Origin: Ignavibacteriales bacterium
Lineage (GTDB): Bacteria > Bacteroidota > Ignavibacteria > UBA10030
DNA: 60,238 nt
Assembly (NCBI GenBank): GCA_016186715.1
Contig: JACPLA010000085.1
Span: 1-60,238 of the forward strand
Reading direction: 5' to 3'
The notes beneath the pieces were generated by a model that was not told the DNA's origin, did not search any database, and saw only the letters and a list, made by a program, of their open reading frames with translations. Positions within the stretch are counted from its first letter, which is position 1; each line of letters opens with the position of its first letter. Position numbers and translations under genes: made by a program. Positions 1 to 60,238 of the stretch are shown here, piece by piece.

Positions 1-559
1 GGACGAGGCATTGGCTCTTCCCACGGAGGAATCGGTCCGGCTGGCATTGCGGACTCAACAGGTCATCGCTTATGAATCAGGGGTGGCCGATACGATTGAC
101 CCCCTTTGTGGATCGTACTTTGTCGAATCGTTGACAAACGAGATCGAAAACCGCGTGCGGGAATATCTGGAGAAAATCGACGGTCTGGGGGGAGCGGTGA
201 AAGCAATTGAAAAACAGTTCTATCAGACCGAGATCATGCGCAGCGCATATGAGTACCAGAAGGCCATCGAAGAGAAGGAAAAGATCATTGTCGGTGTGAA
301 TGAATTTCAGACTGAGGAAGAGGCTCCTGCGACGATCTTGCGAATTGATGAAAGTATCAGGACGAAACAAATGGAGAGGCTGCGCTCAGTGAGGCAATCA
401 AGAGACAGTGCCGCGGTCTCAAGGGCCCTGAATGAGTTAGCCAGGGCAGCCGAAACAAACGAAAATGTTATTCCTTCTATCCTTGCTGCTGTTGAAGGTT
501 ACGCCACCGTTGGCGAGATCTCGGATACGCTGCGAAAAGTCTGGGGGGAATACGCATAG
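1..559 (+). CDS. Methylmalonyl-CoA mutase family, substrate-binding subunit (3' part, truncated by window start)
   Basis: ALPTEESVRLALRTQQVIAYESGVADTIDPLxGSYFVESLT, IVGVNEF and ATVGEISDTLRKVWGEY motifs; no fused B12-binding domain. Confidence 0.9.
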   Translation, partial: DEALALPTEESVRLALRTQQVIAYESGVADTIDPLCGSYFVESLTNEIENRVREYLEKIDGLGGAVKAIEKQFYQTEIMRSAYEYQKAIEEKEKIIVGVNEFQTEEEAPATILRIDESIRTKQMERLRSVRQSRDSAAVSRALNELARAAETNENVIPSILAAVEGYATVGEISDTLRKVWGEYA

Positions 560-778
560 GCGACGGTGAGCAGAAAGCTTCTGATTGTGTATCAACCTGT
601 TTTGAGAATCGGTTATTCTTTGCGAGTGCTTGGTATCACACGGAATATGTTCGATTTCCTCTAAGTTTGTTTTATGAGTTTCAGACGACGCCCGAGCCCC
701 CCCAACTGATTGGGTCATTTGGTTGTAGTACAAAAAAACGCCGCTCCAGCCTTTTTGAATAACCTGTAAGGTATCCTC

Positions 779-2851
779 ATGAAAAACTTTGCGACAATTG
801 CAGCCGCGGGGGCTTTTCTTTTCCTCGTAAGTACCACCTCGGTGGCCCAGGTTCCCCGGGTGCTTTCTTATCAGGGTGTTCTGACAGACACGACTGGAGC
901 CCCGAAGCCGGATGGAGACTACACGTTTGTCTTCCGATTGTATCGTTCGGAAAGTGGAGGATCGGTGCTTTGGGCGGAGGCAAAGACATTGCCAGTGATA
1001 AGAGGATTGTTCAGCACCCTGTTGGGGGACCAAACGGCATTCCCGGATTCGGTAACGTTTCGCGAAGCGTATTGGTTAGGCCTTGAAGTAGGCGGGCAGG
1101 AACTTTCGCCCCGAATCAGACTTGGCTCGGTGGGGTACTCATTGCACGCGATCAGAACTGACACCGCGACATTTGCTTTGAATGCCCTTGGTATTCAAAG
1201 GCCTGTGAATCCGGCAATTACGACAGCGGAAATAACGGACGCGGCGATCACACAAGCGAAATTGGCAGATAATGCAGTCACAAGCGCGAAAGTGGCGAAT
1301 AAGTCACTGCAACGAGTCGACGTTGCGGATGACTTCAAGGCTCCGCGGGCGGACACGGCTGATGTGGCCCTCATGGCGGTGCTTCAAGATACCTCGGTGG
1401 GTACATCCCAGTTGGAAGACGGGGCGGTGACTGAGGCCAAACTTGCGCCCGGATCGGTAACGAGCGAGAAAATTGCAGATCAAACGATACAACGAGCCGA
1501 TGTCGCGAATGACTTCAAGGCTCCGAAAGCAGACACCGCGGACTTTGCTCTTGCTCTGGGAAACAATTCGGTCACAACCGCCGAAATTGTTGACGGTACC
1601 ATTACCTCGGCCGACGTCGCGGGAGACTTCAGGGCGCCTGTCGCCGACAGCGCAGTCGTGGCAGGCAACGTTTCTTCCGTGGCAAACCTCGTTGTGGCTT
1701 CTGTCTCAGGAGACGGAGGAGGGCTGACAAATCTTCATGCTGCCAACCTTGCCCAGGGAACAGTCCCCTCAGGTAGAATCTCGGGAACATATGCGGGACA
1801 GGTGGCCTATTCCGACACGTTAAAGCAATTCAGAGGAGTCTTTACCGGCGATGGTTCCGGGCTCACGGGTGTGAGCGTGAGCGGAACAGCCGGGGGCGAC
1901 CTCTCCGGGACATATCCCAATCCAACGATCGCCGATACCGCGGTGATCACTTCAAAAATCCGCGATAATCACGTAACCGATGTAAAAATCGTCTCGCTCA
2001 GCGCGTCGAAACTGACGGGCGCACTCCCCGCGCTCGACGGCTCGGCACTCACGAATGTGGACGCGGCGACTTTGGAAGGGAGTTCCCTTTCCGATCTGAG
2101 CACGATGTTTGCAGCGAGCTCACATGATCATCAGCTGGATAACCTCTCGGGAACGCTTTCAATCATAAAAGGGGGGACCGGATCGACAACGAGAAACTTC
2201 ATCTATTTGAATCAAGACGATACGGTGGGAGGGACTAAGATCTTCGCACCGACGACAAACGTGACGGGTCTGATTGCCCGGAGGTATTCGGATTTGCCCG
2301 AGTTCGGCCCCGATATCTTCGCGGCGCAGAGCCAAAGCGGAGCAGATTTGTTTCGGATCGATTTTCTTGGAATCGCCCGCGGCGATGGGAGCGGCTTGAC
2401 GAATCTTGATGCCTCCGAGCTCGTCGGGACAATTCCTGAGGGGTCAATCCCGGCGATGTATGCGAGTGCAGTGACGTTCTCCAACTCTTCAAATTCCTTT
2501 GCGGGCAGCTTCCAAGGATCAGTATCTGCCGCGACGTTCGAGATGGCGGTGCGAACCACATCATCAGATATTACCGCGGATGCAGAACCGCTCATCTTTG
2601 TTGACGTAAGTGACGGGAGCAGGACGGTGACATTACCGCTGGCGTCCGCATCGAAAGGAAAAATCTATCAGATCAAACTCGCTAAGAAAGACAGTCTTAG
2701 TCTCAATTCGCTGATCATTGCCACGTCTGGAAGCGATTTGATTGAAGGACTAACCAGCATCACCCTGGGTTCGCTGTTTGATTTTGCGGTTCTCGTTAGC
2801 GACGGAAATAGTTGGTTTATCCTCTCTCGCCTTATCGAAACTCCGAGTTGA
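779..2851 (+). CDS. Secreted tail-fibre/adhesin-like repetitive protein
   Basis: Signal peptide; N-domain SYQGVLTD..FRLY..LWAE..GLFSTLLG..WLGLEV..LSPR; VTxAKLA repeats; GDGSGLTN motifs; AGGDLSGTYPNPTI; fibre-tip-like C-terminus (TVTLP..LVSDGNSWFI). Confidence 0.7.
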   Translation: MKNFATIAAAGAFLFLVSTTSVAQVPRVLSYQGVLTDTTGAPKPDGDYTFVFRLYRSESGGSVLWAEAKTLPVIRGLFSTLLGDQTAFPDSVTFREAYWLGLEVGGQELSPRIRLGSVGYSLHAIRTDTATFALNALGIQRPVNPAITTAEITDAAITQAKLADNAVTSAKVANKSLQRVDVADDFKAPRADTADVALMAVLQDTSVGTSQLEDGAVTEAKLAPGSVTSEKIADQTIQRADVANDFKAPKADTADFALALGNNSVTTAEIVDGTITSADVAGDFRAPVADSAVVAGNVSSVANLVVASVSGDGGGLTNLHAANLAQGTVPSGRISGTYAGQVAYSDTLKQFRGVFTGDGSGLTGVSVSGTAGGDLSGTYPNPTIADTAVITSKIRDNHVTDVKIVSLSASKLTGALPALDGSALTNVDAATLEGSSLSDLSTMFAASSHDHQLDNLSGTLSIIKGGTGSTTRNFIYLNQDDTVGGTKIFAPTTNVTGLIARRYSDLPEFGPDIFAAQSQSGADLFRIDFLGIARGDGSGLTNLDASELVGTIPEGSIPAMYASAVTFSNSSNSFAGSFQGSVSAATFEMAVRTTSSDITADAEPLIFVDVSDGSRTVTLPLASASKGKIYQIKLAKKDSLSLNSLIIATSGSDLIEGLTSITLGSLFDFAVLVSDGNSWFILSRLIETPS
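1230..1660 (+). repeat. Three degenerate intragenic repeats (xDVAxDFKAPxADTA), first two 180 bp apart
   Basis: gacttcaaggctccg at about 1331 and 1511; gacttcagggcgcct at about 1625. Confidence 0.8.
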
Positions 2852-2916
2852 GGTTAGACTCAGTCGGCTGGAAAAACATGAATCGTTCCTGTTGATTTGA
2901 TTAAAGGGAAATTGAA

Positions 2917-3486
2917 ATGCCTCGCAAAGCGTGGTTTTTCATCATTCAGATCCTCTTCTTCCTGGCAGTACGGCATGCTCATGCTCAAAATACCGCAGTT
3001 CCATGGTCCGGCTTTGCTGTCGGAACCGGCATTGTCACGGGCTCGAACACCTTCTCGGCTGCCTCCGTTGGCGAAGGATTCACTGGCGCTGCCAAAGCTG
3101 TGGAGTTCCAGGTTGGAAGCGGATTCCTGGCCGGATTGGCAAGCCAATCGGGAATCACGTCGGTTCAAGATGAGCAGGCGCTTCCCCTCACCTTCGAACT
3201 CTATCAGAACTATCCCAATCCTTTTAATCCCTCCACTACGATCACCTACGATATTCCGGAGTTGAGCAGGGTAACGATTCGCCTCTTCAATCTGCTGGGT
3301 CAGCTTGTCGCAACGATCACAGATGGCGAACAACCGCCCGGCCAATATCGCATCGTCTGGAAAGGACAAAATGACACAGGGGTGCAGGTATCATCCGGTG
3401 TGTATTTCTACCGCATCCATGCAAGAAAGACCGTTGGAGATCGGAAAGAGTTTATTCAAACAAAAAAACTCGTCCTACTGAAATAG
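2917..3486 (+). CDS. Small secreted protein with T9SS type A / FlgD-Ig-like C-terminal sorting domain
   Basis: Signal peptide, about 60 aa Gly/Ser-rich N-part, then LYQNYPNPFNPSTTITY..SSGVYFYRI..TKKLVLLK. Confidence 0.88.
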   Translation: MPRKAWFFIIQILFFLAVRHAHAQNTAVPWSGFAVGTGIVTGSNTFSAASVGEGFTGAAKAVEFQVGSGFLAGLASQSGITSVQDEQALPLTFELYQNYPNPFNPSTTITYDIPELSRVTIRLFNLLGQLVATITDGEQPPGQYRIVWKGQNDTGVQVSSGVYFYRIHARKTVGDRKEFIQTKKLVLLK

Positions 3487-3507
3487 TTCAAAACATTTCA
3501 CTTTTCA

Positions 3508-3680
3508 CCCTTCGACCCTTCGGCTTCGCTCAGGGTCGAACCTTGATTGCGTCGAAAGGTTCGACAGGCCCTTCGGTCTTGAGACCCTCGGTCTGCGCCG
3601 GGTTCCAAGACTCAGGGTCGAAAGACTCAGGGTGATGGTGAGCCCGTCGAACCATGATGGTGAGCCCGTCGAACCATCAC
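3508..3680. repeat. Cluster of REP/MITE-like palindromic units with a 22-bp tandem duplication
   Basis: ccttcg../ctcagggt units; tgatggtgagcccgtcgaacca twice (3633-3654, 3655-3676); ggttcgac complementary to gtcgaacc. Confidence 0.75.
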
Positions 3681-3830
3681 TTTTCACATCTCATTTCTTC
3701 CCCTCTCTCCCGTGCCCCCACGCTCCGTTGTTCTCTTTCACAACTCTTCACCCTTCACCCTTTGCTCTTTACCATTTACGCATTACTCTCTACCCTTCAC
3801 ACCTCTCATCCCCTACCTTCCCAGCCGTCT
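3681..3830. repeat. Pyrimidine-rich degenerate heptamer-period repeat tract
   Basis: ctcttca cccttca ccctttg ctcttta ccattta cgcatta ctctcta cccttca. Confidence 0.6.
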
Positions 3831-3847
3831 TTTTCCTATATTCTTTT

Positions 3848-4627
3848 GTGCGCATTTCAAAAAGCGAACTGAAATACCTTCGCTCACTCTCGCAGAAGAA
3901 AACCCGTCAGACTGAAAAGAGGTTCATCCTCGAGGGGTGGCGGGCATTGAAGGAAGCGGTAAATTCCTCTGTACGCATCGACCTTGTGGGAGCTCTTTCA
4001 CGATACCTTGAAGACGGCGATTATGCTGGGATCCTCGGCGAGGCGAAGAAAAGAAACGTCCCGATCAAGGAGCTCAGCGAGACGGAGCTGGGTCAGATCT
4101 CGGAAACGGTCCACGCCCAGGGGGTCATCGCCGTTGTGCATCAGGCAAACGTGACGCTCTCGGATCGCCTGATCGCCAACGCACGCACTGTGGTGGCGGC
4201 GGATGCCGTGAACGATCCCGGCAACCTGGGTTCCCTCATCAGGACTGCGGATTGGTTTGGTGTCGATCTGCTGCTTCTGGGCAAGGGATGCGTTGAATTG
4301 TATAACGATAAAGTGGTCAGGTCGACCGTCGGCTCTCTGTTCCATGTTTCCGCTGTTGAAGGGGTCGAACTTCCAGTTGCGCTTGGGGATCTGAAAAGGC
4401 AAGGATTTGAAATTGTCGCTCTCTCCGCGGATGGGAGGTCGGAATACAGTCAAATCCGACGGGATGGAAAGATGGTCCTGGTGGTCGGGAGCGAAGCACA
4501 CGGTGTCAGCAAAGGGGTGAAATCTTCTGCAGACGTGATCGTCAGAATTCCGAGATTCGGCCGTGCAGAATCCCTGAATGTCAGCGTAGCATGCGGAATC
4601 GTCATGGCGCATGTCAAGATGAGGTGA
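3848..4627 (+). CDS. TrmH/SpoU family RNA 2'-O-methyltransferase
   Basis: DPGNLGSLIRTADWFG, GSEAHG and ESLNVSVACGI motifs; GTG at 3848 preferred over 3632, which runs through repeats. Confidence 0.92.
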   Translation: MRISKSELKYLRSLSQKKTRQTEKRFILEGWRALKEAVNSSVRIDLVGALSRYLEDGDYAGILGEAKKRNVPIKELSETELGQISETVHAQGVIAVVHQANVTLSDRLIANARTVVAADAVNDPGNLGSLIRTADWFGVDLLLLGKGCVELYNDKVVRSTVGSLFHVSAVEGVELPVALGDLKRQGFEIVALSADGRSEYSQIRRDGKMVLVVGSEAHGVSKGVKSSADVIVRIPRFGRAESLNVSVACGIVMAHVKMR

Positions 4628-4629
4628 AC

Positions 4630-4698
4630 TTCAACATTCATTGTTCTACATTCGATATTTTCTCAAAAAACATCGAATAGTAAACACGGAATGTTGAA
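4630..4698. repeat. Imperfect intergenic inverted repeat
   Basis: ttcaacattc (4630-4639)/gaatgttgaa (4689-4698) enclosing attcgat/atcgaat. Confidence 0.55.
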
Positions 4699-4730
4699 TG
4701 ATGAAGGAATTACACAGCAAGGATAAGTCC

Positions 4731-5666
4731 ATGATCACCAGGGTTCCCGGATTCAAGGTGGGGAACGTCACAGATTCTGTGAACGCCACGGGTTGTACGG
4801 TGATCCTCTGCCCTCCTCGAACAAGGGCGAGCTGTGAAGTGCGTGGAAATTCCCCCGGCAGTCGGGAACTTGCATTGCTCGCTCCCGAAAAATCCATGCA
4901 AGAAGTCCATGCTCTGCTCTTGACCGGAGGGAGCGCGTTTGGGCTGGCCGCCGCGGATGGCGTGGTGCAATGGCTTCAGGAGAACGATGTCGGGTACGAG
5001 ACGCCCTGGGCAAAAGTCCCGATTGTTCCTGCCGCAGTGGTCTTTGATCTGAATGTCGGATCGAAGACGGTGAGACCCACGGCCGCGAGCGGGTACGAAG
5101 CCTGCCGGATTGCGTCTCAACAATTTGCCGAAGGGAGTGTAGGGGCCGGAACCGGAGCAACCGTGGGGAAATGGGCCGGGGTTGAGACGTGGATGAAAGG
5201 GGGAATCGGGTCGGCGTCGGAAAGGATCGGAGATCTGATCGTCGGCACGCTTGCGGTCGTGAACGCCGTCGGCGACATTATCGATGAACATGGAAATATT
5301 ATTGCGGGGGCAAGAGGGAAGAACCGGAGATTTCTCGCAGAAGAAAACCCTCTTCGTACCTTTGCCCGCGGAAAAGTACTGGAAAAAGCAAATACGACGC
5401 TCGTCGTGATGGCAACCAATGCCGACCTCGGCAAGCTTGAGCTGTTCAGAGTCTCTCAACGCATGCACGACGGAATGGCACGTGCGGTTGCTCCCGTTCA
5501 CACGAGTTATGACGGGGATGTCGCATTTGCCTTTTCGGCAGGCAAACAAGAGACGGACTTCGATTTTATCGCCGAGCTCTCTGCACAGTTGACCGCCTCA
5601 GCGATTCGGCGGGCAGTTCGATCGGCCACGGAGGTTGACGGAGTGCCTGCCATCGCGTCTGCTTGA
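4731..5666 (+). CDS. P1 (DmpA-like, S58) peptidase
   Basis: LLTGGSAFGL, EGSVGAGTGA, KGGIG, VVNAVGD, NTTLVV and DGDVAFA motifs. Confidence 0.9.
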   Translation: MITRVPGFKVGNVTDSVNATGCTVILCPPRTRASCEVRGNSPGSRELALLAPEKSMQEVHALLLTGGSAFGLAAADGVVQWLQENDVGYETPWAKVPIVPAAVVFDLNVGSKTVRPTAASGYEACRIASQQFAEGSVGAGTGATVGKWAGVETWMKGGIGSASERIGDLIVGTLAVVNAVGDIIDEHGNIIAGARGKNRRFLAEENPLRTFARGKVLEKANTTLVVMATNADLGKLELFRVSQRMHDGMARAVAPVHTSYDGDVAFAFSAGKQETDFDFIAELSAQLTASAIRRAVRSATEVDGVPAIASA

Positions 5667-5782
5667 CGATGCTCACGTGGCCCAAGCCTTTCCTTGAGTA
5701 TCTTGGAACTTTTCGCTGCGGATTCTTTTGGCTATATTTCATCGATTGAAGAGAAGAAGCATGTAGCTTGTAAAGGAACAGG

Positions 5783-6382
5783 TTGAAGGCACTTTTCGCG
5801 TGGTTACGAAAGCTCAAGGACTGGGTTGAAGGGTTTGCGCAAAACCGGAAAGCAGGATGGGCGCTTTTCGGAATTGCGTTCGTTGAATCTTCGTTCTTTC
5901 CCATTCCACCGGATGTTCTTTTGATCGCATTGGCAGTCGCGGTGCCCGCACGGGCTTTCCGCTATGCACTCATCTGCTCGGTGGGCTCCGTCATCGGTGG
6001 CATGTTTGGGTACCTGATCGGACTGGAATTCTATGAGATTCTGGGGAAGAAGATCATCGAATTTTACGGACTCGAAGAACAATACCTGGTTGTCAAGGCG
6101 CTCTATGACCGGAATGCCTTTTCGGCTATTGCGGCGGCGGGGTTCACGCCAATCCCTTATAAGGTCTTTACCATTGCCGCAGGAGCTTTTCAGGTTTCGT
6201 TCTCCACGCTGGTTTATGCGTCGGCTGTAAGCAGACCTGCCCGGTTTTTTCTTGTTGCGGGCCTCTTCTTCGTTTTCGGACCGAAAATCAAGCCGTGGAT
6301 CGACAAATACTTTGAGCTTCTGACGGTCGTTTTTGTCGTGTTGCTGATTCTTGGGTTTGTGGCGATCAAGTATCTGGTCTGA
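5783..6382 (+). CDS. YqaA/DedA (VTT domain) membrane protein
   Basis: AFVESSFFPIPPDVLL and GFTPIPYKVFTI motifs, several TM helices. Confidence 0.92.
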   Translation: MKALFAWLRKLKDWVEGFAQNRKAGWALFGIAFVESSFFPIPPDVLLIALAVAVPARAFRYALICSVGSVIGGMFGYLIGLEFYEILGKKIIEFYGLEEQYLVVKALYDRNAFSAIAAAGFTPIPYKVFTIAAGAFQVSFSTLVYASAVSRPARFFLVAGLFFVFGPKIKPWIDKYFELLTVVFVVLLILGFVAIKYLV

Positions 6383-6409
6383 ACTTTCACATCGAACGGA
6401 GGATGATGT

Positions 6410-7018
6410 ATGAAACATCGATTCCTGGGGACTGTGCTGATCGTGATCTTTTTTGCGACGGTTTCGATGACACAGAATCTCCGCCAATCGTACAGCGGCA
6501 AGTTTGGCTACTATGCCCCGAGCGACGGGCTCAACGACGGCTTATTGCTTGGAGCGGATGGGATTACCGAATTCCTTCACTACGATTTTTTTCTCAATCT
6601 CGCAGCCGATCTCTATCTGAAGAAGACCTTCAATTTCTTCAAAGACCCTAAACCTCAGATCGTGCAACAGCAAATTGTCTTGATTCCTCTTGGAGGTGGT
6701 GCGGCATACAAACTCTTTGATGTTACCGACGCTGACTCACGCGGGTATGCTGGACTCGGTGCTGGATACTACCTCTACTTTTACTCCGTCGACTATAGGA
6801 GCTCAGCAGGCGGCCTCCTCGGTGGATCCCTCACGTCAGAAAGTGACAACAAAAACGGGGGGAGGCTTTTTGCGACTATCTTCCTCCGCGCCCTGATTGG
6901 AAAGATTTTCATTGAGCCCCGCTATTTCTTCGCGGCGAAAGACGAGGACAGCGTTGGATCGCACCCCTTTATTGTAAATCCATCCGGGTTCAGCCTGATG
7001 TTGGGATACCAATACTAG
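6410..7018 (+). CDS. Putative small outer-membrane beta-barrel protein
   Basis: Signal peptide, alternating aromatic beta strands, terminal LMLGYQY. Confidence 0.6.
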   Translation: MKHRFLGTVLIVIFFATVSMTQNLRQSYSGKFGYYAPSDGLNDGLLLGADGITEFLHYDFFLNLAADLYLKKTFNFFKDPKPQIVQQQIVLIPLGGGAAYKLFDVTDADSRGYAGLGAGYYLYFYSVDYRSSAGGLLGGSLTSESDNKNGGRLFATIFLRALIGKIFIEPRYFFAAKDEDSVGSHPFIVNPSGFSLMLGYQY

Positions 7019-7175
7019 GTGCCCCTCCAACGAAATCTCATACAAAACATGGGGGACAGTGCTCGCTCCAATAACTCAAAACGCAGATGCAATGTTCAAT
7101 CATTTTGTTGGAGCGGCGCTAGTCAATGATGGATGCCTGCCGTCGGATCAGCCTTCGTTGCTATTCAGTGAAATA

Positions 7176-7661
7176 ATGCCGAATATAACGAGTCGCATCG
7201 TTGAAATTTGTGTGTTCAAGATCGTAGACGGAGACCCGCTCTATCTGATTCTGAAACGCACACAAACAGACGAACTGTATCCGGGCATCTGGCAAATTGT
7301 CACCGGGGTTGTCGAAGAAGGTGAGCACACCGTCCAAGCTGCGCTGCGCGAATTGGAAGAGGAAACGGGACTCCATCCTGTAAAATTCTGGCGACTACCG
7401 TTTGTCAACTCGTTCTTTGAGCCCAGGCGGGACGTTGTTCACCTGTGTCCATATTTTGCCGCCAGGGTGGTTTCTTCGGCCGAACCGGTTCTTTCAAGCG
7501 AGCATCAGCGATATGAGTGGTGTTCGCTCGATCGGGCCCAGACGCTTTTGCCTTGGTCGGGCCAGAGAAACGGCGTGCGAATTGCCCACAATCAGTGTGT
7601 TCAGGAAACGGAGGAGTCCCGGCTGCTGGAAATCGATTATCAGAAACGGAAAAACTTTTGA
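7176..7661 (+). CDS. NUDIX pyrophosphatase (NudB-like)
   Basis: Nudix box GVVEEGEHTVQAALRELEEETG; PGIWQ and LSSEH motifs; ATG at 7176 chosen. Confidence 0.88.
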   Translation: MPNITSRIVEICVFKIVDGDPLYLILKRTQTDELYPGIWQIVTGVVEEGEHTVQAALRELEEETGLHPVKFWRLPFVNSFFEPRRDVVHLCPYFAARVVSSAEPVLSSEHQRYEWCSLDRAQTLLPWSGQRNGVRIAHNQCVQETEESRLLEIDYQKRKNF

Positions 7662-8572
7662 GTCTCCTTGTTGTCGGTTCGGTGGCTTTGGATTCAGTGG
7701 AAACGCCTTTTGGAAAGGTCGCGGACGCTTTGGGTGGTTCTGCAGTGTATATCGGTGCCTCAGCCAGCTATTTTACAGCCCCCATTCGGATGGTTGCGGT
7801 CGTCGGTGGAGATTTTCCGAAAAAGCACATTGAATTCCTGGAAGATCGTACCATTGACCTCGACGGCCTGCAAGTTGTCCAGGAGGGCAGGACATTCCGA
7901 TGGGGCGGAAGATATCACTATGATCTGAATACCCGGGACTCTCTTTACACAGAGCTCAACGTGTTTGAAAAATTCAATCCTGCCATTCCGGACGGATATC
8001 GGAAATCGGCGTACGTGTGTCTCGGGAATATTCATCCGTCGCTGCAACGAAGGGTTCTTGAACAAATCGCCAAGCCGCGGCTGGTGATTGGCGACACGAT
8101 GAACTACTGGATCGAAAACACGAAAGAGGATTTGAAGAAAACCCTGAAGGTGATGGACGTTCTCGTCGTAAATGATTCAGAGGCGCGCCTTCTCACTCAG
8201 GAGCCGAATCTTATCAAGGCAGCGAAGCAGATCATCGCGATGGGACCCAAAATTGTCATTATCAAGAAGGGGGAGCACGGCGCGCTCCTGGTGACAGACG
8301 ATACGATCTTTTCTGCGCCGGCTTATCCTCTTGAAACGATCTACGATCCGACCGGGGCGGGCGATTCTTTTGCCGGAGGTTTTGCCGGATGGCTTGCGAA
8401 AACCGACGATCTTTCGCCGGCGAACCTGAAGAGGGCAGTCATTTATGGAAGCACGCTTGCGTCCTTCTGCGTGGAGCGATTCGGCGTCGAACGGCTCCGG
8501 GACCTCACCTATCTCGAGATCAAGGACCGCTACCGCTCGTTCATGGAGCTGGTTCGTTTTGATGAGGGATGA
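7658..8572 (+). CDS. PfkB family carbohydrate/nucleoside kinase
   Basis: LLVVGSVALD, LGGSA and DPTGAGDSFAGG motifs; TTG start overlaps the NUDIX stop. Confidence 0.92.
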   Translation: MSLLVVGSVALDSVETPFGKVADALGGSAVYIGASASYFTAPIRMVAVVGGDFPKKHIEFLEDRTIDLDGLQVVQEGRTFRWGGRYHYDLNTRDSLYTELNVFEKFNPAIPDGYRKSAYVCLGNIHPSLQRRVLEQIAKPRLVIGDTMNYWIENTKEDLKKTLKVMDVLVVNDSEARLLTQEPNLIKAAKQIIAMGPKIVIIKKGEHGALLVTDDTIFSAPAYPLETIYDPTGAGDSFAGGFAGWLAKTDDLSPANLKRAVIYGSTLASFCVERFGVERLRDLTYLEIKDRYRSFMELVRFDEG

Positions 8573-9639
8573 TGGCGATGCAGGTGATTCAATGGAACAA
8601 AGGGAAGCTCCGGTTTTTGGATCAGACCATGTTGCCGGAAGCCGAGGTCTATAGAGAAACCGACGATCCCCGCACCGTCGCTGATGCCATACGATCATTG
8701 GCCATTCGCGGCGCACCCCTGATCGGCATCGCTGCGGCGTATGGAGTGGTCCTGGCCGCACGACGATTGACCGAAGCTGACCGCGCATCTCTCCAGTCTC
8801 ATGTCTTAAAAGCGATCACGTTGTTTGCATCCACTCGCCCCACTGCAGTCAACCTCTTCCAGGCGCTCGAGCGGATGAAAAAAACTGCCGAAGTGCATCG
8901 GCACAACGCCGTTGAAGAGCTGCAAAATGCTCTTGAGGCTGAGGCGCTGGCGATCCATGAAGAGGACAGGCGAATGTGCGAAAGGATCGGGGTCCATGGA
9001 GCTCAGATACTTCCGAACGCGGCGATGGCTCTGACGCATTGTAATACCGGAATGCTTGCCACCGGAGGAAGAGGTACGGCACTCGCTGTACTCCAGACCG
9101 CCTGGGAACAAGGAAAGCTCAAGTCCGTCTATATTGGGGAGACTCGTCCGCTCTTCCAGGGTGCCCGCCTGACGGCGTGGGAGATGCAAAAGCTGCAAAT
9201 CCCGGCAACATTGATCACAGATTCCACGGCCGGATTCCTCATGCAGCAGGGACGGATTAATGTGGTGGTTGTCGGGGCCGATCGGATCGCGTCGAACGGA
9301 GATGCGGCGAATAAAATTGGTACCTATTCGCTGGCCGTGTTGGCCAGGCACCATGAGATACCTTTCTATGTCGCGGCCCCATCCACAACAGTGGATTTCG
9401 AGATACCCAACGGCAAGGCGATAGAGATCGAACAGCGCAGTTCCGCGGAGGTGAAGGAGGTGAGGGGAGTCCATGTTGCTCCGCCGACGACGGAGGTCTA
9501 TTCACCGGCGTTCGATGTTACACCCCATGAGCTCATCACAGGATTGATAACGGAAGCGGGGGTCTTGCAACCGCCGTATGGGGTAAGCCTTTGCGGACTG
9601 AAACAGTCGCGTCATCCGATGACAAAGGTGACAGCATGA
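8569..9639 (+). CDS. mtnA: S-methyl-5-thioribose-1-phosphate isomerase
   Basis: IRGAPLIG, RPTAVNL, THCNTG, ETRP, GADRI, NKIGTY and PAFDVTP motifs. Confidence 0.95.
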   Translation: MMAMQVIQWNKGKLRFLDQTMLPEAEVYRETDDPRTVADAIRSLAIRGAPLIGIAAAYGVVLAARRLTEADRASLQSHVLKAITLFASTRPTAVNLFQALERMKKTAEVHRHNAVEELQNALEAEALAIHEEDRRMCERIGVHGAQILPNAAMALTHCNTGMLATGGRGTALAVLQTAWEQGKLKSVYIGETRPLFQGARLTAWEMQKLQIPATLITDSTAGFLMQQGRINVVVVGADRIASNGDAANKIGTYSLAVLARHHEIPFYVAAPSTTVDFEIPNGKAIEIEQRSSAEVKEVRGVHVAPPTTEVYSPAFDVTPHELITGLITEAGVLQPPYGVSLCGLKQSRHPMTKVTA

Positions 9640-10472
9640 TTGTGAAGACGGACGCTGTTGTTCTCAAGTCGATGCGATTCCGGGACACGAGCAAGATTGT
9701 TACCTTTTATACACGCCGTTACGGAAAACTCTCGGCGATTGCCAAAGGGGCGCGGACCCCGAAGAGCAAGTTCGGCGCCGCGCTGGAGCCTATGACGGGA
9801 GTTTCGCTTGTTCTTTATAAGAAAGAGCAGCGTGAGCTCCAATTGGTCTCTCAATGCGATATCATCAAGCCCTACAAGAAAATTCATGCCGAAATGAACC
9901 GGATGGCCGCGGCACTGTCGGTCCTCGAATTGCTTCATCAGCTGACCCATGACGAAGAAGAACACCCTGCGCTCTTTCTTCTTCTGGAGCAGACATTGGA
10001 TGCGTTGGAAACTGCGCCAAGGAACCACGGAAACTATTTGTATGCTTTTGAACTGAGATTGTCCGCACTGTTTGGTTTTTCCCCGGTTCTCGGTGCCTGC
10101 GTTCGCTGCGGATCGCGGCAGGTGTACGATGGTCCCTTGAGCATGATCACGTTCCAGTTGGACAAGGGCGGATTGGTGTGCGGCACGTGCGGCCAACCGG
10201 CGGGTGGAGTCCTCCAAAGTCTTGCAGTCCGACGGCAAGAACACTCTCGTCGGACGGAGTGGAATCGTCCTTCGCTTCTGCTCCTCCGGAAGCAGACGGC
10301 GCGAATTATGGAGCGTTTGTTTACGGCTGATTTTGAAAGTCTGGGAGGCCTGGAGTTCTCCAAAGAAGTAGGGAACGAATTGGATGAAACTTTGCGTTCT
10401 TATTTGCAGTATCATTTTGAGGACCTGAGGCCTCTTCGTTCGACCCGGGTCTTTCGTTCAATGGCAACGTGA
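9636..10472 (+). CDS. recO: DNA repair protein RecO
   Basis: N-terminal OB fold (SKIVTFYT..GKLSAIAKGAR) and CxxC..CxxC zinc finger. Confidence 0.93.
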   Translation: MIVKTDAVVLKSMRFRDTSKIVTFYTRRYGKLSAIAKGARTPKSKFGAALEPMTGVSLVLYKKEQRELQLVSQCDIIKPYKKIHAEMNRMAAALSVLELLHQLTHDEEEHPALFLLLEQTLDALETAPRNHGNYLYAFELRLSALFGFSPVLGACVRCGSRQVYDGPLSMITFQLDKGGLVCGTCGQPAGGVLQSLAVRRQEHSRRTEWNRPSLLLLRKQTARIMERLFTADFESLGGLEFSKEVGNELDETLRSYLQYHFEDLRPLRSTRVFRSMAT

Positions 10473-10507
10473 GCTACGCGTTCAGAGGAGTAAGGAGGAA
10501 TAGCAGT

Positions 10508-12058
10508 ATGTCGACAAAATCGATTATCACCGCCGTGTTACTCATCGGTCTCGGAATTGTCTTTGGAGTCGTCCTGGTCTCAAGCTTCAAAGGAGTCGAC
10601 GTGACTCTTGCCCAGGATCCTGTTCAGATCGGCTCTCAGGCCAAGCCGCCAAAAGTGAATCCGATGTTGCAGGCGCTCAACGAGGCGTATCACACGGTGG
10701 CTCGAGACGTAACGCCGTCGGTCGTCTATCTCACGGTCAAATCGAGTGGATCAAAAGGCGAAGAAAGCGGGAGTGATCGGTTTTTTCATTTCTTCGGTCC
10801 GGAATTCCGGTTCGAAATCCCCCGCCGTCCTGAGATCGGGGCGGGGTCGGGAGTCATTTTGACGTCCAGCGGGTACATTCTCACCAACAACCACGTTGTT
10901 GAAAACGCCGACAAGGACGGGATTCGCGTCCGGTTGTCCGATAGCCGGGAATACTCGGCGAAGTTGATCGGAACCGACCGGTACACGGATCTCGCCGTGG
11001 TCAAAATCGATGCCGACAATCTTCCCGTACCGCGGCTGGGAAATTCCGACGAGGTCGAAGTGGGGCATATCGTTTTTGCCGTGGGGAATCCGCTGGGACT
11101 CACCTCAACGATGACCCAGGGAATTGTCAGCGCACTGGGCCGGCAAATCGGGATTATCGATGATCAGCGAACGGGGTATGGCATCGAAAACTTCATCCAG
11201 ACCGACGCCGCAGTGAATCCGGGGAACAGCGGAGGTCCCCTCATTGATATCAGCGGAGCGGTTGTTGGAATCAATACCGCGATTGCCACGACAAACCAGC
11301 GTTATCAGGGGTACAGTTTCGCCATACCGGTCAATCTTGCGAAAAAAGTTGCGGGCGATATCATCCGGTTCGGGGACGTACGGCGAGGGTATATCGGGGT
11401 TCAAATTCAGACCGTGGATGCTGTGACCGCAAAAGCCCAGGGCTTGGACAAAGCCAGGGGCGTTATTATTCAATCGGTGAACGCCGGTAGCGCAGGTGAG
11501 GAGGCCGGATTGAAGCCCCTTGATATCATTCTGAGCGTTGACGGTCAGGAAGTTAATACGTCCCAACAGCTCCAAACGGTCGTTGCCGGCAAGGACCCGG
11601 GGCAGACAATTATCCTCAAAGTATTCAGAGACAAGAAGTTGATCGAAAAGACGGTGATTCTAAAGGTGCGGGAAGAAGAGCGGGATCTGGCGGCAACGGA
11701 CACAAGAAGAGGCCGGCGGGATGAAGCTGAGACAGCAAAATCAGCCGCCATTACTGTTGAAGAGCTTGGCCTGACCGTCAAGGCAATCGACACAAGAACA
11801 AAAAAGGATCTTGGAGTTGACCAGGGAGTGATGGTCGAAAAAGTTGAACCCTTCAGCCCTGCCGGTCAGAGAAACATCACTCCAGGTGACGTGATCCTGA
11901 GTGTCGGGAATCAGGAGATCAACAGTCCCGATGAATTCAAGGAAAGCATAGGAAGAATGAAAGCCGGCGATGCGGTCATGCTTCGGATCAAGGGAGAAAA
12001 CCAGCGAGTGAACTACGTCGCCATCCAAATCCCCGAGAAGAAGGCCGAAGCAAAGTAA
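10508..12058 (+). CDS. degP: Do/DegP (HtrA) serine endoprotease with two PDZ domains
   Basis: TNNHVV, DLAV and QTDAAVNPGNSGGPL catalytic triad motifs; N-terminal membrane anchor. Confidence 0.93.
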   Translation: MSTKSIITAVLLIGLGIVFGVVLVSSFKGVDVTLAQDPVQIGSQAKPPKVNPMLQALNEAYHTVARDVTPSVVYLTVKSSGSKGEESGSDRFFHFFGPEFRFEIPRRPEIGAGSGVILTSSGYILTNNHVVENADKDGIRVRLSDSREYSAKLIGTDRYTDLAVVKIDADNLPVPRLGNSDEVEVGHIVFAVGNPLGLTSTMTQGIVSALGRQIGIIDDQRTGYGIENFIQTDAAVNPGNSGGPLIDISGAVVGINTAIATTNQRYQGYSFAIPVNLAKKVAGDIIRFGDVRRGYIGVQIQTVDAVTAKAQGLDKARGVIIQSVNAGSAGEEAGLKPLDIILSVDGQEVNTSQQLQTVVAGKDPGQTIILKVFRDKKLIEKTVILKVREEERDLAATDTRRGRRDEAETAKSAAITVEELGLTVKAIDTRTKKDLGVDQGVMVEKVEPFSPAGQRNITPGDVILSVGNQEINSPDEFKESIGRMKAGDAVMLRIKGENQRVNYVAIQIPEKKAEAK

Positions 12059-12085
12059 CCCAAAGTCGTGGTGAGAGCTGATTCG

Positions 12086-12117
12086 GAACGCAGGGAGTCC
12101 CCTGCGTTCTGTGCTTT
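12086..12117 (+). terminator. Probable intrinsic terminator after degP
   Basis: Perfect 10-bp stem gaacgcaggg-agtc-ccctgcgttc; weak U tract. Confidence 0.55.
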
Positions 12118-12213
12118 CAGAAGGTCCTTCTGGTGTAGTGCGTCCAATGGTTCTTTTCGTTTGGGTATTCTATCACGCGTATGAAATTCCAAGTTATTTG
12201 TACTCTTCCTTTT

Positions 12214-12275
12214 CTCTGTGTCCCTCTGTGTAAGGCTTTTACACAAGGAAAAACATCACACAGAGTTCCACAGAG
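12214..12275. repeat. ctctgtg x2 / cacagag x2 inverted repeat element
   Basis: ctctgtg at 12214 and 12224; cacagag at 12259 and 12269. Confidence 0.6.
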
Positions 12276-12409
12276 GTTTTTTTCTCTGGATTCTTACTCA
12301 AATGTCAAGAGATTCATGACGCACTACACTAGAATGGGCCGTTTCGAGAAGAGCTTGAAAATCCGTTAAATTTTCGCTATTACCACTTGTCATCTGGAAA
12401 GGCATTTCA

Positions 12410-13585
12410 GTGATTCGTTATCTAACCGCCGGTGAATCTCACGGCCAGGCCCTGGTCGGGATTGTCGAGGGACTTCCCGCGGGAATACGGATTTCCTCCG
12501 ATTACATCAATCATCAACTGCGTCGCCGTCAGGCCGGTTACGGGCGCGGGGGAAGAATGAGGATCGAGTCAGACGCGGTGGAAATCCTTTCCGGAATTCG
12601 ATTTGGCAAGACTCTGGGATCCCCCATTGCCCTGGTGATACGGAATAAAGACTGGGTGAACTGGACCGACGCCATGGCTGTGGAAGCAGACGGGAAGGGT
12701 GTCAAAAAGGTAACAGTTCCACGCCCCGGTCACGCAGATTACGCGGGAGCCCGCAAATTTGCGTTTGATGATCTTCGTAACGCGATCGAAAGGTCAAGCG
12801 CCCGGGAGACCGCGATGCGGGTTGCCTGTTCCACGATGGTACGAAAGTTTCTCGAAGACGTGGGGATCTTCATCGGCAGTCATGTATTGGCAATCGGAAG
12901 TGTGGAAGTCGGTAATCGGGCGAAGATCGATGCGTTGATCCGGAAGAAAATCAAATCATCGTGTGGGGCGTATAAGGTGACCGAAGAGGCGGATCGGTCG
13001 GAAGTACGGTTTCTGGACTGGTCGGCGGCACAGAAAGCAATGCAGGAAATACGGAAGGCAAAAAAAGCGGGTGATACGCTCGGAGGAATTTTCGAAGTGA
13101 TGGTGACAGGAGTCCCGCTTGGACTTGGAAACTATGTGCATTGGGACCGAAAACTCGACGGACAACTGGCGCAGGCCGTTATGTCCATTCATGCCGTGAA
13201 GGGGGTGGAGATTGGGGAGGGGTTTTCCAATGCGCGGAAACCCGGTTCGGAGGTCCACGACGCGTTTGGGATCAAAGGGGGATCGATTATACGGAAGACA
13301 AATCGCGCCGGCGGGCTCGAGGGAGGTGTAACGAATGGGGAAATGATCGTTGTGCGGGGCGCCATGAAGCCGATCTCAACCCTTGCCAGACCGTTGAAGT
13401 CGGTCGATCTTTCCACAATGAAAAGCGTCGATGCGCGCTATGAGCGATCGGATGTCTGTGCGGTTCCTGCATGCTCGGTCATCGCCGAGGCCGTGATCGC
13501 CCCCGTCCTCGCGAATGCGTTTCTCGAGAAATTCGGCGGTGATTCCATGAAGGAGGTGAAAACTCGGTACCGAAAAATTTTCTAA
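12410..13585 (+). CDS. aroC: Chorismate synthase
   Basis: TAGESHG, RPGHAD, ERSSARETA, NRAGGLEGG, MKPISTL and ERSDVC motifs. Confidence 0.97.
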   Translation: MIRYLTAGESHGQALVGIVEGLPAGIRISSDYINHQLRRRQAGYGRGGRMRIESDAVEILSGIRFGKTLGSPIALVIRNKDWVNWTDAMAVEADGKGVKKVTVPRPGHADYAGARKFAFDDLRNAIERSSARETAMRVACSTMVRKFLEDVGIFIGSHVLAIGSVEVGNRAKIDALIRKKIKSSCGAYKVTEEADRSEVRFLDWSAAQKAMQEIRKAKKAGDTLGGIFEVMVTGVPLGLGNYVHWDRKLDGQLAQAVMSIHAVKGVEIGEGFSNARKPGSEVHDAFGIKGGSIIRKTNRAGGLEGGVTNGEMIVVRGAMKPISTLARPLKSVDLSTMKSVDARYERSDVCAVPACSVIAEAVIAPVLANAFLEKFGGDSMKEVKTRYRKIF

Positions 13586-13666
13586 GGTGATCCTCCCGGT
13601 GAGGCAAGACGTCATAAAGTGTGTTTTCTGTTCATTTTCTGAGACTCCTTCAACCGTCTCTGGTTC

Positions 13667-13695
13667 TTGACTCTCGCCAGGCTTTATGCTATATT
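13667..13695 (+). promoter_or_regulatory. Sigma70-type promoter upstream of HNH-trpS
   Basis: TTGACT-N17-TATATT with extended TG. Confidence 0.65.
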
Positions 13696-13853
13696 TTTCA
13701 GCAAGTAAGACGAAAGCTTTCAAGGAACCTTTCATTCAAATGGGCATATCTGCCTACAGGTGAGGAGGTGTTTGAGACTTCAGCGCAGCGATTCACGGTG
13801 CAGGGTCGAACGGGAAGTCTGGCGCAGGCGCACAGTTCGGAATAAACCGAAAG

Positions 13854-14345
13854 GTGCTTGTTTTAAACCAGAACTACGAGCCACTCAGCGTTTGCAATGT
13901 CAAGAAAGCGGTTGTCCTCCTCTATCTTGGTAAAGCTGAATTGATTGCCGCTCTTGACGGCAGGCACTTGCACTCCGTCTCGATGACGATGCCGTTCCCG
14001 AGCATCGTTCGCCTTTCTGTCTACGTCCGTGTCCCTTTCAAAAAAATCGTTTTGTCCCGGAAGAACATCCTTCGGCGCGATAGTCATCGATGTCAGTACT
14101 GCGGCCGATCCGATGTGCCTCTGACGGTCGATCACGTGGTTCCCAAGGCCCGGGGGGGTGAAGACGCCTGGGAAAATCTTGTGTGCGCCTGCGTCCGGTG
14201 TAACAACAAGAAAGGAGACCGGACCCCTTCAGAAGCACAAATGCCGTTGGTACGGAGACCGATCCGGCCAAACCACGTCATGTTTATCCGGGACTTCGTC
14301 GGCTCCGTAGACGACCGGTGGAAACCGTATCTCTTCATGAACTAG
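13854..14345 (+). CDS. HNH endonuclease (McrA-like)
   Basis: VLVLNQNYEPL, RDxHRCQYCG, TVDHVVP and WENLVCACVRCNNKKG motifs; exact start uncertain. Confidence 0.93.
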   Translation: MLVLNQNYEPLSVCNVKKAVVLLYLGKAELIAALDGRHLHSVSMTMPFPSIVRLSVYVRVPFKKIVLSRKNILRRDSHRCQYCGRSDVPLTVDHVVPKARGGEDAWENLVCACVRCNNKKGDRTPSEAQMPLVRRPIRPNHVMFIRDFVGSVDDRWKPYLFMN

Positions 14346-14376
14346 AGCCGACAACGGGCAGGAGTTCCCAAACGAT

Positions 14377-15360
14377 TTGACGAACAAGAAGAAGGTCATC
14401 CTGAGCGGCATGCGCCCGAGCGGAAAGCTACACCTGGGGCATCTTGTAGGAGCGCTGGAGAATTGGGTGGCGCTGCAGGATGAGTTTCAAAACTATCACC
14501 TCATCGCCGACTACCACGCCCTGACGACGAATCCGGATACATCAGAGATTGAACAGAATTCTCTCGACATGCTTATCGACTGGCTGTCGGCAGGAATCGA
14601 TCCGAAAAAAAGTCCTGTCTTCCGACAGTCGAAGGTGAAAGAACATGCCGAACTCCATCTGATCTTTTCCATGCTGGTGACGACAGCGCGGCTTGAACGA
14701 AATCCCACGTTGAAAGAACAGGTGAGGGACCTTGAGATCGAGACGGTTGCTTACGGTCATCTCGGATATCCCGTTCTTCAGGCGGCCGATATTCTCCTTT
14801 ACAAGGGCGACGTCGTGCCGGTCGGCGAAGACCAGCTCCCGCACATCGAGATTACTAGAGAGATTGCACGAAGATTCAACCAACAATACCGGCCTGTTTT
14901 TCCGGCGCCTGAGGGAAAACTCACCAGGTTCGCACGGCTGCCGGGGCTTGACGGCCGAAGGATGAGCAAATCGGTCGGAAACACAATTCTGTTGTCGGAT
15001 GATCCCACATCGATCGCGAAAAAAATGCGGACCGCTGTTACCGATCCGCAAAAAATCAGAAAGGGAGATCCGGGCCGGCCCGACATTTGTCTCGTGTTTG
15101 CCTATCATAACAAGTTCAACCAGGCAGAGGTCCCGCAGGTGCGGAAGGGGTGCGAAAGCGGTGCCCTTGGGTGTGTTGACTGCAAGCTGAACTGCGCGAA
15201 CCATATTGCCGAAGCGCTGGCCCCGATCAGGGAAAAAAGAAAGCATTATGAGTCGCAGAAGAAGGAAGTGCGTGAGATCCTGGAGGATGGCGAGCGGCGC
15301 GCGAGGGCCGTCGCACAGAAAACGATGGCCGAAGTGCATGACGCCATGGGAATCGGATGA
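14377..15360 (+). CDS. trpS: Tryptophan--tRNA ligase
   Basis: SGMRPSGKLHLGH, YPVLQAADIL, VPVGEDQ and RMSKS motifs. Confidence 0.97.
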   Translation: MTNKKKVILSGMRPSGKLHLGHLVGALENWVALQDEFQNYHLIADYHALTTNPDTSEIEQNSLDMLIDWLSAGIDPKKSPVFRQSKVKEHAELHLIFSMLVTTARLERNPTLKEQVRDLEIETVAYGHLGYPVLQAADILLYKGDVVPVGEDQLPHIEITREIARRFNQQYRPVFPAPEGKLTRFARLPGLDGRRMSKSVGNTILLSDDPTSIAKKMRTAVTDPQKIRKGDPGRPDICLVFAYHNKFNQAEVPQVRKGCESGALGCVDCKLNCANHIAEALAPIREKRKHYESQKKEVREILEDGERRARAVAQKTMAEVHDAMGIG

Positions 15361-15510
15361 GGACAATGGACAATGGGCAATGAACAATGTGCAATGAACA
15401 TTTGCATCTGAGGCCTGAGTGTTGAGAATCCTAAACCCGAAACCCGACACTCGACACTCGACACGTGACGCGTGACGAGTGATGTGTGACGGGGAAAGGG
15501 ACCTCGACAC
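15361..15510. repeat. Degenerate tandem heptamer arrays
   Basis: ggacaat ggacaat gggcaat gaacaat gtgcaat; aaacccg aaacccg acactcg acactcg acacgtg acgcgtg acgagtg atgtgtg. Confidence 0.8.
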
Positions 15511-15530
15511 CAAACCGTAATTTGTAACTG

Positions 15531-16247
15531 ATGTACACCGTCAAACTCACAGACTTCGAAGGCCCTCTGGATCTCCTGCTCTTCTTTCTTAAGCGGGACG
15601 AGTTGGATATCTACGATATTCCCATTGCAAAGATTACAAAGGAGTTTTTGGAGTATCTCCATTACATGGAATCCCTCGACCTTGAGGTGGCCGGTGAGTT
15701 CTTGGTGATGGCGGCAGAATTGATGCAAATCAAGGTGAAAATGTTGCTCCCCCCTGAACCGGGTGAGGAGGAAGAGGAAGATCCACGCGCCAACCTGGTC
15801 AAACGCCTGGTTGAATATAAACGATTTAAGGAACTCGCCGGCGAAATGTCGGAGCTGGAAGACGAACAGAAAAAAGTCTGCGCCCGTGGATACCGTGAGG
15901 CGGACGAAAAGATCATGCCCGTCCACGAAGACGAAGACACACTGCGCGATGTTTCGCTGTTCGATTTGATTGCTTCGTTCAAATTTGCGGTGGATCGGAT
16001 GCCCAAAAAAACGGTGCATGAAATCATCCGGCTGAACGTTTCCATCGACGAACAGATTTCTTTTCTCAATGATTTCTTCGCGCGCAGGTCCGAAGCGACC
16101 TTCTCAGAGATCGTCGGAGGTATGGATGAAAAGATTCGCATCGTGGTGACATTTCTGGCGTTGCTGGATTTGATCAGAGGAAGACTTCTCATTGTCCGGC
16201 AGTCAAACCCATTTGGTGAACTTTCGATCATGCGTCCCGTTGCGTGA
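15531..16247 (+). CDS. scpA: Segregation/condensation protein A (kleisin)
   Basis: FEGPLDLLL, DIYDIPIAKIT and VTFLALLDL motifs. Confidence 0.96.
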   Translation: MYTVKLTDFEGPLDLLLFFLKRDELDIYDIPIAKITKEFLEYLHYMESLDLEVAGEFLVMAAELMQIKVKMLLPPEPGEEEEEDPRANLVKRLVEYKRFKELAGEMSELEDEQKKVCARGYREADEKIMPVHEDEDTLRDVSLFDLIASFKFAVDRMPKKTVHEIIRLNVSIDEQISFLNDFFARRSEATFSEIVGGMDEKIRIVVTFLALLDLIRGRLLIVRQSNPFGELSIMRPVA

Positions 16248-16256
16248 GGATCAGGC

Positions 16257-17450
16257 ATGGAACAACAGACGACAATATCTGAACGGCAGGCCCTGAACAT
16301 GCCTTCTACGGTCAAGAGTCTGATTGAGGCGCTGATCTTTGCCGCTGGCGAACCGCTCACTGTACGCCAGATCAAAGCCATCTACGAGGAACAGACCGCG
16401 GTTGGAGAAGAACGCCGCCTGGAACAAGCTGAGATTCAGCAGATTATCGGAGATCTGAATCAGGAGTATCAGAAAGCCGACAAACCGTACCGCATTATCG
16501 CCATCGCCGGGGGATTTCAATTCGCAACGCTCAAGCAATATGCCGAATGGATCGGAAGACTATCCCGGGAACAATCCAGACGTAAACTCTCTCAATCGTC
16601 GCTCGAGAGTCTTGCGATCATCGCCTATAAGCAGCCGGTGTCAAAACCCGAAATTGAGGCAATTCGGGGCGTGAACTGTGACTACGTGTTGAAAACCCTC
16701 CTCGAAAAGGAATTGGTTACGATCGTCGGGCGCGCCGAGACGGTGGGGCGTCCTCTTCTCTACGGAACAACGCGGGAATTTCTAAAACACTTCGGCTTGA
16801 ATGAGATTACCGATCTACCGCGGCCGAGGGAAATCGAAGAGATCCTCGGCGAAACTCAGTTTGAAACTGAACGGAGAATGCTCGAGGCCGCAGCCGCGGC
16901 TGAACACATGAAGGAGGAAGAAGACTTCAAATCGCGTCTTCCTCACATTCCAAAAAAGAAACCGGAATTGAGTGAAGAAGTGCACATTGTTCCAAAGAGC
17001 CCTCGCCGGAACATTGTTCTGAAGCAAGGGGGCGAATCGGAACAAGCAGGCCGGGAACCGATCGAGCTCCCGGTGCAAACAAAGGCGGTTGAATCGGCCG
17101 CCCCGGTTGTCGACGAAAGCCCGGAGTCGGTAACAAGCGAGACAGGAGTCGGTGAACGCTCGGCGGCTGTAGAAGTGCCGGAACCGCTGACGATTCCTGA
17201 GATGGAAATGATGGAAGGGCAGGCCACAACGCCCGCCAACCGCATTGATCACTCGGCTGATGAAGGAAAACAAATTGCGACCGCCAACGACTCTCCGCTT
17301 GCAACTGAAGCATCTTCCACCGATGTTCCTGAACACAGCCCCCAATCAATCGATTCCTCACAAGAGCCTGAGCTGACTCAGCCTCGGAAATCCCGATGGA
17401 CCAGTTGGAAAGAAAAGATTCAATCCTTCATCAGGAAACTGTTCGTCTAA
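16257..17450 (+). CDS. scpB: SMC-Scp complex subunit ScpB with long C-terminal extension
   Basis: IEALIFAA, LAIIAYKQPV, IRGVN and GRPLLYGTTREFLKHFGL motifs; about 190 aa extra tail. Confidence 0.95.
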   Translation: MEQQTTISERQALNMPSTVKSLIEALIFAAGEPLTVRQIKAIYEEQTAVGEERRLEQAEIQQIIGDLNQEYQKADKPYRIIAIAGGFQFATLKQYAEWIGRLSREQSRRKLSQSSLESLAIIAYKQPVSKPEIEAIRGVNCDYVLKTLLEKELVTIVGRAETVGRPLLYGTTREFLKHFGLNEITDLPRPREIEEILGETQFETERRMLEAAAAAEHMKEEEDFKSRLPHIPKKKPELSEEVHIVPKSPRRNIVLKQGGESEQAGREPIELPVQTKAVESAAPVVDESPESVTSETGVGERSAAVEVPEPLTIPEMEMMEGQATTPANRIDHSADEGKQIATANDSPLATEASSTDVPEHSPQSIDSSQEPELTQPRKSRWTSWKEKIQSFIRKLFV

Positions 17451-18175
17451 ATAGGTATCTGGCTCTCGCCGGAGTAGGTTCCCGCCGTAAGAATGATGAG
17501 TTGATCCTCTCAGGGGCTGTCAAAATCAACGGAAGAGTTGTCAAGGAGCTCGGAACGAGAGTTCATCCGGCCCGCGACCGTGTGATGGTGCAGGGGAAGA
17601 CCGTCGAGCTTGCCCAGAAGTATGTCTATATCCTCTTCAACAAGCCGAAGGATTGTATCACCACCGTCAGTGACGAACGGGGTAGAACGACGGTGATGCA
17701 CTATGTCCGCGTGCGTCAGCGCGTCTATCCGATCGGCAGACTGGACCGTGATACCACCGGAATCCTGCTCCTGACCAACGATGGGGCGTTGGCGCATCAG
17801 CTCACTCATCCGAGTTTTGAAGTCGAAAAGGTCTACAGGGCCCGGCTGGATCGCGGAATTGTCGACGCGGATGTCCGAAGCCTGATGAAAGGAATCCGCC
17901 TCCGTGAGGGTGCTATCAAGGTGCGACAGGCTGCGGTTCTCCCCGCAACAAGGAAAACGGAAGTTCTGATCACAGTCCACGAGGGCCGAAACCACCTGGT
18001 CAAACGGATTTTCGAAAAAATCGGATACGACGTGAAGAGGCTTGATCGGGTTGCCTTTGCGGGGCTGACAACAACGGGCGTCGCACGAGGAAAATGGCGA
18101 TTCTTGAACTGGACGGAAGTTCAGCACCTGAAGTCTGGATCTGCAATCAAACAAGCGCGGCAACTGGATGTATGA
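17396..18175 (+). CDS. rluB: RluB/RsuA-family rRNA pseudouridine synthase
   Basis: S4 domain [22 protein letters not shown] and EGRNH motifs; follows scpAB. Confidence 0.9.
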
Positions 18176-19707
18176 CTGACAGCAAGAAAAAGAAGGACAT
18201 TGAAACTACGGACTCCGAAGACCTGAATGTTCTCATGAGGCGCAGGAGGGAAGAACTGGTAGAACTTCGAAAGATGGGCATCGACCCATACCCGCCCGGA
18301 TTCGAGGCAACGGATTCTTCAGCCAAAATCATCGAGTCCTTCAAGGACGAAGAACCCGCTCGCACGGTTTCTGTCGCTGGGAGGATCATGACAATCCGCA
18401 GGATGGGAAAGGCCTCCTTTTGTCATATCCAGGATTCTTCGGGAAAAATCCAGATTTATCTCAAAAAAGACGATCTGGGAAACACCTACGATGCGTTCAG
18501 GCTTATGGATATCGGCGATGTCATCGGAGTGAAGGGATTTATTTTCCGGACAAAAATGGGCGAGGTCTCCGTCCATGCCCGGGAACTGGTGTTGCTTGCA
18601 AAGTCGCTGCGTCCGCTGCCAGTGGTCAAGGAAAAGGTGGACGAGAATGGAAACAAGGTTGTGTATGACCCCCTCTCAGACAAAGAACTTCGCTATCGTC
18701 AGCGTTATGTTGATTTGATCGTTAACAAAGATGTTCGTGAAGTCTTCGTGAAGCGTGCTGCCATTATCAGGACGATAAGGAATTTCCTTGATCAACGGAA
18801 TTACCTGGAAGTGGAAACGCCGATCCTTCAACCGGTGTACGGCGGAGCCTCGGCGCGCCCCTTCCTGACTCACCATAATGCCCTCGACATCAATCTCTAT
18901 CTGCGCATCGCCGATGAGCTGTACCTCAAACGGCTGATTGTCGGGGGCTATGACGGCGTGTATGAATTCGCGAAGGATTTTCGTAACGAGGGGATGGATC
19001 GGGCCCATAATCCCGAGTTCACGATGTTGGAACTGTATGTGGCTTTCAAGGACTACCTCTGGATGATGAACCTTGTCGAAGATCTCATCTCGCACGTGGC
19101 GTTGACCGTCAACGGGACGCCGGTGGTGAAGGTAGGAAAAACGCAGATCGACTTCACGCGCCCGTGGAAGAAAATGACGATGTTTGGCGCGATCAAAGAA
19201 TACACGGGACGGGACTTGCGGGGAAAAAGCGAGGAGGAGCTGAAGCGAATTGCCGACGATCTTCACCTCGAAATCGACCGAAACCTCGGAATCGGCACCA
19301 TTATCAACGGGATTTTCAGTGAACGCGTGGAACCACATTTGACTCAGCCCACGTTCATCGCCGATTATCCGATCGAGATGTCCCCGCTGGCGAAGAAACA
19401 CCGCACGGAAGAGGGCTTGGTGGAGCGGTTTGAATTGATCGTCAACGGGCAGGAAATCTGCAACGCCTTTTCAGAATTAAACGACCCTTTGGATCAACGA
19501 AAGCGGTTCGAAGAACAGATGAAACTCCGTGCCCGCGGCGATGAGGAAGCTCAGGTGCTCGACGAGGATTACCTCCGGGCTCTCGAATACGGCATGCCAC
19601 CCGCCGCAGGCCTGGGGATCGGCATTGACCGGCTCACCATGCTTTTGACGGGACAGGACTCGATCCGGGACGTCGTCTTTTTTCCGCAAATGAAACCCGA
19701 GCGGTAA
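18172..19707 (+). CDS. lysS: Lysine--tRNA ligase (class II)
   Basis: [28 protein letters not shown] and [16 protein letters not shown] motifs. Confidence 0.98.
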
Positions 19708-19912
19708 GATTCAGCTCCCGGGATTAACGAGCTTCCGTCGGTACTTCGAGGCCAGAGCTTTGGTTGATACTGTGAATGCCGCGAGGGTGCTTTTTCAAAT
19801 GGGCGGCTCGTGTCACGGAACCCGGATCCTAGGATCCCCAGGCGGCCGTCCGGGCAGCGGGACTCCATTTCTAAACAGCCGGAAGCCAAAAAGCGGTTCC
19901 TTCGGAGAATGA

Positions 19913-22045
19913 ATGAAAACGATTAATTTGATACTGGGGATCCATAATCATCAGCCCATCGGGAACTTCGATTCTGTACTGGAACATGCGTTTGAACATT
20001 CCTATCAACCCTTCTTGAACTTACTGGAGCGGTATCCTCAAATCAGACTGTCCCAGCATTATTCAGGGATATTGCTTGAGTGGATCGGCTCGCACCGTCC
20101 GGAAATGTTGAAGCAGGTTCGCAGAATGGTGCGGAACCGGCAGATTGAAATGATGGGCGGAGCCTATTATGAGGCTATTCTCTCCATCATTCCCGACGAC
20201 GACAAAATGTGCCAGCTGCAGAAATTATCCGGAACGATCCGGAAGCTCTTTGGCGAGGCTCCCCGGGGGATGTGGCTGGCGGAACGTGTGTGGGAACAGC
20301 ATCTGGCGCGTTTCATCGCAGATGCCGGGCTGCAGTACATCGTTGTTGATGACACGCATTTCAAGTGCGCCGGATTTTCAGATGAAGAACTCCTTGGATA
20401 TTACATTACCGAAGAACAAGGAAAAACGGTCGCGATTTTCCCGATCAGCAAAACGCTCCGATACACCGTCCCCTTTCAGCCAGTCCAGAATACGATCGAG
20501 TACCTGCGTTCGCTGGCAACCGAGGAAGGAGATCGGATCGTGGTGTTCGCCGACGACGGAGAGAAATTCGGTGTTTGGCCGAAGACGTTCGAGCATGTCT
20601 ATAAAAACGGCTGGTTGGAGGATTTTTTCAAGGCTCTGTCGGAAAACAGCGATTGGATCAAGATTCAACATTTCAGCGAAGCGATTGCCCGTTTTCCGGC
20701 GGCCGGCCGAACGTATCTTCCCAACGCGTCGTACGCTGAAATGATGCACTGGGCGTTGCCGTCTCACCATTTTTCCCTTTATGAGGAGTTCGAAAACATT
20801 CTGAAGAACCAGGGCCTGCTCGAGAGATTCGAGTCGTTTTTCAAGGGTGGTTTCTGGAGGAATTTCTTGGTGAAGTACCCGGAAACCAATACGATGCATA
20901 AGAAGATGATGAGGGTATCCCAGCGTGCGCATCGATTGTCGCAAATGCGGAAAAACGTCCCTGTGCGAACAATGGAGAGAGTGTGGACGGCGCAGTGCAA
21001 CGATGCGTACTGGCACGGCGTGTTTGGTGGCCTGTACTTGCCCGTTCTGAGGTACCCGATCTATCACAATCTGATCGCGGCGGAAACAGATCTCGACAAG
21101 ATCGAGGGGCGAACGGGAATAGCAGTTGAGGTGACTGATTTCGACTGCGACGGTCAAACGGAAGTCCTTGTGGAAACCCCTCGACTCAATTGTTATTTCA
21201 AGCCGGATTCCGGCGGGATGATGTTCGAACTTGATTTTAAGCCCATTTCCCTTAATTTACTTGATATCGTCTCCCGCCGGGAAGAAGGATATCACCACAA
21301 ACTGACCCAGGCACAACATGGCGGTGGGGGTGATGTTGCCAGTATCCATGATCTTGTCGTGGCGAAGGAGCAGGGGTTGGAGAATCATCTGCATTACGAT
21401 TGGCATCGCCGGGGATCGCTGATCGATCACTTCTTCGGGCCGCGAACGACCCTTGAGGATGTGTGGCGGAATAAGTATGAGGAAGAGGGAGACTTTGTCA
21501 ACAAGCCTTATCGCTTCACGTCCAAAAAGTCCGGCCGACAGCAGAAGCTGAGCTTCGCCCGCAACGGTGCGGTGTGGAGAGACGATCGTCCCCACCATCT
21601 TGAACTCCGTAAAACGATTTCCTTGTCTCCGAATGGAAACGATCTGGAGATCGAGTACGTCCTCAAGAACCAGGAGGCGGTGCCCTTCGATATTTGGTTT
21701 GGGATTGAGTTCAACGTGGGATTACAGGCGGGAAATGCCCCGGACCGGTACTACTATGTGCCCGGAGGCAAACTTTCCGAGCCGGAACTGCGTAGTAAAG
21801 GGGAGGTTCGCGAAACCCGGCTGCTTGGAGTTCGGGATGAGTGGCTTGGAATCGATGTCGCGATCGATGTCGGAACTTCCACTACGTTCTGGCGTTTTCC
21901 TTTAGAGACGATTTCGCTCTCTGAATCGGGTTTTGAGCGGATTTATCAGAGTTCGGTCCTTCTTCCGCATTGGAAGGTTCGGCTCGAAAAGACATGGAAG
22001 TGTTCCCTCGTGCAGAGGATTCGAACGGCCAAGGAGAAAGGATGA
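19913..22045 (+). CDS. GH57 alpha-amylase/4-alpha-glucanotransferase (DUF1925/DUF1926)
   Basis: HNHQP, GMWLAERVWE, DDGEKFG and QCNDAYWHGVFGG motifs. Confidence 0.93.
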   Translation: MKTINLILGIHNHQPIGNFDSVLEHAFEHSYQPFLNLLERYPQIRLSQHYSGILLEWIGSHRPEMLKQVRRMVRNRQIEMMGGAYYEAILSIIPDDDKMCQLQKLSGTIRKLFGEAPRGMWLAERVWEQHLARFIADAGLQYIVVDDTHFKCAGFSDEELLGYYITEEQGKTVAIFPISKTLRYTVPFQPVQNTIEYLRSLATEEGDRIVVFADDGEKFGVWPKTFEHVYKNGWLEDFFKALSENSDWIKIQHFSEAIARFPAAGRTYLPNASYAEMMHWALPSHHFSLYEEFENILKNQGLLERFESFFKGGFWRNFLVKYPETNTMHKKMMRVSQRAHRLSQMRKNVPVRTMERVWTAQCNDAYWHGVFGGLYLPVLRYPIYHNLIAAETDLDKIEGRTGIAVEVTDFDCDGQTEVLVETPRLNCYFKPDSGGMMFELDFKPISLNLLDIVSRREEGYHHKLTQAQHGGGGDVASIHDLVVAKEQGLENHLHYDWHRRGSLIDHFFGPRTTLEDVWRNKYEEEGDFVNKPYRFTSKKSGRQQKLSFARNGAVWRDDRPHHLELRKTISLSPNGNDLEIEYVLKNQEAVPFDIWFGIEFNVGLQAGNAPDRYYYVPGGKLSEPELRSKGEVRETRLLGVRDEWLGIDVAIDVGTSTTFWRFPLETISLSESGFERIYQSSVLLPHWKVRLEKTWKCSLVQRIRTAKEKG

Positions 22046-22049
22046 AACC

Positions 22050-23693
22050 ATGAAGAAGAGATTTTCCATGTTCACGGTCTCGGCGCTCGTGATCGTCAGT
22101 TTGTTTGCCGGCATGCAGATCAACGAATTGATTTCAGGGGACGACATCTATGCACAGCTTGGCAAATTCAAGGATGTCCTCGTCCTGACTGAAAAATACT
22201 ATATCGACGAAGTCAGCACGACAGAGCTGACGGAGGCTGCCGTGACAGGGCTGCTGGAGAAACTGGATCCTCATTCAGTGTACATCGCGCCAAGAACCTT
22301 CGAGCGTGTGACAGAGGAATTCAAAGGGAAGTACGAAGGAATCGGAATTTCATTCCGGATTCTCAATGACACTATTACCGTTCTCGAGACAATCGGCGGC
22401 GGGCCATCGGCAAGGCTTGGCATTCTGTCAAACGATCGCATTGTCAAGATCGACGATCGGTCGGCCATCAAATTCGATGAAACGCAGGTTCAGAAGAGCC
22501 TGCGGGGCCCCAAGGGGACTCGGGTCAGCGTGACGATCGTTCGCCCGGGAACTCCAGAGCCGCTGGTCTATGAAATTACCCGTGACGAGATCTCTTTGGC
22601 GAGCATCGACGCTGCGTTTATGATCAACGACGACGTCGGCTACATCCAGGCCAACAAATTCAACGAGCAGACCCATGCGGAAATCCAACGCTCCTTGAAC
22701 AAGCTGAAAGAACAGGGGATGAAACGACTGGTATTGGATTTGCGCTGGAATCCAGGGGGGTATCTCGATCAGGCGGTCAAAATGACGGACCTGTTTCTCG
22801 ACGGAGGGACGAAGGAGAATCCGAGAAAAATTGTGTACACCAAGGCGCGCAGGTCGGAATTCGACGAAACCTTCGTGGCCTCCACGGGTGAGCCGTTCGA
22901 GAAGCTTCCGGTGATTGTTCTGATTAATCACGGCTCGGCGAGCGCAAGCGAGATTGTTGCCGGCGCCATTCAGGACTGGGACCGGGGTCTGGTTGTCGGG
23001 GAAACGAGTTTCGGGAAAGGACTGGTGCAGCGTCAATGGCCGCTGTCGGACGGCTCGGCACTTCGCCTGACCATCGCGAAATACTACACGCCTAGCGGAC
23101 GGCTGATTCAACGGGCCTACGAGGGAAAAGACAGGTCGGAATATCAGCGTGAGGCCTATGAGCGGAACGAGGAAGAAGGATACAATGTGGAACATGACCT
23201 CGACACGCCAATTTCCCAGGATTCGGCGAGGCCGGTCTTTAAAACGCAGAGCGGCCGTGTCGTGTACGGGGGCGGTGGAATTACTCCGGATTATATTGTG
23301 AAAGATAATTATCTGACTCAGACCACGGCCAATATCAGGCGAAGAGACCTTTTTGTCGCCTACACATCCTCCTATCTCACGGGAGAGGGTCTCTCTTTCC
23401 GGTCAACCTATGGGAACAACCTGAAGGACTTTCAGAAGTCATACAAGGTGTCCGAAGGAATGGTGAAGGAATTCAAGATGTTCGTTGAATCGAAGGGTGT
23501 GACCGTCGATGAAAAGGATTTTCAAAAGGACTTAGAATACATCAAGTCAGCACTGAAGGCGAATATCGCCCAGAGTCTCTGGGGCCGCGAAGGGATGGTT
23601 TCCATTTATCTGGAAACTGACAAGCAAATTCAGAAGGCTCTGACACTCTTTCCCGAAGCGGAAAAGATCGCAGGACTGCACTTGACCCGATGA
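22050..23693 (+). CDS. ctpA: S41 carboxyl-terminal processing protease
   Basis: LDPHS, PDZ domain, DLRWNPGG, SASASEI and SFGKG motifs. Confidence 0.93.
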   Translation: MKKRFSMFTVSALVIVSLFAGMQINELISGDDIYAQLGKFKDVLVLTEKYYIDEVSTTELTEAAVTGLLEKLDPHSVYIAPRTFERVTEEFKGKYEGIGISFRILNDTITVLETIGGGPSARLGILSNDRIVKIDDRSAIKFDETQVQKSLRGPKGTRVSVTIVRPGTPEPLVYEITRDEISLASIDAAFMINDDVGYIQANKFNEQTHAEIQRSLNKLKEQGMKRLVLDLRWNPGGYLDQAVKMTDLFLDGGTKENPRKIVYTKARRSEFDETFVASTGEPFEKLPVIVLINHGSASASEIVAGAIQDWDRGLVVGETSFGKGLVQRQWPLSDGSALRLTIAKYYTPSGRLIQRAYEGKDRSEYQREAYERNEEEGYNVEHDLDTPISQDSARPVFKTQSGRVVYGGGGITPDYIVKDNYLTQTTANIRRRDLFVAYTSSYLTGEGLSFRSTYGNNLKDFQKSYKVSEGMVKEFKMFVESKGVTVDEKDFQKDLEYIKSALKANIAQSLWGREGMVSIYLETDKQIQKALTLFPEAEKIAGLHLTR

Positions 23694-24556
23694 TCATTCT
23701 TTTGCGCTTCGCGCTCGTCATTTCTGTCCACCTGGTCGTTGCCGTCCTCCTCCGAGCGGGGACGTACGGGTTGAAGGGAAACGTTGAAGGGCAACCCGTC
23801 CCCGTCTCTCGGCAATCGGAGTCTGCGATGCTTGTGGTCGGAGAGGAACTTGAATATAAGGTCTCCTATTCCTTTTTCCATCTCGGCAAAATCGTCATCA
23901 AGGTAATTGACCGGCAGGAACGCAACGGTCGGGTGATCTATCGGGCACAGGCTATCATCGATTCTGCCCCCAGCCTCCCGTTTGTCGATTTGCATATCAG
24001 GTTCGAGAGCGAATTCGACTCAGATCTGTATTCCTACATGTGGACGGCGGAAGACAGCACGAAGAAAGAGATCCTTGTTCGACGCCTGGTCTTCGATTAC
24101 GACAGCAGCCGCGTATTTGCCGAAAAAGGGAAGAAGAACCCTGACGGGAGTTTTGCGGTGGAGCATATTGACACCGTAAAGATCACGGATCACTGTCAAG
24201 ACGGGCTTTCCCTGTTCTATTTCGCCCGTGCCCGATTCCGGCAGCAAGGGCAAATGAACGTTCCAACCTTCATTGAGAAAGAACAGGTGAATACGTTTTT
24301 CAACTTTGCCAACGAGCAGGATGAGGAGGAGGTTGATGCGATCCAGTATCCCGTCGAAGTAGTCTTGTTCGACGGACGCGCCGATTTCGTCGGGGTCTTT
24401 GGGCTGACAGGGGGATTCCGGGGACGGTTCAGCAACGACAGTGCCGGCGTTCCCATTGTTGCCAGAATGAACGTCATTCTGGGAAGCATCAAAGTGCAGT
24501 TGGACAGGTGGCATCGGCCAGGATGGTTGGCGCCGAAGTATCGTGAGGGAAACTAA
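23690..24556 (+). CDS. DUF3108-like secreted beta protein
   Basis: Signal peptide, GEELEYKVSY and C-terminal SND..PI..GSIKV pattern. Confidence 0.65.
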   Translation: MIILLRFALVISVHLVVAVLLRAGTYGLKGNVEGQPVPVSRQSESAMLVVGEELEYKVSYSFFHLGKIVIKVIDRQERNGRVIYRAQAIIDSAPSLPFVDLHIRFESEFDSDLYSYMWTAEDSTKKEILVRRLVFDYDSSRVFAEKGKKNPDGSFAVEHIDTVKITDHCQDGLSLFYFARARFRQQGQMNVPTFIEKEQVNTFFNFANEQDEEEVDAIQYPVEVVLFDGRADFVGVFGLTGGFRGRFSNDSAGVPIVARMNVILGSIKVQLDRWHRPGWLAPKYREGN

Positions 24557-24558
24557 GG

Positions 24559-25068
24559 GTGATTGTTGCCTACCAGGGGATATCGCCAAAAGTTCATGAC
24601 ACAGTCTTCATGGCGCCGGGCGCATCCATTGTCGGCGACGTGGAAATCGGAGCCCGATGCAGCGTCTGGTTCAATGCCGTGATCCGTGGAGATGTGAACA
24701 CGATTCGGATCGGCGAGGAGACCAACATTCAGGATAACGCCGTGCTGCATGTTACTCACCAAACCCATCCCCTCCGTATCGGATCCCGCGTTACGATCGG
24801 GCACGGCGCCATCGTACACGGTGCAACGGTGGGTGATTGCTGCCTGATCGGCATGGGAGCGCGCGTTCTCGACGGAGCCGTTTTGAGTCCCTACAGTTTT
24901 GTTGCCGCTGGCTCACTGGTTCTCGAGGGATTTGAAGTACCGGAAGGGGTGCTGATAGCCGGCCTTCCGGCCAGGGTCAGGAGGGCGCTGACGAACGAAG
25001 AACGGGAAAAACTGCTGCAATCCGCAAAAAGCTATGTTCAATACGCTGAATCGTATCTTCGGAGCTAG
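24559..25068 (+). CDS. Gamma carbonic anhydrase family protein
   Basis: VWFNAVIRGD, NIQDNAVLH and TIGHGAIVHG hexapeptide repeats. Confidence 0.95.
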   Translation: MIVAYQGISPKVHDTVFMAPGASIVGDVEIGARCSVWFNAVIRGDVNTIRIGEETNIQDNAVLHVTHQTHPLRIGSRVTIGHGAIVHGATVGDCCLIGMGARVLDGAVLSPYSFVAAGSLVLEGFEVPEGVLIAGLPARVRRALTNEEREKLLQSAKSYVQYAESYLRS

Positions 25069-25071
25069 CCC

Positions 25072-25971
25072 ATGAATGTGAAATTCTGGGGAGTTCGGGG
25101 ATCCATCCCAACGCCGGGGAAACATACAGTCCGCTACGGTGGAAATACGCCGTGCGTGGAGGTGAGGCTTGACCAGGAGGAATTGATTATTTTGGACGCG
25201 GGAACCGGCATCAGGAATCTTGGAGACCAGCTGATCAACAATGGTGAATCGCTCAAGGCGTATCTTTTGGTCACCCATCCGCATTGGGACCACATCCAGG
25301 GCTTTCCCTTCTTCAAGCCTGCGTTCATCTCCGGCAATGAACTGACTATTGTGGGAACGGAGAGAAAGGACAAATTGTTGAGCGAGATTATTGCAGAGCA
25401 AATGAATCGGATTTACTTTCCTGTTCAATTGCAGGATCTGCAGGCGAAGATCAGGTTCATCCCCGTGAAGGAAGAGCAGGAAATTGAGGTGTTCGATGCG
25501 CGCGTGCGCATCATCTACGTGAATCACCCGGGGTTTACCGTCGGCTACCGTATCGAATACAAAGGGAAGTCGCTTGTCTACATCAGCGACAACGAACCGT
25601 TTGACCGCTCAGTGGCTCCCTCGCTGATGAATGTGGAAGCCGTCGTCAAGGAAAAGTACAGTGGTGCTGGCGGTGATCCAAACCAGCGTGTGTATGACTT
25701 CTGCCAGGATACCGATGTGCTCATTCATGACACAACCTATACCCCGGAAGAGTACATCGATCGGGTTGGGTGGGGCCACTCGCATTACCTCTTCACGGTC
25801 CGCATTGCCGCTGAAGCGAATGTCAAGAAGCTGTATCTCTTCCATCACGATCAGAACCACAGTGATGACAAAGTGGACGACATTCTGAGAAAATGCAAGA
25901 AGGAAGTAAAAAGCCGGGGATACAAGTTCCAGTGTGAGGCGGCAATTGAAAACGCCGACTTTACGATGTAA
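25072..25971 (+). CDS. MBL-fold metallo-hydrolase (RNase Z/phosphodiesterase-like)
   Basis: GGNTPCVEV, DAGTG, THPHWDHIQG, GWGHS and FHHD motifs. Confidence 0.92.
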   Translation: MNVKFWGVRGSIPTPGKHTVRYGGNTPCVEVRLDQEELIILDAGTGIRNLGDQLINNGESLKAYLLVTHPHWDHIQGFPFFKPAFISGNELTIVGTERKDKLLSEIIAEQMNRIYFPVQLQDLQAKIRFIPVKEEQEIEVFDARVRIIYVNHPGFTVGYRIEYKGKSLVYISDNEPFDRSVAPSLMNVEAVVKEKYSGAGGDPNQRVYDFCQDTDVLIHDTTYTPEEYIDRVGWGHSHYLFTVRIAAEANVKKLYLFHHDQNHSDDKVDDILRKCKKEVKSRGYKFQCEAAIENADFTM

Positions 25972-25972
25972 C

Positions 25973-26001
25973 TTGACAATCAGGGTCAACGGTGCTATAT
26001 T
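25973..26001 (+). promoter_or_regulatory. Strong sigma70-type promoter
   Basis: TTGACA-N17-TATATT with extended TG. Confidence 0.75.
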
Positions 26002-26007
26002 CCACAA

Positions 26008-26169
26008 GATGTCGACGGGCAAACACTGTGGTGTCCGCCGGCCAACCCGGACACGATGTGGAGGATTCAACAGAATCGCTTGCGGTAGACAGTCAATATT
26101 CTTTTCAGTCTCACCCCCGACTCGCATTGGTGTCCGATCGTTAAAGACGAGAGCGGGGATTTTTATTTT
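26008..26169 (+). ncRNA. Candidate structured leader RNA / attenuator
   Basis: Hairpins gtgtccg/cggacac and gattc/gaatc; ccccg..ctcg/cgag..cgggg stem followed by a U-rich tract; matches no family I recognise. Confidence 0.35.
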
Positions 26170-26186
26170 CTTCCTGAGGGTTGCCC

Positions 26187-26717
26187 ATGTCGTTTGAACT
26201 GAAAGAATCAGACATCCGGAAGATCGCCGGAGTTCTCGGCGTTGAACCCACAGTGAACGGTCGGGCGGTCCGCTACGAGCTTGAAAACCGGGATCAGGGG
26301 CGTAAACTCGCCCTCGAGATTTACAACGGCATTGCCATTGGGAAGCGGAAGGGAACCTTGGTGTCGGTGTACACGCCGACGGCCCATCTGCAGCTTCACT
26401 TTTGCACCGGCTACGTTATCAGCGAAATGCTGGGCGAGCTGACTTTCGTGGGAGAAGCCGGCGGCAAGCTTTCAGGATTGACCGTCGAACGGGAAGGAGG
26501 ATGTTCCCTGTACGCCAATGTCGATCGTGAAATCCTCTCGGGAGATTTTACGACGCTCGGACCCGAAGTGATGATGTCCGGAATTGCCCTGTCTCTGACA
26601 GAAGAAGTTCTTCCCCGGGTGTCCGAGCCGACGGGGAAGGAAAAAAGTCTCAAGGCGCGGCCGGTGCGAAAAACCGGCCGGGCGAAAACAAAGGGAGCCC
26701 GCCGCGCAATACGATGA
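26187..26717 (+). CDS. Hypothetical protein with basic C-terminal tail
   Basis: Clean ORF downstream of a promoter; stop overlaps ybeY start (ATGA). Confidence 0.8.
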   Translation: MSFELKESDIRKIAGVLGVEPTVNGRAVRYELENRDQGRKLALEIYNGIAIGKRKGTLVSVYTPTAHLQLHFCTGYVISEMLGELTFVGEAGGKLSGLTVEREGGCSLYANVDREILSGDFTTLGPEVMMSGIALSLTEEVLPRVSEPTGKEKSLKARPVRKTGRAKTKGARRAIR

Positions 26718-27127
26718 TCAACGTCTCCCACCAGCATCCGGTCCGCCGCTTTCCCGTTCGGGAAACCATTCGGACAGTGAAGATTGTTCTTGAAGAGGAA
26801 TCACGAACCGCAATGAGGATTTCGGTGGTATTCACGAATGATCGGTTTATTCAAAGCATCAACCGCCGATTTCTTGACCACAACTCAGCCACTGATGTTC
26901 TTGCATTTCCTTTGGGACACGATGCAGGCGCTGAAGCGGAGTTATTCGTGAATCTGGACAGCGCGAAGCGTCAGTCGAAACAGTATGGCGTTTCATACCA
27001 TGAAGAAGTACGACGGCTTCTGATTCATGGGGTGTTGCACGTGATGGGGTACCGGGATTCGACCAGGCGCCAGCGCATGGGAATGCATCGGTGGGAAAAC
27101 AAATATCTCCAACAACTTCAAACTTGA
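26714..27127 (+). CDS. ybeY: rRNA maturation RNase YbeY
   Basis: NRRFL..TDVLAF and LIHGVLHVMGYRD motifs. Confidence 0.92.
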   Translation: MINVSHQHPVRRFPVRETIRTVKIVLEEESRTAMRISVVFTNDRFIQSINRRFLDHNSATDVLAFPLGHDAGAEAELFVNLDSAKRQSKQYGVSYHEEVRRLLIHGVLHVMGYRDSTRRQRMGMHRWENKYLQQLQT

Positions 27128-27133
27128 GGTAGG

Positions 27134-27589
27134 ATGTACGAACGAGTGGTCGAGATCATCATGTTCCTGGTCAATGAGCTGAAATCGAGCAAACAGCTCA
27201 GTGAGGTTGATGTAGCCGTCCTTTCGAACAACGGATACACGGCGAGCGAAATCTCGACGGCGTTTTCCTGGCTGTTTGAACGAATGAACGTCGGCCAGGC
27301 CATGGTCGAACAGTCCGAGGCGAATCCCGCATCTCACAGAATTCTGCATGATGTGGAGAAGATGGTCATTTCGCCTGAAGCGTACGGATACTTGCTGCAG
27401 GCCCAACAGTTCAAGATTCTCACAAACAGCGACATTGAGACGATTATCGAGCGAATCATGGCGGCCGGTTTTTCCACCGTCGGAATTCCGGAGATGAAAT
27501 CCTTCATTGCTGGGATGCTTTTTGATACGGACAGCCAACAGGGATCCGGCGGACGAATTTCCTGGGGAAGCAACGATTCAGTTCACTAA
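27134..27589 (+). CDS. smg: DUF494/Smg family protein
   Basis: GYTASEISTAFSWL, RILH..E and C-terminal VH; upstream of topA. Confidence 0.8.
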   Translation: MYERVVEIIMFLVNELKSSKQLSEVDVAVLSNNGYTASEISTAFSWLFERMNVGQAMVEQSEANPASHRILHDVEKMVISPEAYGYLLQAQQFKILTNSDIETIIERIMAAGFSTVGIPEMKSFIAGMLFDTDSQQGSGGRISWGSNDSVH

Positions 27590-27598
27590 CGCGCGCAC

Positions 27599-29863
27599 AT
27601 GGAAAAATCTCTTATCGTAGTAGAATCACCCGCAAAGGCCAAGACAATCAACAAGTACCTCGGCAAGGAGTTTACGGTCGAAGCTTCAGTGGGGCATATT
27701 AAGAACCTTCCGAAGAGTAAGATGAGTGTGGACGTCGAAAAGGACTTCGACGTCGTGTATGAGACAATCGGTGGCAAGGAAGACGTGATCGACAAATTGC
27801 GCCAGAAAGCGGGCAGGGCCGGGACAGTGTATATCGCGACTGACCCCGACCGCGAGGGAGAAGCTATCGCGGCTCATATTGCCGATGAGATCAAGGATGT
27901 GAACACCAACATTCGTCGTGTGTTGTTCCATGAAATCACGGAATCCGGGGTCAAGGAAGCGATGGCGCATCCCCATAAGATCAACCGGAATTTGGTAATG
28001 TCCCAGCAGGCACGCCGCGCCATGGACCGGATCGTCGGCTACAAAGTGAGCCCGTTTATCTGGAAAACCGTCTACTACGGGCTCTCAGCTGGACGAGTGC
28101 AGTCAGTCGCCTTGCGCTTGATCTGCGAAAAAGAAGAGTCGATAAGAGCGTTTGTCCAGCAGGAATACTGGTCCATCACAGGAGAATTCAGGACGTCTGC
28201 TGATGAGACGTTTCTGGCAAAACTGGTCAAGATTGACGGGAAAGACCCGCGAATTCCGGATGAAACGACAGTCAACGGGTATCTCAGCGATCTCCAAACG
28301 AAAAAATATGAGATCGCAAACGTGGACCGGAAGTCCGTCAGGCGCAACCCACCAGCCCCGTTCATCACCAGCACCTTGCAACAGGAGGCTGCACGCAGGC
28401 TCAGGTTTTCGGCAAAACGTACCATGATGCTGGCTCAAAAGCTCTATGAAGGCCAGGAACTCGGTGAGGAAGGCCTGACCGGCTTGATTACCTATATGCG
28501 GACCGACTCGGCTCGGTTAAGCAGTGAAGCTGTCGCACAGGTGCGGGAATACATTTATGCGAATTACGGGAAGGAGTACCTTCCGAAGGAGCCGCGTCTC
28601 TTCAAGAAGGGGAAAGCTTCGCAGGATGCGCACGAAGCGATTCGACCTACGTCGATCAAACACACGCCAAAATATGTCAGGAAATACCTTGACAAGGATC
28701 TCTCCCTTCTGTATGAATTGATTTGGAACCGATTCTTGGCTTGTCAGATGTCGCCGGCCGAATTCGAGCAAGTTTCTGTCGACGTCGCCGGAGGAGAGTA
28801 TCTGTTTCGGGCCGCGGATCAACTTCCGCTGTTTCGTGGATTTCTCCAGGTGTATGATGACATGGTGGAGGAAAACGGAGGCGATGCGGAGAAAGAGGAT
28901 GCCGATCCGGTTTCAAAGATCCCGGCATCGGCGGCCGTTGGTCAGCACGCGCAACTCACCAACCTGCTTCCCCGTCAGCACTTCACCAAGCCGCCGGCCC
29001 GTTACACCGAAAGCAGCCTGGTGAAAGAACTGGAGTCGCTTGGAATCGGCCGACCGAGCACGTACGCCCTCATTGTCAGCACGGTGATCGACCGGAAATA
29101 TGTGGAACAACAGGACCGGAAACTCTTTGCGACGGATCTGGGACTACAGGTCAATAAATTGCTCGTCAAGTACTTTCCCGAAATCGTCAATGTGAAATTC
29201 ACGGCACGTATGGAAGAAGAACTCGATACAATTGCGTCGGGAAAGGAACAGTACGTCAAAGTTATGAAGGACTTCTACGACCCCTTCATTCATGCGTTCG
29301 AAAAAGTTGATAAGATCGCTCCGACGATCAAGAAGTCGCTCCAGGAGACCACGGACGAGCCGTGTGATGTATGCGGCAAACCGATGATTATCAAGTGGGG
29401 AAGAAACGGACGGTTCATGGCCTGTACGGGGTATCCATCCTGTAAAAACACCAAACCGCTTCCGGGGGATCGGGAGAAGATGGAACACGTTGTGGGTATG
29501 ACGTGTGAACTCTGTGGAGGAGAAATGGTGGTCAAGGCCGGACGGTTCGGCACATTTCTCGGATGTTCTAACTATCCGAAATGCAAGAACACGAAACCGA
29601 TGACTACGGGGATCAAATGCCCCAAATGCAAAGAGGGGGATCTTATCGAGCGGAAAACAAAGAAACGGGGGAGGATTTTCTATGGATGTTCCCGCTACCC
29701 TGAGTGCGATTTCGCGTCTTGGGATCGGCCTGTGGAAGAACGATGCACGAGCTGCGGTCATTCATTTCTTGTCGCGAAGTACTCCCAGACGAAGGGGGAT
29801 TATCTTAAATGCCCTGAATGCAAAGAGGAGTTTGTGCGCGAAGAAGTCGCTGTGAGGGCATAG
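27599..29863 (+). CDS. topA: DNA topoisomerase I
   Basis: IVESPAKA-like start, ATDPDREGE, SAGRVQS, ITYMRTDS and C-terminal zinc ribbons. Confidence 0.98.
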   Translation: MEKSLIVVESPAKAKTINKYLGKEFTVEASVGHIKNLPKSKMSVDVEKDFDVVYETIGGKEDVIDKLRQKAGRAGTVYIATDPDREGEAIAAHIADEIKDVNTNIRRVLFHEITESGVKEAMAHPHKINRNLVMSQQARRAMDRIVGYKVSPFIWKTVYYGLSAGRVQSVALRLICEKEESIRAFVQQEYWSITGEFRTSADETFLAKLVKIDGKDPRIPDETTVNGYLSDLQTKKYEIANVDRKSVRRNPPAPFITSTLQQEAARRLRFSAKRTMMLAQKLYEGQELGEEGLTGLITYMRTDSARLSSEAVAQVREYIYANYGKEYLPKEPRLFKKGKASQDAHEAIRPTSIKHTPKYVRKYLDKDLSLLYELIWNRFLACQMSPAEFEQVSVDVAGGEYLFRAADQLPLFRGFLQVYDDMVEENGGDAEKEDADPVSKIPASAAVGQHAQLTNLLPRQHFTKPPARYTESSLVKELESLGIGRPSTYALIVSTVIDRKYVEQQDRKLFATDLGLQVNKLLVKYFPEIVNVKFTARMEEELDTIASGKEQYVKVMKDFYDPFIHAFEKVDKIAPTIKKSLQETTDEPCDVCGKPMIIKWGRNGRFMACTGYPSCKNTKPLPGDREKMEHVVGMTCELCGGEMVVKAGRFGTFLGCSNYPKCKNTKPMTTGIKCPKCKEGDLIERKTKKRGRIFYGCSRYPECDFASWDRPVEERCTSCGHSFLVAKYSQTKGDYLKCPECKEEFVREEVAVRA

Positions 29864-29891
29864 ATCCGTCCACTTTTCTTGATGCAAGCCG

Positions 29892-30773
29892 ATGCACACT
29901 TCGATTCGCGCCTATCTTGAATACCTGGACGGAGAACGCAACTATTCGCCGAATACACTTCTGGCCTATGAGCACGATCTCTTTCAGTTTACCGAGTTCC
30001 TGAGAGCATGTCACGTCGGCTCCCTGCACGATGTGCGGAGGGAGACCCTGAGGGTGTTCATCCGGTCGCTGGTTGATTCCGGTGTCAGCAAAAAATCCGT
30101 CGCCAGGAAGATTGCGAGCCTTCGCTCATTCTTCAAGTACCTCCGCCGAAGGAATCTTGTTCCCTCCAATCCAACGTTAACGCTCGTGACTCCGAAGGTC
30201 GAATCACGCCTTCCGCAGCACCTTGATGAAAGGGCCGTGCAAGAGATGCTCGATCTGCCTGACCGTACACATGCAAACGGCCGATGTGAAGCGGCAATCC
30301 TGGAAGTGTTCTATAGCACCGGGATGCGCCTGGGCGAGTTGGTGAACCTCAACATCGGAGACATTGACCTTCATGGCGGCACCGTGCGAATCCGGGGAAA
30401 AGGAAGAAAGGAGCGGATCGTTCCTCTCGGGAAGAAGGCGAACGATGCAATTCAGGCGCACTTGCACGACCGGTCCGGGACTCAGAAAGAGCCCGGTTGC
30501 CCGTTGTTTGTTCGGAAGAACGGGAACCGCTGGTATCCCGTTGCCGTGAGTCGCATGGTCAAACGGTTTATTGCGAGCGTCTCGGAAATTGAGAAGAAAA
30601 GCCCTCACAGCATTCGGCATTCCTTTGCGACCCACATGCTGAATCGCGGAGCCGACTTGCGGGCTGTAAAGGAACTGCTTGGCCATGAAAGCCTGTCAAC
30701 GACCCAGGTGTATACGCATGTTTCAACAGAAAGGATGAAGAAGGTCTATCGACAATCTCATCCGAAGGCATGA
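29892..30773 (+). CDS. xerC: Tyrosine recombinase XerC
   Basis: GMRLGEL, GKGRKER, HSIRHSFATH and LGHESLSTTQVYTH motifs; topA-xerC-hpf context. Confidence 0.88.
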   Translation: MHTSIRAYLEYLDGERNYSPNTLLAYEHDLFQFTEFLRACHVGSLHDVRRETLRVFIRSLVDSGVSKKSVARKIASLRSFFKYLRRRNLVPSNPTLTLVTPKVESRLPQHLDERAVQEMLDLPDRTHANGRCEAAILEVFYSTGMRLGELVNLNIGDIDLHGGTVRIRGKGRKERIVPLGKKANDAIQAHLHDRSGTQKEPGCPLFVRKNGNRWYPVAVSRMVKRFIASVSEIEKKSPHSIRHSFATHMLNRGADLRAVKELLGHESLSTTQVYTHVSTERMKKVYRQSHPKA

Positions 30774-30811
30774 CGACCAGAACGGATCTATCATGAGAAA
30801 GGAGCTTGCAT

Positions 30812-31144
30812 ATGACCATCAGCGTGACGTCCCGGCATTTCAAAGCTCATCAATCGTTGGTCGAATATGCAGAACAAGCAGTGAAACGGCTCGGTCACTT
30901 TTATGACGGCATTATCAAATGCGATGTTGTCCTGAGTTATGAAAACCCATACAAACGTACCAAGATCGCCGAAGTGATTGTCTCGGTCTATCGGTCGAGG
31001 CTCACAGCAGAAGAGCGATCGGACGATTTTTTCAAGTCCGTTGACGGGGCCATGGGGAAGGTGTTGGCTCAACTTAAAAAGTATAAGGGCCGGCTGCATC
31101 ACAAGGACCGACAAACCGTTCGGAAGGTAAACGAAAAAGTCTAA
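30812..31144 (+). CDS. hpf: Ribosome hibernation factor HPF/RaiA (short form)
   Basis: ISVTSRH..LVEYAE..DFFKSVD..QLKKYK pattern. Confidence 0.88.
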   Translation: MTISVTSRHFKAHQSLVEYAEQAVKRLGHFYDGIIKCDVVLSYENPYKRTKIAEVIVSVYRSRLTAEERSDDFFKSVDGAMGKVLAQLKKYKGRLHHKDRQTVRKVNEKV

Positions 31145-31151
31145 CGGAAGC

Positions 31152-32165
31152 ATGACCATGGCTCTGGAGAATTTGCGCGAAACACGGAAGAAAAGCATCA
31201 CGGTCGGTTTCATGTACGAGGCTAACAAAGAACGCCTGCAGCTCAGGACGCTCAACGGCGACGTGGGATTTGAAAAGGAAGTGCGGGATAAGAATATTCA
31301 CCGGCCGGGCCTTGCACTTGCCGGGTATGTGGAGCTGTTCACCTATGACCGGGTTCAGGTTTTCGGGAACACTGAAATCCGGTATTTGCAGCATCTCGGA
31401 CTGAAGGAGCGGGTGAAAGCGTTTGAAACCATTTTTCAATTTGATCTCCCGTGTATCATTATCACGAATGAGAATGCGATCGACCAGGAACTTCTGACGA
31501 TTGCAACCGACCGCAAGGTATCCGTGTTCCAGTGTCCGTTTGAAACCACGAAGCTGGTTTTTTTCCTCAGCGATTTCCTGGATGACCAATTTGCTCTGCA
31601 AACCGTCGTCCACGGATCGTTCATCGACGTGTACGGTGTGGGAGTTCTTTTGACGGGACGTTCAGGAATTGGAAAAAGCGAGATCGCGTTGGATTTGATC
31701 GAGCGGGGCCATCGCCTTGTTGCCGACGATGTCGTCATGATCACGCGCAAAGGAGAGGGAATTCTGATGGGCGCCGGAACCGACGTCGTCAAGCATTTCA
31801 TGGAAATCCGAGGTCTGGGCCTTATTGATGTGCGTTCCATTTTTGGCATCCGATCAATCCGGTTTCAAAAAAGGGTCGAAATCGTCATTGAGCTGCAGGA
31901 ATGGAAACACGATGTAGAATATACCAGAACCGGCCTCGACCACGAAAGCATTGTGATTATGGGGGTTGAAATTCCCCACGTCAAATTGCCCATCTTCCCT
32001 GGCAAGAATGTGACGGTGATAACAGAGGTTATCGCCTTGGATTACCTCCTTCGGCACTACGGATATGACGCAGCAAAGGAGTTTTCCAAGCGATTGGACG
32101 CTGTGATTTCGGAGAAGGCGAGAGGGAAGCGGGTTATCGACTATTTTGAGCACGACTTTGAATAA
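31152..32165 (+). CDS. hprK: HPr(Ser) kinase/phosphatase
   Basis: HRPGLAL, GRSGIGKSEIALDL, GHRLVADD and EIRGLG motifs. Confidence 0.96.
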   Translation: MTMALENLRETRKKSITVGFMYEANKERLQLRTLNGDVGFEKEVRDKNIHRPGLALAGYVELFTYDRVQVFGNTEIRYLQHLGLKERVKAFETIFQFDLPCIIITNENAIDQELLTIATDRKVSVFQCPFETTKLVFFLSDFLDDQFALQTVVHGSFIDVYGVGVLLTGRSGIGKSEIALDLIERGHRLVADDVVMITRKGEGILMGAGTDVVKHFMEIRGLGLIDVRSIFGIRSIRFQKRVEIVIELQEWKHDVEYTRTGLDHESIVIMGVEIPHVKLPIFPGKNVTVITEVIALDYLLRHYGYDAAKEFSKRLDAVISEKARGKRVIDYFEHDFE

Positions 32166-32183
32166 GCGGGGGGGTGCTTTTCC

Positions 32184-32214
32184 TTGACAAAACCTCAATA
32201 ATTGTCTATTTTTG
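32184..32214 (+). promoter_or_regulatory. Promoter upstream of M23 peptidase
   Basis: TTGACA-N17-TATTTT; also fits the Bacteroidota TAnnTTTG motif. Confidence 0.6.
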
Positions 32215-32260
32215 CCCTACCTTTTTCCACGGAACGGAGTTTTTTCTTCGCTAGAGCCTT

Positions 32261-33211
32261 ATGAGTAAGTTCAGACTCTATTATTTTTCAACGAATTCCC
32301 TCAAGTTTGTCGAGGCGCGGTGGGCGAAAACACGATTCGCTGCGATCACGCTTCTGGTCGGCGTCGTTGTCGCGACGACGGTCTTTGAGGTGAACCAGTA
32401 TCTTGAAGACTTCCTTGGATTGGGAATGGGAAGAGCCTCTGTGTTGTCGTCAGAGAATTCTGTGCTTCGTCAGCAGCTCAGTGTTTTGTCTGGACGATTG
32501 TCCGGCCTTGAGCGTCAGTTGGCGAGCCTGAATGATCGGGGGAATGAAATCCGCGTGTTCGTGGATTTACCAAAAATCGACGAAGACACGAGGCTTGCAG
32601 GTGCGGGCGGCACTGATGACCGTGTCGAGTATGGCGTCCCGTCGGACGTGAATGAGCTTCTCCGTGAACTTCACGGAATGTCGGCAAGGGCCGAGAGGGA
32701 ACTTCTTCTGCAATCGAAAAGTTATGAGGAGGTAGTGGACCGGTATGACGAGAACAAGACTCGGTTTGCTCACCTTCCCGCCATCAAACCAATGGTCGGG
32801 TATTACTCGGTCCATGGTTTTGGTGCGCGGCTTCATCCGATTTTGCGCATCGTGAAACCGCATGAAGGGATGGACATTGCAAACGACGTAGGAACGCCGG
32901 TGCACGCAACGGCTGATGGGACGATCGAATATGCAGGTCGCACGGGAGGCGGGTACGGCGTCATGGTTGAGATCGCTCATGGATATGGATACACCACGGC
33001 GTTTGCGCACCTCAGCAAGGTTCTGGTCAAAGAAGGGCAGAGGGTGAAAAGAGGGGATCTGATCGCTCTCAGCGGGCGGACAGGTCTTGTGAGCGGACCT
33101 CACCTCCACTACGAGGTGAGACTGAATGGCATTCGCCAGAACCCTATCGATTATTTCTTTGATGATATCAACTATCTGGAATACAGAGACCAAAGTCTCG
33201 TACTTGACTGA
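32261..33211 (+). CDS. M23 family metallopeptidase
   Basis: N-terminal TM plus coiled coil; HEGMD and GPHLHYEV motifs. Confidence 0.93.
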   Translation: MSKFRLYYFSTNSLKFVEARWAKTRFAAITLLVGVVVATTVFEVNQYLEDFLGLGMGRASVLSSENSVLRQQLSVLSGRLSGLERQLASLNDRGNEIRVFVDLPKIDEDTRLAGAGGTDDRVEYGVPSDVNELLRELHGMSARAERELLLQSKSYEEVVDRYDENKTRFAHLPAIKPMVGYYSVHGFGARLHPILRIVKPHEGMDIANDVGTPVHATADGTIEYAGRTGGGYGVMVEIAHGYGYTTAFAHLSKVLVKEGQRVKRGDLIALSGRTGLVSGPHLHYEVRLNGIRQNPIDYFFDDINYLEYRDQSLVLD

Positions 33212-33254
33212 TTAAATTCGACAGAACGCATTCCGGCTGTAAGGATGTGTGGAG

Positions 33255-33479
33255 ATGATTTGGACAATTGAACTCGCCTCGTACCTTGACGATGCTCCAT
33301 GGCCTGCGACCAAAGACGAACTTGTTGACTATGCGGTGCGCACAGGGGCTCCAATGGAAGTGATTCAGAATCTCGAGGAACTCGAAGACAGTGAAGAGCC
33401 CTTTGAGAGCATCGAGGAGATCTGGCCGGATTATCCCACGGATGAGGATTTTTTTTACGAGGACGAAAAGGACTACTGA
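33255..33479 (+). CDS. DUF2795 family small acidic protein
   Basis: MIWTIELASYLDDAPWPATKDEL..IWPDYP pattern. Confidence 0.88.
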   Translation: MIWTIELASYLDDAPWPATKDELVDYAVRTGAPMEVIQNLEELEDSEEPFESIEEIWPDYPTDEDFFYEDEKDY

Positions 33480-33528
33480 CATCGCTCAGAGCCGGTTGCG
33501 CGCCGGCTTGTTGTTTCACTCGATTTTC

Positions 33529-33557
33529 AACCCAGCGAAGGCTGCTGGGTTTTTTTA
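33529..33557 (+). terminator. Intrinsic terminator
   Basis: aacccagc-gaaggct-gctgggtt followed by a T run. Confidence 0.75.
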
Positions 33558-33569
33558 TTGTTCCGAGGT

Positions 33570-35630
33570 ATGACCCGACTGTTTTGTTTTCTTGCCCTCC
33601 TCGCTGTAACTTTCTCCTCTTCGCTTGCCCAGCTTGCTCTTTCTGAGTATGAGGTCCGAAAGATTGTCTTTGGCGGAAACTCGGAAATCAGCGAAGACGT
33701 TCTCCGATCCCTGATTGAGACAAAGGAAACGCCGGGGTGGTTCTGGAAAACCCTTGGGAAAATCAGTACGAAGATTGGCGAGGCCCCCCGGTATTATGAT
33801 CCGGTGGCGTTCGAAGGGGATTTGGGCCGGCTACGAAGATTCTATGCGGATCAGGGGTTCTTTCACGCCTCTGTTGATACCTCCCTGGAATTTCACCCTG
33901 ACGATCAGGTTGTGGACCTTGCCTTCCGCATCCACGAAGGAGCGCGCTCAATCATTGATACTCTTGAACTTCGAGGGATCTCGGGACTTCCATCGATTCT
34001 CAGAGAAGACATTGAAAAAAAACAGACGCTCAGGAGGGGAGATCCGTACATTGTGCAGGATGTTGACCGCGAATTGCGTCGAATCGTCGGCACGTTTGCC
34101 AATCATGGCTACGTCCGCGTTGGGGTCGATACGGTGATTGCGCGCCAATATGCCAGCACGAACAACGTCACGCTCATTTTCTCTTTCAGCGCCAACGAGC
34201 GGTACAGTTTCGGCCGCATAACAGTGGAACATGACACCACCGCGACAGAGCGTGTCGAAGAAGATGTCGTTCACCGTCACCTTGATTTCCAGGAGGGGGA
34301 TTTCTACAGTGAGGAGAAAAAGGTCGACAGCGAGCGAAATTTGAATCGTCTCGGCGTCTTTGAAGCGAGCCGGATCGAACCTGTCGTCAGCCGGGAGGCC
34401 TTGAATTCACTTCAAATCCCGATAAGGGTCTTTGTCAGACCGAGGCCTTTTCACGAACTGACGCCGGAGATCGGTGCCTACGACGAGAACAGCGCCTTTA
34501 ATCTCGTTGCAGGCGTGGGTTACAACAATCGGAATTTCTTCGGCGACGCAAGGAATTTCCTGACAAGACTGCGCGTCAGTCTACAGTCCATCCAGGATAT
34601 CGAGTTCTCACGTGTCTTCAGCGAAACTGGATTTCGTGACAGTTCCCTTGTTTCCAGGATCGAAGTGTCGAGCCAGGTCATTCAGCCATATGTCTTTTCA
34701 AACAAAGTCAGCATGAGTGTCACTCTGGCGGCGCTTTTGGAAAAACAGAAATCATACTTTGCACCTATCTACCAGGCACGCGTCGGATTGAATGCACAAC
34801 TCGGCCGGTATACACGGGGAACGATAGAATTCAATCTCGAACGGGTCGATCCGACTCTAGTCGGCAGTGATACAACGAACGCGAAACGGGAACTTGATAA
34901 ACGTGAAGACCTGAAACGTCAGTTTAACTCCATTCTTACAATGACAATTCAGCGGGACAAGCGGGACGATTTGTTCACGCCGTCGGAGGGATTTTTCCAT
35001 TTGTTGTCGATCGAAGAAGCGGGCTTTCTTCCAAAGATCTTCGGCGGATTGCTTGGCTCGGAGCTTCCATTTGCAAATTACTACAAGATTTCCGGAGTTG
35101 CCCAATGGTATTGGGATGCCGGAACAGACCGTAGGTTCATTTGGGCCGGCAGGGTCCGAGGCGGGTTTGCACGGCTTTATGACAATTTTACCGTGCCGGT
35201 ACCTATCACGCGACGCTTCTTTTCCGGCGGGAGCGAGAGTATTCGCGGCTGGAAATCAAGGGAACTGGGGGCCGTTCCGTTTCCAAATCAGGGAGGAAAT
35301 ACTCTCTTCGAGGCGACCCTGGAAGGACGATGGCACCTGTTCCGCCACGCCGGAAGCCTGTGGTTCATCAGTCTTCCGAACATCTCCCTTGTAGGTTTTT
35401 TCGACGTAGGGAACATTTGGACGGATCTGAAATTCATTCGGGCCTCAGAATTCGCAATGGCCGCCGGCCTCGGGTTCCGTTGGGACACAATCGCAGGCCC
35501 CATTCGGATCGACCTTGGACTCAGGGTGTACGATCCCTTTGAAACAACCGGGCGCAAGTGGGTGACCGAACGGCGGTTCTTCCACGATACGTATAGTCTT
35601 GTTCATTTCGGAATCGGGCATTCGTTCTGA
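33570..35630 (+). CDS. BamA/TamA (Omp85) family outer-membrane protein
   Basis: Signal peptide, POTRA domains, FFSGG.ESIRGW, GPIRID and terminal FGIGHSF. Confidence 0.9.
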   Translation: MTRLFCFLALLAVTFSSSLAQLALSEYEVRKIVFGGNSEISEDVLRSLIETKETPGWFWKTLGKISTKIGEAPRYYDPVAFEGDLGRLRRFYADQGFFHASVDTSLEFHPDDQVVDLAFRIHEGARSIIDTLELRGISGLPSILREDIEKKQTLRRGDPYIVQDVDRELRRIVGTFANHGYVRVGVDTVIARQYASTNNVTLIFSFSANERYSFGRITVEHDTTATERVEEDVVHRHLDFQEGDFYSEEKKVDSERNLNRLGVFEASRIEPVVSREALNSLQIPIRVFVRPRPFHELTPEIGAYDENSAFNLVAGVGYNNRNFFGDARNFLTRLRVSLQSIQDIEFSRVFSETGFRDSSLVSRIEVSSQVIQPYVFSNKVSMSVTLAALLEKQKSYFAPIYQARVGLNAQLGRYTRGTIEFNLERVDPTLVGSDTTNAKRELDKREDLKRQFNSILTMTIQRDKRDDLFTPSEGFFHLLSIEEAGFLPKIFGGLLGSELPFANYYKISGVAQWYWDAGTDRRFIWAGRVRGGFARLYDNFTVPVPITRRFFSGGSESIRGWKSRELGAVPFPNQGGNTLFEATLEGRWHLFRHAGSLWFISLPNISLVGFFDVGNIWTDLKFIRASEFAMAAGLGFRWDTIAGPIRIDLGLRVYDPFETTGRKWVTERRFFHDTYSLVHFGIGHSF

Positions 35631-35631
35631 C

Positions 35632-36771
35632 ATGGGATGGAATCGGGTCATAGGGCAGAAACAGGTCAAGGAACTTCTGAGACGTGCTATCGGCGCCGGG
35701 CAGGTCGCGCACGCGTATTGCTTTTACGGGGAGGAAGGAGTGGGGAAAGATGCACTGGCCATCGAATTCGCCCGGGCTTTGAACTGCGAACGCCAGGGAA
35801 CAGATTCCTGCGGCGAATGTTCCAGCTGTCGGAAGATCGAGGTTCTCCAACATCCCCAGGTGCGCTTTGTCATCGCTCTTCCTTCAGGCAAAGGTGAAAA
35901 AACAGGAGATGAGCCGATCAAAGGATTCACAGAGGATCAGGTCTCCGCGTTGCAAGCGGAGATGGCAACCAAGGCGCGCGATCCGTACCACAGGATCTCC
36001 CTCTCGAATGCCAATTTCATTAAAGTAAACAGCATCCGTGAAATCCGGCGGCAGGCAGCTTTGACGCCGTTTCAAAAAGGGAAAAAGGTATTCATCGTTT
36101 CGAATGCTGAGGCCATGAATCTCGAAGCCAGCAACTCACTCCTGAAGACCCTTGAGGAACCTCCTGCAGATACAGTGATCATGCTCACGACCTCCAGGAA
36201 AGAGCAACTCCTCTCCACGATTGTTTCGCGATGTCAGCAGATACGATGCGGACCGTTGAGTGAAGATGAGATGACCGAAGCTCTGAAGACGCGCGACGGA
36301 GTCGCAGAAGCGGAGGCCAGGTTGGCTGCGTCCCTCGCCAATGGGAGCTTTACGGCCGCGCGTGCGCTTGCTTCGGAGGACATGTCGGAGATGCTTCAGC
36401 AGGTGGTCCATTTTCTTCGACTTGTGCTGGGGACGAGCAGTGTTGCGCTGCTTGATGGAGTCGAACATATACTTTCATCGATGGAGCGCGCGGAGGCCAG
36501 CCGATGGTTAAGATTGGTTCAGGTATGGCTTCATCAGGCGCTCGCGGTTCGAGAAAGACACGGAGCGAACTCGGAAAAAGATCTTGAGAATTTCATCAGA
36601 AAGTTTCCTCACGCGGATCTGCTGCGGGCGGCAGATGCCGTTGAGCGTTCAATTGCTCTTGTAGAAAAAAATGTGTATCTTCCTCTTATCTTCATTACGC
36701 TTGCCGTAGAGTTGAAAGCCTGTATCCACGGAAAACCTCCTGCAACCGTCGACAGTGGCCTCCCCTCATAA
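35632..36771 (+). CDS. holB: DNA polymerase III subunit delta'
   Basis: GEEGVGK, C-x8-CGECSSC, NSLLKTLEEPP and TIVSRCQ motifs. Confidence 0.92.
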   Translation: MGWNRVIGQKQVKELLRRAIGAGQVAHAYCFYGEEGVGKDALAIEFARALNCERQGTDSCGECSSCRKIEVLQHPQVRFVIALPSGKGEKTGDEPIKGFTEDQVSALQAEMATKARDPYHRISLSNANFIKVNSIREIRRQAALTPFQKGKKVFIVSNAEAMNLEASNSLLKTLEEPPADTVIMLTTSRKEQLLSTIVSRCQQIRCGPLSEDEMTEALKTRDGVAEAEARLAASLANGSFTAARALASEDMSEMLQQVVHFLRLVLGTSSVALLDGVEHILSSMERAEASRWLRLVQVWLHQALAVRERHGANSEKDLENFIRKFPHADLLRAADAVERSIALVEKNVYLPLIFITLAVELKACIHGKPPATVDSGLPS

Positions 36772-38821
36772 ACGCCTTCTTGTCACCGCCGCACTGCCAT
36801 ACGCCAACGGGTATCTTCATCTGGGTCATATGGCCGGGGCCTATCTTCCCGCGGACCTGTACGTTCGGTACCACCGGCTCAAAGGGAAGGACGTCTTGTT
36901 TCTCTGCGGCTCGGATGAGCACGGCGTTGCAATAACCGTGACGGGGGAGCAGGAAGGGCTTACGCCGCAGCAGGTGATCGACCGCTATCATCCGGCGAAT
37001 GAAGAAGCTTTTCGGAAGTTTGGGATGAGCTTCGACCATTACTCCAGGACTTCCATCCCCCTCCATCACGAAACAACCCGTGAATTCTTTCGAAATTTCA
37101 GCGATCGTTCTCTCCTGAAAGAAAAGAGGGAAAAGCAGTTGTTCTGCGAGAAAGACAACATGTTTCTGGCGGACCGCTATGTGGAGGGAACGTGTCCGAA
37201 ATGCGGCTATGACCAGGCGAGGGGGGACCAATGCGAGAATTGCGGGAGCTGGCTCAACCAGGTCGAATTGATCAAGCCAAAGTGCAAACTGTGCGGGACC
37301 ACGCCCGTCGTGCGGGAAACGACGCATCTTTATTTTCCCCTGGGTCAGTTCCAGCGAAGGCTCGAGAAGTATGTCAAGGAGCGCAACAAACGGGACGGAT
37401 GGAAGGAAAACGTCCTTCGGTACTGCGAAAGTTGGTTCAAGGCGGGTCTCGAGGATCGGGCCGTTACGCGCGATCTCAAGTGGGGTGTTCCTGTGCCCGT
37501 GAGCGGATTTGAAAACAAGGTTATTTATGTGTGGTTCGATGCGGTTTTGGGATACATCACGGCGGGGAAAGAATGGGCCGCTCGACAGGGAAAAAAGGAA
37601 GCTTGGAAGGATTATTGGCAGGGAACCGAGACAAAATACGTCGCCTTCATCGGCAAGGACAATGTTGTCTTCCATTGTATCGTATTTCCGGCCATGCTTA
37701 TGGGATGGAACGACGGGGAAGAAGAGCAATATGTGCTCCCAGAAAACGTGCCGGCAAACGAGTTTTTGAATTTCGAGGGACAGAAGTTTTCGAAGAGCAG
37801 GGGGTGGGGCATCGATCTCAGGGATTTCCTTGATCACTTTCCGGCGGATTATCTGCGCTACGCACTGGCTGTGACATTGCCGGAATCCCGCGATTCGGAT
37901 TTCTATCTCAAGGATTTTCAAGCGCGCGTGAACAACGAACTTGCCGATATTCTCGGTAACTTCGTAAATCGTACCCTCGCATTTACACAACGCTCGTTTG
38001 GCGGAGTCGTGCCCCCCCGGCGGAAAATCGAGGCACTGGACCGGGAAATCCTAGAAATCCTTTCAACCGCGCCGTCGAACGTGGGGAATTTATTTGAGAA
38101 CTACCGGCTTCGCGACGGAGTGACGGAGGCAATGAACCTTGCCCGTGCCGCGAACAAGTACTTCAACGATAGCGAGCCGTGGAAGACTGCCAAGTCGGAT
38201 ATGGATCGATGCGGAACGACAATTCACATAGCCCTGCAGCTTGTTCGCTCGTTGGCGATTCTTTTCGAGCCGGTCACCCCACAGATCTCCCGTACGATTT
38301 GGAAGATGCTCAACCTGAAGGAACCCATTGGGCCTGGGTTCTGGGACACCGCTGCAAAACCAGGTCTGGACGAAGGCCACACGCTTAACCCACCGGAGAT
38401 ACTCGTGTCCAAAATCGAAGACAAGCAAATCGACAAAATATTGCAATCGGCAGGTGTGGAACGGTCATTGACGCCCGCAACGACGGGAATCAAGCCGACG
38501 ATCAGCTTGGAGGATTTCAAGAAAATCGACCTGCGCGTTGCGAAGGTCGTCGAAGCGGAGAAAATTCCAAAGTCCAGCAAGCTTCTGAGATTGAAGGTCG
38601 AGGTTGGCGGCGAGGTTCGTCAAATTGTCGCGGGGATTGCTCAACAATACGAACCCTCTTGGATGGTTGGAAAGCTGCTCGTCGTGGTCGCAAATCTCCA
38701 GCCCGTAACCCTGATGGGAAACGAGTCACGGGGTATGTTGTTGGCAGCCAATGCGGACGACGGAAAGCTCTCAATCGTCACAATCTTGGACGACCTTCCT
38801 CCTGGGACTGCTGTCCGCTAA
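36755..38821 (+). CDS. metG: Methionine--tRNA ligase
   Basis: ALPYANGYLHLGH, zinc knuckle, KFSKS and C-terminal tRNA-binding domain. Confidence 0.98.
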   Translation: MASPHKRLLVTAALPYANGYLHLGHMAGAYLPADLYVRYHRLKGKDVLFLCGSDEHGVAITVTGEQEGLTPQQVIDRYHPANEEAFRKFGMSFDHYSRTSIPLHHETTREFFRNFSDRSLLKEKREKQLFCEKDNMFLADRYVEGTCPKCGYDQARGDQCENCGSWLNQVELIKPKCKLCGTTPVVRETTHLYFPLGQFQRRLEKYVKERNKRDGWKENVLRYCESWFKAGLEDRAVTRDLKWGVPVPVSGFENKVIYVWFDAVLGYITAGKEWAARQGKKEAWKDYWQGTETKYVAFIGKDNVVFHCIVFPAMLMGWNDGEEEQYVLPENVPANEFLNFEGQKFSKSRGWGIDLRDFLDHFPADYLRYALAVTLPESRDSDFYLKDFQARVNNELADILGNFVNRTLAFTQRSFGGVVPPRRKIEALDREILEILSTAPSNVGNLFENYRLRDGVTEAMNLARAANKYFNDSEPWKTAKSDMDRCGTTIHIALQLVRSLAILFEPVTPQISRTIWKMLNLKEPIGPGFWDTAAKPGLDEGHTLNPPEILVSKIEDKQIDKILQSAGVERSLTPATTGIKPTISLEDFKKIDLRVAKVVEAEKIPKSSKLLRLKVEVGGEVRQIVAGIAQQYEPSWMVGKLLVVVANLQPVTLMGNESRGMLLAANADDGKLSIVTILDDLPPGTAVR

Positions 38822-38879
38822 GCGCAGATGTTTTTCGTCCTCGTGATCGTGCGCGTCCTTTTGTGCATTCCGTTGTATC

Positions 38880-38908
38880 TTGCTTAAGTTTCAGTTTTGC
38901 CCTATATT
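38880..38908 (+). promoter_or_regulatory. Promoter of the menaquinone operon
   Basis: TTGCTT-N17-TATATT, 45 bp upstream of the first gene. Confidence 0.6.
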
Positions 38909-38953
38909 TAGAGGATCAAAATTGAAACTTTTTCGCAATCCAGGGCAGTTTTC

Positions 38954-39796
38954 TTGGCACCCCTCAAGAATCTTCTCAGTTTCGTCAAAATCGAGCATAC
39001 TCTCTTTTCGCTGCCTCTGATCTACAGCGGAGTCTTCCTTGCGGCGAAGGAGCTTCCGTCTCCAACGCTATTCCTCCTTGTCTTGACGGCGGCGCTTGGT
39101 GCTCGTACCACAGCCCTGGCACTGAACCGCATCATCGATCGGGAGATTGACCGGCGGAACCCCCGAACATCTCAACGGGAACTGGCAAGCGGTAAACTGA
39201 GCGTCACAGAAGCGACTGTTGTCCTCGCTGGGGGCGTGGTTCTCTATCTTGCGTCGGCAGCGCTGATTTCGACGTTCTGCCTTCTTCTCTCGCCGATCCC
39301 GCTGTTGATTTTTACCGCGTATCCGTACATGAAGCGATTCACTCCCCTGGCTCATTTCGGGGTGGGACTGGGTCTTGCCATGGCCCCACTCGGAGGGTGG
39401 TTTGCGGTTCAACAGTCGTTTGAGAATCTTCTTCCCGGTGCCCTGCTCACTCTGTTCACTCTTTTCTGGGTGGCCGGATTCGACATCATCTACTCGACAC
39501 TCGACGAGCTGTTCGACCGCCAGGAGAACCTCTATTCCTTCAGCGCCCGATATGGAAAACGGATCGCTCTGAGGATCTCAGGATTTCTCCACGCAGCGGC
39601 GTTTGCGATTCTTTCGGCCCTCTTCTTGACATATGTTCGTGCAATCGGTTCCTTTGTGTTTCTTCTGGCTTCTGGATATTTGCTGTATCTGGAGCATAAG
39701 AAGTCGGAGGATGTGGAGCTTGCGTTTTTCAGGATTAACGCTATCGTGGGCTTCGCGGTCTTGGGGATGGTGATCAGCGGAGTCTATTTCAAATGA
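38954..39796 (+). CDS. mqnP: UbiA-like polyprenyltransferase (MqnP-type)
   Basis: KIEHTLFSLP, NRIIDREIDRRNPRT and WVAGFDIIY motifs; mqn context. Confidence 0.88.
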   Translation: MAPLKNLLSFVKIEHTLFSLPLIYSGVFLAAKELPSPTLFLLVLTAALGARTTALALNRIIDREIDRRNPRTSQRELASGKLSVTEATVVLAGGVVLYLASAALISTFCLLLSPIPLLIFTAYPYMKRFTPLAHFGVGLGLAMAPLGGWFAVQQSFENLLPGALLTLFTLFWVAGFDIIYSTLDELFDRQENLYSFSARYGKRIALRISGFLHAAAFAILSALFLTYVRAIGSFVFLLASGYLLYLEHKKSEDVELAFFRINAIVGFAVLGMVISGVYFK

Positions 39797-40344
39797 GGAT
39801 CGTCCTTGGCATCTCGGGGTCTTCGGGAGCCGTGTATGCACGGGAATTTCTCAGTCTTTGTCCGGGCGACAAGTTTCTGATTGTGAGCAAATGGGGGAAA
39901 GTCCTGCTAAAAAATGAATTAGGGATCAGCGAACGGGACCTTCAGCCGTTGGTGAAACGACAGTTCTCCGACGATGATTTGACCGCCCCCGTCGCCTCCG
40001 GGTCGAACCGGTTCGATGCCCTGGTCGTTCTTCCCTGTTCGACCTCGACGCTGGGAAAGATTGCATCCGGCATTGGCGATACGCTCATTACCCGCGCTGC
40101 TCAGGTTGCGCTCAAGGAGCGATATAAGTTGGTCCTGTGTTTGCGTGAGACACCAATGTCCACGGTGTCTCTGGAACAGTGTGCCAGGCTTTCCCGGGAC
40201 GGTGCGATCATAATGCCGATTTCCCCGCCCTTGTATTTTGTGCCCAAGTCCGTGGACGAGTACGTCCAGGCGTTCGTGCACAAGGTTCTTGGGATCATCG
40301 GAGTGCGCGAAGCCAGGGGGTGGCGCGCCGAGGAATTGGAATAG
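39793..40344 (+). CDS. ubiX: UbiX flavin prenyltransferase
   Basis: GISGSSG, ASGS, PCS, LITRAA and RETP motifs. Confidence 0.93.
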   Translation: MRIVLGISGSSGAVYAREFLSLCPGDKFLIVSKWGKVLLKNELGISERDLQPLVKRQFSDDDLTAPVASGSNRFDALVVLPCSTSTLGKIASGIGDTLITRAAQVALKERYKLVLCLRETPMSTVSLEQCARLSRDGAIIMPISPPLYFVPKSVDEYVQAFVHKVLGIIGVREARGWRAEELE

Positions 40345-40346
40345 CG

Positions 40347-42107
40347 ATGTTTCAGGCGCTCGGTGAATTTGTCCGCCACCTCGAATCAATCGGCGAGCTT
40401 CACAGGGTCAAGAGGGAAGTCGACCCGAAACTGGAGATTACCGAGATTGCCACGCGGGCTCTTCGTGAAGGGAAACCCGCACTGCTCTTTGAAAATGTAA
40501 AGGGCGCACGATTTCCTCTGGTCGTGAACGTGTATGCAAGCGACAAGCGTCTTGAACACGCTCTGGGGACACATCCGGAGCGGCTGGGGAGGGACTTGAT
40601 CGGCTTCATTGAACAGATGATGCCACCCCGCTTCGGTCCGCTGTGGGAACACCGTAGCCTCACACGTCGATTGATGGGCGCACGTGCAGTGTCTGTTGCT
40701 TCGGGGATTTCGCAGGAGGTCGTCTCGCAAGGCTCGTTTAATGATCTGCCAATCCAGGTCTGCTGGCCTAAAGACGGGGGCAGGTTTCTGACCCTCGGCC
40801 AGGTTGTCACGTATGATCCTTCCGATGGGAAGAGAAACATCGGCGTGTACAGGATGCACGTCTATGGAGACAGGAAGACGGGAATGCACTGGCAGATCCA
40901 GAAAGGGGGCGGATTTCATTATCACCGGGCCGAGCAACGCCGTCAGGATCTCGAGGTAGCCGTTGCGCTGGGAACCGATCCGGCAACGCTTCTGGCAAGC
41001 GTTGCTGCACTCCCCGAAGGAATCGATGAAGCGTTGTTTGCCGCGTTCCTTCGTGGAAGGCCGACCCGATTCGTACACGGGAAGTCCCTCTCAATCCTGG
41101 TTCCCGCAGCGGCGGAATTTGTGCTTGAGGGAACAGTCCCGCAGGGAGAACGAAGAAAAGAGGGACCGTTTGGGGATCATTTTGGACACTATTCGCATGC
41201 GGCGTCCTTTCCGGTTTTTCATTTGAAAACGATGACACATCGCAGGCGTCCCGTGTACCCCGCGACTGTTGTCGGCATTCCTCCCATGGAAGATAAGTTT
41301 CTTGGAGACGCTACGCAGCAGATCCTTGGTCCACTTGCAAGAGTGATTCACAAGGAAGTCAAGGATGTATGGGCGTACTATGAGGCGGGTTTCCATAATC
41401 TGCTCGTCGTCTCTGTCGAGGAGCGTTACCACAAAGAAGCGATGAAAGCAGCGTTGGGACTTCTTGGAACTGGTCAATTGTCGCTGACAAAGTGCCTGAT
41501 CCTTGTTTCGGAAGAGGTCGATCCCAGAACCTGGAAAGCTGTCCTGGGTGCGGTGAGAGAGCATTTTGATCCATACCGGGACTTTGTTTTGCTGCCAAAG
41601 GTTCCCCTGGACACTCTGGACTTCACCAGCTTTACGATGGAGTTGGGAAGCAAGATGATTCTCGACGCGACAAGGAAGGAGCGACCTCGTCGGACCAGAC
41701 GTGCGATCCGCCTGGACGCCAAAGGGGTAAGAAGCATGGATCGGCGAATTGTTGACGCTCATGCTGTGGAGGAAACGCTGCTCCTGGTCAAGGCAAAAAA
41801 GGAGGGGAGAGCCGTTGTCGAGAAACTCGTCAAACGGAAAGAACTCCAATATTTCAAGATCATCGCGGTAGTAAGTGAAGACGTGGACATCCGCAACCAG
41901 GAGAATTCGATCTGGGGTGTGTTCACGCGATTCGACTGCGAGCGCGATGTCGTCTTTTCTGAACAGACGATGATGGGAATTGCCCCCATTTACCGCGGAG
42001 TGATGGGGATAGATGCAACATGGAAACGCGGATATCCTGAACCTCTCATCATGGATCATCGGATCGTCAGGAAAGTCGATGACCGGTGGGAGCAATACTG
42101 GAGATGA
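40347..42107 (+). CDS. mqnL: UbiD-family menaquinone biosynthesis decarboxylase (MqnL-type)
   Basis: WPKDGGRFLT, NIGVYR, EGPFGDHFGHY and GIDAT motifs. Confidence 0.9.
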   Translation: MFQALGEFVRHLESIGELHRVKREVDPKLEITEIATRALREGKPALLFENVKGARFPLVVNVYASDKRLEHALGTHPERLGRDLIGFIEQMMPPRFGPLWEHRSLTRRLMGARAVSVASGISQEVVSQGSFNDLPIQVCWPKDGGRFLTLGQVVTYDPSDGKRNIGVYRMHVYGDRKTGMHWQIQKGGGFHYHRAEQRRQDLEVAVALGTDPATLLASVAALPEGIDEALFAAFLRGRPTRFVHGKSLSILVPAAAEFVLEGTVPQGERRKEGPFGDHFGHYSHAASFPVFHLKTMTHRRRPVYPATVVGIPPMEDKFLGDATQQILGPLARVIHKEVKDVWAYYEAGFHNLLVVSVEERYHKEAMKAALGLLGTGQLSLTKCLILVSEEVDPRTWKAVLGAVREHFDPYRDFVLLPKVPLDTLDFTSFTMELGSKMILDATRKERPRRTRRAIRLDAKGVRSMDRRIVDAHAVEETLLLVKAKKEGRAVVEKLVKRKELQYFKIIAVVSEDVDIRNQENSIWGVFTRFDCERDVVFSEQTMMGIAPIYRGVMGIDATWKRGYPEPLIMDHRIVRKVDDRWEQYWR

Positions 42108-43993
42108 AGTACATGAACGATCGTTTTCACCCTCGGGACAAGAACCTCGTTCCCATCTGGGAAAAAATCCAGAAAGGGGACCGTCTTACCTTTGAAGACG
42201 GTGTGGCCATGTTTCGCTCTTCTGACGTCATTTCGCTCGGGAAGATGGCGCACAATGTTCAGCGTCGGAGAAGCGGCGACGCGGTTTATTTCGTGCTCAA
42301 TCAGAAAATTGAGCCGACAAATGTCTGTGTCTTGTCCTGCAAGTTTTGTGACTTCGCGACGAAGCAGGGGAGCGCGGATGCCTACGAGATGACGATTCAC
42401 GAAATTGTCCATAAGCTGACTCCGGAGATCCATGAAGTCCACATCACCGGCGGTCTTCATCCCGACTGGGAATGGGAATATTACCTTGAAATGCTTCGGC
42501 AGATCAGGAAAAATCTCCCCAACGCGGATATTAAGGCGTTTACCGCGGTAGAAATCGACTTCTTCCATAAGAAATTCCGTATGCCGATCGAAGAGGTGCT
42601 GATCCAGCTGAAAGATGCCGGTCTCAGGACGATGCCGGGCGGTGGTGCGGAGGTGTTTTCCGAGCGCGTCCGCAGGCTTCTTTTCAACCAGAAAATCGGA
42701 GCAAGAACCTGGTTTGAAGTGCATAGGACGGCTCACAAGCTTGGTATTCCGACAAACAGTACGATTCTCTACGGCCACATTGAGACCATCGAGGAGCGGG
42801 TGGAGCACATGCTGAAGCTGCGGGAAGCCCAGGATGAAACGGGAGGCTTCCTCACGTTTATTCCCCTCGCATTTCAGCCGGGTGATACCGGAATCAAGCC
42901 CCGGGGCCGGTTTACGTCGGCTATCGACGATCTCAAGATGATCGCAATTTCGAGGCTGGTGTTGGACAATTATCCTCATATCAAAGCCTATTGGGTCATG
43001 CTCACGGAGGAGGTTGCGTCTGTTGCGCTGAACTTCGGCGCGGATGATATTGATGGAACCGTGGGGGGAGAAAAGATCGCTCATGATGCAGGCGCGATCA
43101 GTCCAATGACCCTGGCAAAAGAGCAGATCGTAAAAATCATCAGGGATGCCGCGAAGATTCCCGTTGAGCGAGACGTGTATTATAACCCCCTTAAGCTCCA
43201 TGCAAGTAATATTGTCGGCAAGATACCTTATTTGAATTCGGTTCCGTTCTATGAACATCTTGAAAAGCGCGAGTTTAAAATAATGCCGATGGCGCCCAGA
43301 AGGATGGGGCTTCTGGCCGCGGAGGGGCAGGTCGATGCAGGTCTGTTTTCCCTGGTTGATTATCTCAATCAGCAGTCATCGCTGGAGATGATGAACTATG
43401 GCATAGCGACGCGGGATCAGGTGAGAAGTGTTCTCCTGTTCTCTAACCATGGTTGGGGAGATCTTGAGGGGAAAACAATCGGCATCACCGACGACACTGC
43501 CACTTCGGTTCATTTGTTGGGCGTTTTGCTGGAAAAGAAATATGGGGTGAAAGCGAACCTGGAACGAATGCACAGCGGAGTCAATGATGTGCGGAGTTTC
43601 GATGCGGTTCTTCTTATCGGAGACGAAGCGTTAAAAAGCAGCAAAACGGGGCTTAGCGGCTTTGAGATTGTGTATGATCTTGCGGAGGAATGGTACACAT
43701 GGCAGCAACTGCCGTTTGTCTTCGCCGTGTGGGCCGTCCGGAAATCCATCGCTGAAGGCCAAAAGAATGAATTGAAAAGGTTGGTCGAACAGTCCCTGGA
43801 AACAGGAGAGACGAATTATGAAACCATTGGCGCCCTGCATGCACGGCGACTGGGATTAACCTCTCAGGAAGCGGCTGAATATCTTGGAGGATTCAACTAT
43901 CGCTTGGGCGGGCGAGAGCTACTTGCCATCGAGACCTTCAAGTCGTTCCTCCCACATGTCAAGGATTTCTTGAATCAGAAAACGAAGGTGTGA
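42104..43993 (+). CDS. mqnE: Fusion of aminofutalosine synthase MqnE and chorismate dehydratase MqnA
   Basis: N-part NVCVLSCKFCDF, MPGGGAE, HIKAYW, FGADDIDGT; C-part GKIPYLNSVPF, VRSVLLFS, ATSV, LIGDEAL, LPFVFAVW. Confidence 0.93.
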   Translation: MKYMNDRFHPRDKNLVPIWEKIQKGDRLTFEDGVAMFRSSDVISLGKMAHNVQRRRSGDAVYFVLNQKIEPTNVCVLSCKFCDFATKQGSADAYEMTIHEIVHKLTPEIHEVHITGGLHPDWEWEYYLEMLRQIRKNLPNADIKAFTAVEIDFFHKKFRMPIEEVLIQLKDAGLRTMPGGGAEVFSERVRRLLFNQKIGARTWFEVHRTAHKLGIPTNSTILYGHIETIEERVEHMLKLREAQDETGGFLTFIPLAFQPGDTGIKPRGRFTSAIDDLKMIAISRLVLDNYPHIKAYWVMLTEEVASVALNFGADDIDGTVGGEKIAHDAGAISPMTLAKEQIVKIIRDAAKIPVERDVYYNPLKLHASNIVGKIPYLNSVPFYEHLEKREFKIMPMAPRRMGLLAAEGQVDAGLFSLVDYLNQQSSLEMMNYGIATRDQVRSVLLFSNHGWGDLEGKTIGITDDTATSVHLLGVLLEKKYGVKANLERMHSGVNDVRSFDAVLLIGDEALKSSKTGLSGFEIVYDLAEEWYTWQQLPFVFAVWAVRKSIAEGQKNELKRLVEQSLETGETNYETIGALHARRLGLTSQEAAEYLGGFNYRLGGRELLAIETFKSFLPHVKDFLNQKTKV

Positions 43994-44827
43994 ATGTCCG
44001 ATACTCTTGTCAAAAGGTTTGAGAATCTGGTTCAACAGGGAACGCAGCTCGCGCCACAGGGCGGATTCGAGTTCTCGGGGTATAACGCCCGTTTACAGAA
44101 TAAGTATCTTGAATGGCGCAAATCATGCCTCGAAGCGCTGGAACAGGCGGGACCAATCGGCGTTCCATACAAGAGCAAGATTCTCGGGGATCCAAACGGC
44201 GGTTTTTTCTTTCAGGCGTCGGCGCAACTGATTGTCAATCAAATGAAGGAATTATTCGAGAAGATCAAAGCCTCCCCGGAGCTTGCGGCGGCTCCAGCCC
44301 AAGCCCAGCCCTCGCCCGTGGTAAACTCTCAAGGTGTAACGGGTTCGGAGACTGGAGGAGCGCGAGTTCTCAAACCACCGCCCAAAAAGGGCTCCGCGGT
44401 TCCTCCGGCCATCCCGCCGCCGGTACCGGCCGGCAGCTGGGAAAAAAAAGTTTATGTGATCGGCGAAGATATGGATCCGCTCAGGCAGCAGTTGTCACAG
44501 TTCCTCCAGGAAATCGGTCTTGAGGAAGTGCCATTGAACCGGGAACACGGTAAGATGCTTGCGCTGGACAAGATCTCTCACGAAAACGATATCCGATTTG
44601 CCTTTTTTGTTTTCAATTCCGATGACCTGGCTTATGCCATGTTCGAGCTTGGCCATTTTGTTGGGAAACTGGGGGCGGGACGGGTGACCGTTCTTCATAT
44701 GACCGACGTTGACTTCCCAAAGAATGTGCCGGGGATCAACCTCAAACCGATCGTTGTGAAACTCGAAGAGGCAAGCCTGTCGCTGATGAGGGAACTCAAA
44801 TCGGTCGGATACCAGATTTCCCTTTAG
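43994..44827 (+). CDS. Protein with C-terminal divergent TIR-like (CAP12/Pycsar-type) domain
   Basis: KVYVI..FLQEIGL..FAFFVF..DD..FELGHFVGKLG..RV..L..DFP..G..RELKSVGY resembles PF10137-type TIR; Pro-rich linker. Confidence 0.7.
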   Translation: MSDTLVKRFENLVQQGTQLAPQGGFEFSGYNARLQNKYLEWRKSCLEALEQAGPIGVPYKSKILGDPNGGFFFQASAQLIVNQMKELFEKIKASPELAAAPAQAQPSPVVNSQGVTGSETGGARVLKPPPKKGSAVPPAIPPPVPAGSWEKKVYVIGEDMDPLRQQLSQFLQEIGLEEVPLNREHGKMLALDKISHENDIRFAFFVFNSDDLAYAMFELGHFVGKLGAGRVTVLHMTDVDFPKNVPGINLKPIVVKLEEASLSLMRELKSVGYQISL

Positions 44828-44834
44828 AATTGTT

Positions 44835-45929
44835 ATGACTCTTCACGAAATATTCGACGACGTTCGAGCGGGAAAGCGCCTGACAGGTGATCGGGGTCTG
44901 TATTTGCTCAAGCATGCCGAGCTTTTGGATCTCGGAGATCTGGCAAATGAAATTCGGTTCAAAAACAACCCCAAGCCTTGGGTTACTTTCGTTGTCGACA
45001 CAAATCCCAACTACACGAATATCTGTACGGTCGATTGCATCTTCTGTGCCTTCTACCGTCATCCCGGCGAAGAAGGGGAGTACACGTATAGTGTCGATCA
45101 CATGATCCAGAAATTCAAAGAATCGGCGGCTCAGGGTGTCACGACGGTTCTTCTTCAAGGCGGGGTCAATCCTTCACTTCCTTTCGAATACTACACCGAA
45201 CTTGTTCGAAGAACCGTTGCTGAGGTTCCGGAAGTGTACCCGCATTTCTTCTCTACGTCAGAAATTATCGGAATGGCAGAGGTTGCCGGGATGAATGTCC
45301 GTGAGGTCTTGAAGCGTCTCTGGGATGCGGGACTACGCTCCATCCCGGGTGGAGGGGCGGAGATTTTATCCGACCGCGTGAAGAAAAAGATCAGCAGCAA
45401 GAAGGGGACGTCGGCGGATTGGCTGGGGGTGATGCGCGAGGCCCATCTCCTGGGTTACAAGTCCACAGCCACGATGATGTACGGACATCTTGAGACCGAC
45501 GAAGATATCATCGAACATCTTGAACAGGTTCGTTCCCTGCAGGATGAGACTCGAGGCTTTACCGCTTTCATCCCATGGTCGTTCAAGCCCGGAAACACGC
45601 CGCTTGAAAAGATCATTCCGCACTACGCAACGCCGACCCGCTACCTGCAAATGATATCGTTTTCACGGATCTACCTGGACAACTTTCAGCACATTCAGGC
45701 TTCGTGGTTCTCGGAGGGGAAGAAAACGGGGCAGATTGCGCTTCATTTTGGCGCCGATGATTTTGGAGGCACCCTTCTGGAGGAAAATGTTCACGCGGCG
45801 GCGAATTTTGTGAACAAAACGAATACGGAGGAGTGCAAACAACTTATTCGTGAGGCGGGATTTACCCCGGCACAGCGGACAACACTGTATGAAATTCTCT
45901 CGGCGGAGGAGCAGGAAGCGGCGGCCTAG
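44835..45929 (+). CDS. mqnC: Cyclic dehypoxanthinyl futalosine synthase
   Basis: NYTNICTVDCIFCAFYR, LLQGG, PGGGAEIL, FIPWSF, IQASW and GADDFGGTLLEENV motifs. Confidence 0.95.
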   Translation: MTLHEIFDDVRAGKRLTGDRGLYLLKHAELLDLGDLANEIRFKNNPKPWVTFVVDTNPNYTNICTVDCIFCAFYRHPGEEGEYTYSVDHMIQKFKESAAQGVTTVLLQGGVNPSLPFEYYTELVRRTVAEVPEVYPHFFSTSEIIGMAEVAGMNVREVLKRLWDAGLRSIPGGGAEILSDRVKKKISSKKGTSADWLGVMREAHLLGYKSTATMMYGHLETDEDIIEHLEQVRSLQDETRGFTAFIPWSFKPGNTPLEKIIPHYATPTRYLQMISFSRIYLDNFQHIQASWFSEGKKTGQIALHFGADDFGGTLLEENVHAAANFVNKTNTEECKQLIREAGFTPAQRTTLYEILSAEEQEAAA

Positions 45930-45946
45930 CGTTGATTCCGGAAAAG

Positions 45947-46209
45947 AACCAAAAAGAAACAACGCAGAGGCTCAGAGGACGCGGAGGCACGCAGAGGGTT
46001 TTTCATTTGCAGCAGTCTCTTTCATCTGGGGAGGGTGAGACGGGGAGCTCATATAATGCCACCAGCTTGACGCTCTGCGATTTCTCCCCGCCTGCCTGTT
46101 GGTACAACCGAGGCCGGGCAGGTGCGACCTCCCCGCCAGCCTTGTTGAACTCTATGGGGCGGGCTGGCGCGACTCTGCGTTGAAAAACCAAAAAGACACA
46201 ACGCAGAGG
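45947..46209. repeat. Repeat-rich spacer between convergent mqn operons
   Basis: aaccaaaaagaaacaacgcagagg (45947) near-identical to aaccaaaaagacacaacgcagagg (46186); cgcagagg-type short repeats; hairpins cgccagcc/ggctggcg and ctctgcgttg/caacgcagag. Confidence 0.65.
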
Positions 46210-46298
46210 TGTCAAGGACTTAGCAAAGTCCTCCGAGGATTTTCGGTGCTCTCCACAGCTTTGCGACGAAAACCTCCAGACGTGTCTACAGGATGGCG

Positions 46299-47225
46299 TT
46301 AGGATGGGCTGTCAATCAGGCCCGCCAGATTTTCGTAGAAGATCTTCTTGATCTCCGGGGTGGGGATTCGCATTTCCTGCACGAGCTTGAGTTGGTTGTC
46401 AAGAATATCGTAGCGATAACCCCTCGGCATCATTCCCGAGTCGGATCCAAACAAGATTCTACCCGCACCGAACACTTCGAGCGCCTTTTGGTAAACCTTT
46501 CTCAGGTCGGGTTTCTCGGGATGGTGTTCCATCCAGGAGTTTGATCCGGCCGTGTCGACGTAGACATTCGGACATTGTTTTCCGACCTCCAGGGTTTCGG
46601 TAAACTTCCCGGCGCCGAAGTTCGGGATAACCCATCTGACTTGTGGGAACTTCTTCGCAACGGGAATCAGGTCTCGCGGATCGGCAAACGCGTCGTTGAT
46701 CACCGTCGGGACACCGGCAAAGTCGCGCGGTCTGATCAGTAATTTCCCGAAATGGACAAACACGATCCCCTTTGACTCCTGAACCAGGTTGTACAACGGA
46801 TAGAGCCATTCGTCGTTCACACCGATTTGATACAATGATGGGTACAGGAAGATTCCCCGAAGTTTGTCCTGCTTGAGCCGTTTTTCCGTGTTCTCCATCA
46901 ACATGTTTGAATTCGGGTCCACGGTGAAGAATCCGGTAAAACGTTTCGGATACGCCTGAACCGCCTGAACAACGGAGTCCTCATCTCCCGGCATGCTGCC
47001 GATGAGTATCAGACGCTCGATCTTCCATTTATCGATGGCGTCCGCCCATCGCTTCGCAAGCTGAACCGGATCTTCGCCGGGGATTTCAATATGACCCTTC
47101 ATGGCGATGTTCTTCAGCTCTGAACTGATATCTGCCCGGTTCGGTTTTTGCTTGACTAGAAAGCGAAAGAAGGAATTGGAATAGAAGTGGACGTGAGCGT
47201 CGAATATCTTGAACAATCCGATCAT
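46299..47225 (-). CDS. Amidohydrolase family protein (Amidohydro_2-like)
   Basis: DAHVH, VHFG, PNVYVDTAG and RILFGSD motifs. Confidence 0.88.
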   Translation of the reverse strand: MIGLFKIFDAHVHFYSNSFFRFLVKQKPNRADISSELKNIAMKGHIEIPGEDPVQLAKRWADAIDKWKIERLILIGSMPGDEDSVVQAVQAYPKRFTGFFTVDPNSNMLMENTEKRLKQDKLRGIFLYPSLYQIGVNDEWLYPLYNLVQESKGIVFVHFGKLLIRPRDFAGVPTVINDAFADPRDLIPVAKKFPQVRWVIPNFGAGKFTETLEVGKQCPNVYVDTAGSNSWMEHHPEKPDLRKVYQKALEVFGAGRILFGSDSGMMPRGYRYDILDNQLKLVQEMRIPTPEIKKIFYENLAGLIDSPS

Positions 47226-47243
47226 CGAAACGTTTGGTTTCTG

Positions 47244-48086
47244 TTAGACAAAAATGAGTTCCGGCACAGCGGGAATGAGCTTCTTTTCCGATCCGAGCGT
47301 GAAAAGCGTTTCAAGAGCCTTCCTGCCCCGTTCTCCCATATCGACAGTGAGTTCGCTGACATACATCCTCACAAAGCGCCCGCCTAAATCTTCCCCGATG
47401 CCGCGTCCGTATTGCAGGGCATACGGGATAGCCTCCTTCTGATGAGTGTATCCGAAATGAATGCTTTGTCTCAGACCGTACGACAGCTTTCGGGCCAGAT
47501 CGATTCCCAGATCTTTTCGAACGACATCGAGCCCTAGGGGGAGGGGGAGACCATTGAACTTCCGAGCCCAGAATTCCCCGAAATCGACAATTTTTCTAAA
47601 CCCCTGTTCCGCGTAGGTGATCTGCCCCTCGTGAATCAGCAGCCCGGCGTCGAATTCGCCGCTTGCAACGCGATCCATGATCTGGTCAAACGGGATATCA
47701 ACCTGATCGACTCCATCGGTGAAGAGTTTGAAGAGGAGAGTGGCTGTTGTAAGCTCCCCGGGAGTTGCCACCCTTTTTCCGGCGAGGTCATCAAGGGAAG
47801 AATACTGTTTGGAGACAAGAACGGGGCCATATCCCTCGCCCATGCTCGCGCCGGTGGTCATGATCCAATATCTGTTTGCGACGTGAGCGTATGCATGAGC
47901 CGAGATTGCCGAGACTTCCAATTCACCCTTTAATGCCCTCAGGTTGAGCGATTGGATATCCTCGAGCAGGTGATCGATCGTAACTCCTTCCAGCTTGACT
48001 TTGCCGCTTGAAAGACCATAAAACATGAACGCGTCGTCCGGATCGGGGCTGTGCCCAACCCGGATCACTTTATCCCTGAGTGGCAT
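47244..48086 (-). CDS. mqnD: 1,4-dihydroxy-6-naphthoate synthase
   Basis: GHSPDPDDAFMF, DIQSLN, GYGP, PGELTTA, IHEG and PLPLG motifs; start may extend to 48119 or 48140. Confidence 0.93.
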   Translation of the reverse strand: MPLRDKVIRVGHSPDPDDAFMFYGLSSGKVKLEGVTIDHLLEDIQSLNLRALKGELEVSAISAHAYAHVANRYWIMTTGASMGEGYGPVLVSKQYSSLDDLAGKRVATPGELTTATLLFKLFTDGVDQVDIPFDQIMDRVASGEFDAGLLIHEGQITYAEQGFRKIVDFGEFWARKFNGLPLPLGLDVVRKDLGIDLARKLSYGLRQSIHFGYTHQKEAIPYALQYGRGIGEDLGGRFVRMYVSELTVDMGERGRKALETLFTLGSEKKLIPAVPELIFV

Positions 48087-48885
48087 CTGCGGACGTGCCG
48101 TTTGTTCCCTTCGTTCCATAGTAGATTGTTGCGATGCCAAAGGTTAGTTCGTGGAATTGGACGCCGGAAAAACCTGCGGTTTGCAGGATGGTCAGAATCT
48201 CCCTCCTGTCGGGAAATTCGCGGATTGTGTTGGGGAGGTACTCGTAAGCATCACGGTTCTTTGAAACAAGGCCTCCAACGAAGGGCAGAATATGTTTCGA
48301 ATAGAAGCTATAGAGCTTCCGAATCGGAAAGAAGTGCGGCCGTGAAAACTCGAGAATAAGAACGGCGCCGCCCGGTCGAAGGACCCGACACATTTCCGCA
48401 AGTCCGCCCTCCAGCGACGAAAAATTCCGAATGCCAAACGCGACGATTACGGCGTCGAACATTTTGTCCGAAAACGGCAACTGTTCCGCCGCCCCTGCTT
48501 GAAAGGAAACCATAGTTTCGAGGTTCCGACGTACGGCCTTCCGGGCGGCCACGCGCAGCATCTCTGTGGATACATCGATTCCAATGATTTCGCGGGGACG
48601 AAGCCGGGAGGCCTCAAAAGCAAAATCTCCCGTCCCCGTTGCCACGTCGAGAATGCTCTGTGGCTTCAAGGGTCGAAGAAGACGAACAGCCCTTTTTCGC
48701 CACAGGATGTCAATGCCGGAACTCAGCAGGTGATTGAGGAAATCATACCTGCCGGCGATTCGATCAAAGAGGTTGCGAACGTACAGAGGATCGTATGGAG
48801 TGCGATGATTCGGCAAGGAATCTTCCGGAATATGGGCAAGGTCACCGGTGTTTTGTGTTGTGATTGTTACTGGCTGTGAATGCAC
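48070..48885 (-). CDS. ubiE: Demethylmenaquinone methyltransferase UbiE/MenG
   Basis: FDRIAGRYDFLNHLLS, LDVATGTGD, AFGIRN, RVLRPGG and AYEYLP motifs. Confidence 0.95.
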   Translation of the reverse strand: MHSQPVTITTQNTGDLAHIPEDSLPNHRTPYDPLYVRNLFDRIAGRYDFLNHLLSSGIDILWRKRAVRLLRPLKPQSILDVATGTGDFAFEASRLRPREIIGIDVSTEMLRVAARKAVRRNLETMVSFQAGAAEQLPFSDKMFDAVIVAFGIRNFSSLEGGLAEMCRVLRPGGAVLILEFSRPHFFPIRKLYSFYSKHILPFVGGLVSKNRDAYEYLPNTIREFPDRREILTILQTAGFSGVQFHELTFGIATIYYGTKGTNGTSADATQG

Positions 48886-48945
48886 GGAATAATCAGGGAG
48901 TCGATAGCAGATCGGTGGAATCGGGACGACGGAAAGAACGGATTG

Positions 48946-48974
48946 AATATACGGAACATCGTTATGAATTCCAA
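48946..48974 (-). promoter_or_regulatory. Promoter for ubiE-mqnD-amidohydrolase
   Basis: Minus strand TTGGAA-N17-TATATT. Confidence 0.55.
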
Positions 48975-48991
48975 TGCAAAAAGCAGACGGA

Positions 48992-49020
48992 TTGCTTTTG
49001 AACTCTCCAACTGCTACTTT
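48992..49020 (+). promoter_or_regulatory. Divergent promoter for lipoprotein-TBDR
   Basis: TTGCTT-N17-TACTTT with extended TG. Confidence 0.45.
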
Positions 49021-49029
49021 TTCCCAGCG

Positions 49030-49548
49030 ATGAATCGAGCCATTCTTGCAGGTCTCTGTTTCTTCCTTCTGCTTTCAGGCTGCGACGGTGGACTGACGCC
49101 GCCCCCGACCGTCGAGCCAGGCATCGCCGGTACGCTGACGGTGTTTGGTCCCTGGCCTCCTCAGGATAGTGTGAAATCCTTGTGGCTCTTTGCCTCGCAA
49201 ATTTTTCCGCTTGATTCCTCAAAAATTGTGAGCGGAATTTTTCAAGGAAAGATCTTCGTTTATCCCCCTTGTTGTGTCCAACCCTCTTCATTTGATGCAT
49301 CACTCCCCTATGGTTTCAATAACATGTCTTTTCACTTCCCCCTTCCTCTGGCAACGTATTTCTACATCGGGGTCCTCCAACGATTCGGCGATAACCTCGT
49401 GGAACCTCGAAGTTATCGCGTTGTTGGCGTCCTTACCAACCCGGCGGATCCTTTGCTCCCACAGGAAGTAACAGTCGGTGAATTCGAAGTTGTGTCGAAT
49501 CTTTCCATCAATGTCGATTTTTATAACCTTCCGCCTCAGCCTTTTTGA
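49030..49548 (+). CDS. Hypothetical lipoprotein
   Basis: MNRAILAGLCFFLLLSGC lipobox; stop abuts TBDR start. Confidence 0.75.
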   Translation: MNRAILAGLCFFLLLSGCDGGLTPPPTVEPGIAGTLTVFGPWPPQDSVKSLWLFASQIFPLDSSKIVSGIFQGKIFVYPPCCVQPSSFDASLPYGFNNMSFHFPLPLATYFYIGVLQRFGDNLVEPRSYRVVGVLTNPADPLLPQEVTVGEFEVVSNLSINVDFYNLPPQPF

Positions 49549-51779
49549 TGATGATGCACCTTTATATCGTCTTTCTCTTTGTTGCCCTAGAGTTTTGTGT
49601 GGCCCAGCCGCTACGGGGGGTGATTTCCGGAACGGTCAGGGATTCGGCGACGGGACAGGCGCTTATCGGCGCCAACGTAATTGTCCGTGGCACTGTGGTG
49701 GGCGCAGCGACCGACCGCAGCGGGTCGTTCCGTCTTTCTTTCCTCCCTCCCGGTACTTATACGGTTCGGGCCTCCATGATCGGCTATGCCAGCGCACAGA
49801 AAACGGAGGTCCGAGTCATGCCCGGGGGCGAAACGGAGATTTCGTTTTCCTTGACCCCGGTGATCATCGAAACGGAGCCGGTGGTGGTTACTGCGAGCAG
49901 GCGGGAACAAAATCTTCGCGAAGTTCCCGTGAGTATTACTACCGTGACGGCGGGCAATCTTCAGGAACGAAATATCATTACCATGGACGAAGCGTTAAGG
50001 TATGTCCCGGGCGTCAACTTACTGCAGGATCAGGTGAATATCCGCGGGTCCTCGGGATACAGTCGGGGCGTGGGCAGCAGGGTGCTCCTTTTGCTGGACG
50101 GCCTTCCGTTTCTTACAGGAGACACTGGAGAAATCAACTGGGAGACGATTCCCGTTGGAGAGGTCGAAAGGGTTGAGATCGTTAAAGGCGCCGGCTCCGC
50201 GTTGTATGGCTCGAGTGCCTTGGGGGGCGTGATTAATGTTCTTACCCGCGAAATGCCCGACAATCCGGAACTCCGCTATCGCGTGTTTACGGGCGTCTAT
50301 GACCGGCCTCGGTTTGCCGAATGGGACTGGTCTGATCGACTGAGACTGAATAGCGGCGGGGTGTTCAGTTATGCGAATGCGTTCGGCTCGCTTCGTTATC
50401 TCCTCAGTGTGTCCCGCACGGTCGACGAAAGTTATCGGGAAAACGATACGTACCATCGCTGGATGTTCTTTGGGAAGGCAAAATATCTGATGTCGGAGAA
50501 CCGAAGTCTCTCCGTGGTTTTTAATTTGCTTCGTCGGACCCATGGTAACTTCTTCTGGTGGAAAAGTCTGCGTGAGGCCACGATCCCTCCGGAAAGTCAG
50601 AGAAACGGAATGGTCACGAGTAACCGGGGCCATGTGAGCACGTCGTACAAGGAATTCCTGTCGGACCGCCTCTTCTACACGGTGAAGGGAATGTATTTCG
50701 GAAACTTCTGGAGGGATGACAGCCTGGGAAGAGTCAACAACGTGTCCTCATCGCACGTTTTCCAATTGGATATGCAAGTGACCTATGAAGTGAACAGTCG
50801 AAGCATCTTTATGGCTGGGATTGCCGGGAACGTCGACGAAGTCTCTTCGAACCTCTTTGGCCGGCATCGCGGATACGGAATTGCGGCGTATGCACAGGAA
50901 GAATTCGTCCCATTCGATCCCGTGCGTTTGACGATTGGAGCCCGGTACGACATGCAGAAGGCTTCCGCACTGGCGGCCGCGGCGCGGTTAAGTCCAAAAC
51001 TTGCCGTTGCCGTTCCCGTTTCAAATGAAACAACCTTTCGGGGCTCAATAGGCGCCGGGTTCCGCTATCCGTCGATCGGCGAATTGTTTATCTCAAGTTC
51101 CACGAACGTGAGTCAAATCGTCATCCTGCCCAACCTGAATCTGAGACCCGAAAAAAGCCTGACGTTTGAACTGGGATTTGCCCATACGATCGGTTCTGCT
51201 GTTGCTCTCGATGGAGCCGTGTTCTGGAACGATTTCAAGGATCTGATTGAACCCAGCGTCAAAATCAAGAAAATCAAACTAAACCCTACGGATACTGTTG
51301 AAGTTAACCGTGCAGTAATTGAATTTGAGAATGTCACAACGGCACGGGTGCAAGGAGCTGAAATTGCCGTCAAAACCCAGTGGTTTGGCCGGACGTTGTC
51401 AACGGATGTCGGATACACTTACATCTGGCCAAGGGATCTTGATCAGAATGCGATCCTGAAGTTCCGGCCGCGTCATCTTCTCTACGGATCGGCATCGCTG
51501 GCGGTCTCGGACGTAAAGCTGTCGTGCGATTACCGTTACATCAGTCGTGTCGAGCGCATCGACGACAATCTGATACGTCTTGCTCCGATCATTCACGGAG
51601 ATCGGCGAGTACCCATTCATGTCATGGACGTCCGAGTTTCCTCCCTCTTCTCTCCGTTCAATGTTCCCGTTCGGGTGGGGGCGATTGTCAACAACCTCTT
51701 CAACTATCACTATGTCGAGCTTGTGGGGAACCTCGCGCCGGTTCGGACGTACATGGTCACGCTTGAAGGCGCGTTATGA
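49548..51779 (+). CDS. TonB-dependent receptor with N-terminal carboxypeptidase-regulatory-like domain
   Basis: VVVTASR TonB box, IRG, LLDG, VEIVKGAGSALYGSSALGGVIN, NLRPE and NNLFN motifs. Confidence 0.94.
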   Translation: MMMHLYIVFLFVALEFCVAQPLRGVISGTVRDSATGQALIGANVIVRGTVVGAATDRSGSFRLSFLPPGTYTVRASMIGYASAQKTEVRVMPGGETEISFSLTPVIIETEPVVVTASRREQNLREVPVSITTVTAGNLQERNIITMDEALRYVPGVNLLQDQVNIRGSSGYSRGVGSRVLLLLDGLPFLTGDTGEINWETIPVGEVERVEIVKGAGSALYGSSALGGVINVLTREMPDNPELRYRVFTGVYDRPRFAEWDWSDRLRLNSGGVFSYANAFGSLRYLLSVSRTVDESYRENDTYHRWMFFGKAKYLMSENRSLSVVFNLLRRTHGNFFWWKSLREATIPPESQRNGMVTSNRGHVSTSYKEFLSDRLFYTVKGMYFGNFWRDDSLGRVNNVSSSHVFQLDMQVTYEVNSRSIFMAGIAGNVDEVSSNLFGRHRGYGIAAYAQEEFVPFDPVRLTIGARYDMQKASALAAAARLSPKLAVAVPVSNETTFRGSIGAGFRYPSIGELFISSSTNVSQIVILPNLNLRPEKSLTFELGFAHTIGSAVALDGAVFWNDFKDLIEPSVKIKKIKLNPTDTVEVNRAVIEFENVTTARVQGAEIAVKTQWFGRTLSTDVGYTYIWPRDLDQNAILKFRPRHLLYGSASLAVSDVKLSCDYRYISRVERIDDNLIRLAPIIHGDRRVPIHVMDVRVSSLFSPFNVPVRVGAIVNNLFNYHYVELVGNLAPVRTYMVTLEGAL

Positions 51780-51842
51780 GTCGTCCTTGAATTCGACCGA
51801 AGAGAAGCGTATGTTACGACGAAGAACGACTTCGATTGCCGG

Positions 51843-52655
51843 ATGTATATCGATTCCCATGCTCATCTCTTCGACAAAGAACTTTTGCCCGATCTGGACG
51901 GTGTCCTTCGTCGTGCTTGGGACGCGGGGATCGGTGCAATCGTTGTTCCCGGAACGAACGCAGAAACAAGCGAACAGGCGATAGAGCTGGCCGAGCGATA
52001 CGATTGGGTGTTTGCCTGCGTCGGGTACCATCCCCACGAGGCTGCGAAGGCGACGGACCCGGATCTGGCCAGAATCGAGCAGCTTGCAACGCATACGAAG
52101 GTAGTGGCTATCGGCGAGATCGGGCTGGACTACCACTACGATTTTTCTCCCAGAGAACGTCAGCGGCGTGTGTTTCTCCAACAGACCGAAATCGCCGTGC
52201 GAATGAACCTTCCGGTCGTAGTCCATACCAGGGATTCGATTCCTGACGCATTGGATATTGCACGAAGGGCGGCGAGTTCCCATGAGGGATGGAAAGGAGC
52301 GGTCGATGCGGATCGGCGCGTCAAAGGGGGACGGGGAGTCTTTCATTGTTTTACCGGCTCCGCTGAGGAGGCGCAAGAATTATTCTCGCTTGGATACACA
52401 GTTTCGTATCCCGGAATTGTCACATTCAAGAATTCTTCTGTTCTTGAGACTTTGCGATCCATTGGGTATGAGAGCATTCTCCTGGAGACCGATGCGCCTT
52501 ACCTCACGCCGGTCCCCTATCGCGGAAAGACCAATGAGCCGTCCTATCTTCCGTTGATTGCCAACAGAATTGCGGAGATCTTTCAGACGAGTCCCTCGGT
52601 CATAGCCGAACAGACAACGAGGAACGCAACAAGGCTTTTTTCACTGCCGGAATAG
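51843..52655 (+). CDS. tatD: TatD family hydrolase
   Basis: DSHAHL, GYHPH, IGEIGLDY, VHTR, FHCF and LETDAPYL motifs. Confidence 0.95.
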   Translation: MYIDSHAHLFDKELLPDLDGVLRRAWDAGIGAIVVPGTNAETSEQAIELAERYDWVFACVGYHPHEAAKATDPDLARIEQLATHTKVVAIGEIGLDYHYDFSPRERQRRVFLQQTEIAVRMNLPVVVHTRDSIPDALDIARRAASSHEGWKGAVDADRRVKGGRGVFHCFTGSAEEAQELFSLGYTVSYPGIVTFKNSSVLETLRSIGYESILLETDAPYLTPVPYRGKTNEPSYLPLIANRIAEIFQTSPSVIAEQTTRNATRLFSLPE

Positions 52656-52657
52656 CT

Positions 52658-53353
52658 ATGTCGGAACCTCCCAGCATTCTCGACATTCTGGGTCCGATCA
52701 TGATCGGGCCGTCCAGCTCTCACACGGCGGGAGCCAGCCGGATCGGGTTTATCGCCCGTCAGCTTTTGAATGACAAGCCTTCAAGGGCCGAGATTACGCT
52801 CTATAATTCGTTTGCCAAAACACACAAAGGACACGGAACGGACCGGGCACTTGTCGGAGGGATTCTCGGATTCGGCCCCGATGATACGCGAATCAGGAAT
52901 TCCTTCGAACTGGCGAAGAAGGAAGGACTGGAATGGGAATTCAAATTTAGCAGCGATTTCAATCGGTTCCATTCCAATACGGCCAGGATCAAGCTGACCG
53001 GGGAGCAGGGGGGGAGCGTAGATCTGACAGGCGCTTCGTTGGGAGGAGGGCGGATCAGGATTCAGGAGATCGAAGGGTTCAAAGTGGATTTCAATGCGCA
53101 GACGCATACCCTCGTGATCATTGCCGAAGATATTCCCGGGAGTATCAAGAATATCAGTGGGGCGATTGCAGAACGCGGAACGAATATTGCAAACATGTAC
53201 GTGTCACGGAACGAGCAACTGGCAAACATGGTTCTGGAGATGGATCAGTCTGTCGATAAGGAGACGTTGAAAAAGATCGAGTCCTTTCCATGGGTGAAAT
53301 TTGTCCGGCGGGTGGAACCGATGATCGAAGGAACCTCGAGGTACGAAAAATGA
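52658..53353 (+). CDS. sdaAB: L-serine dehydratase, Fe-S dependent, beta subunit with ACT domain
   Basis: GPIMIGPSSSHTAGA, GHGTDRA and SLGGG motifs. Confidence 0.95.
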   Translation: MSEPPSILDILGPIMIGPSSSHTAGASRIGFIARQLLNDKPSRAEITLYNSFAKTHKGHGTDRALVGGILGFGPDDTRIRNSFELAKKEGLEWEFKFSSDFNRFHSNTARIKLTGEQGGSVDLTGASLGGGRIRIQEIEGFKVDFNAQTHTLVIIAEDIPGSIKNISGAIAERGTNIANMYVSRNEQLANMVLEMDQSVDKETLKKIESFPWVKFVRRVEPMIEGTSRYEK

Positions 53354-53363
53354 AGGAGTGAGT

Positions 53364-54254
53364 ATGGAGTTCAATTATCTGTCCGAAATTGTCGACTATT
53401 GCAGACGGGAAGGGAAAGACATCGCTCAGGCAATGGTGGATTATGAAATCAGGAACAAAGGTACGACGCGTGAACGAGTCTACGAAGGATTGAAACGGAT
53501 CCTGATCGTCATGGAGGAATCGGTAGAGCAGGGATTGACTCAGCAAGTGATCACGCCCAGCGGGATGTTGAACAATTGGGCAAAGCGAATTTATCAGAGT
53601 CCAAAGGAAACGCTCGGAGTGGCGTTGAAAAAAGCTGTTGCCAGAGCTGTTGCCGTTGGGGAGGTCAATGCTTGCATGGGAAAGATCGCAGCGGCTCCCA
53701 CGGCCGGCTCAGCCGGGATCATGCCGGCGGTTCTCGTGACCATGATCGAAGAACACGGGATTTCCCGTCAGCGGATACTGGATGCGCTCCTGGTTGCATC
53801 CGCGGTGGGGCTCGTATTCGCCAAGAATTCTTCCTTTGCGGGATCCGAGGCGGGATGCATGGGGGAAACTGGAAGCGCGGCGGCCATGGCTGCTGCCTCG
53901 ATTACCTATCTCCTGGGAGGTTCCGACGAGCAGATTCTCGAGTCCATCGGATTCGCTCTCAAGGCGTCGATGGGCCTTGTCTGTGACCCTGTTGGGGGAC
54001 TCGTCGAAGAGCCCTGCACAACGAGAAATGCCGTCGGGGTTGCCAACGCGTTTGTCTCGGCTCAAATGGCTCTTGCCGGCATCAAGAGTCTGATCCCTGC
54101 CGATGAGGTCATCCTGGCAACCAAGGAAGTCGGCGATCTGATGTCCCCAAAACTCAAGGAATCCGGTCAAGGCGGCCTTGCCAACACGAAAACAGGCAGA
54201 GAAATTCAAAAAAAGGTTTTCAAGATTGTGAAGGAAGAGGGACGCTCTTCCTGA
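53364..54254 (+). CDS. sdaAA: L-serine dehydratase, Fe-S dependent, alpha subunit
   Basis: [19 protein letters not shown] and [15 protein letters not shown] motifs. Confidence 0.94.
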
Positions 54255-54280
54255 ATCCGGGGTTCACTCCGCCGCAGTTC

Positions 54281-56401
54281 ATGAGAAGGCTGATTTTTCC
54301 ACTGGGTCTCATTCTTTTTTTTCTTATCCCCGCTGAAGCCCAAAAGCTGACGAGGGACGAGCAGGAAATTCTTTGGCGTCAGGATCAACGAATTGTTGAC
54401 GACACCGTTCTTGTCCGTTATCTGAGCCACAAAGAATCCCGAATCAGAAAACAGGCCGCGATGGCGCTGGCGAATATTCAGGATTCGACGACCATTCCTT
54501 TTCTTCTCCCTCTTCTTCATGACAGATATTCGTCGGTGCGGTCGGCGGCGGCGTTTGCTCTTGGCCAGATCGGATCCGCGCTGCCGGAAGGCGACCTTGC
54601 CGAGCGTCTTCGGCAGGAAACAAACGCCGACGTGATTGCCCGTTTGCTCGAGTCGCTCGGGAAAACCGGAAGTGTGGACAGTTATGATGACGTCGTTGCC
54701 TTTGGATTACCGCGCAAACTATCAGGCCTCAAAGCCGATATTGCCATGAGTGTGGCGCGATTTGCTTTGCGGAACATCAAGTCCGATCGCGGAGTCGTGC
54801 TGTGCTTTGACCTTCTGGAAGAGGAAGATACGCGGGTGCAATGGAACGCTTTGTATGCGCTCTGGCGGATGGCCCCGCTCCCCGCGATTGACGATGAAAT
54901 TACGAAACGAAAAGCCCGGTTGAAGAAGCTGGCGGTCGACCGTGCCGCAGATGTCCGAATGCATCTTGCGACTCTTCTTGGAAAAACCAAGTCACCGGAC
55001 GCCGAAGAACTCCTCCAGACTATTCACCAGGCCGAATCGAGGAAGGGGATGAGCGATTGGCGGGTTCAGGTGAATCTCCTCCGGTCCCTTGCGGCGGTGT
55101 TTCCACGAAGCGATCGCGCTCTCAAAAGTCTCATGTCGTTCTTACATTCCGGTAATGAACACGTTCTCATCGCCAGTATCACAGCGGTCGGAGGATTGCC
55201 CAGGGAAGCGGTCAGAAAGTCGTCGGAAGCCGAAAACCTTCGAAAACGCTTGGAACAGCTTGCCAGGCCGTCTTCGCGACGGGCCGAAATCATCAGGGGA
55301 GAAGCGATTGTCGCCATAGCCCGGTTGTATCCTGCTGATTTCGCTTATCGAACTCTTCTCGAAGATGGCAAGTCCTCGAACTTCCTCCGTTCCAAGGTGG
55401 TAGAGGCGATGTGCATGATTCCTTCAGGCGAGAATCTCGAGTTGGTGCTGAGTCATTTGGAGGACGATTCGTTGCGCGTTGCCATGGCTGCCTGGGATTT
55501 CATTCGCAAACTGCTCGCGCCCCAGAGTTTCCGGATCGTCCTCAAGGATACGAGTGTGACAAGAGGGCTTGGGGCGAGGCTATTTCGGAAAGCAAAGGTG
55601 TCACTGCTCAGGGAAGACATGGCGATCACGACTTTGGTCGCCATGGCTCTTGGCGATTCGACCGTCTTTTCGTTTCTGAGCTTGGAAGGATATGCCGAAC
55701 GCGTTGTTGAAGAGCTCATGCTTGCCTACGGCAAATTATCATCGCCAGGCGACGTCGAGCCAATGCATGCGATCCTGGAAACCCTTGGAAAATCCGGCGA
55801 TATACGAGCTATTCCCGTGCTCGAGCGAGCCCTCGGTGATCGGGATCGGACGGTCGCCCTCGTTGCTGCATCGGCTCTTCAGAAAATCACCGGTCAAGAC
55901 CATGGATTGGCCGTCCCTTCTTCGTCAAAGCCGATCTTTACCGACTACGACTGGAAAACGCTTGAGACTATTCCTCAGAAACAGACCGTCGAGATCAGAA
56001 CCAGCAAAGGGGCAATCGAGTTGCGTCTCCGTAAGTCGGACGCGCCCTTCACGGTCCTGAGTTTCTACAAGCTTGTCAGAAAAAAATTCTACAACGGCTT
56101 GACTTTTCATCGGGTAATTCCGAATTTTGTGATTCAAGGGGGGGATCCGCGTGGCGATGGTTGGGGCGGACCGAACTACGCAATCCGATCGGAGTTTTCC
56201 CTTCTGACTTTTGGGAGAGGGGAGGTCGGAATCGCAAGTGCAGGGAAGGATACGGAGGGATGTCAGTTCTTCATTACCCACTCACCACAACCCCACCTTG
56301 ACGGCCGCTATACGATCTTTGCCACTGTTCTTTCGGGAATGGACGTCGTGGACAAGATTCAGATCGGCGACAAAATCCTCAGCATCAGGCTGAAGCGCTA
56401 A
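54281..56401 (+). CDS. Secreted HEAT-repeat protein with C-terminal cyclophilin PPIase
   Basis: Signal peptide; [15 protein letters not shown] repeats; [19 protein letters not shown] and HLDGRYT motifs. Confidence 0.92.
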
Positions 56402-57294
56402 CGAAGGCTGTACTCCTGGTAGGTGATCTGGTGGTTCGGATCTGCCGCGGAGAGGCGGCGATAGACCGTTCTGTCGGGATGCCGGAGAAATGTTTCGGCG
56501 ATTTCCTGATACTTTGTGTCGAAAAAGCTCTTGATCAACACGCTGCGAGGATTCTGCTTCTGCCGGATGTCGGCAATCGATTCGACGGCCTCGAGCATAT
56601 TCGTAAGCCCTGTGACCGTTTCCGTTGCGAGGAGATCGACGCCGTCGAAATGATATTTGTGAAAGGCGAGCCGAAGCGGCTGGTACTTCAGATTCGTCAG
56701 CTCGTCGGCGAACGAGAATCGGCTGTAGTTCACCGATTGCTGCTGCCAGCTGCCGGAGAAGGCGGTCCCCGCGGATTGATTACAGATGTTCATTGCCTTC
56801 TGGAAAAACGAAGATCCGGCGAGCTCGTTGTACGTGTCCAGGTCAAATCCGATGATGAGGTAGGCGTAATAGTCGAGAAAGTCTGAAAGGGGGTCGAACT
56901 GGAATTCATCGTGGTAAAGAGGCTTGTTTGGGAAATACTCAAACTCCCACCGTTCATCGAGGATGCGAAGAATGATAGTTTCCTGGTCGGTTTTGTCGTT
57001 TTCCCGGTAGACCGATCTTCGGCTACCGACAAAGACCTGGGCCGTGTACCGGTTGTCCCCGGAGGCGGAAAGAAAAAAGATGTTCATCGAACACTGAATT
57101 TTTTCACCTCCGAAATCTTCATTGGTCCAGCGAAATGTATTAATGTACTGCTCCACATCGTTTTCAAAATTCTTCAGAAAATCACGCGAAGCCGACGATA
57201 TCTGCTCAAAATTCACCGTCACATCGCAATTCAGCTCTTGTGAGAACGACGATACAAGGGGGCAGACAAGAAGAAGGAGAATCAGGCGGCGCAT
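56398..57294 (-). CDS. DUF4835 family protein (PorD-like, T9SS-associated)
   Basis: [18 protein letters not shown] and [13 protein letters not shown] motifs; signal peptide. Confidence 0.8.
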
Positions 57295-57324
57295 AGCGTT
57301 TGTCATTGTCGTAATACTTCAGTC

Positions 57325-57353
57325 AATATAGGCAAATAACCTGCCGTCATCAA
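57325..57353 (-). promoter_or_regulatory. Promoter for DUF4835 gene
   Basis: Minus strand TTGATG-N17-TATATT. Confidence 0.55.
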
Positions 57354-57363
57354 GGGGGGAACC

Positions 57364-58176
57364 ATGGTGATTCGCTGCACGGGGGTCTTGCTGTTTTTTT
57401 TTCCGTTACTTCTTCTTGCCGGCGAACCTGTCCGGGGAGTACGATCCGCGGCACTCGCAAGCGCGGGATCTGCCCTCCCCGTAAACCCATGGTCCGTCGA
57501 TCTCAACTCCGCATGGCTCAGCTTTGCCGGCCAAACCTCGCTGGCTCTGTTTTCCATTCCGCATCAACATGGGTTGGCCGAGCTCCGGACTGTGGCTGCT
57601 GCGGCATGCTTGCCTCTTCCGTTTGGCGGTGGAGGAGTGAGCGTCGAGCGGTTCGGTTTTGATCTGTATAATGAGTCGGCCATAAAAGGTGGTTTTGGAT
57701 GGCGGTTCACTGAAATAGTTTCTGCCGGTGTCACGGTCACGGGGAAATTCATTTCCATTCAGGGATATGGATCGCGATGGGTTCCGCTCGTCGCAACGGG
57801 AGTTGCACTCAAACCGTTCGACGAGCTACTGCTCGGCGGAGTCGCCACCAATGTATTCGGAGCATCAGTGGGAGCGACGAAAGAACGACTCCCCCAGACC
57901 ATTTCGTGGGGACTGACGTGGATTCCCGAGGAACTCTTTCTTGCCACTTTTGAACTCAGCAAAGATGTACGTTTTCCCCTGGTCGTTCGGGGCGGCATTG
58001 AGCGCTCGATCCTCCCGGGTGCGGCTGTGCGCGTTGGAATCATCTCAAACCCCAGGACCATCTCGGCCGGGGGATCTGTGACAGTCCTGGGAGCGGAATT
58101 CGGTTATGCCGGAAAGTACCATCCTGATCTTGGATGGACACACCACGTGGAAGTAGCGCTGGAGATTGGCGAATGA
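57364..58176 (+). CDS. Putative outer-membrane beta-barrel (PorV/FadL-like hypothetical)
   Basis: Signal peptide; GVRSAALA..N.A.L hatch-like start; amphipathic strands; YHPDLGWTH end. Confidence 0.6.
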   Translation: MVIRCTGVLLFFFPLLLLAGEPVRGVRSAALASAGSALPVNPWSVDLNSAWLSFAGQTSLALFSIPHQHGLAELRTVAAAACLPLPFGGGGVSVERFGFDLYNESAIKGGFGWRFTEIVSAGVTVTGKFISIQGYGSRWVPLVATGVALKPFDELLLGGVATNVFGASVGATKERLPQTISWGLTWIPEELFLATFELSKDVRFPLVVRGGIERSILPGAAVRVGIISNPRTISAGGSVTVLGAEFGYAGKYHPDLGWTHHVEVALEIGE

Positions 58177-60173
58177 GAAAGAAGCTTCTCCTCTTGGTTC
58201 TCACCGTGACACAGGCGTCTGCGCAAGACCAGATCCGGCCCGATAGTCTTGTCCTTCTCAGTCCTGAAATCGAGGTGCTTTTGGAAGATGAAACTGCGGA
58301 AAGCGAGGAGTCTTTTTTATACGGCACGATTGCAGACCTTGCCGAACAGCCGATTGACCTGAACACTGCTTCGTTTGAGGAATTACAGCAGATTCCGGGG
58401 ATGACGTCGGTTTTGGCCTATCGCATTGTCTCGCGAAGAGAACGAAACAAGTTCTCGTCGTTGCGGGAATTGAGAAAAATCGATGGTATGACGGGAGACG
58501 TTTTTGAATCCGTTCGGCCCTTCCTTGTTGTCGGCCGGAACACCGATCCGGGGAGAGAAATGAAGGTTCGACTGCGTTTCCGAACGCAAAGTGACCTGCA
58601 GCCGAAACGGGGGCTTTCCGAAAAACTCTATCGGGGCTCACGGGAGAAGCTGTACCATCGGATGTCCTTTGTTTCGGAGTCACGAAGTGCTGAATGCACG
58701 TTATTAATCGGTACGGTGAAAGGAGGGGTGGTACTGGAAAAGGACGCGGGAGAGCGATTCCAGAGCGGTCATGCTGCCGGATTCCTCCAGGCAGACGTGC
58801 CGGCCGCCTCAGGGAGACTGATTCTTGGAGACTTTTCCCTTTTCTCCGGGGTGGGATTGATACTCGGCCCCCCGGGTCCTGGATCGCTGAACGCGTTCCC
58901 GCGGATATCAGGGTCTGGTCCGGGTTTTCACGGATACGCTTCGACCGCGGAAGATCTGTTCTTCCGGGGGTTGGCGTTCGCGGTCTCACTGCCGGGTCTT
59001 CACGGCTCCGGGTTTTATTCCAACCGCGGAGTTCACGCTTCCGTCTCCGATGAGGGAGCGATTACGAGGTTTGACGGAACGGGGCTTTTTCGTACCAGTC
59101 AGGAAGAGCAAACGAGGTTTGCCACCCGAGAGCGCGTGGTTGGAGGAATGATCGGCGCTTCTCCGCTTGATGGGATGCGAATCACGCTCAAGGGATACGC
59201 CATCCGATTTGCACACCCTCTTGATTTGTCACAGTACCACGATTTTCACGGACAGGACGCTTCCCTCACCGCTCTCGATTTTTCTTATACACAGGATCGG
59301 CAAACTCTTTTCTGGGAAGCAGCCCGGGATCACAAAGGTTCCGTGGCCGTTGTCACGGGTGGACAGGAGCAAATCGCGTCGACAATTCTTGTTGGCTTTA
59401 TTGGCCGATGGTTTCCCCGGAGTTTCAACAGTCGGTATGGTCGGTCTCTCACCCGAAACACCGTCCCGGAAAACGAACAGGGGTTATCGCTCTTCCTGAA
59501 GTTTCCTCTCATGACCAGACTGCGGTTGAGCGTATTTTATGACTTCTACCGCCTGCCGCTTGGATCCCGCTCCATACCTTTCCCGGCTTCAGGGAACGAG
59601 GCGTTGATACTCGCCGATGTATCCCTCGGCATGGGAATGAAGATCCATGTTCTGTACAGGCAAAAATCAAAAGGAATCAAAAGTACGGAATTTGATGAAT
59701 TGAATCGCCTCAGGTCACTTGTTGGAGAGCGAACTCAAAAAACGATTCGGATCAATCTTCATTACGGCGGACAGAATCGTCTCGAGTGGCAATCGCGGGT
59801 TGAAACGACCATGGTTGAATCTGAGTCGAAATCCAGAGAAACCGGATTCTTGATATCCCAGAACTTCCGGTGGACCCCTGTTGAAGGAATTCGGATTCAC
59901 ACGCGACTCGGCGTCTATGAAACCGATTCGTATGATTCCCGTTTATATGAGTTCGAGCACGACGTTCCAGGGGCGTTCTCTAATCCTCCCTTATTCGGAA
60001 AGGGAACGAGATCCTATGTCCTCGTCTCCGCTTCATTGATCGACGGGGTCGATGTCTCGTTCAAATATGCGGCAACGCGCAAGGAGGGGGTAAAATCACT
60101 TGGGAGCGGGCTTGACGAGGTTTCCGGCGATCTCCAAAATCGTATCTCGCTCCAGACCGACGTGCGATTCTGA
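58173..60173 (+). CDS. ComEA-type helix-hairpin-helix protein with predicted outer-membrane barrel
   Basis: IDLNTASFEELQQIPG..F..L.ELRKIDG HhH; LEKDAGE; SRLYEFE; terminal Phe. Confidence 0.85.
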   Translation: MRKKLLLLVLTVTQASAQDQIRPDSLVLLSPEIEVLLEDETAESEESFLYGTIADLAEQPIDLNTASFEELQQIPGMTSVLAYRIVSRRERNKFSSLRELRKIDGMTGDVFESVRPFLVVGRNTDPGREMKVRLRFRTQSDLQPKRGLSEKLYRGSREKLYHRMSFVSESRSAECTLLIGTVKGGVVLEKDAGERFQSGHAAGFLQADVPAASGRLILGDFSLFSGVGLILGPPGPGSLNAFPRISGSGPGFHGYASTAEDLFFRGLAFAVSLPGLHGSGFYSNRGVHASVSDEGAITRFDGTGLFRTSQEEQTRFATRERVVGGMIGASPLDGMRITLKGYAIRFAHPLDLSQYHDFHGQDASLTALDFSYTQDRQTLFWEAARDHKGSVAVVTGGQEQIASTILVGFIGRWFPRSFNSRYGRSLTRNTVPENEQGLSLFLKFPLMTRLRLSVFYDFYRLPLGSRSIPFPASGNEALILADVSLGMGMKIHVLYRQKSKGIKSTEFDELNRLRSLVGERTQKTIRINLHYGGQNRLEWQSRVETTMVESESKSRETGFLISQNFRWTPVEGIRIHTRLGVYETDSYDSRLYEFEHDVPGAFSNPPLFGKGTRSYVLVSASLIDGVDVSFKYAATRKEGVKSLGSGLDEVSGDLQNRISLQTDVRF

Positions 60174-60185
60174 ACCCAAGCGGAG

Positions 60186-60234
60186 AGGCATCGGATGAAT
60201 CCGACGCCTTGTAGAGTCCGATTCGTAATCGGAC
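60186..60234. repeat. Two adjacent REP-like palindromes
   Basis: aggcatcggat-ga-atccgacgcct and GTAG-preceded gtccgatt-cgt-aatcggac. Confidence 0.6.
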
Positions 60235-60238
60235 CTCA

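What the first reader, a model, noticed from the sequence alone, without database searches (positions are those of the whole stretch)
43994..44827. TIR-like domain protein embedded in the futalosine operon at the position of the missing MqnB
Seen: the ATG directly follows the mqnE-mqnA stop (TGAATG) and mqnC starts 7 bp after its stop. Residues about 150-277 follow the CAP12/Pycsar-type TIR pattern and keep the putative catalytic Glu (FELG, about E218), but the usual loop with the RxNV motif between DD and ELG is deleted. No cyclase, STING/cNMP sensor or other defence gene is nearby, and no mqnB/MTAN is recognisable in the window. Known: TIR domains are Glu-dependent N-glycohydrolases (NADases) related in fold to nucleoside deoxyribosyltransferases, and the step between MqnE and MqnC is N-glycosidic hydrolysis of (amino)futalosine. 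Inference: this may be a domesticated TIR acting as a non-orthologous aminofutalosine nucleosidase, or a scaffold or NAD-linked regulator of menaquinone synthesis.
Basis: partly seen in the sequence, partly recalled or inferred. Interest (0 to 1): 0.82.

Follow-up and report, generated by a model that had tools for sequence, protein, structure and literature searches.

The report
Domesticated TIR-like gene in menaquinone operon
A gene descended from bacterial immune TIR proteins has become a fixed, conserved resident of the vitamin K2 (menaquinone) operon in one group of Ignavibacteria, but comparative genomics argues that it is not the missing futalosine nucleosidase.

Summary
ORF 43994-44827 (+, 277 aa) abuts the MqnE-MqnA fusion (TGAATG), and MqnC starts 7 bases after its stop. 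Residues 153-251 match PF10137 (35.4 bits; cut-off 24.7). Glu218 (MFELG) is kept and the canonical loop with RARQNV is deleted. The genome (94.6% complete) has no MqnB or MTAN.

The nucleosidase reading is not supported:
- 32 of 71 MqnC-positive genomes of the class sample have neither an MqnB-like hit nor this gene.
- 20 of 73 related loci with an informative upstream flank have lost the mqnE block, in at least 5 separate changes on a MetRS tree. The gene stays intact there (19 of 20), keeps Glu (18 of 18 aligned) and shows dN/dS 0.10-0.18, while a neighbouring mqnC decays in 4 of them.
- 7 of 7 such genomes searched lack intact mqnE/mqnC.
- A syntenic orthologue (G393) has Ala in place of the Glu.

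Best reading: a defence-type (PDC-S35/PF10137) protein with a four-helix N-domain and a TIR domain was inserted in the mqnEA|mqnC slot. A sister family carries toxin-antitoxin cassettes in that slot. The protein lost the canonical TIR motifs and became a core, lineage-specific gene whose role does not depend on futalosine chemistry. It is probably an accessory or regulatory factor linked to late menaquinone steps. The biochemical function is inferred, not shown.

The parts
43994..44827 (+). TIR-like gene (277 aa), the finding
   Evidence: ORF; PF10137 35.4 bits; 492 homologues at E<=1e-3, and the 120 listed are 61-100% identical and nearly all full length
43994..44278 (+). N-terminal four-helix-bundle domain (residues 1-95) with two nearly invariant loops (GGFEFSGYNARLQNKYLxWRK; DxNGGxFFQxS)
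   Evidence: pLDDT above 90, helices 2-22, 35-51, 53-64, 74-93; conservation in A1, A3, A4; no Pfam family; only generic helical-bundle fold matches, best Z 9.1; the same domain precedes canonical PF10137 TIR domains in P0140, P0141, P0144, P0149, P0151, P0252
44279..44440 (+). Disordered Pro/Ala-rich linker (residues 96-149) with a conserved RVLKPPPK stretch in the f1 family
   Evidence: pLDDT below 50 for residues 100-148; mean identity 35% within f1-type rows against 65-69% for the two domains; P128-K131 nearly invariant
44441..44824 (+). Degenerate TIR-like (flavodoxin-fold) domain, residues 150-277
   Evidence: PF10137; PDC-S35 63.5 bits; Foldseek best match TIR-STING 9lmq, E 6.9e-4; VIA 9lmq_A Z 11.9, rmsd 2.9, 120 aligned, but CheY-like receivers score Z 10-11
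44645..44647 (+). Codon of Glu218 (MFELG), the position of the TIR catalytic Glu
   Evidence: Aligned with the FEFG Glu of Cap12/TIR-STING; Glu in 72 of 72 aligned relatives; Ala in G393 and in P0134, P0136, P0138
42086..43993 (+). MqnE-MqnA fusion (aminofutalosine synthase + PF02621 domain)
44835..45929 (+). MqnC (cyclic dehypoxanthinyl futalosine synthase)
38954..39796 (+). MqnP-type UbiA prenyltransferase
   Evidence: PF01040; TIGR01475 262 bits; MqnP models 178-212 bits, below their cut-offs
39793..40344 (+). UbiX-like flavoprotein
   Evidence: PF02441 112.6 bits
40338..42107 (+). UbiD-like decarboxylase (the listed ORF starts at 40179; the real start is probably near 40338)
   Evidence: PF01977, PF20696, PF20695; start inferred from the overlap with the UbiX-like gene
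46299..47225 (-). Amidohydro_2 protein, co-retained with the TIR-like gene in the f1 family
   Evidence: PF04909 86.5 bits; kept at 72% identity in mqn-lost G102, G151, G155 and next to the gene in 12 of 80 loci
47244..48140 (-). Stand-alone PF02621 protein, inferred MqnD
   Evidence: PF02621 242.4 bits; the MqnD assignment is inferred because MqnA is fused to MqnE
48070..48885 (-). UbiE/MenG demethylmenaquinone methyltransferase
   Evidence: PF01209 216.7 bits; TIGR01934 263 bits
36755..38821 (+). Methionyl-tRNA synthetase, upstream boundary of the gene string; directly precedes the TIR-like gene where the mqn block is lost
   Evidence: Same-length orthologues carry PF09334 in L023 and L024; tblastn

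Best explanation
The gene encodes a two-domain soluble protein. It has a highly conserved four-helix-bundle N-domain, a disordered linker, and a TIR-like C-domain that descends from the PF10137 / PADLOC PDC-S35 group of candidate single-gene defence proteins. Inferred history: a defence-type 'four-helix bundle + TIR' gene was inserted at the mqnEA|mqnC junction in the ancestor of two Ignavibacteria families (f1 and f3 of one order). It lost most canonical TIR motifs (HGHD, TIIEK, the RARQNV loop, PSD) and became a core gene. Shown: it is present in 17 of 17 f1 and 9 of 10 f3 genomes sampled and in no other family sampled in the phylum. It is conserved at 65-69% identity in both domains within f1. 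It is retained intact under purifying selection after at least five separate losses of the futalosine ring-synthesis genes. Its function therefore does not depend on aminofutalosine or futalosine. Inferred mechanism, not shown: it is no longer an NAD-consuming immune effector. It acts as an accessory or regulatory factor tied to the late, route-independent part of menaquinone metabolism (prenylation and methylation, or quinone homeostasis). The invariant loops of the N-domain would bind a partner or ligand, and the TIR-like domain would bind an adenine-nucleotide-type ligand or self-associate. This link is suggested because the gene stays beside menaquinone late-step genes of either route: MqnP or a MenA-like prenyltransferase, and UbiE.
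For: Homology and fold. Motif loss against canonical relatives that share the same N-domain; PF10137 scores fall from 87-129 bits (canonical) to 35 (window), 22.9 (P0123) and no hit (P0134, P0138). Defence-type origin: 0 of 80 metagenome loci of canonical relatives lie next to mqn genes, and their neighbours are DUF5677, PIN, DUF7019 and MBL proteins. In G120 (f4) the same mqnEA|mqnC slot holds ParE/RelB-like and PIN toxin-antitoxin modules. Core status. Independence from the futalosine pathway: 20 of 73 loci with an informative upstream flank have MetRS, not mqnE/A, upstream. There are at least 5 state changes on a MetRS tree of 50 rows, forced by starred branches. The ORF is intact in 19 of these 20 loci and Glu218 is present in 18 of 18 aligned. 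dN/dS is 0.10-0.18 inside mqn-lost clades against 0.03-0.13 in mqn-kept pairs. mqnC next to the gene is broken in L048, L052, L073, L087 while the gene is whole. 7 of 7 mqn-lost genomes searched have no intact MqnC/MqnE. G093 and G102 also lack MqnA/D, MenB and MenD. Link to late steps: a MenA-like prenyltransferase lies directly upstream (L048, L074, L066) or downstream (L095) of the gene. Amidohydro_2 plus UbiE are the next mapped genes downstream in 12 of 80 loci. mqn-lost genomes carry MenA-like genes that the window's genome lacks.
Against: No experiment or binding evidence supports any partner. Glu218 is strictly kept (72 of 72) and D211 nearly so (71 of 72) in the main clade. The C-domain is as conserved as the N-domain. 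Both points fit a retained catalytic or ligand-binding pocket better than a pure scaffold. Gene order within a single order may partly reflect shared descent rather than function. In 5 of the 20 mqn-lost loci (L074, L082, L084, L088, L095) none of the window's menaquinone genes mapped downstream of the gene, although L074 and L095 have the MenA-like gene beside it. In L088 the neighbours scanned downstream are DapF-like and YegS-like proteins. Sister families make do without the gene, so it is not generally needed for menaquinone. The fold match to TIR is not separable from CheY-like receivers by Z-score alone.
Confidence: 0.5

Rival explanations
1. One reading: a Glu-dependent N-glycohydrolase dedicated to aminofutalosine or futalosine, replacing MqnB between MqnE and MqnC.
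For: The position exactly between mqnEA and mqnC with 0 and 7 bases of spacing. Spacing to mqnC is 6-20 bases in most related loci. No MqnB or MTAN in the genome or in any of the 11 f1/f3 genomes of the class sample. Glu218 is invariant in the main clade. TIR and nucleoside 2-deoxyribosyltransferase-like folds do N-glycosidic chemistry (established knowledge); DNPH1 and MilB appear among weaker fold matches.
Against: 32 of 71 MqnC-positive genomes of the class have neither an MqnB-like hit nor this gene, including sister families f2, f4 and f5. The gap in the pathway is therefore wider than the gene's range. The gene persists intact, with dN/dS 0.10-0.18, in lineages with no mqnE/A/C/D, while the adjacent mqnC decays. 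G393 keeps mqnEA - gene - mqnC and has no MTAN or MqnB (only two PNPs), yet its gene has Ala for the Glu and has lost DD. Residues that canonical PF10137 members conserve around the Glu are lost.
Confidence: 0.08
2. A broad adenosyl-nucleoside hydrolase (an MTAN analogue) that clears 5'-deoxyadenosine or MTA and can also cleave aminofutalosine. It would stay useful after the mqn genes are lost.
For: This reading survives the retention test, because radical-SAM by-products exist in every genome. MTAN is absent. Glu218 and D211 are conserved. The gene lies between two radical-SAM enzymes.
Against: No metabolic gap requires it. AhcY is present in 5 of 5 genomes tested. Two PunA/MTAP-superfamily phosphorylases are present in 10 of the 11 genomes searched with PF01048, and G084 has one; the second copy in G102 carries a TAG. 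Sister families with the same enzyme set lack the gene. The G393 branch has Ala at the Glu position. Canonical substrate-side motifs are deleted.
Confidence: 0.12
3. Still an immune or abortive-infection TIR effector (PDC-S35-like) that merely sits in an essential operon.
For: The closest profile is PADLOC PDC-S35 (63.5 bits). Canonical relatives with the same N-domain lie in variable, defence-like contexts. The slot accepts toxin-antitoxin cassettes in G120. Glu is retained.
Against: Presence in 17 of 17 and 9 of 10 genomes of two families, single copy, fixed position and 61-75% identity among the listed relatives is unlike the patchy distribution usual for defence genes (established knowledge). 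HGHD, the RARQNV loop and PSD are lost. The PF10137 score drops towards or below the cut-off across the clade.
Confidence: 0.08
4. A housekeeping function unrelated to menaquinone, co-transcribed with holB-metG. The menaquinone neighbourhood would be historical accident.
For: In all 20 mqn-lost loci the gene follows MetRS, with a gap of 3-120 bases in 12 of them and the MenA-like gene in between in at least 3 of the rest. In L088 no menaquinone gene was found nearby. Sister families make menaquinone without the gene.
Against: A MenA-like prenyltransferase lies on either side of the gene in two different arrangements. Amidohydro_2 plus UbiE remain beside it after separate deletions of mqnC and mqnD. 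Neither point is decisive.
Confidence: 0.17

Closest known systems
PADLOC PDC-S35 candidate single-gene defence proteins / generic PF10137 (COG4271-type) proteins of about 255-290 aa
   Same: A C-terminal TIR-like domain of the same family (63.5 bits to PDC-S35; PF10137). The overall plan is an N-terminal helical domain plus a C-terminal TIR. Relatives P0140, P0141, P0144, P0149, P0151 and P0252 even share the same N-domain.
   Different: The canonical motifs HGHD, TIIEK, the RARQNV loop and PSD are lost. The gene has a fixed position in a biosynthetic operon and is core in two families. There is a long disordered linker. None of 80 canonical relatives' loci is mqn-linked.
Cap12 (TIR-STING) of CBASS and PycTIR of Pycsar
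   Same: The TIR fold is the best structural match (9lmq, 7un8). The FE(L/F)G Glu aligns. PycTIR scores 25 bits.
   Different: No STING, SAVED or cNMP sensor domain and no cyclase nearby. NCBIfam Cap12 models score 15 bits against cut-offs of 450. The loop preceding the Glu is deleted.
MqnB futalosine hydrolase and MTAN (PF01048, PNP_UDP_1)
   Same: Only the proposed reaction (N-glycosidic cleavage of a 5'-modified purine nucleoside) and the operon position between MqnE and MqnC.
   Different: The fold and family are unrelated: PF01048 matches in the genome are only the two PNP loci. Phyletic pattern, retention after mqn loss and the Glu-to-Ala orthologue argue against functional equivalence.
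UbiJ/UbiK-type non-enzymatic accessory factors of quinone biosynthesis (recalled from the E. coli ubiquinone literature; no call)
   Same: A works-like analogy only: a small soluble non-enzymatic protein encoded with quinone biosynthesis genes.
   Different: No sequence or fold relation was tested or expected. No binding was shown here.

Membership tests
PF10137 CAP12/Pycsar-type TIR domain | Sequence match above the Pfam gathering score | tested here: met
   35.4 bits against cut-off 24.7, residues 153-251. Relatives of the clade fall to 22.9 bits (P0123) or no hit (P0134, P0138).
PF10137 CAP12/Pycsar-type TIR domain | TIR (flavodoxin-like) fold | tested here: met
   C-domain pLDDT about 90. 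The best Foldseek and VIA matches are TIR-STING (E 6.9e-4; Z 11.9, rmsd 2.9, 120 aligned). CheY-like receivers are within about 1 Z unit.
PF10137 CAP12/Pycsar-type TIR domain | Catalytic Glu in the (F/L)E(L/F)G motif | tested here: met
   E218 aligns with the Cap12 FEFG. Glu in 72 of 72 relatives. It is replaced by Ala in G393, P0134, P0136, P0138.
PF10137 CAP12/Pycsar-type TIR domain | Other residues invariant in canonical members (HG of VHGHD, T of TPDD, R-x-N-V before the Glu, SD of PSD) | tested here: not met
   A2, A5 and A6: HG is replaced by GE, T by N, the R-N-V stretch is deleted with its loop, and SD is replaced by KN. Only DD, E, G and the later G are kept.
PF10137 CAP12/Pycsar-type TIR domain | NAD+ glycohydrolase activity | not testable with these tools
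   Needs an enzyme assay.
CBASS (Cap12) or Pycsar (PycTIR) defence system | Adjacent nucleotide cyclase (CD-NTase or PycC) | tested here: not met
   The 9 neighbouring proteins are menaquinone enzymes by Pfam and NCBIfam. None has a PADLOC cyclase hit. Genes further away were not scanned.
CBASS (Cap12) or Pycsar (PycTIR) defence system | Fused signal-sensing domain (STING, SAVED, cNMP-binding) | tested here: not met
   The N-domain has no Pfam match at E<=0.1 and folds as a four-helix bundle. Cap12 equivalog models score 15 bits against 450.
PADLOC PDC-S35 (candidate defence) | Full-length profile match and variable defence-island context | tested here: not met
   Only residues 150-276 match (63.5 bits). 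The context is a conserved biosynthetic operon.
MqnB / MTAN functional class (futalosine or aminofutalosine nucleosidase) | PNP_UDP_1 fold (PF01048) | tested here: not met
   PF01048 matches in the genome are only C35 and C136. The protein's only Pfam family is PF10137.
MqnB / MTAN functional class (futalosine or aminofutalosine nucleosidase) | Co-occurrence with MqnE/MqnC and complementarity with MqnB/MTAN across genomes | tested here: not met
   9 of 71 MqnC-positive genomes have the gene, 30 have an MqnB-like hit and 32 have neither. The gene is present in 7 of 7 searched genomes that lack intact MqnE/MqnC.
MqnB / MTAN functional class (futalosine or aminofutalosine nucleosidase) | Hydrolysis of futalosine or aminofutalosine | not testable with these tools
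   Needs an enzyme assay or genetic complementation.

The most novel reading that the evidence does not exclude
In the main clade the retained Glu218/Asp211 pocket is catalytic on a new substrate. The protein would then be a TIR-fold adenosyl-nucleoside hydrolase recruited from immunity into primary metabolism. It would cleave aminofutalosine and radical-SAM by-products such as 5'-deoxyadenosine in MTAN-less Ignavibacteria. The Glu-to-Ala branch would be a secondary loss.
Probability: 0.12. Interest if true: 0.85.

Novelty: new variant of a known kind. Interest (0 to 1): 0.5.

Why it matters
Bacterial TIR proteins are known as immune effectors or signal producers. Here a PF10137/PDC-S35-type TIR protein has instead become a core, vertically inherited gene inside a cofactor-biosynthesis operon. 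It has stayed under purifying selection across two bacterial families, and it survives repeated loss of the pathway genes around it. That makes it a clean natural example of the domestication of an immune module into housekeeping biology. It also gives a tractable test: knockout, menaquinone profiling, and NADase or nucleosidase assays of wild type against E218A.

The work also shows that the nucleosidase step of the futalosine pathway has no recognisable enzyme in 32 of 71 MqnC-positive genomes of the class sample. This is an open pathway hole that the TIR-like gene does not explain.

I found no paper linking TIR domains to menaquinone biosynthesis. 'futalosine' + 'TIR' gave one unrelated paper, and 'TIR domain' + 'menaquinone biosynthesis' gave none. 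The library does not cover most subscription journals.

Tried and rejected
N-domain identity. Pfam gave nothing. A profile search of PDB sequences gave only non-significant TorD-like hits (2idg, 2xol) at E 0.39-0.4. A fold search of the N-domain alone gave generic helical bundles, best Z 9.1, which the tool says is not meaningful for helical folds. The ESM Atlas gave unnamed clusters and HEPN/DUF4145-like models at TM 0.77, which are leads only.

Second PNP paralogue as the missing nucleosidase. Two PunA-type PNPs are present in all 5 mqn-positive genomes probed. Two are also present in 4 of 4 mqn-lost genomes (one with a TAG), and one in the classical-pathway genome G084. There is no clear correlation, so I did not pursue it.

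SAH-disposal gap. AhcY is present in 5 of 5 genomes, so there is no gap.

Binding to UbiE. Complex prediction with alignments A7 and A3 returned 'no answer' (score 0.00; controls not folded). This is not evidence either way.

Expression. The look-up of sequencing runs listed 4 DNA holders from one groundwater study and no RNA holder.

Promoter and terminator scan of 38500-46500: the counts equal the shuffled expectation.

Literature. I saw search listings only. I read passages of PMC3914697 (the MqnB = PNP_UDP_1 definition and the phylum table) and one methods passage of bioRxiv 10.64898/2025.12.03.692087. Supplementary files were not consulted. That preprint's cluster tables might list this family.

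Rows dropped. In the TIR-like alignment and tree, 9 of 80 loci were left out as partial, truncated, frameshifted or only partly matched: L059, L080, L090, L091, L097, L099, L100, L102, L105. In the MetRS tree, 50 of 81 rows were used; a row needed a single MetRS match spanning more than 600 query residues at 50% identity or more, without stops. dN/dS pairs with saturated dS (printed as -1) were not used. The greedy ORF caller mis-called the Amidohydro_2 region of L023, and I replaced it with the ORF listing.
Full report
OBSERVATION

ORF 43994-44827 (+) encodes 277 residues. Its ATG directly follows the TGA of the upstream gene. Its TAG is followed by seven bases and then the ATG of the next gene.

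The upstream gene is an MqnE-MqnA fusion (TIGR03700 467.5 bits; PF02621 on residues 377-620). The downstream gene is MqnC (TIGR03699 462.6 bits). The wider string runs MetRS, MqnP-type UbiA, UbiX-like, UbiD-like, MqnE-MqnA, the TIR-like gene, MqnC. On the other strand lie Amidohydro_2, a stand-alone PF02621 protein (inferred MqnD) and UbiE/MenG.

Residues 153-251 match PF10137 at 35.4 bits (cut-off 24.7). PADLOC's PDC-S35 profiles match residues 150-276 at up to 63.5 bits, and PycTIR at 25 bits. Glu218 in MFELG aligns with the FEFG Glu of Cap12/TIR-STING.

The HGHD, TIIEK and PSD motifs are also gone.

The whole genome (2.39 Mb, 145 contigs, 94.57% complete) has no TIGR03664 match at E<=1. Its only PF01048 proteins are two PunA-type purine nucleoside phosphorylases.

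ANATOMY

An AlphaFold2 model built on 64 aligned relatives has mean pLDDT 80.7. It has three parts:
- a four-helix N-domain (residues 1-99, pLDDT above 90);
- a disordered linker (residues 100-148, pLDDT below 50);
- an alpha/beta C-domain (residues 150-277, pLDDT about 90).

The C-domain's best Foldseek matches are TIR-STING chains (9lmq, E 6.9e-4; 7un8). The exhaustive VIA search also puts 9lmq_A first (Z 11.9, rmsd 2.9, 120 aligned). CheY-like receivers follow within about one Z unit, so the TIR assignment rests on sequence homology plus fold.

The N-domain alone (pLDDT 90.8) matches only generic helical bundles (best Z 9.1). Two loops at one end of the bundle are nearly invariant: GGFEFSGYNARLQNKYLxWRK and DxNGGxFFQxS.

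The same N-domain precedes fully canonical PF10137 TIR domains (87-129 bits) in P0140, P0141, P0144, P0149, P0151 and P0252. The ancestral form was therefore a 'four-helix bundle + canonical TIR' protein.

DISTRIBUTION AND SYNTENY

A word-indexed search found 492 homologues at E<=1e-3. The best 120 are 61-100% identical, nearly all full-length, and named Ignavibacteria or Bacteroidota where named at all.

In a 151-genome sample of the class the protein is found in f1 (7 of 7 plus the window's genome) and f3 (3 of 4), plus one weak hit in f19. In a 401-genome sample of the phylum, a divergent member as query hits only f1 (17 of 17) and f3 (9 of 10).

A scan of 185,579 species genomes found 271 relatives, and I analysed the best 80 loci. 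By tblastn with the window's proteins:
- 53 loci have MqnE/A upstream;
- 20 have MetRS upstream;
- 7 have no upstream flank.

51 loci show the full MqnE/A - gene - MqnC order. This order holds down to 35-40% identity in f3. By contrast, 0 of 80 metagenome loci of canonical PF10137 relatives lie beside mqn genes. Neighbours of the full-length canonical forms are DUF5677, PIN, DUF7019 and MBL-fold proteins.

In G120 (family f4) the same mqnEA|mqnC slot holds two type II toxin-antitoxin modules, ParE with a RelB-like antitoxin and PIN with its partner. In most other families mqnEA and mqnC are directly adjacent (coordinates). The slot therefore accepts selfish or defence-type cassettes, and the TIR-like gene most likely arrived that way.

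TESTS OF THE NUCLEOSIDASE HYPOTHESIS

(1) Complementarity. In the class sample, 71 of 151 genomes have MqnC (E<=1e-60). 39 of 151 have a TIGR03664-like hit at E<=1e-5, none above the cut-off. Among the 71 MqnC-positive genomes, 30 have an MqnB-like hit, 9 have the TIR-like gene and 32 have neither. The 32 include families f2, f4, f5, f13, f14, f23 and most of f17. Five such genomes probed with PF01048 have only two PNPs each, like the window's genome. The missing-MqnB problem is thus much wider than the gene's range.

(2) Retention without substrate. The 20 MetRS-upstream loci have lost UbiA-UbiX-UbiD-MqnEA.
- In 11 of them, plus L059, which has no upstream flank, mqnC and mqnD are also gone while the TIR-like gene, Amidohydro_2 and UbiE remain.
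- 4 keep an mqnC split into two pieces.
- In 5, none of the window's genes mapped downstream.

G093 and G102 (100% and 99% complete) have no MqnC/MqnE at E<=1e-60, only a weak third PF02621 paralogue, and no MenB or MenD above cut-off. Of five further mqn-lost genomes, four have no MqnC/E match at E<=1e-20. The fifth, a complete chromosome, has only the broken mqnC.

The TIR-like ORF is uninterrupted in 19 of the 20 loci; L105 is frameshifted. Glu218 is present in 18 of 18 aligned.

On a MetRS tree of 50 rows (17 lost, 33 kept) the state changes at least 5 times, forced by well-supported branches. The lost loci are likewise scattered on the TIR-like tree.

Within mqn-lost clades with unsaturated dS, dN/dS is 0.10-0.18 (dS 0.39-1.08). 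In mqn-kept pairs it is 0.03-0.13. Selection is perhaps slightly relaxed but clearly purifying. The decaying mqnC beside an intact TIR-like gene is an internal control at the same locus.

(3) The Glu. It is invariant in the main clade (72 of 72) and kept in 8 of 9 f3 genomes. In G393, which keeps mqnEA - gene - mqnC and has only two PNPs, the motif reads LMALGY and the DD is lost. Three cluster representatives show the same (P0134, P0136, P0138). In that branch the domain no longer scores in Pfam.

WHAT IT MORE LIKELY DOES

The mqn-lost lineages carry MenA-like prenyltransferases. Their best NCBIfam matches are 1,4-dihydroxy-2-naphthoate polyprenyltransferases, below the cut-offs. The window's genome has no match to the MenA-like query at E<=1e-10.

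In L048, L074 and L066 this gene lies directly upstream of the TIR-like gene, and in L095 directly downstream. G093 and G153 have PAS-fused versions elsewhere. Amidohydro_2 is kept at about 72% identity in mqn-lost f1 genomes but was not found in f3 or f2 representatives.

The gene thus stays associated with late, route-independent menaquinone genes while the ring-synthesis route is lost or swapped. This fits an accessory or regulatory role in menaquinone metabolism. It does not prove that role, because gene order within one order is partly inherited and some loci show no menaquinone neighbour.

Both domains are about equally conserved: 69% and 65% identity within f1-type rows, and 41% and 42% between f1-type and f3-type rows. 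The strict retention of Glu218 and Asp211 leaves room for residual or altered catalysis. I therefore keep a broad adenosyl-nucleosidase reading alive at about 0.12. No metabolic gap demands it, however: AhcY is present in 5 of 5 genomes, and two PNPs are present in 10 of the 11 genomes searched with PF01048.

COMPARISON AND NOVELTY

By sequence and fold the C-domain is a member of PF10137. It fails the family's other conserved motifs, and it is not part of a CBASS or Pycsar system: it has no cyclase nearby and no sensor domain.

Its nearest described kin are PADLOC's PDC-S35 candidates. It differs from them by motif loss, a long linker, a core-gene distribution and a fixed place in a biosynthetic operon.

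I found no paper connecting TIR domains with menaquinone or futalosine genes. The library lacks most subscription journals, and supplements were closed.

I rate it a new variant of a known kind: a domesticated immune-type TIR protein of unknown housekeeping role.

VERDICT

'Domesticated TIR' is supported. 'Non-orthologous aminofutalosine nucleosidase' is not supported: about 0.08 for the strict form and 0.12 for the broad form. Interest is moderate (0.5). The main claim that made the finding exciting is weakened. The domestication itself, and the unassigned nucleosidase step in many Ignavibacteria, are real and testable.

Noticed in passing
L025 (G120:C3) 3342-4693, minus strand: In a sister family (f4) the mqnEA|mqnC junction holds two type II toxin-antitoxin modules: ParE toxin with a RelB-like antitoxin, and a PIN protein with a small DUF6290-like partner. 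This is the same slot that holds the TIR-like gene in f1 and f3.
   Followed up: yes
class sample of 151 genomes: 32 of 71 MqnC-positive genomes have neither an MqnB/MTAN-like hit (TIGR03664, E<=1e-5) nor the TIR-like gene. The futalosine or aminofutalosine nucleosidase step has no recognisable enzyme in families f2, f4, f5, f13, f14, f23 and most of f17.
   Followed up: partly
G000:C35:438-1181 (L001) and G000:C136:37985-38764 (L002): Two PunA-type purine nucleoside phosphorylase paralogues; the second has an N-terminal extension (342-aa ORF). The pair recurs in all 5 other mqn-positive genomes probed and in 4 of 4 mqn-lost ones (one with a TAG). The classical-pathway genome G084 has one.
   Followed up: partly
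window 46299-47225 (-): An Amidohydro_2 (PF04909) gene with no NCBIfam assignment lies between mqnC and the inferred mqnD. It is kept at about 72% identity in mqn-lost f1 genomes and next to UbiE after mqnD was deleted from between them. It was not found in f3 (G393) or f2 (G001) representatives.
   Followed up: partly
L048 6636-7529, L074 4874-5767, L066 7044-7937, L095 8873-9766; L116 1135-2394, L115 1351-2625: mqn-lost relatives carry MenA-like prenyltransferases (best matches DHNA polyprenyltransferase, below cut-offs). A 297-aa form lies beside the TIR-like gene, and a PAS-domain fusion of 419-424 aa lies elsewhere in G093 and G153. G093 and G102 have no MenB or MenD above cut-off, which suggests naphthoate salvage.
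   Followed up: partly
L048 8860-9953, L052 8976-9937, L073 8794-9349, L087 8965-10057: The mqnC next to an intact TIR-like gene is split into two tblastn pieces (open frames of 279 and 111 aa in G151). These are apparent pseudogenes in lineages that lost mqnE.
   Followed up: partly
G000:C18:13472-14221: A third, weaker PF02621 (VitK2_biosynth) paralogue (102 bits) lies outside the operon. Weaker PF02621 matches are also the only ones in mqn-lost G093 and G102.
   Followed up: no
window 40179-42107 (+): The listed UbiD-like ORF starts at a GTG inside the UbiX-like gene, and its first ~55 residues are low-complexity. The real start is probably near 40338.
   Followed up: no
family f7 genomes (e.g. 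G047:C72:22948-23976): In family f7 the single MqnC-like match lies in open frames of about 670-880 aa and scores below the MqnC cut-off. This suggests a fused or different radical-SAM architecture in that family.
   Followed up: no
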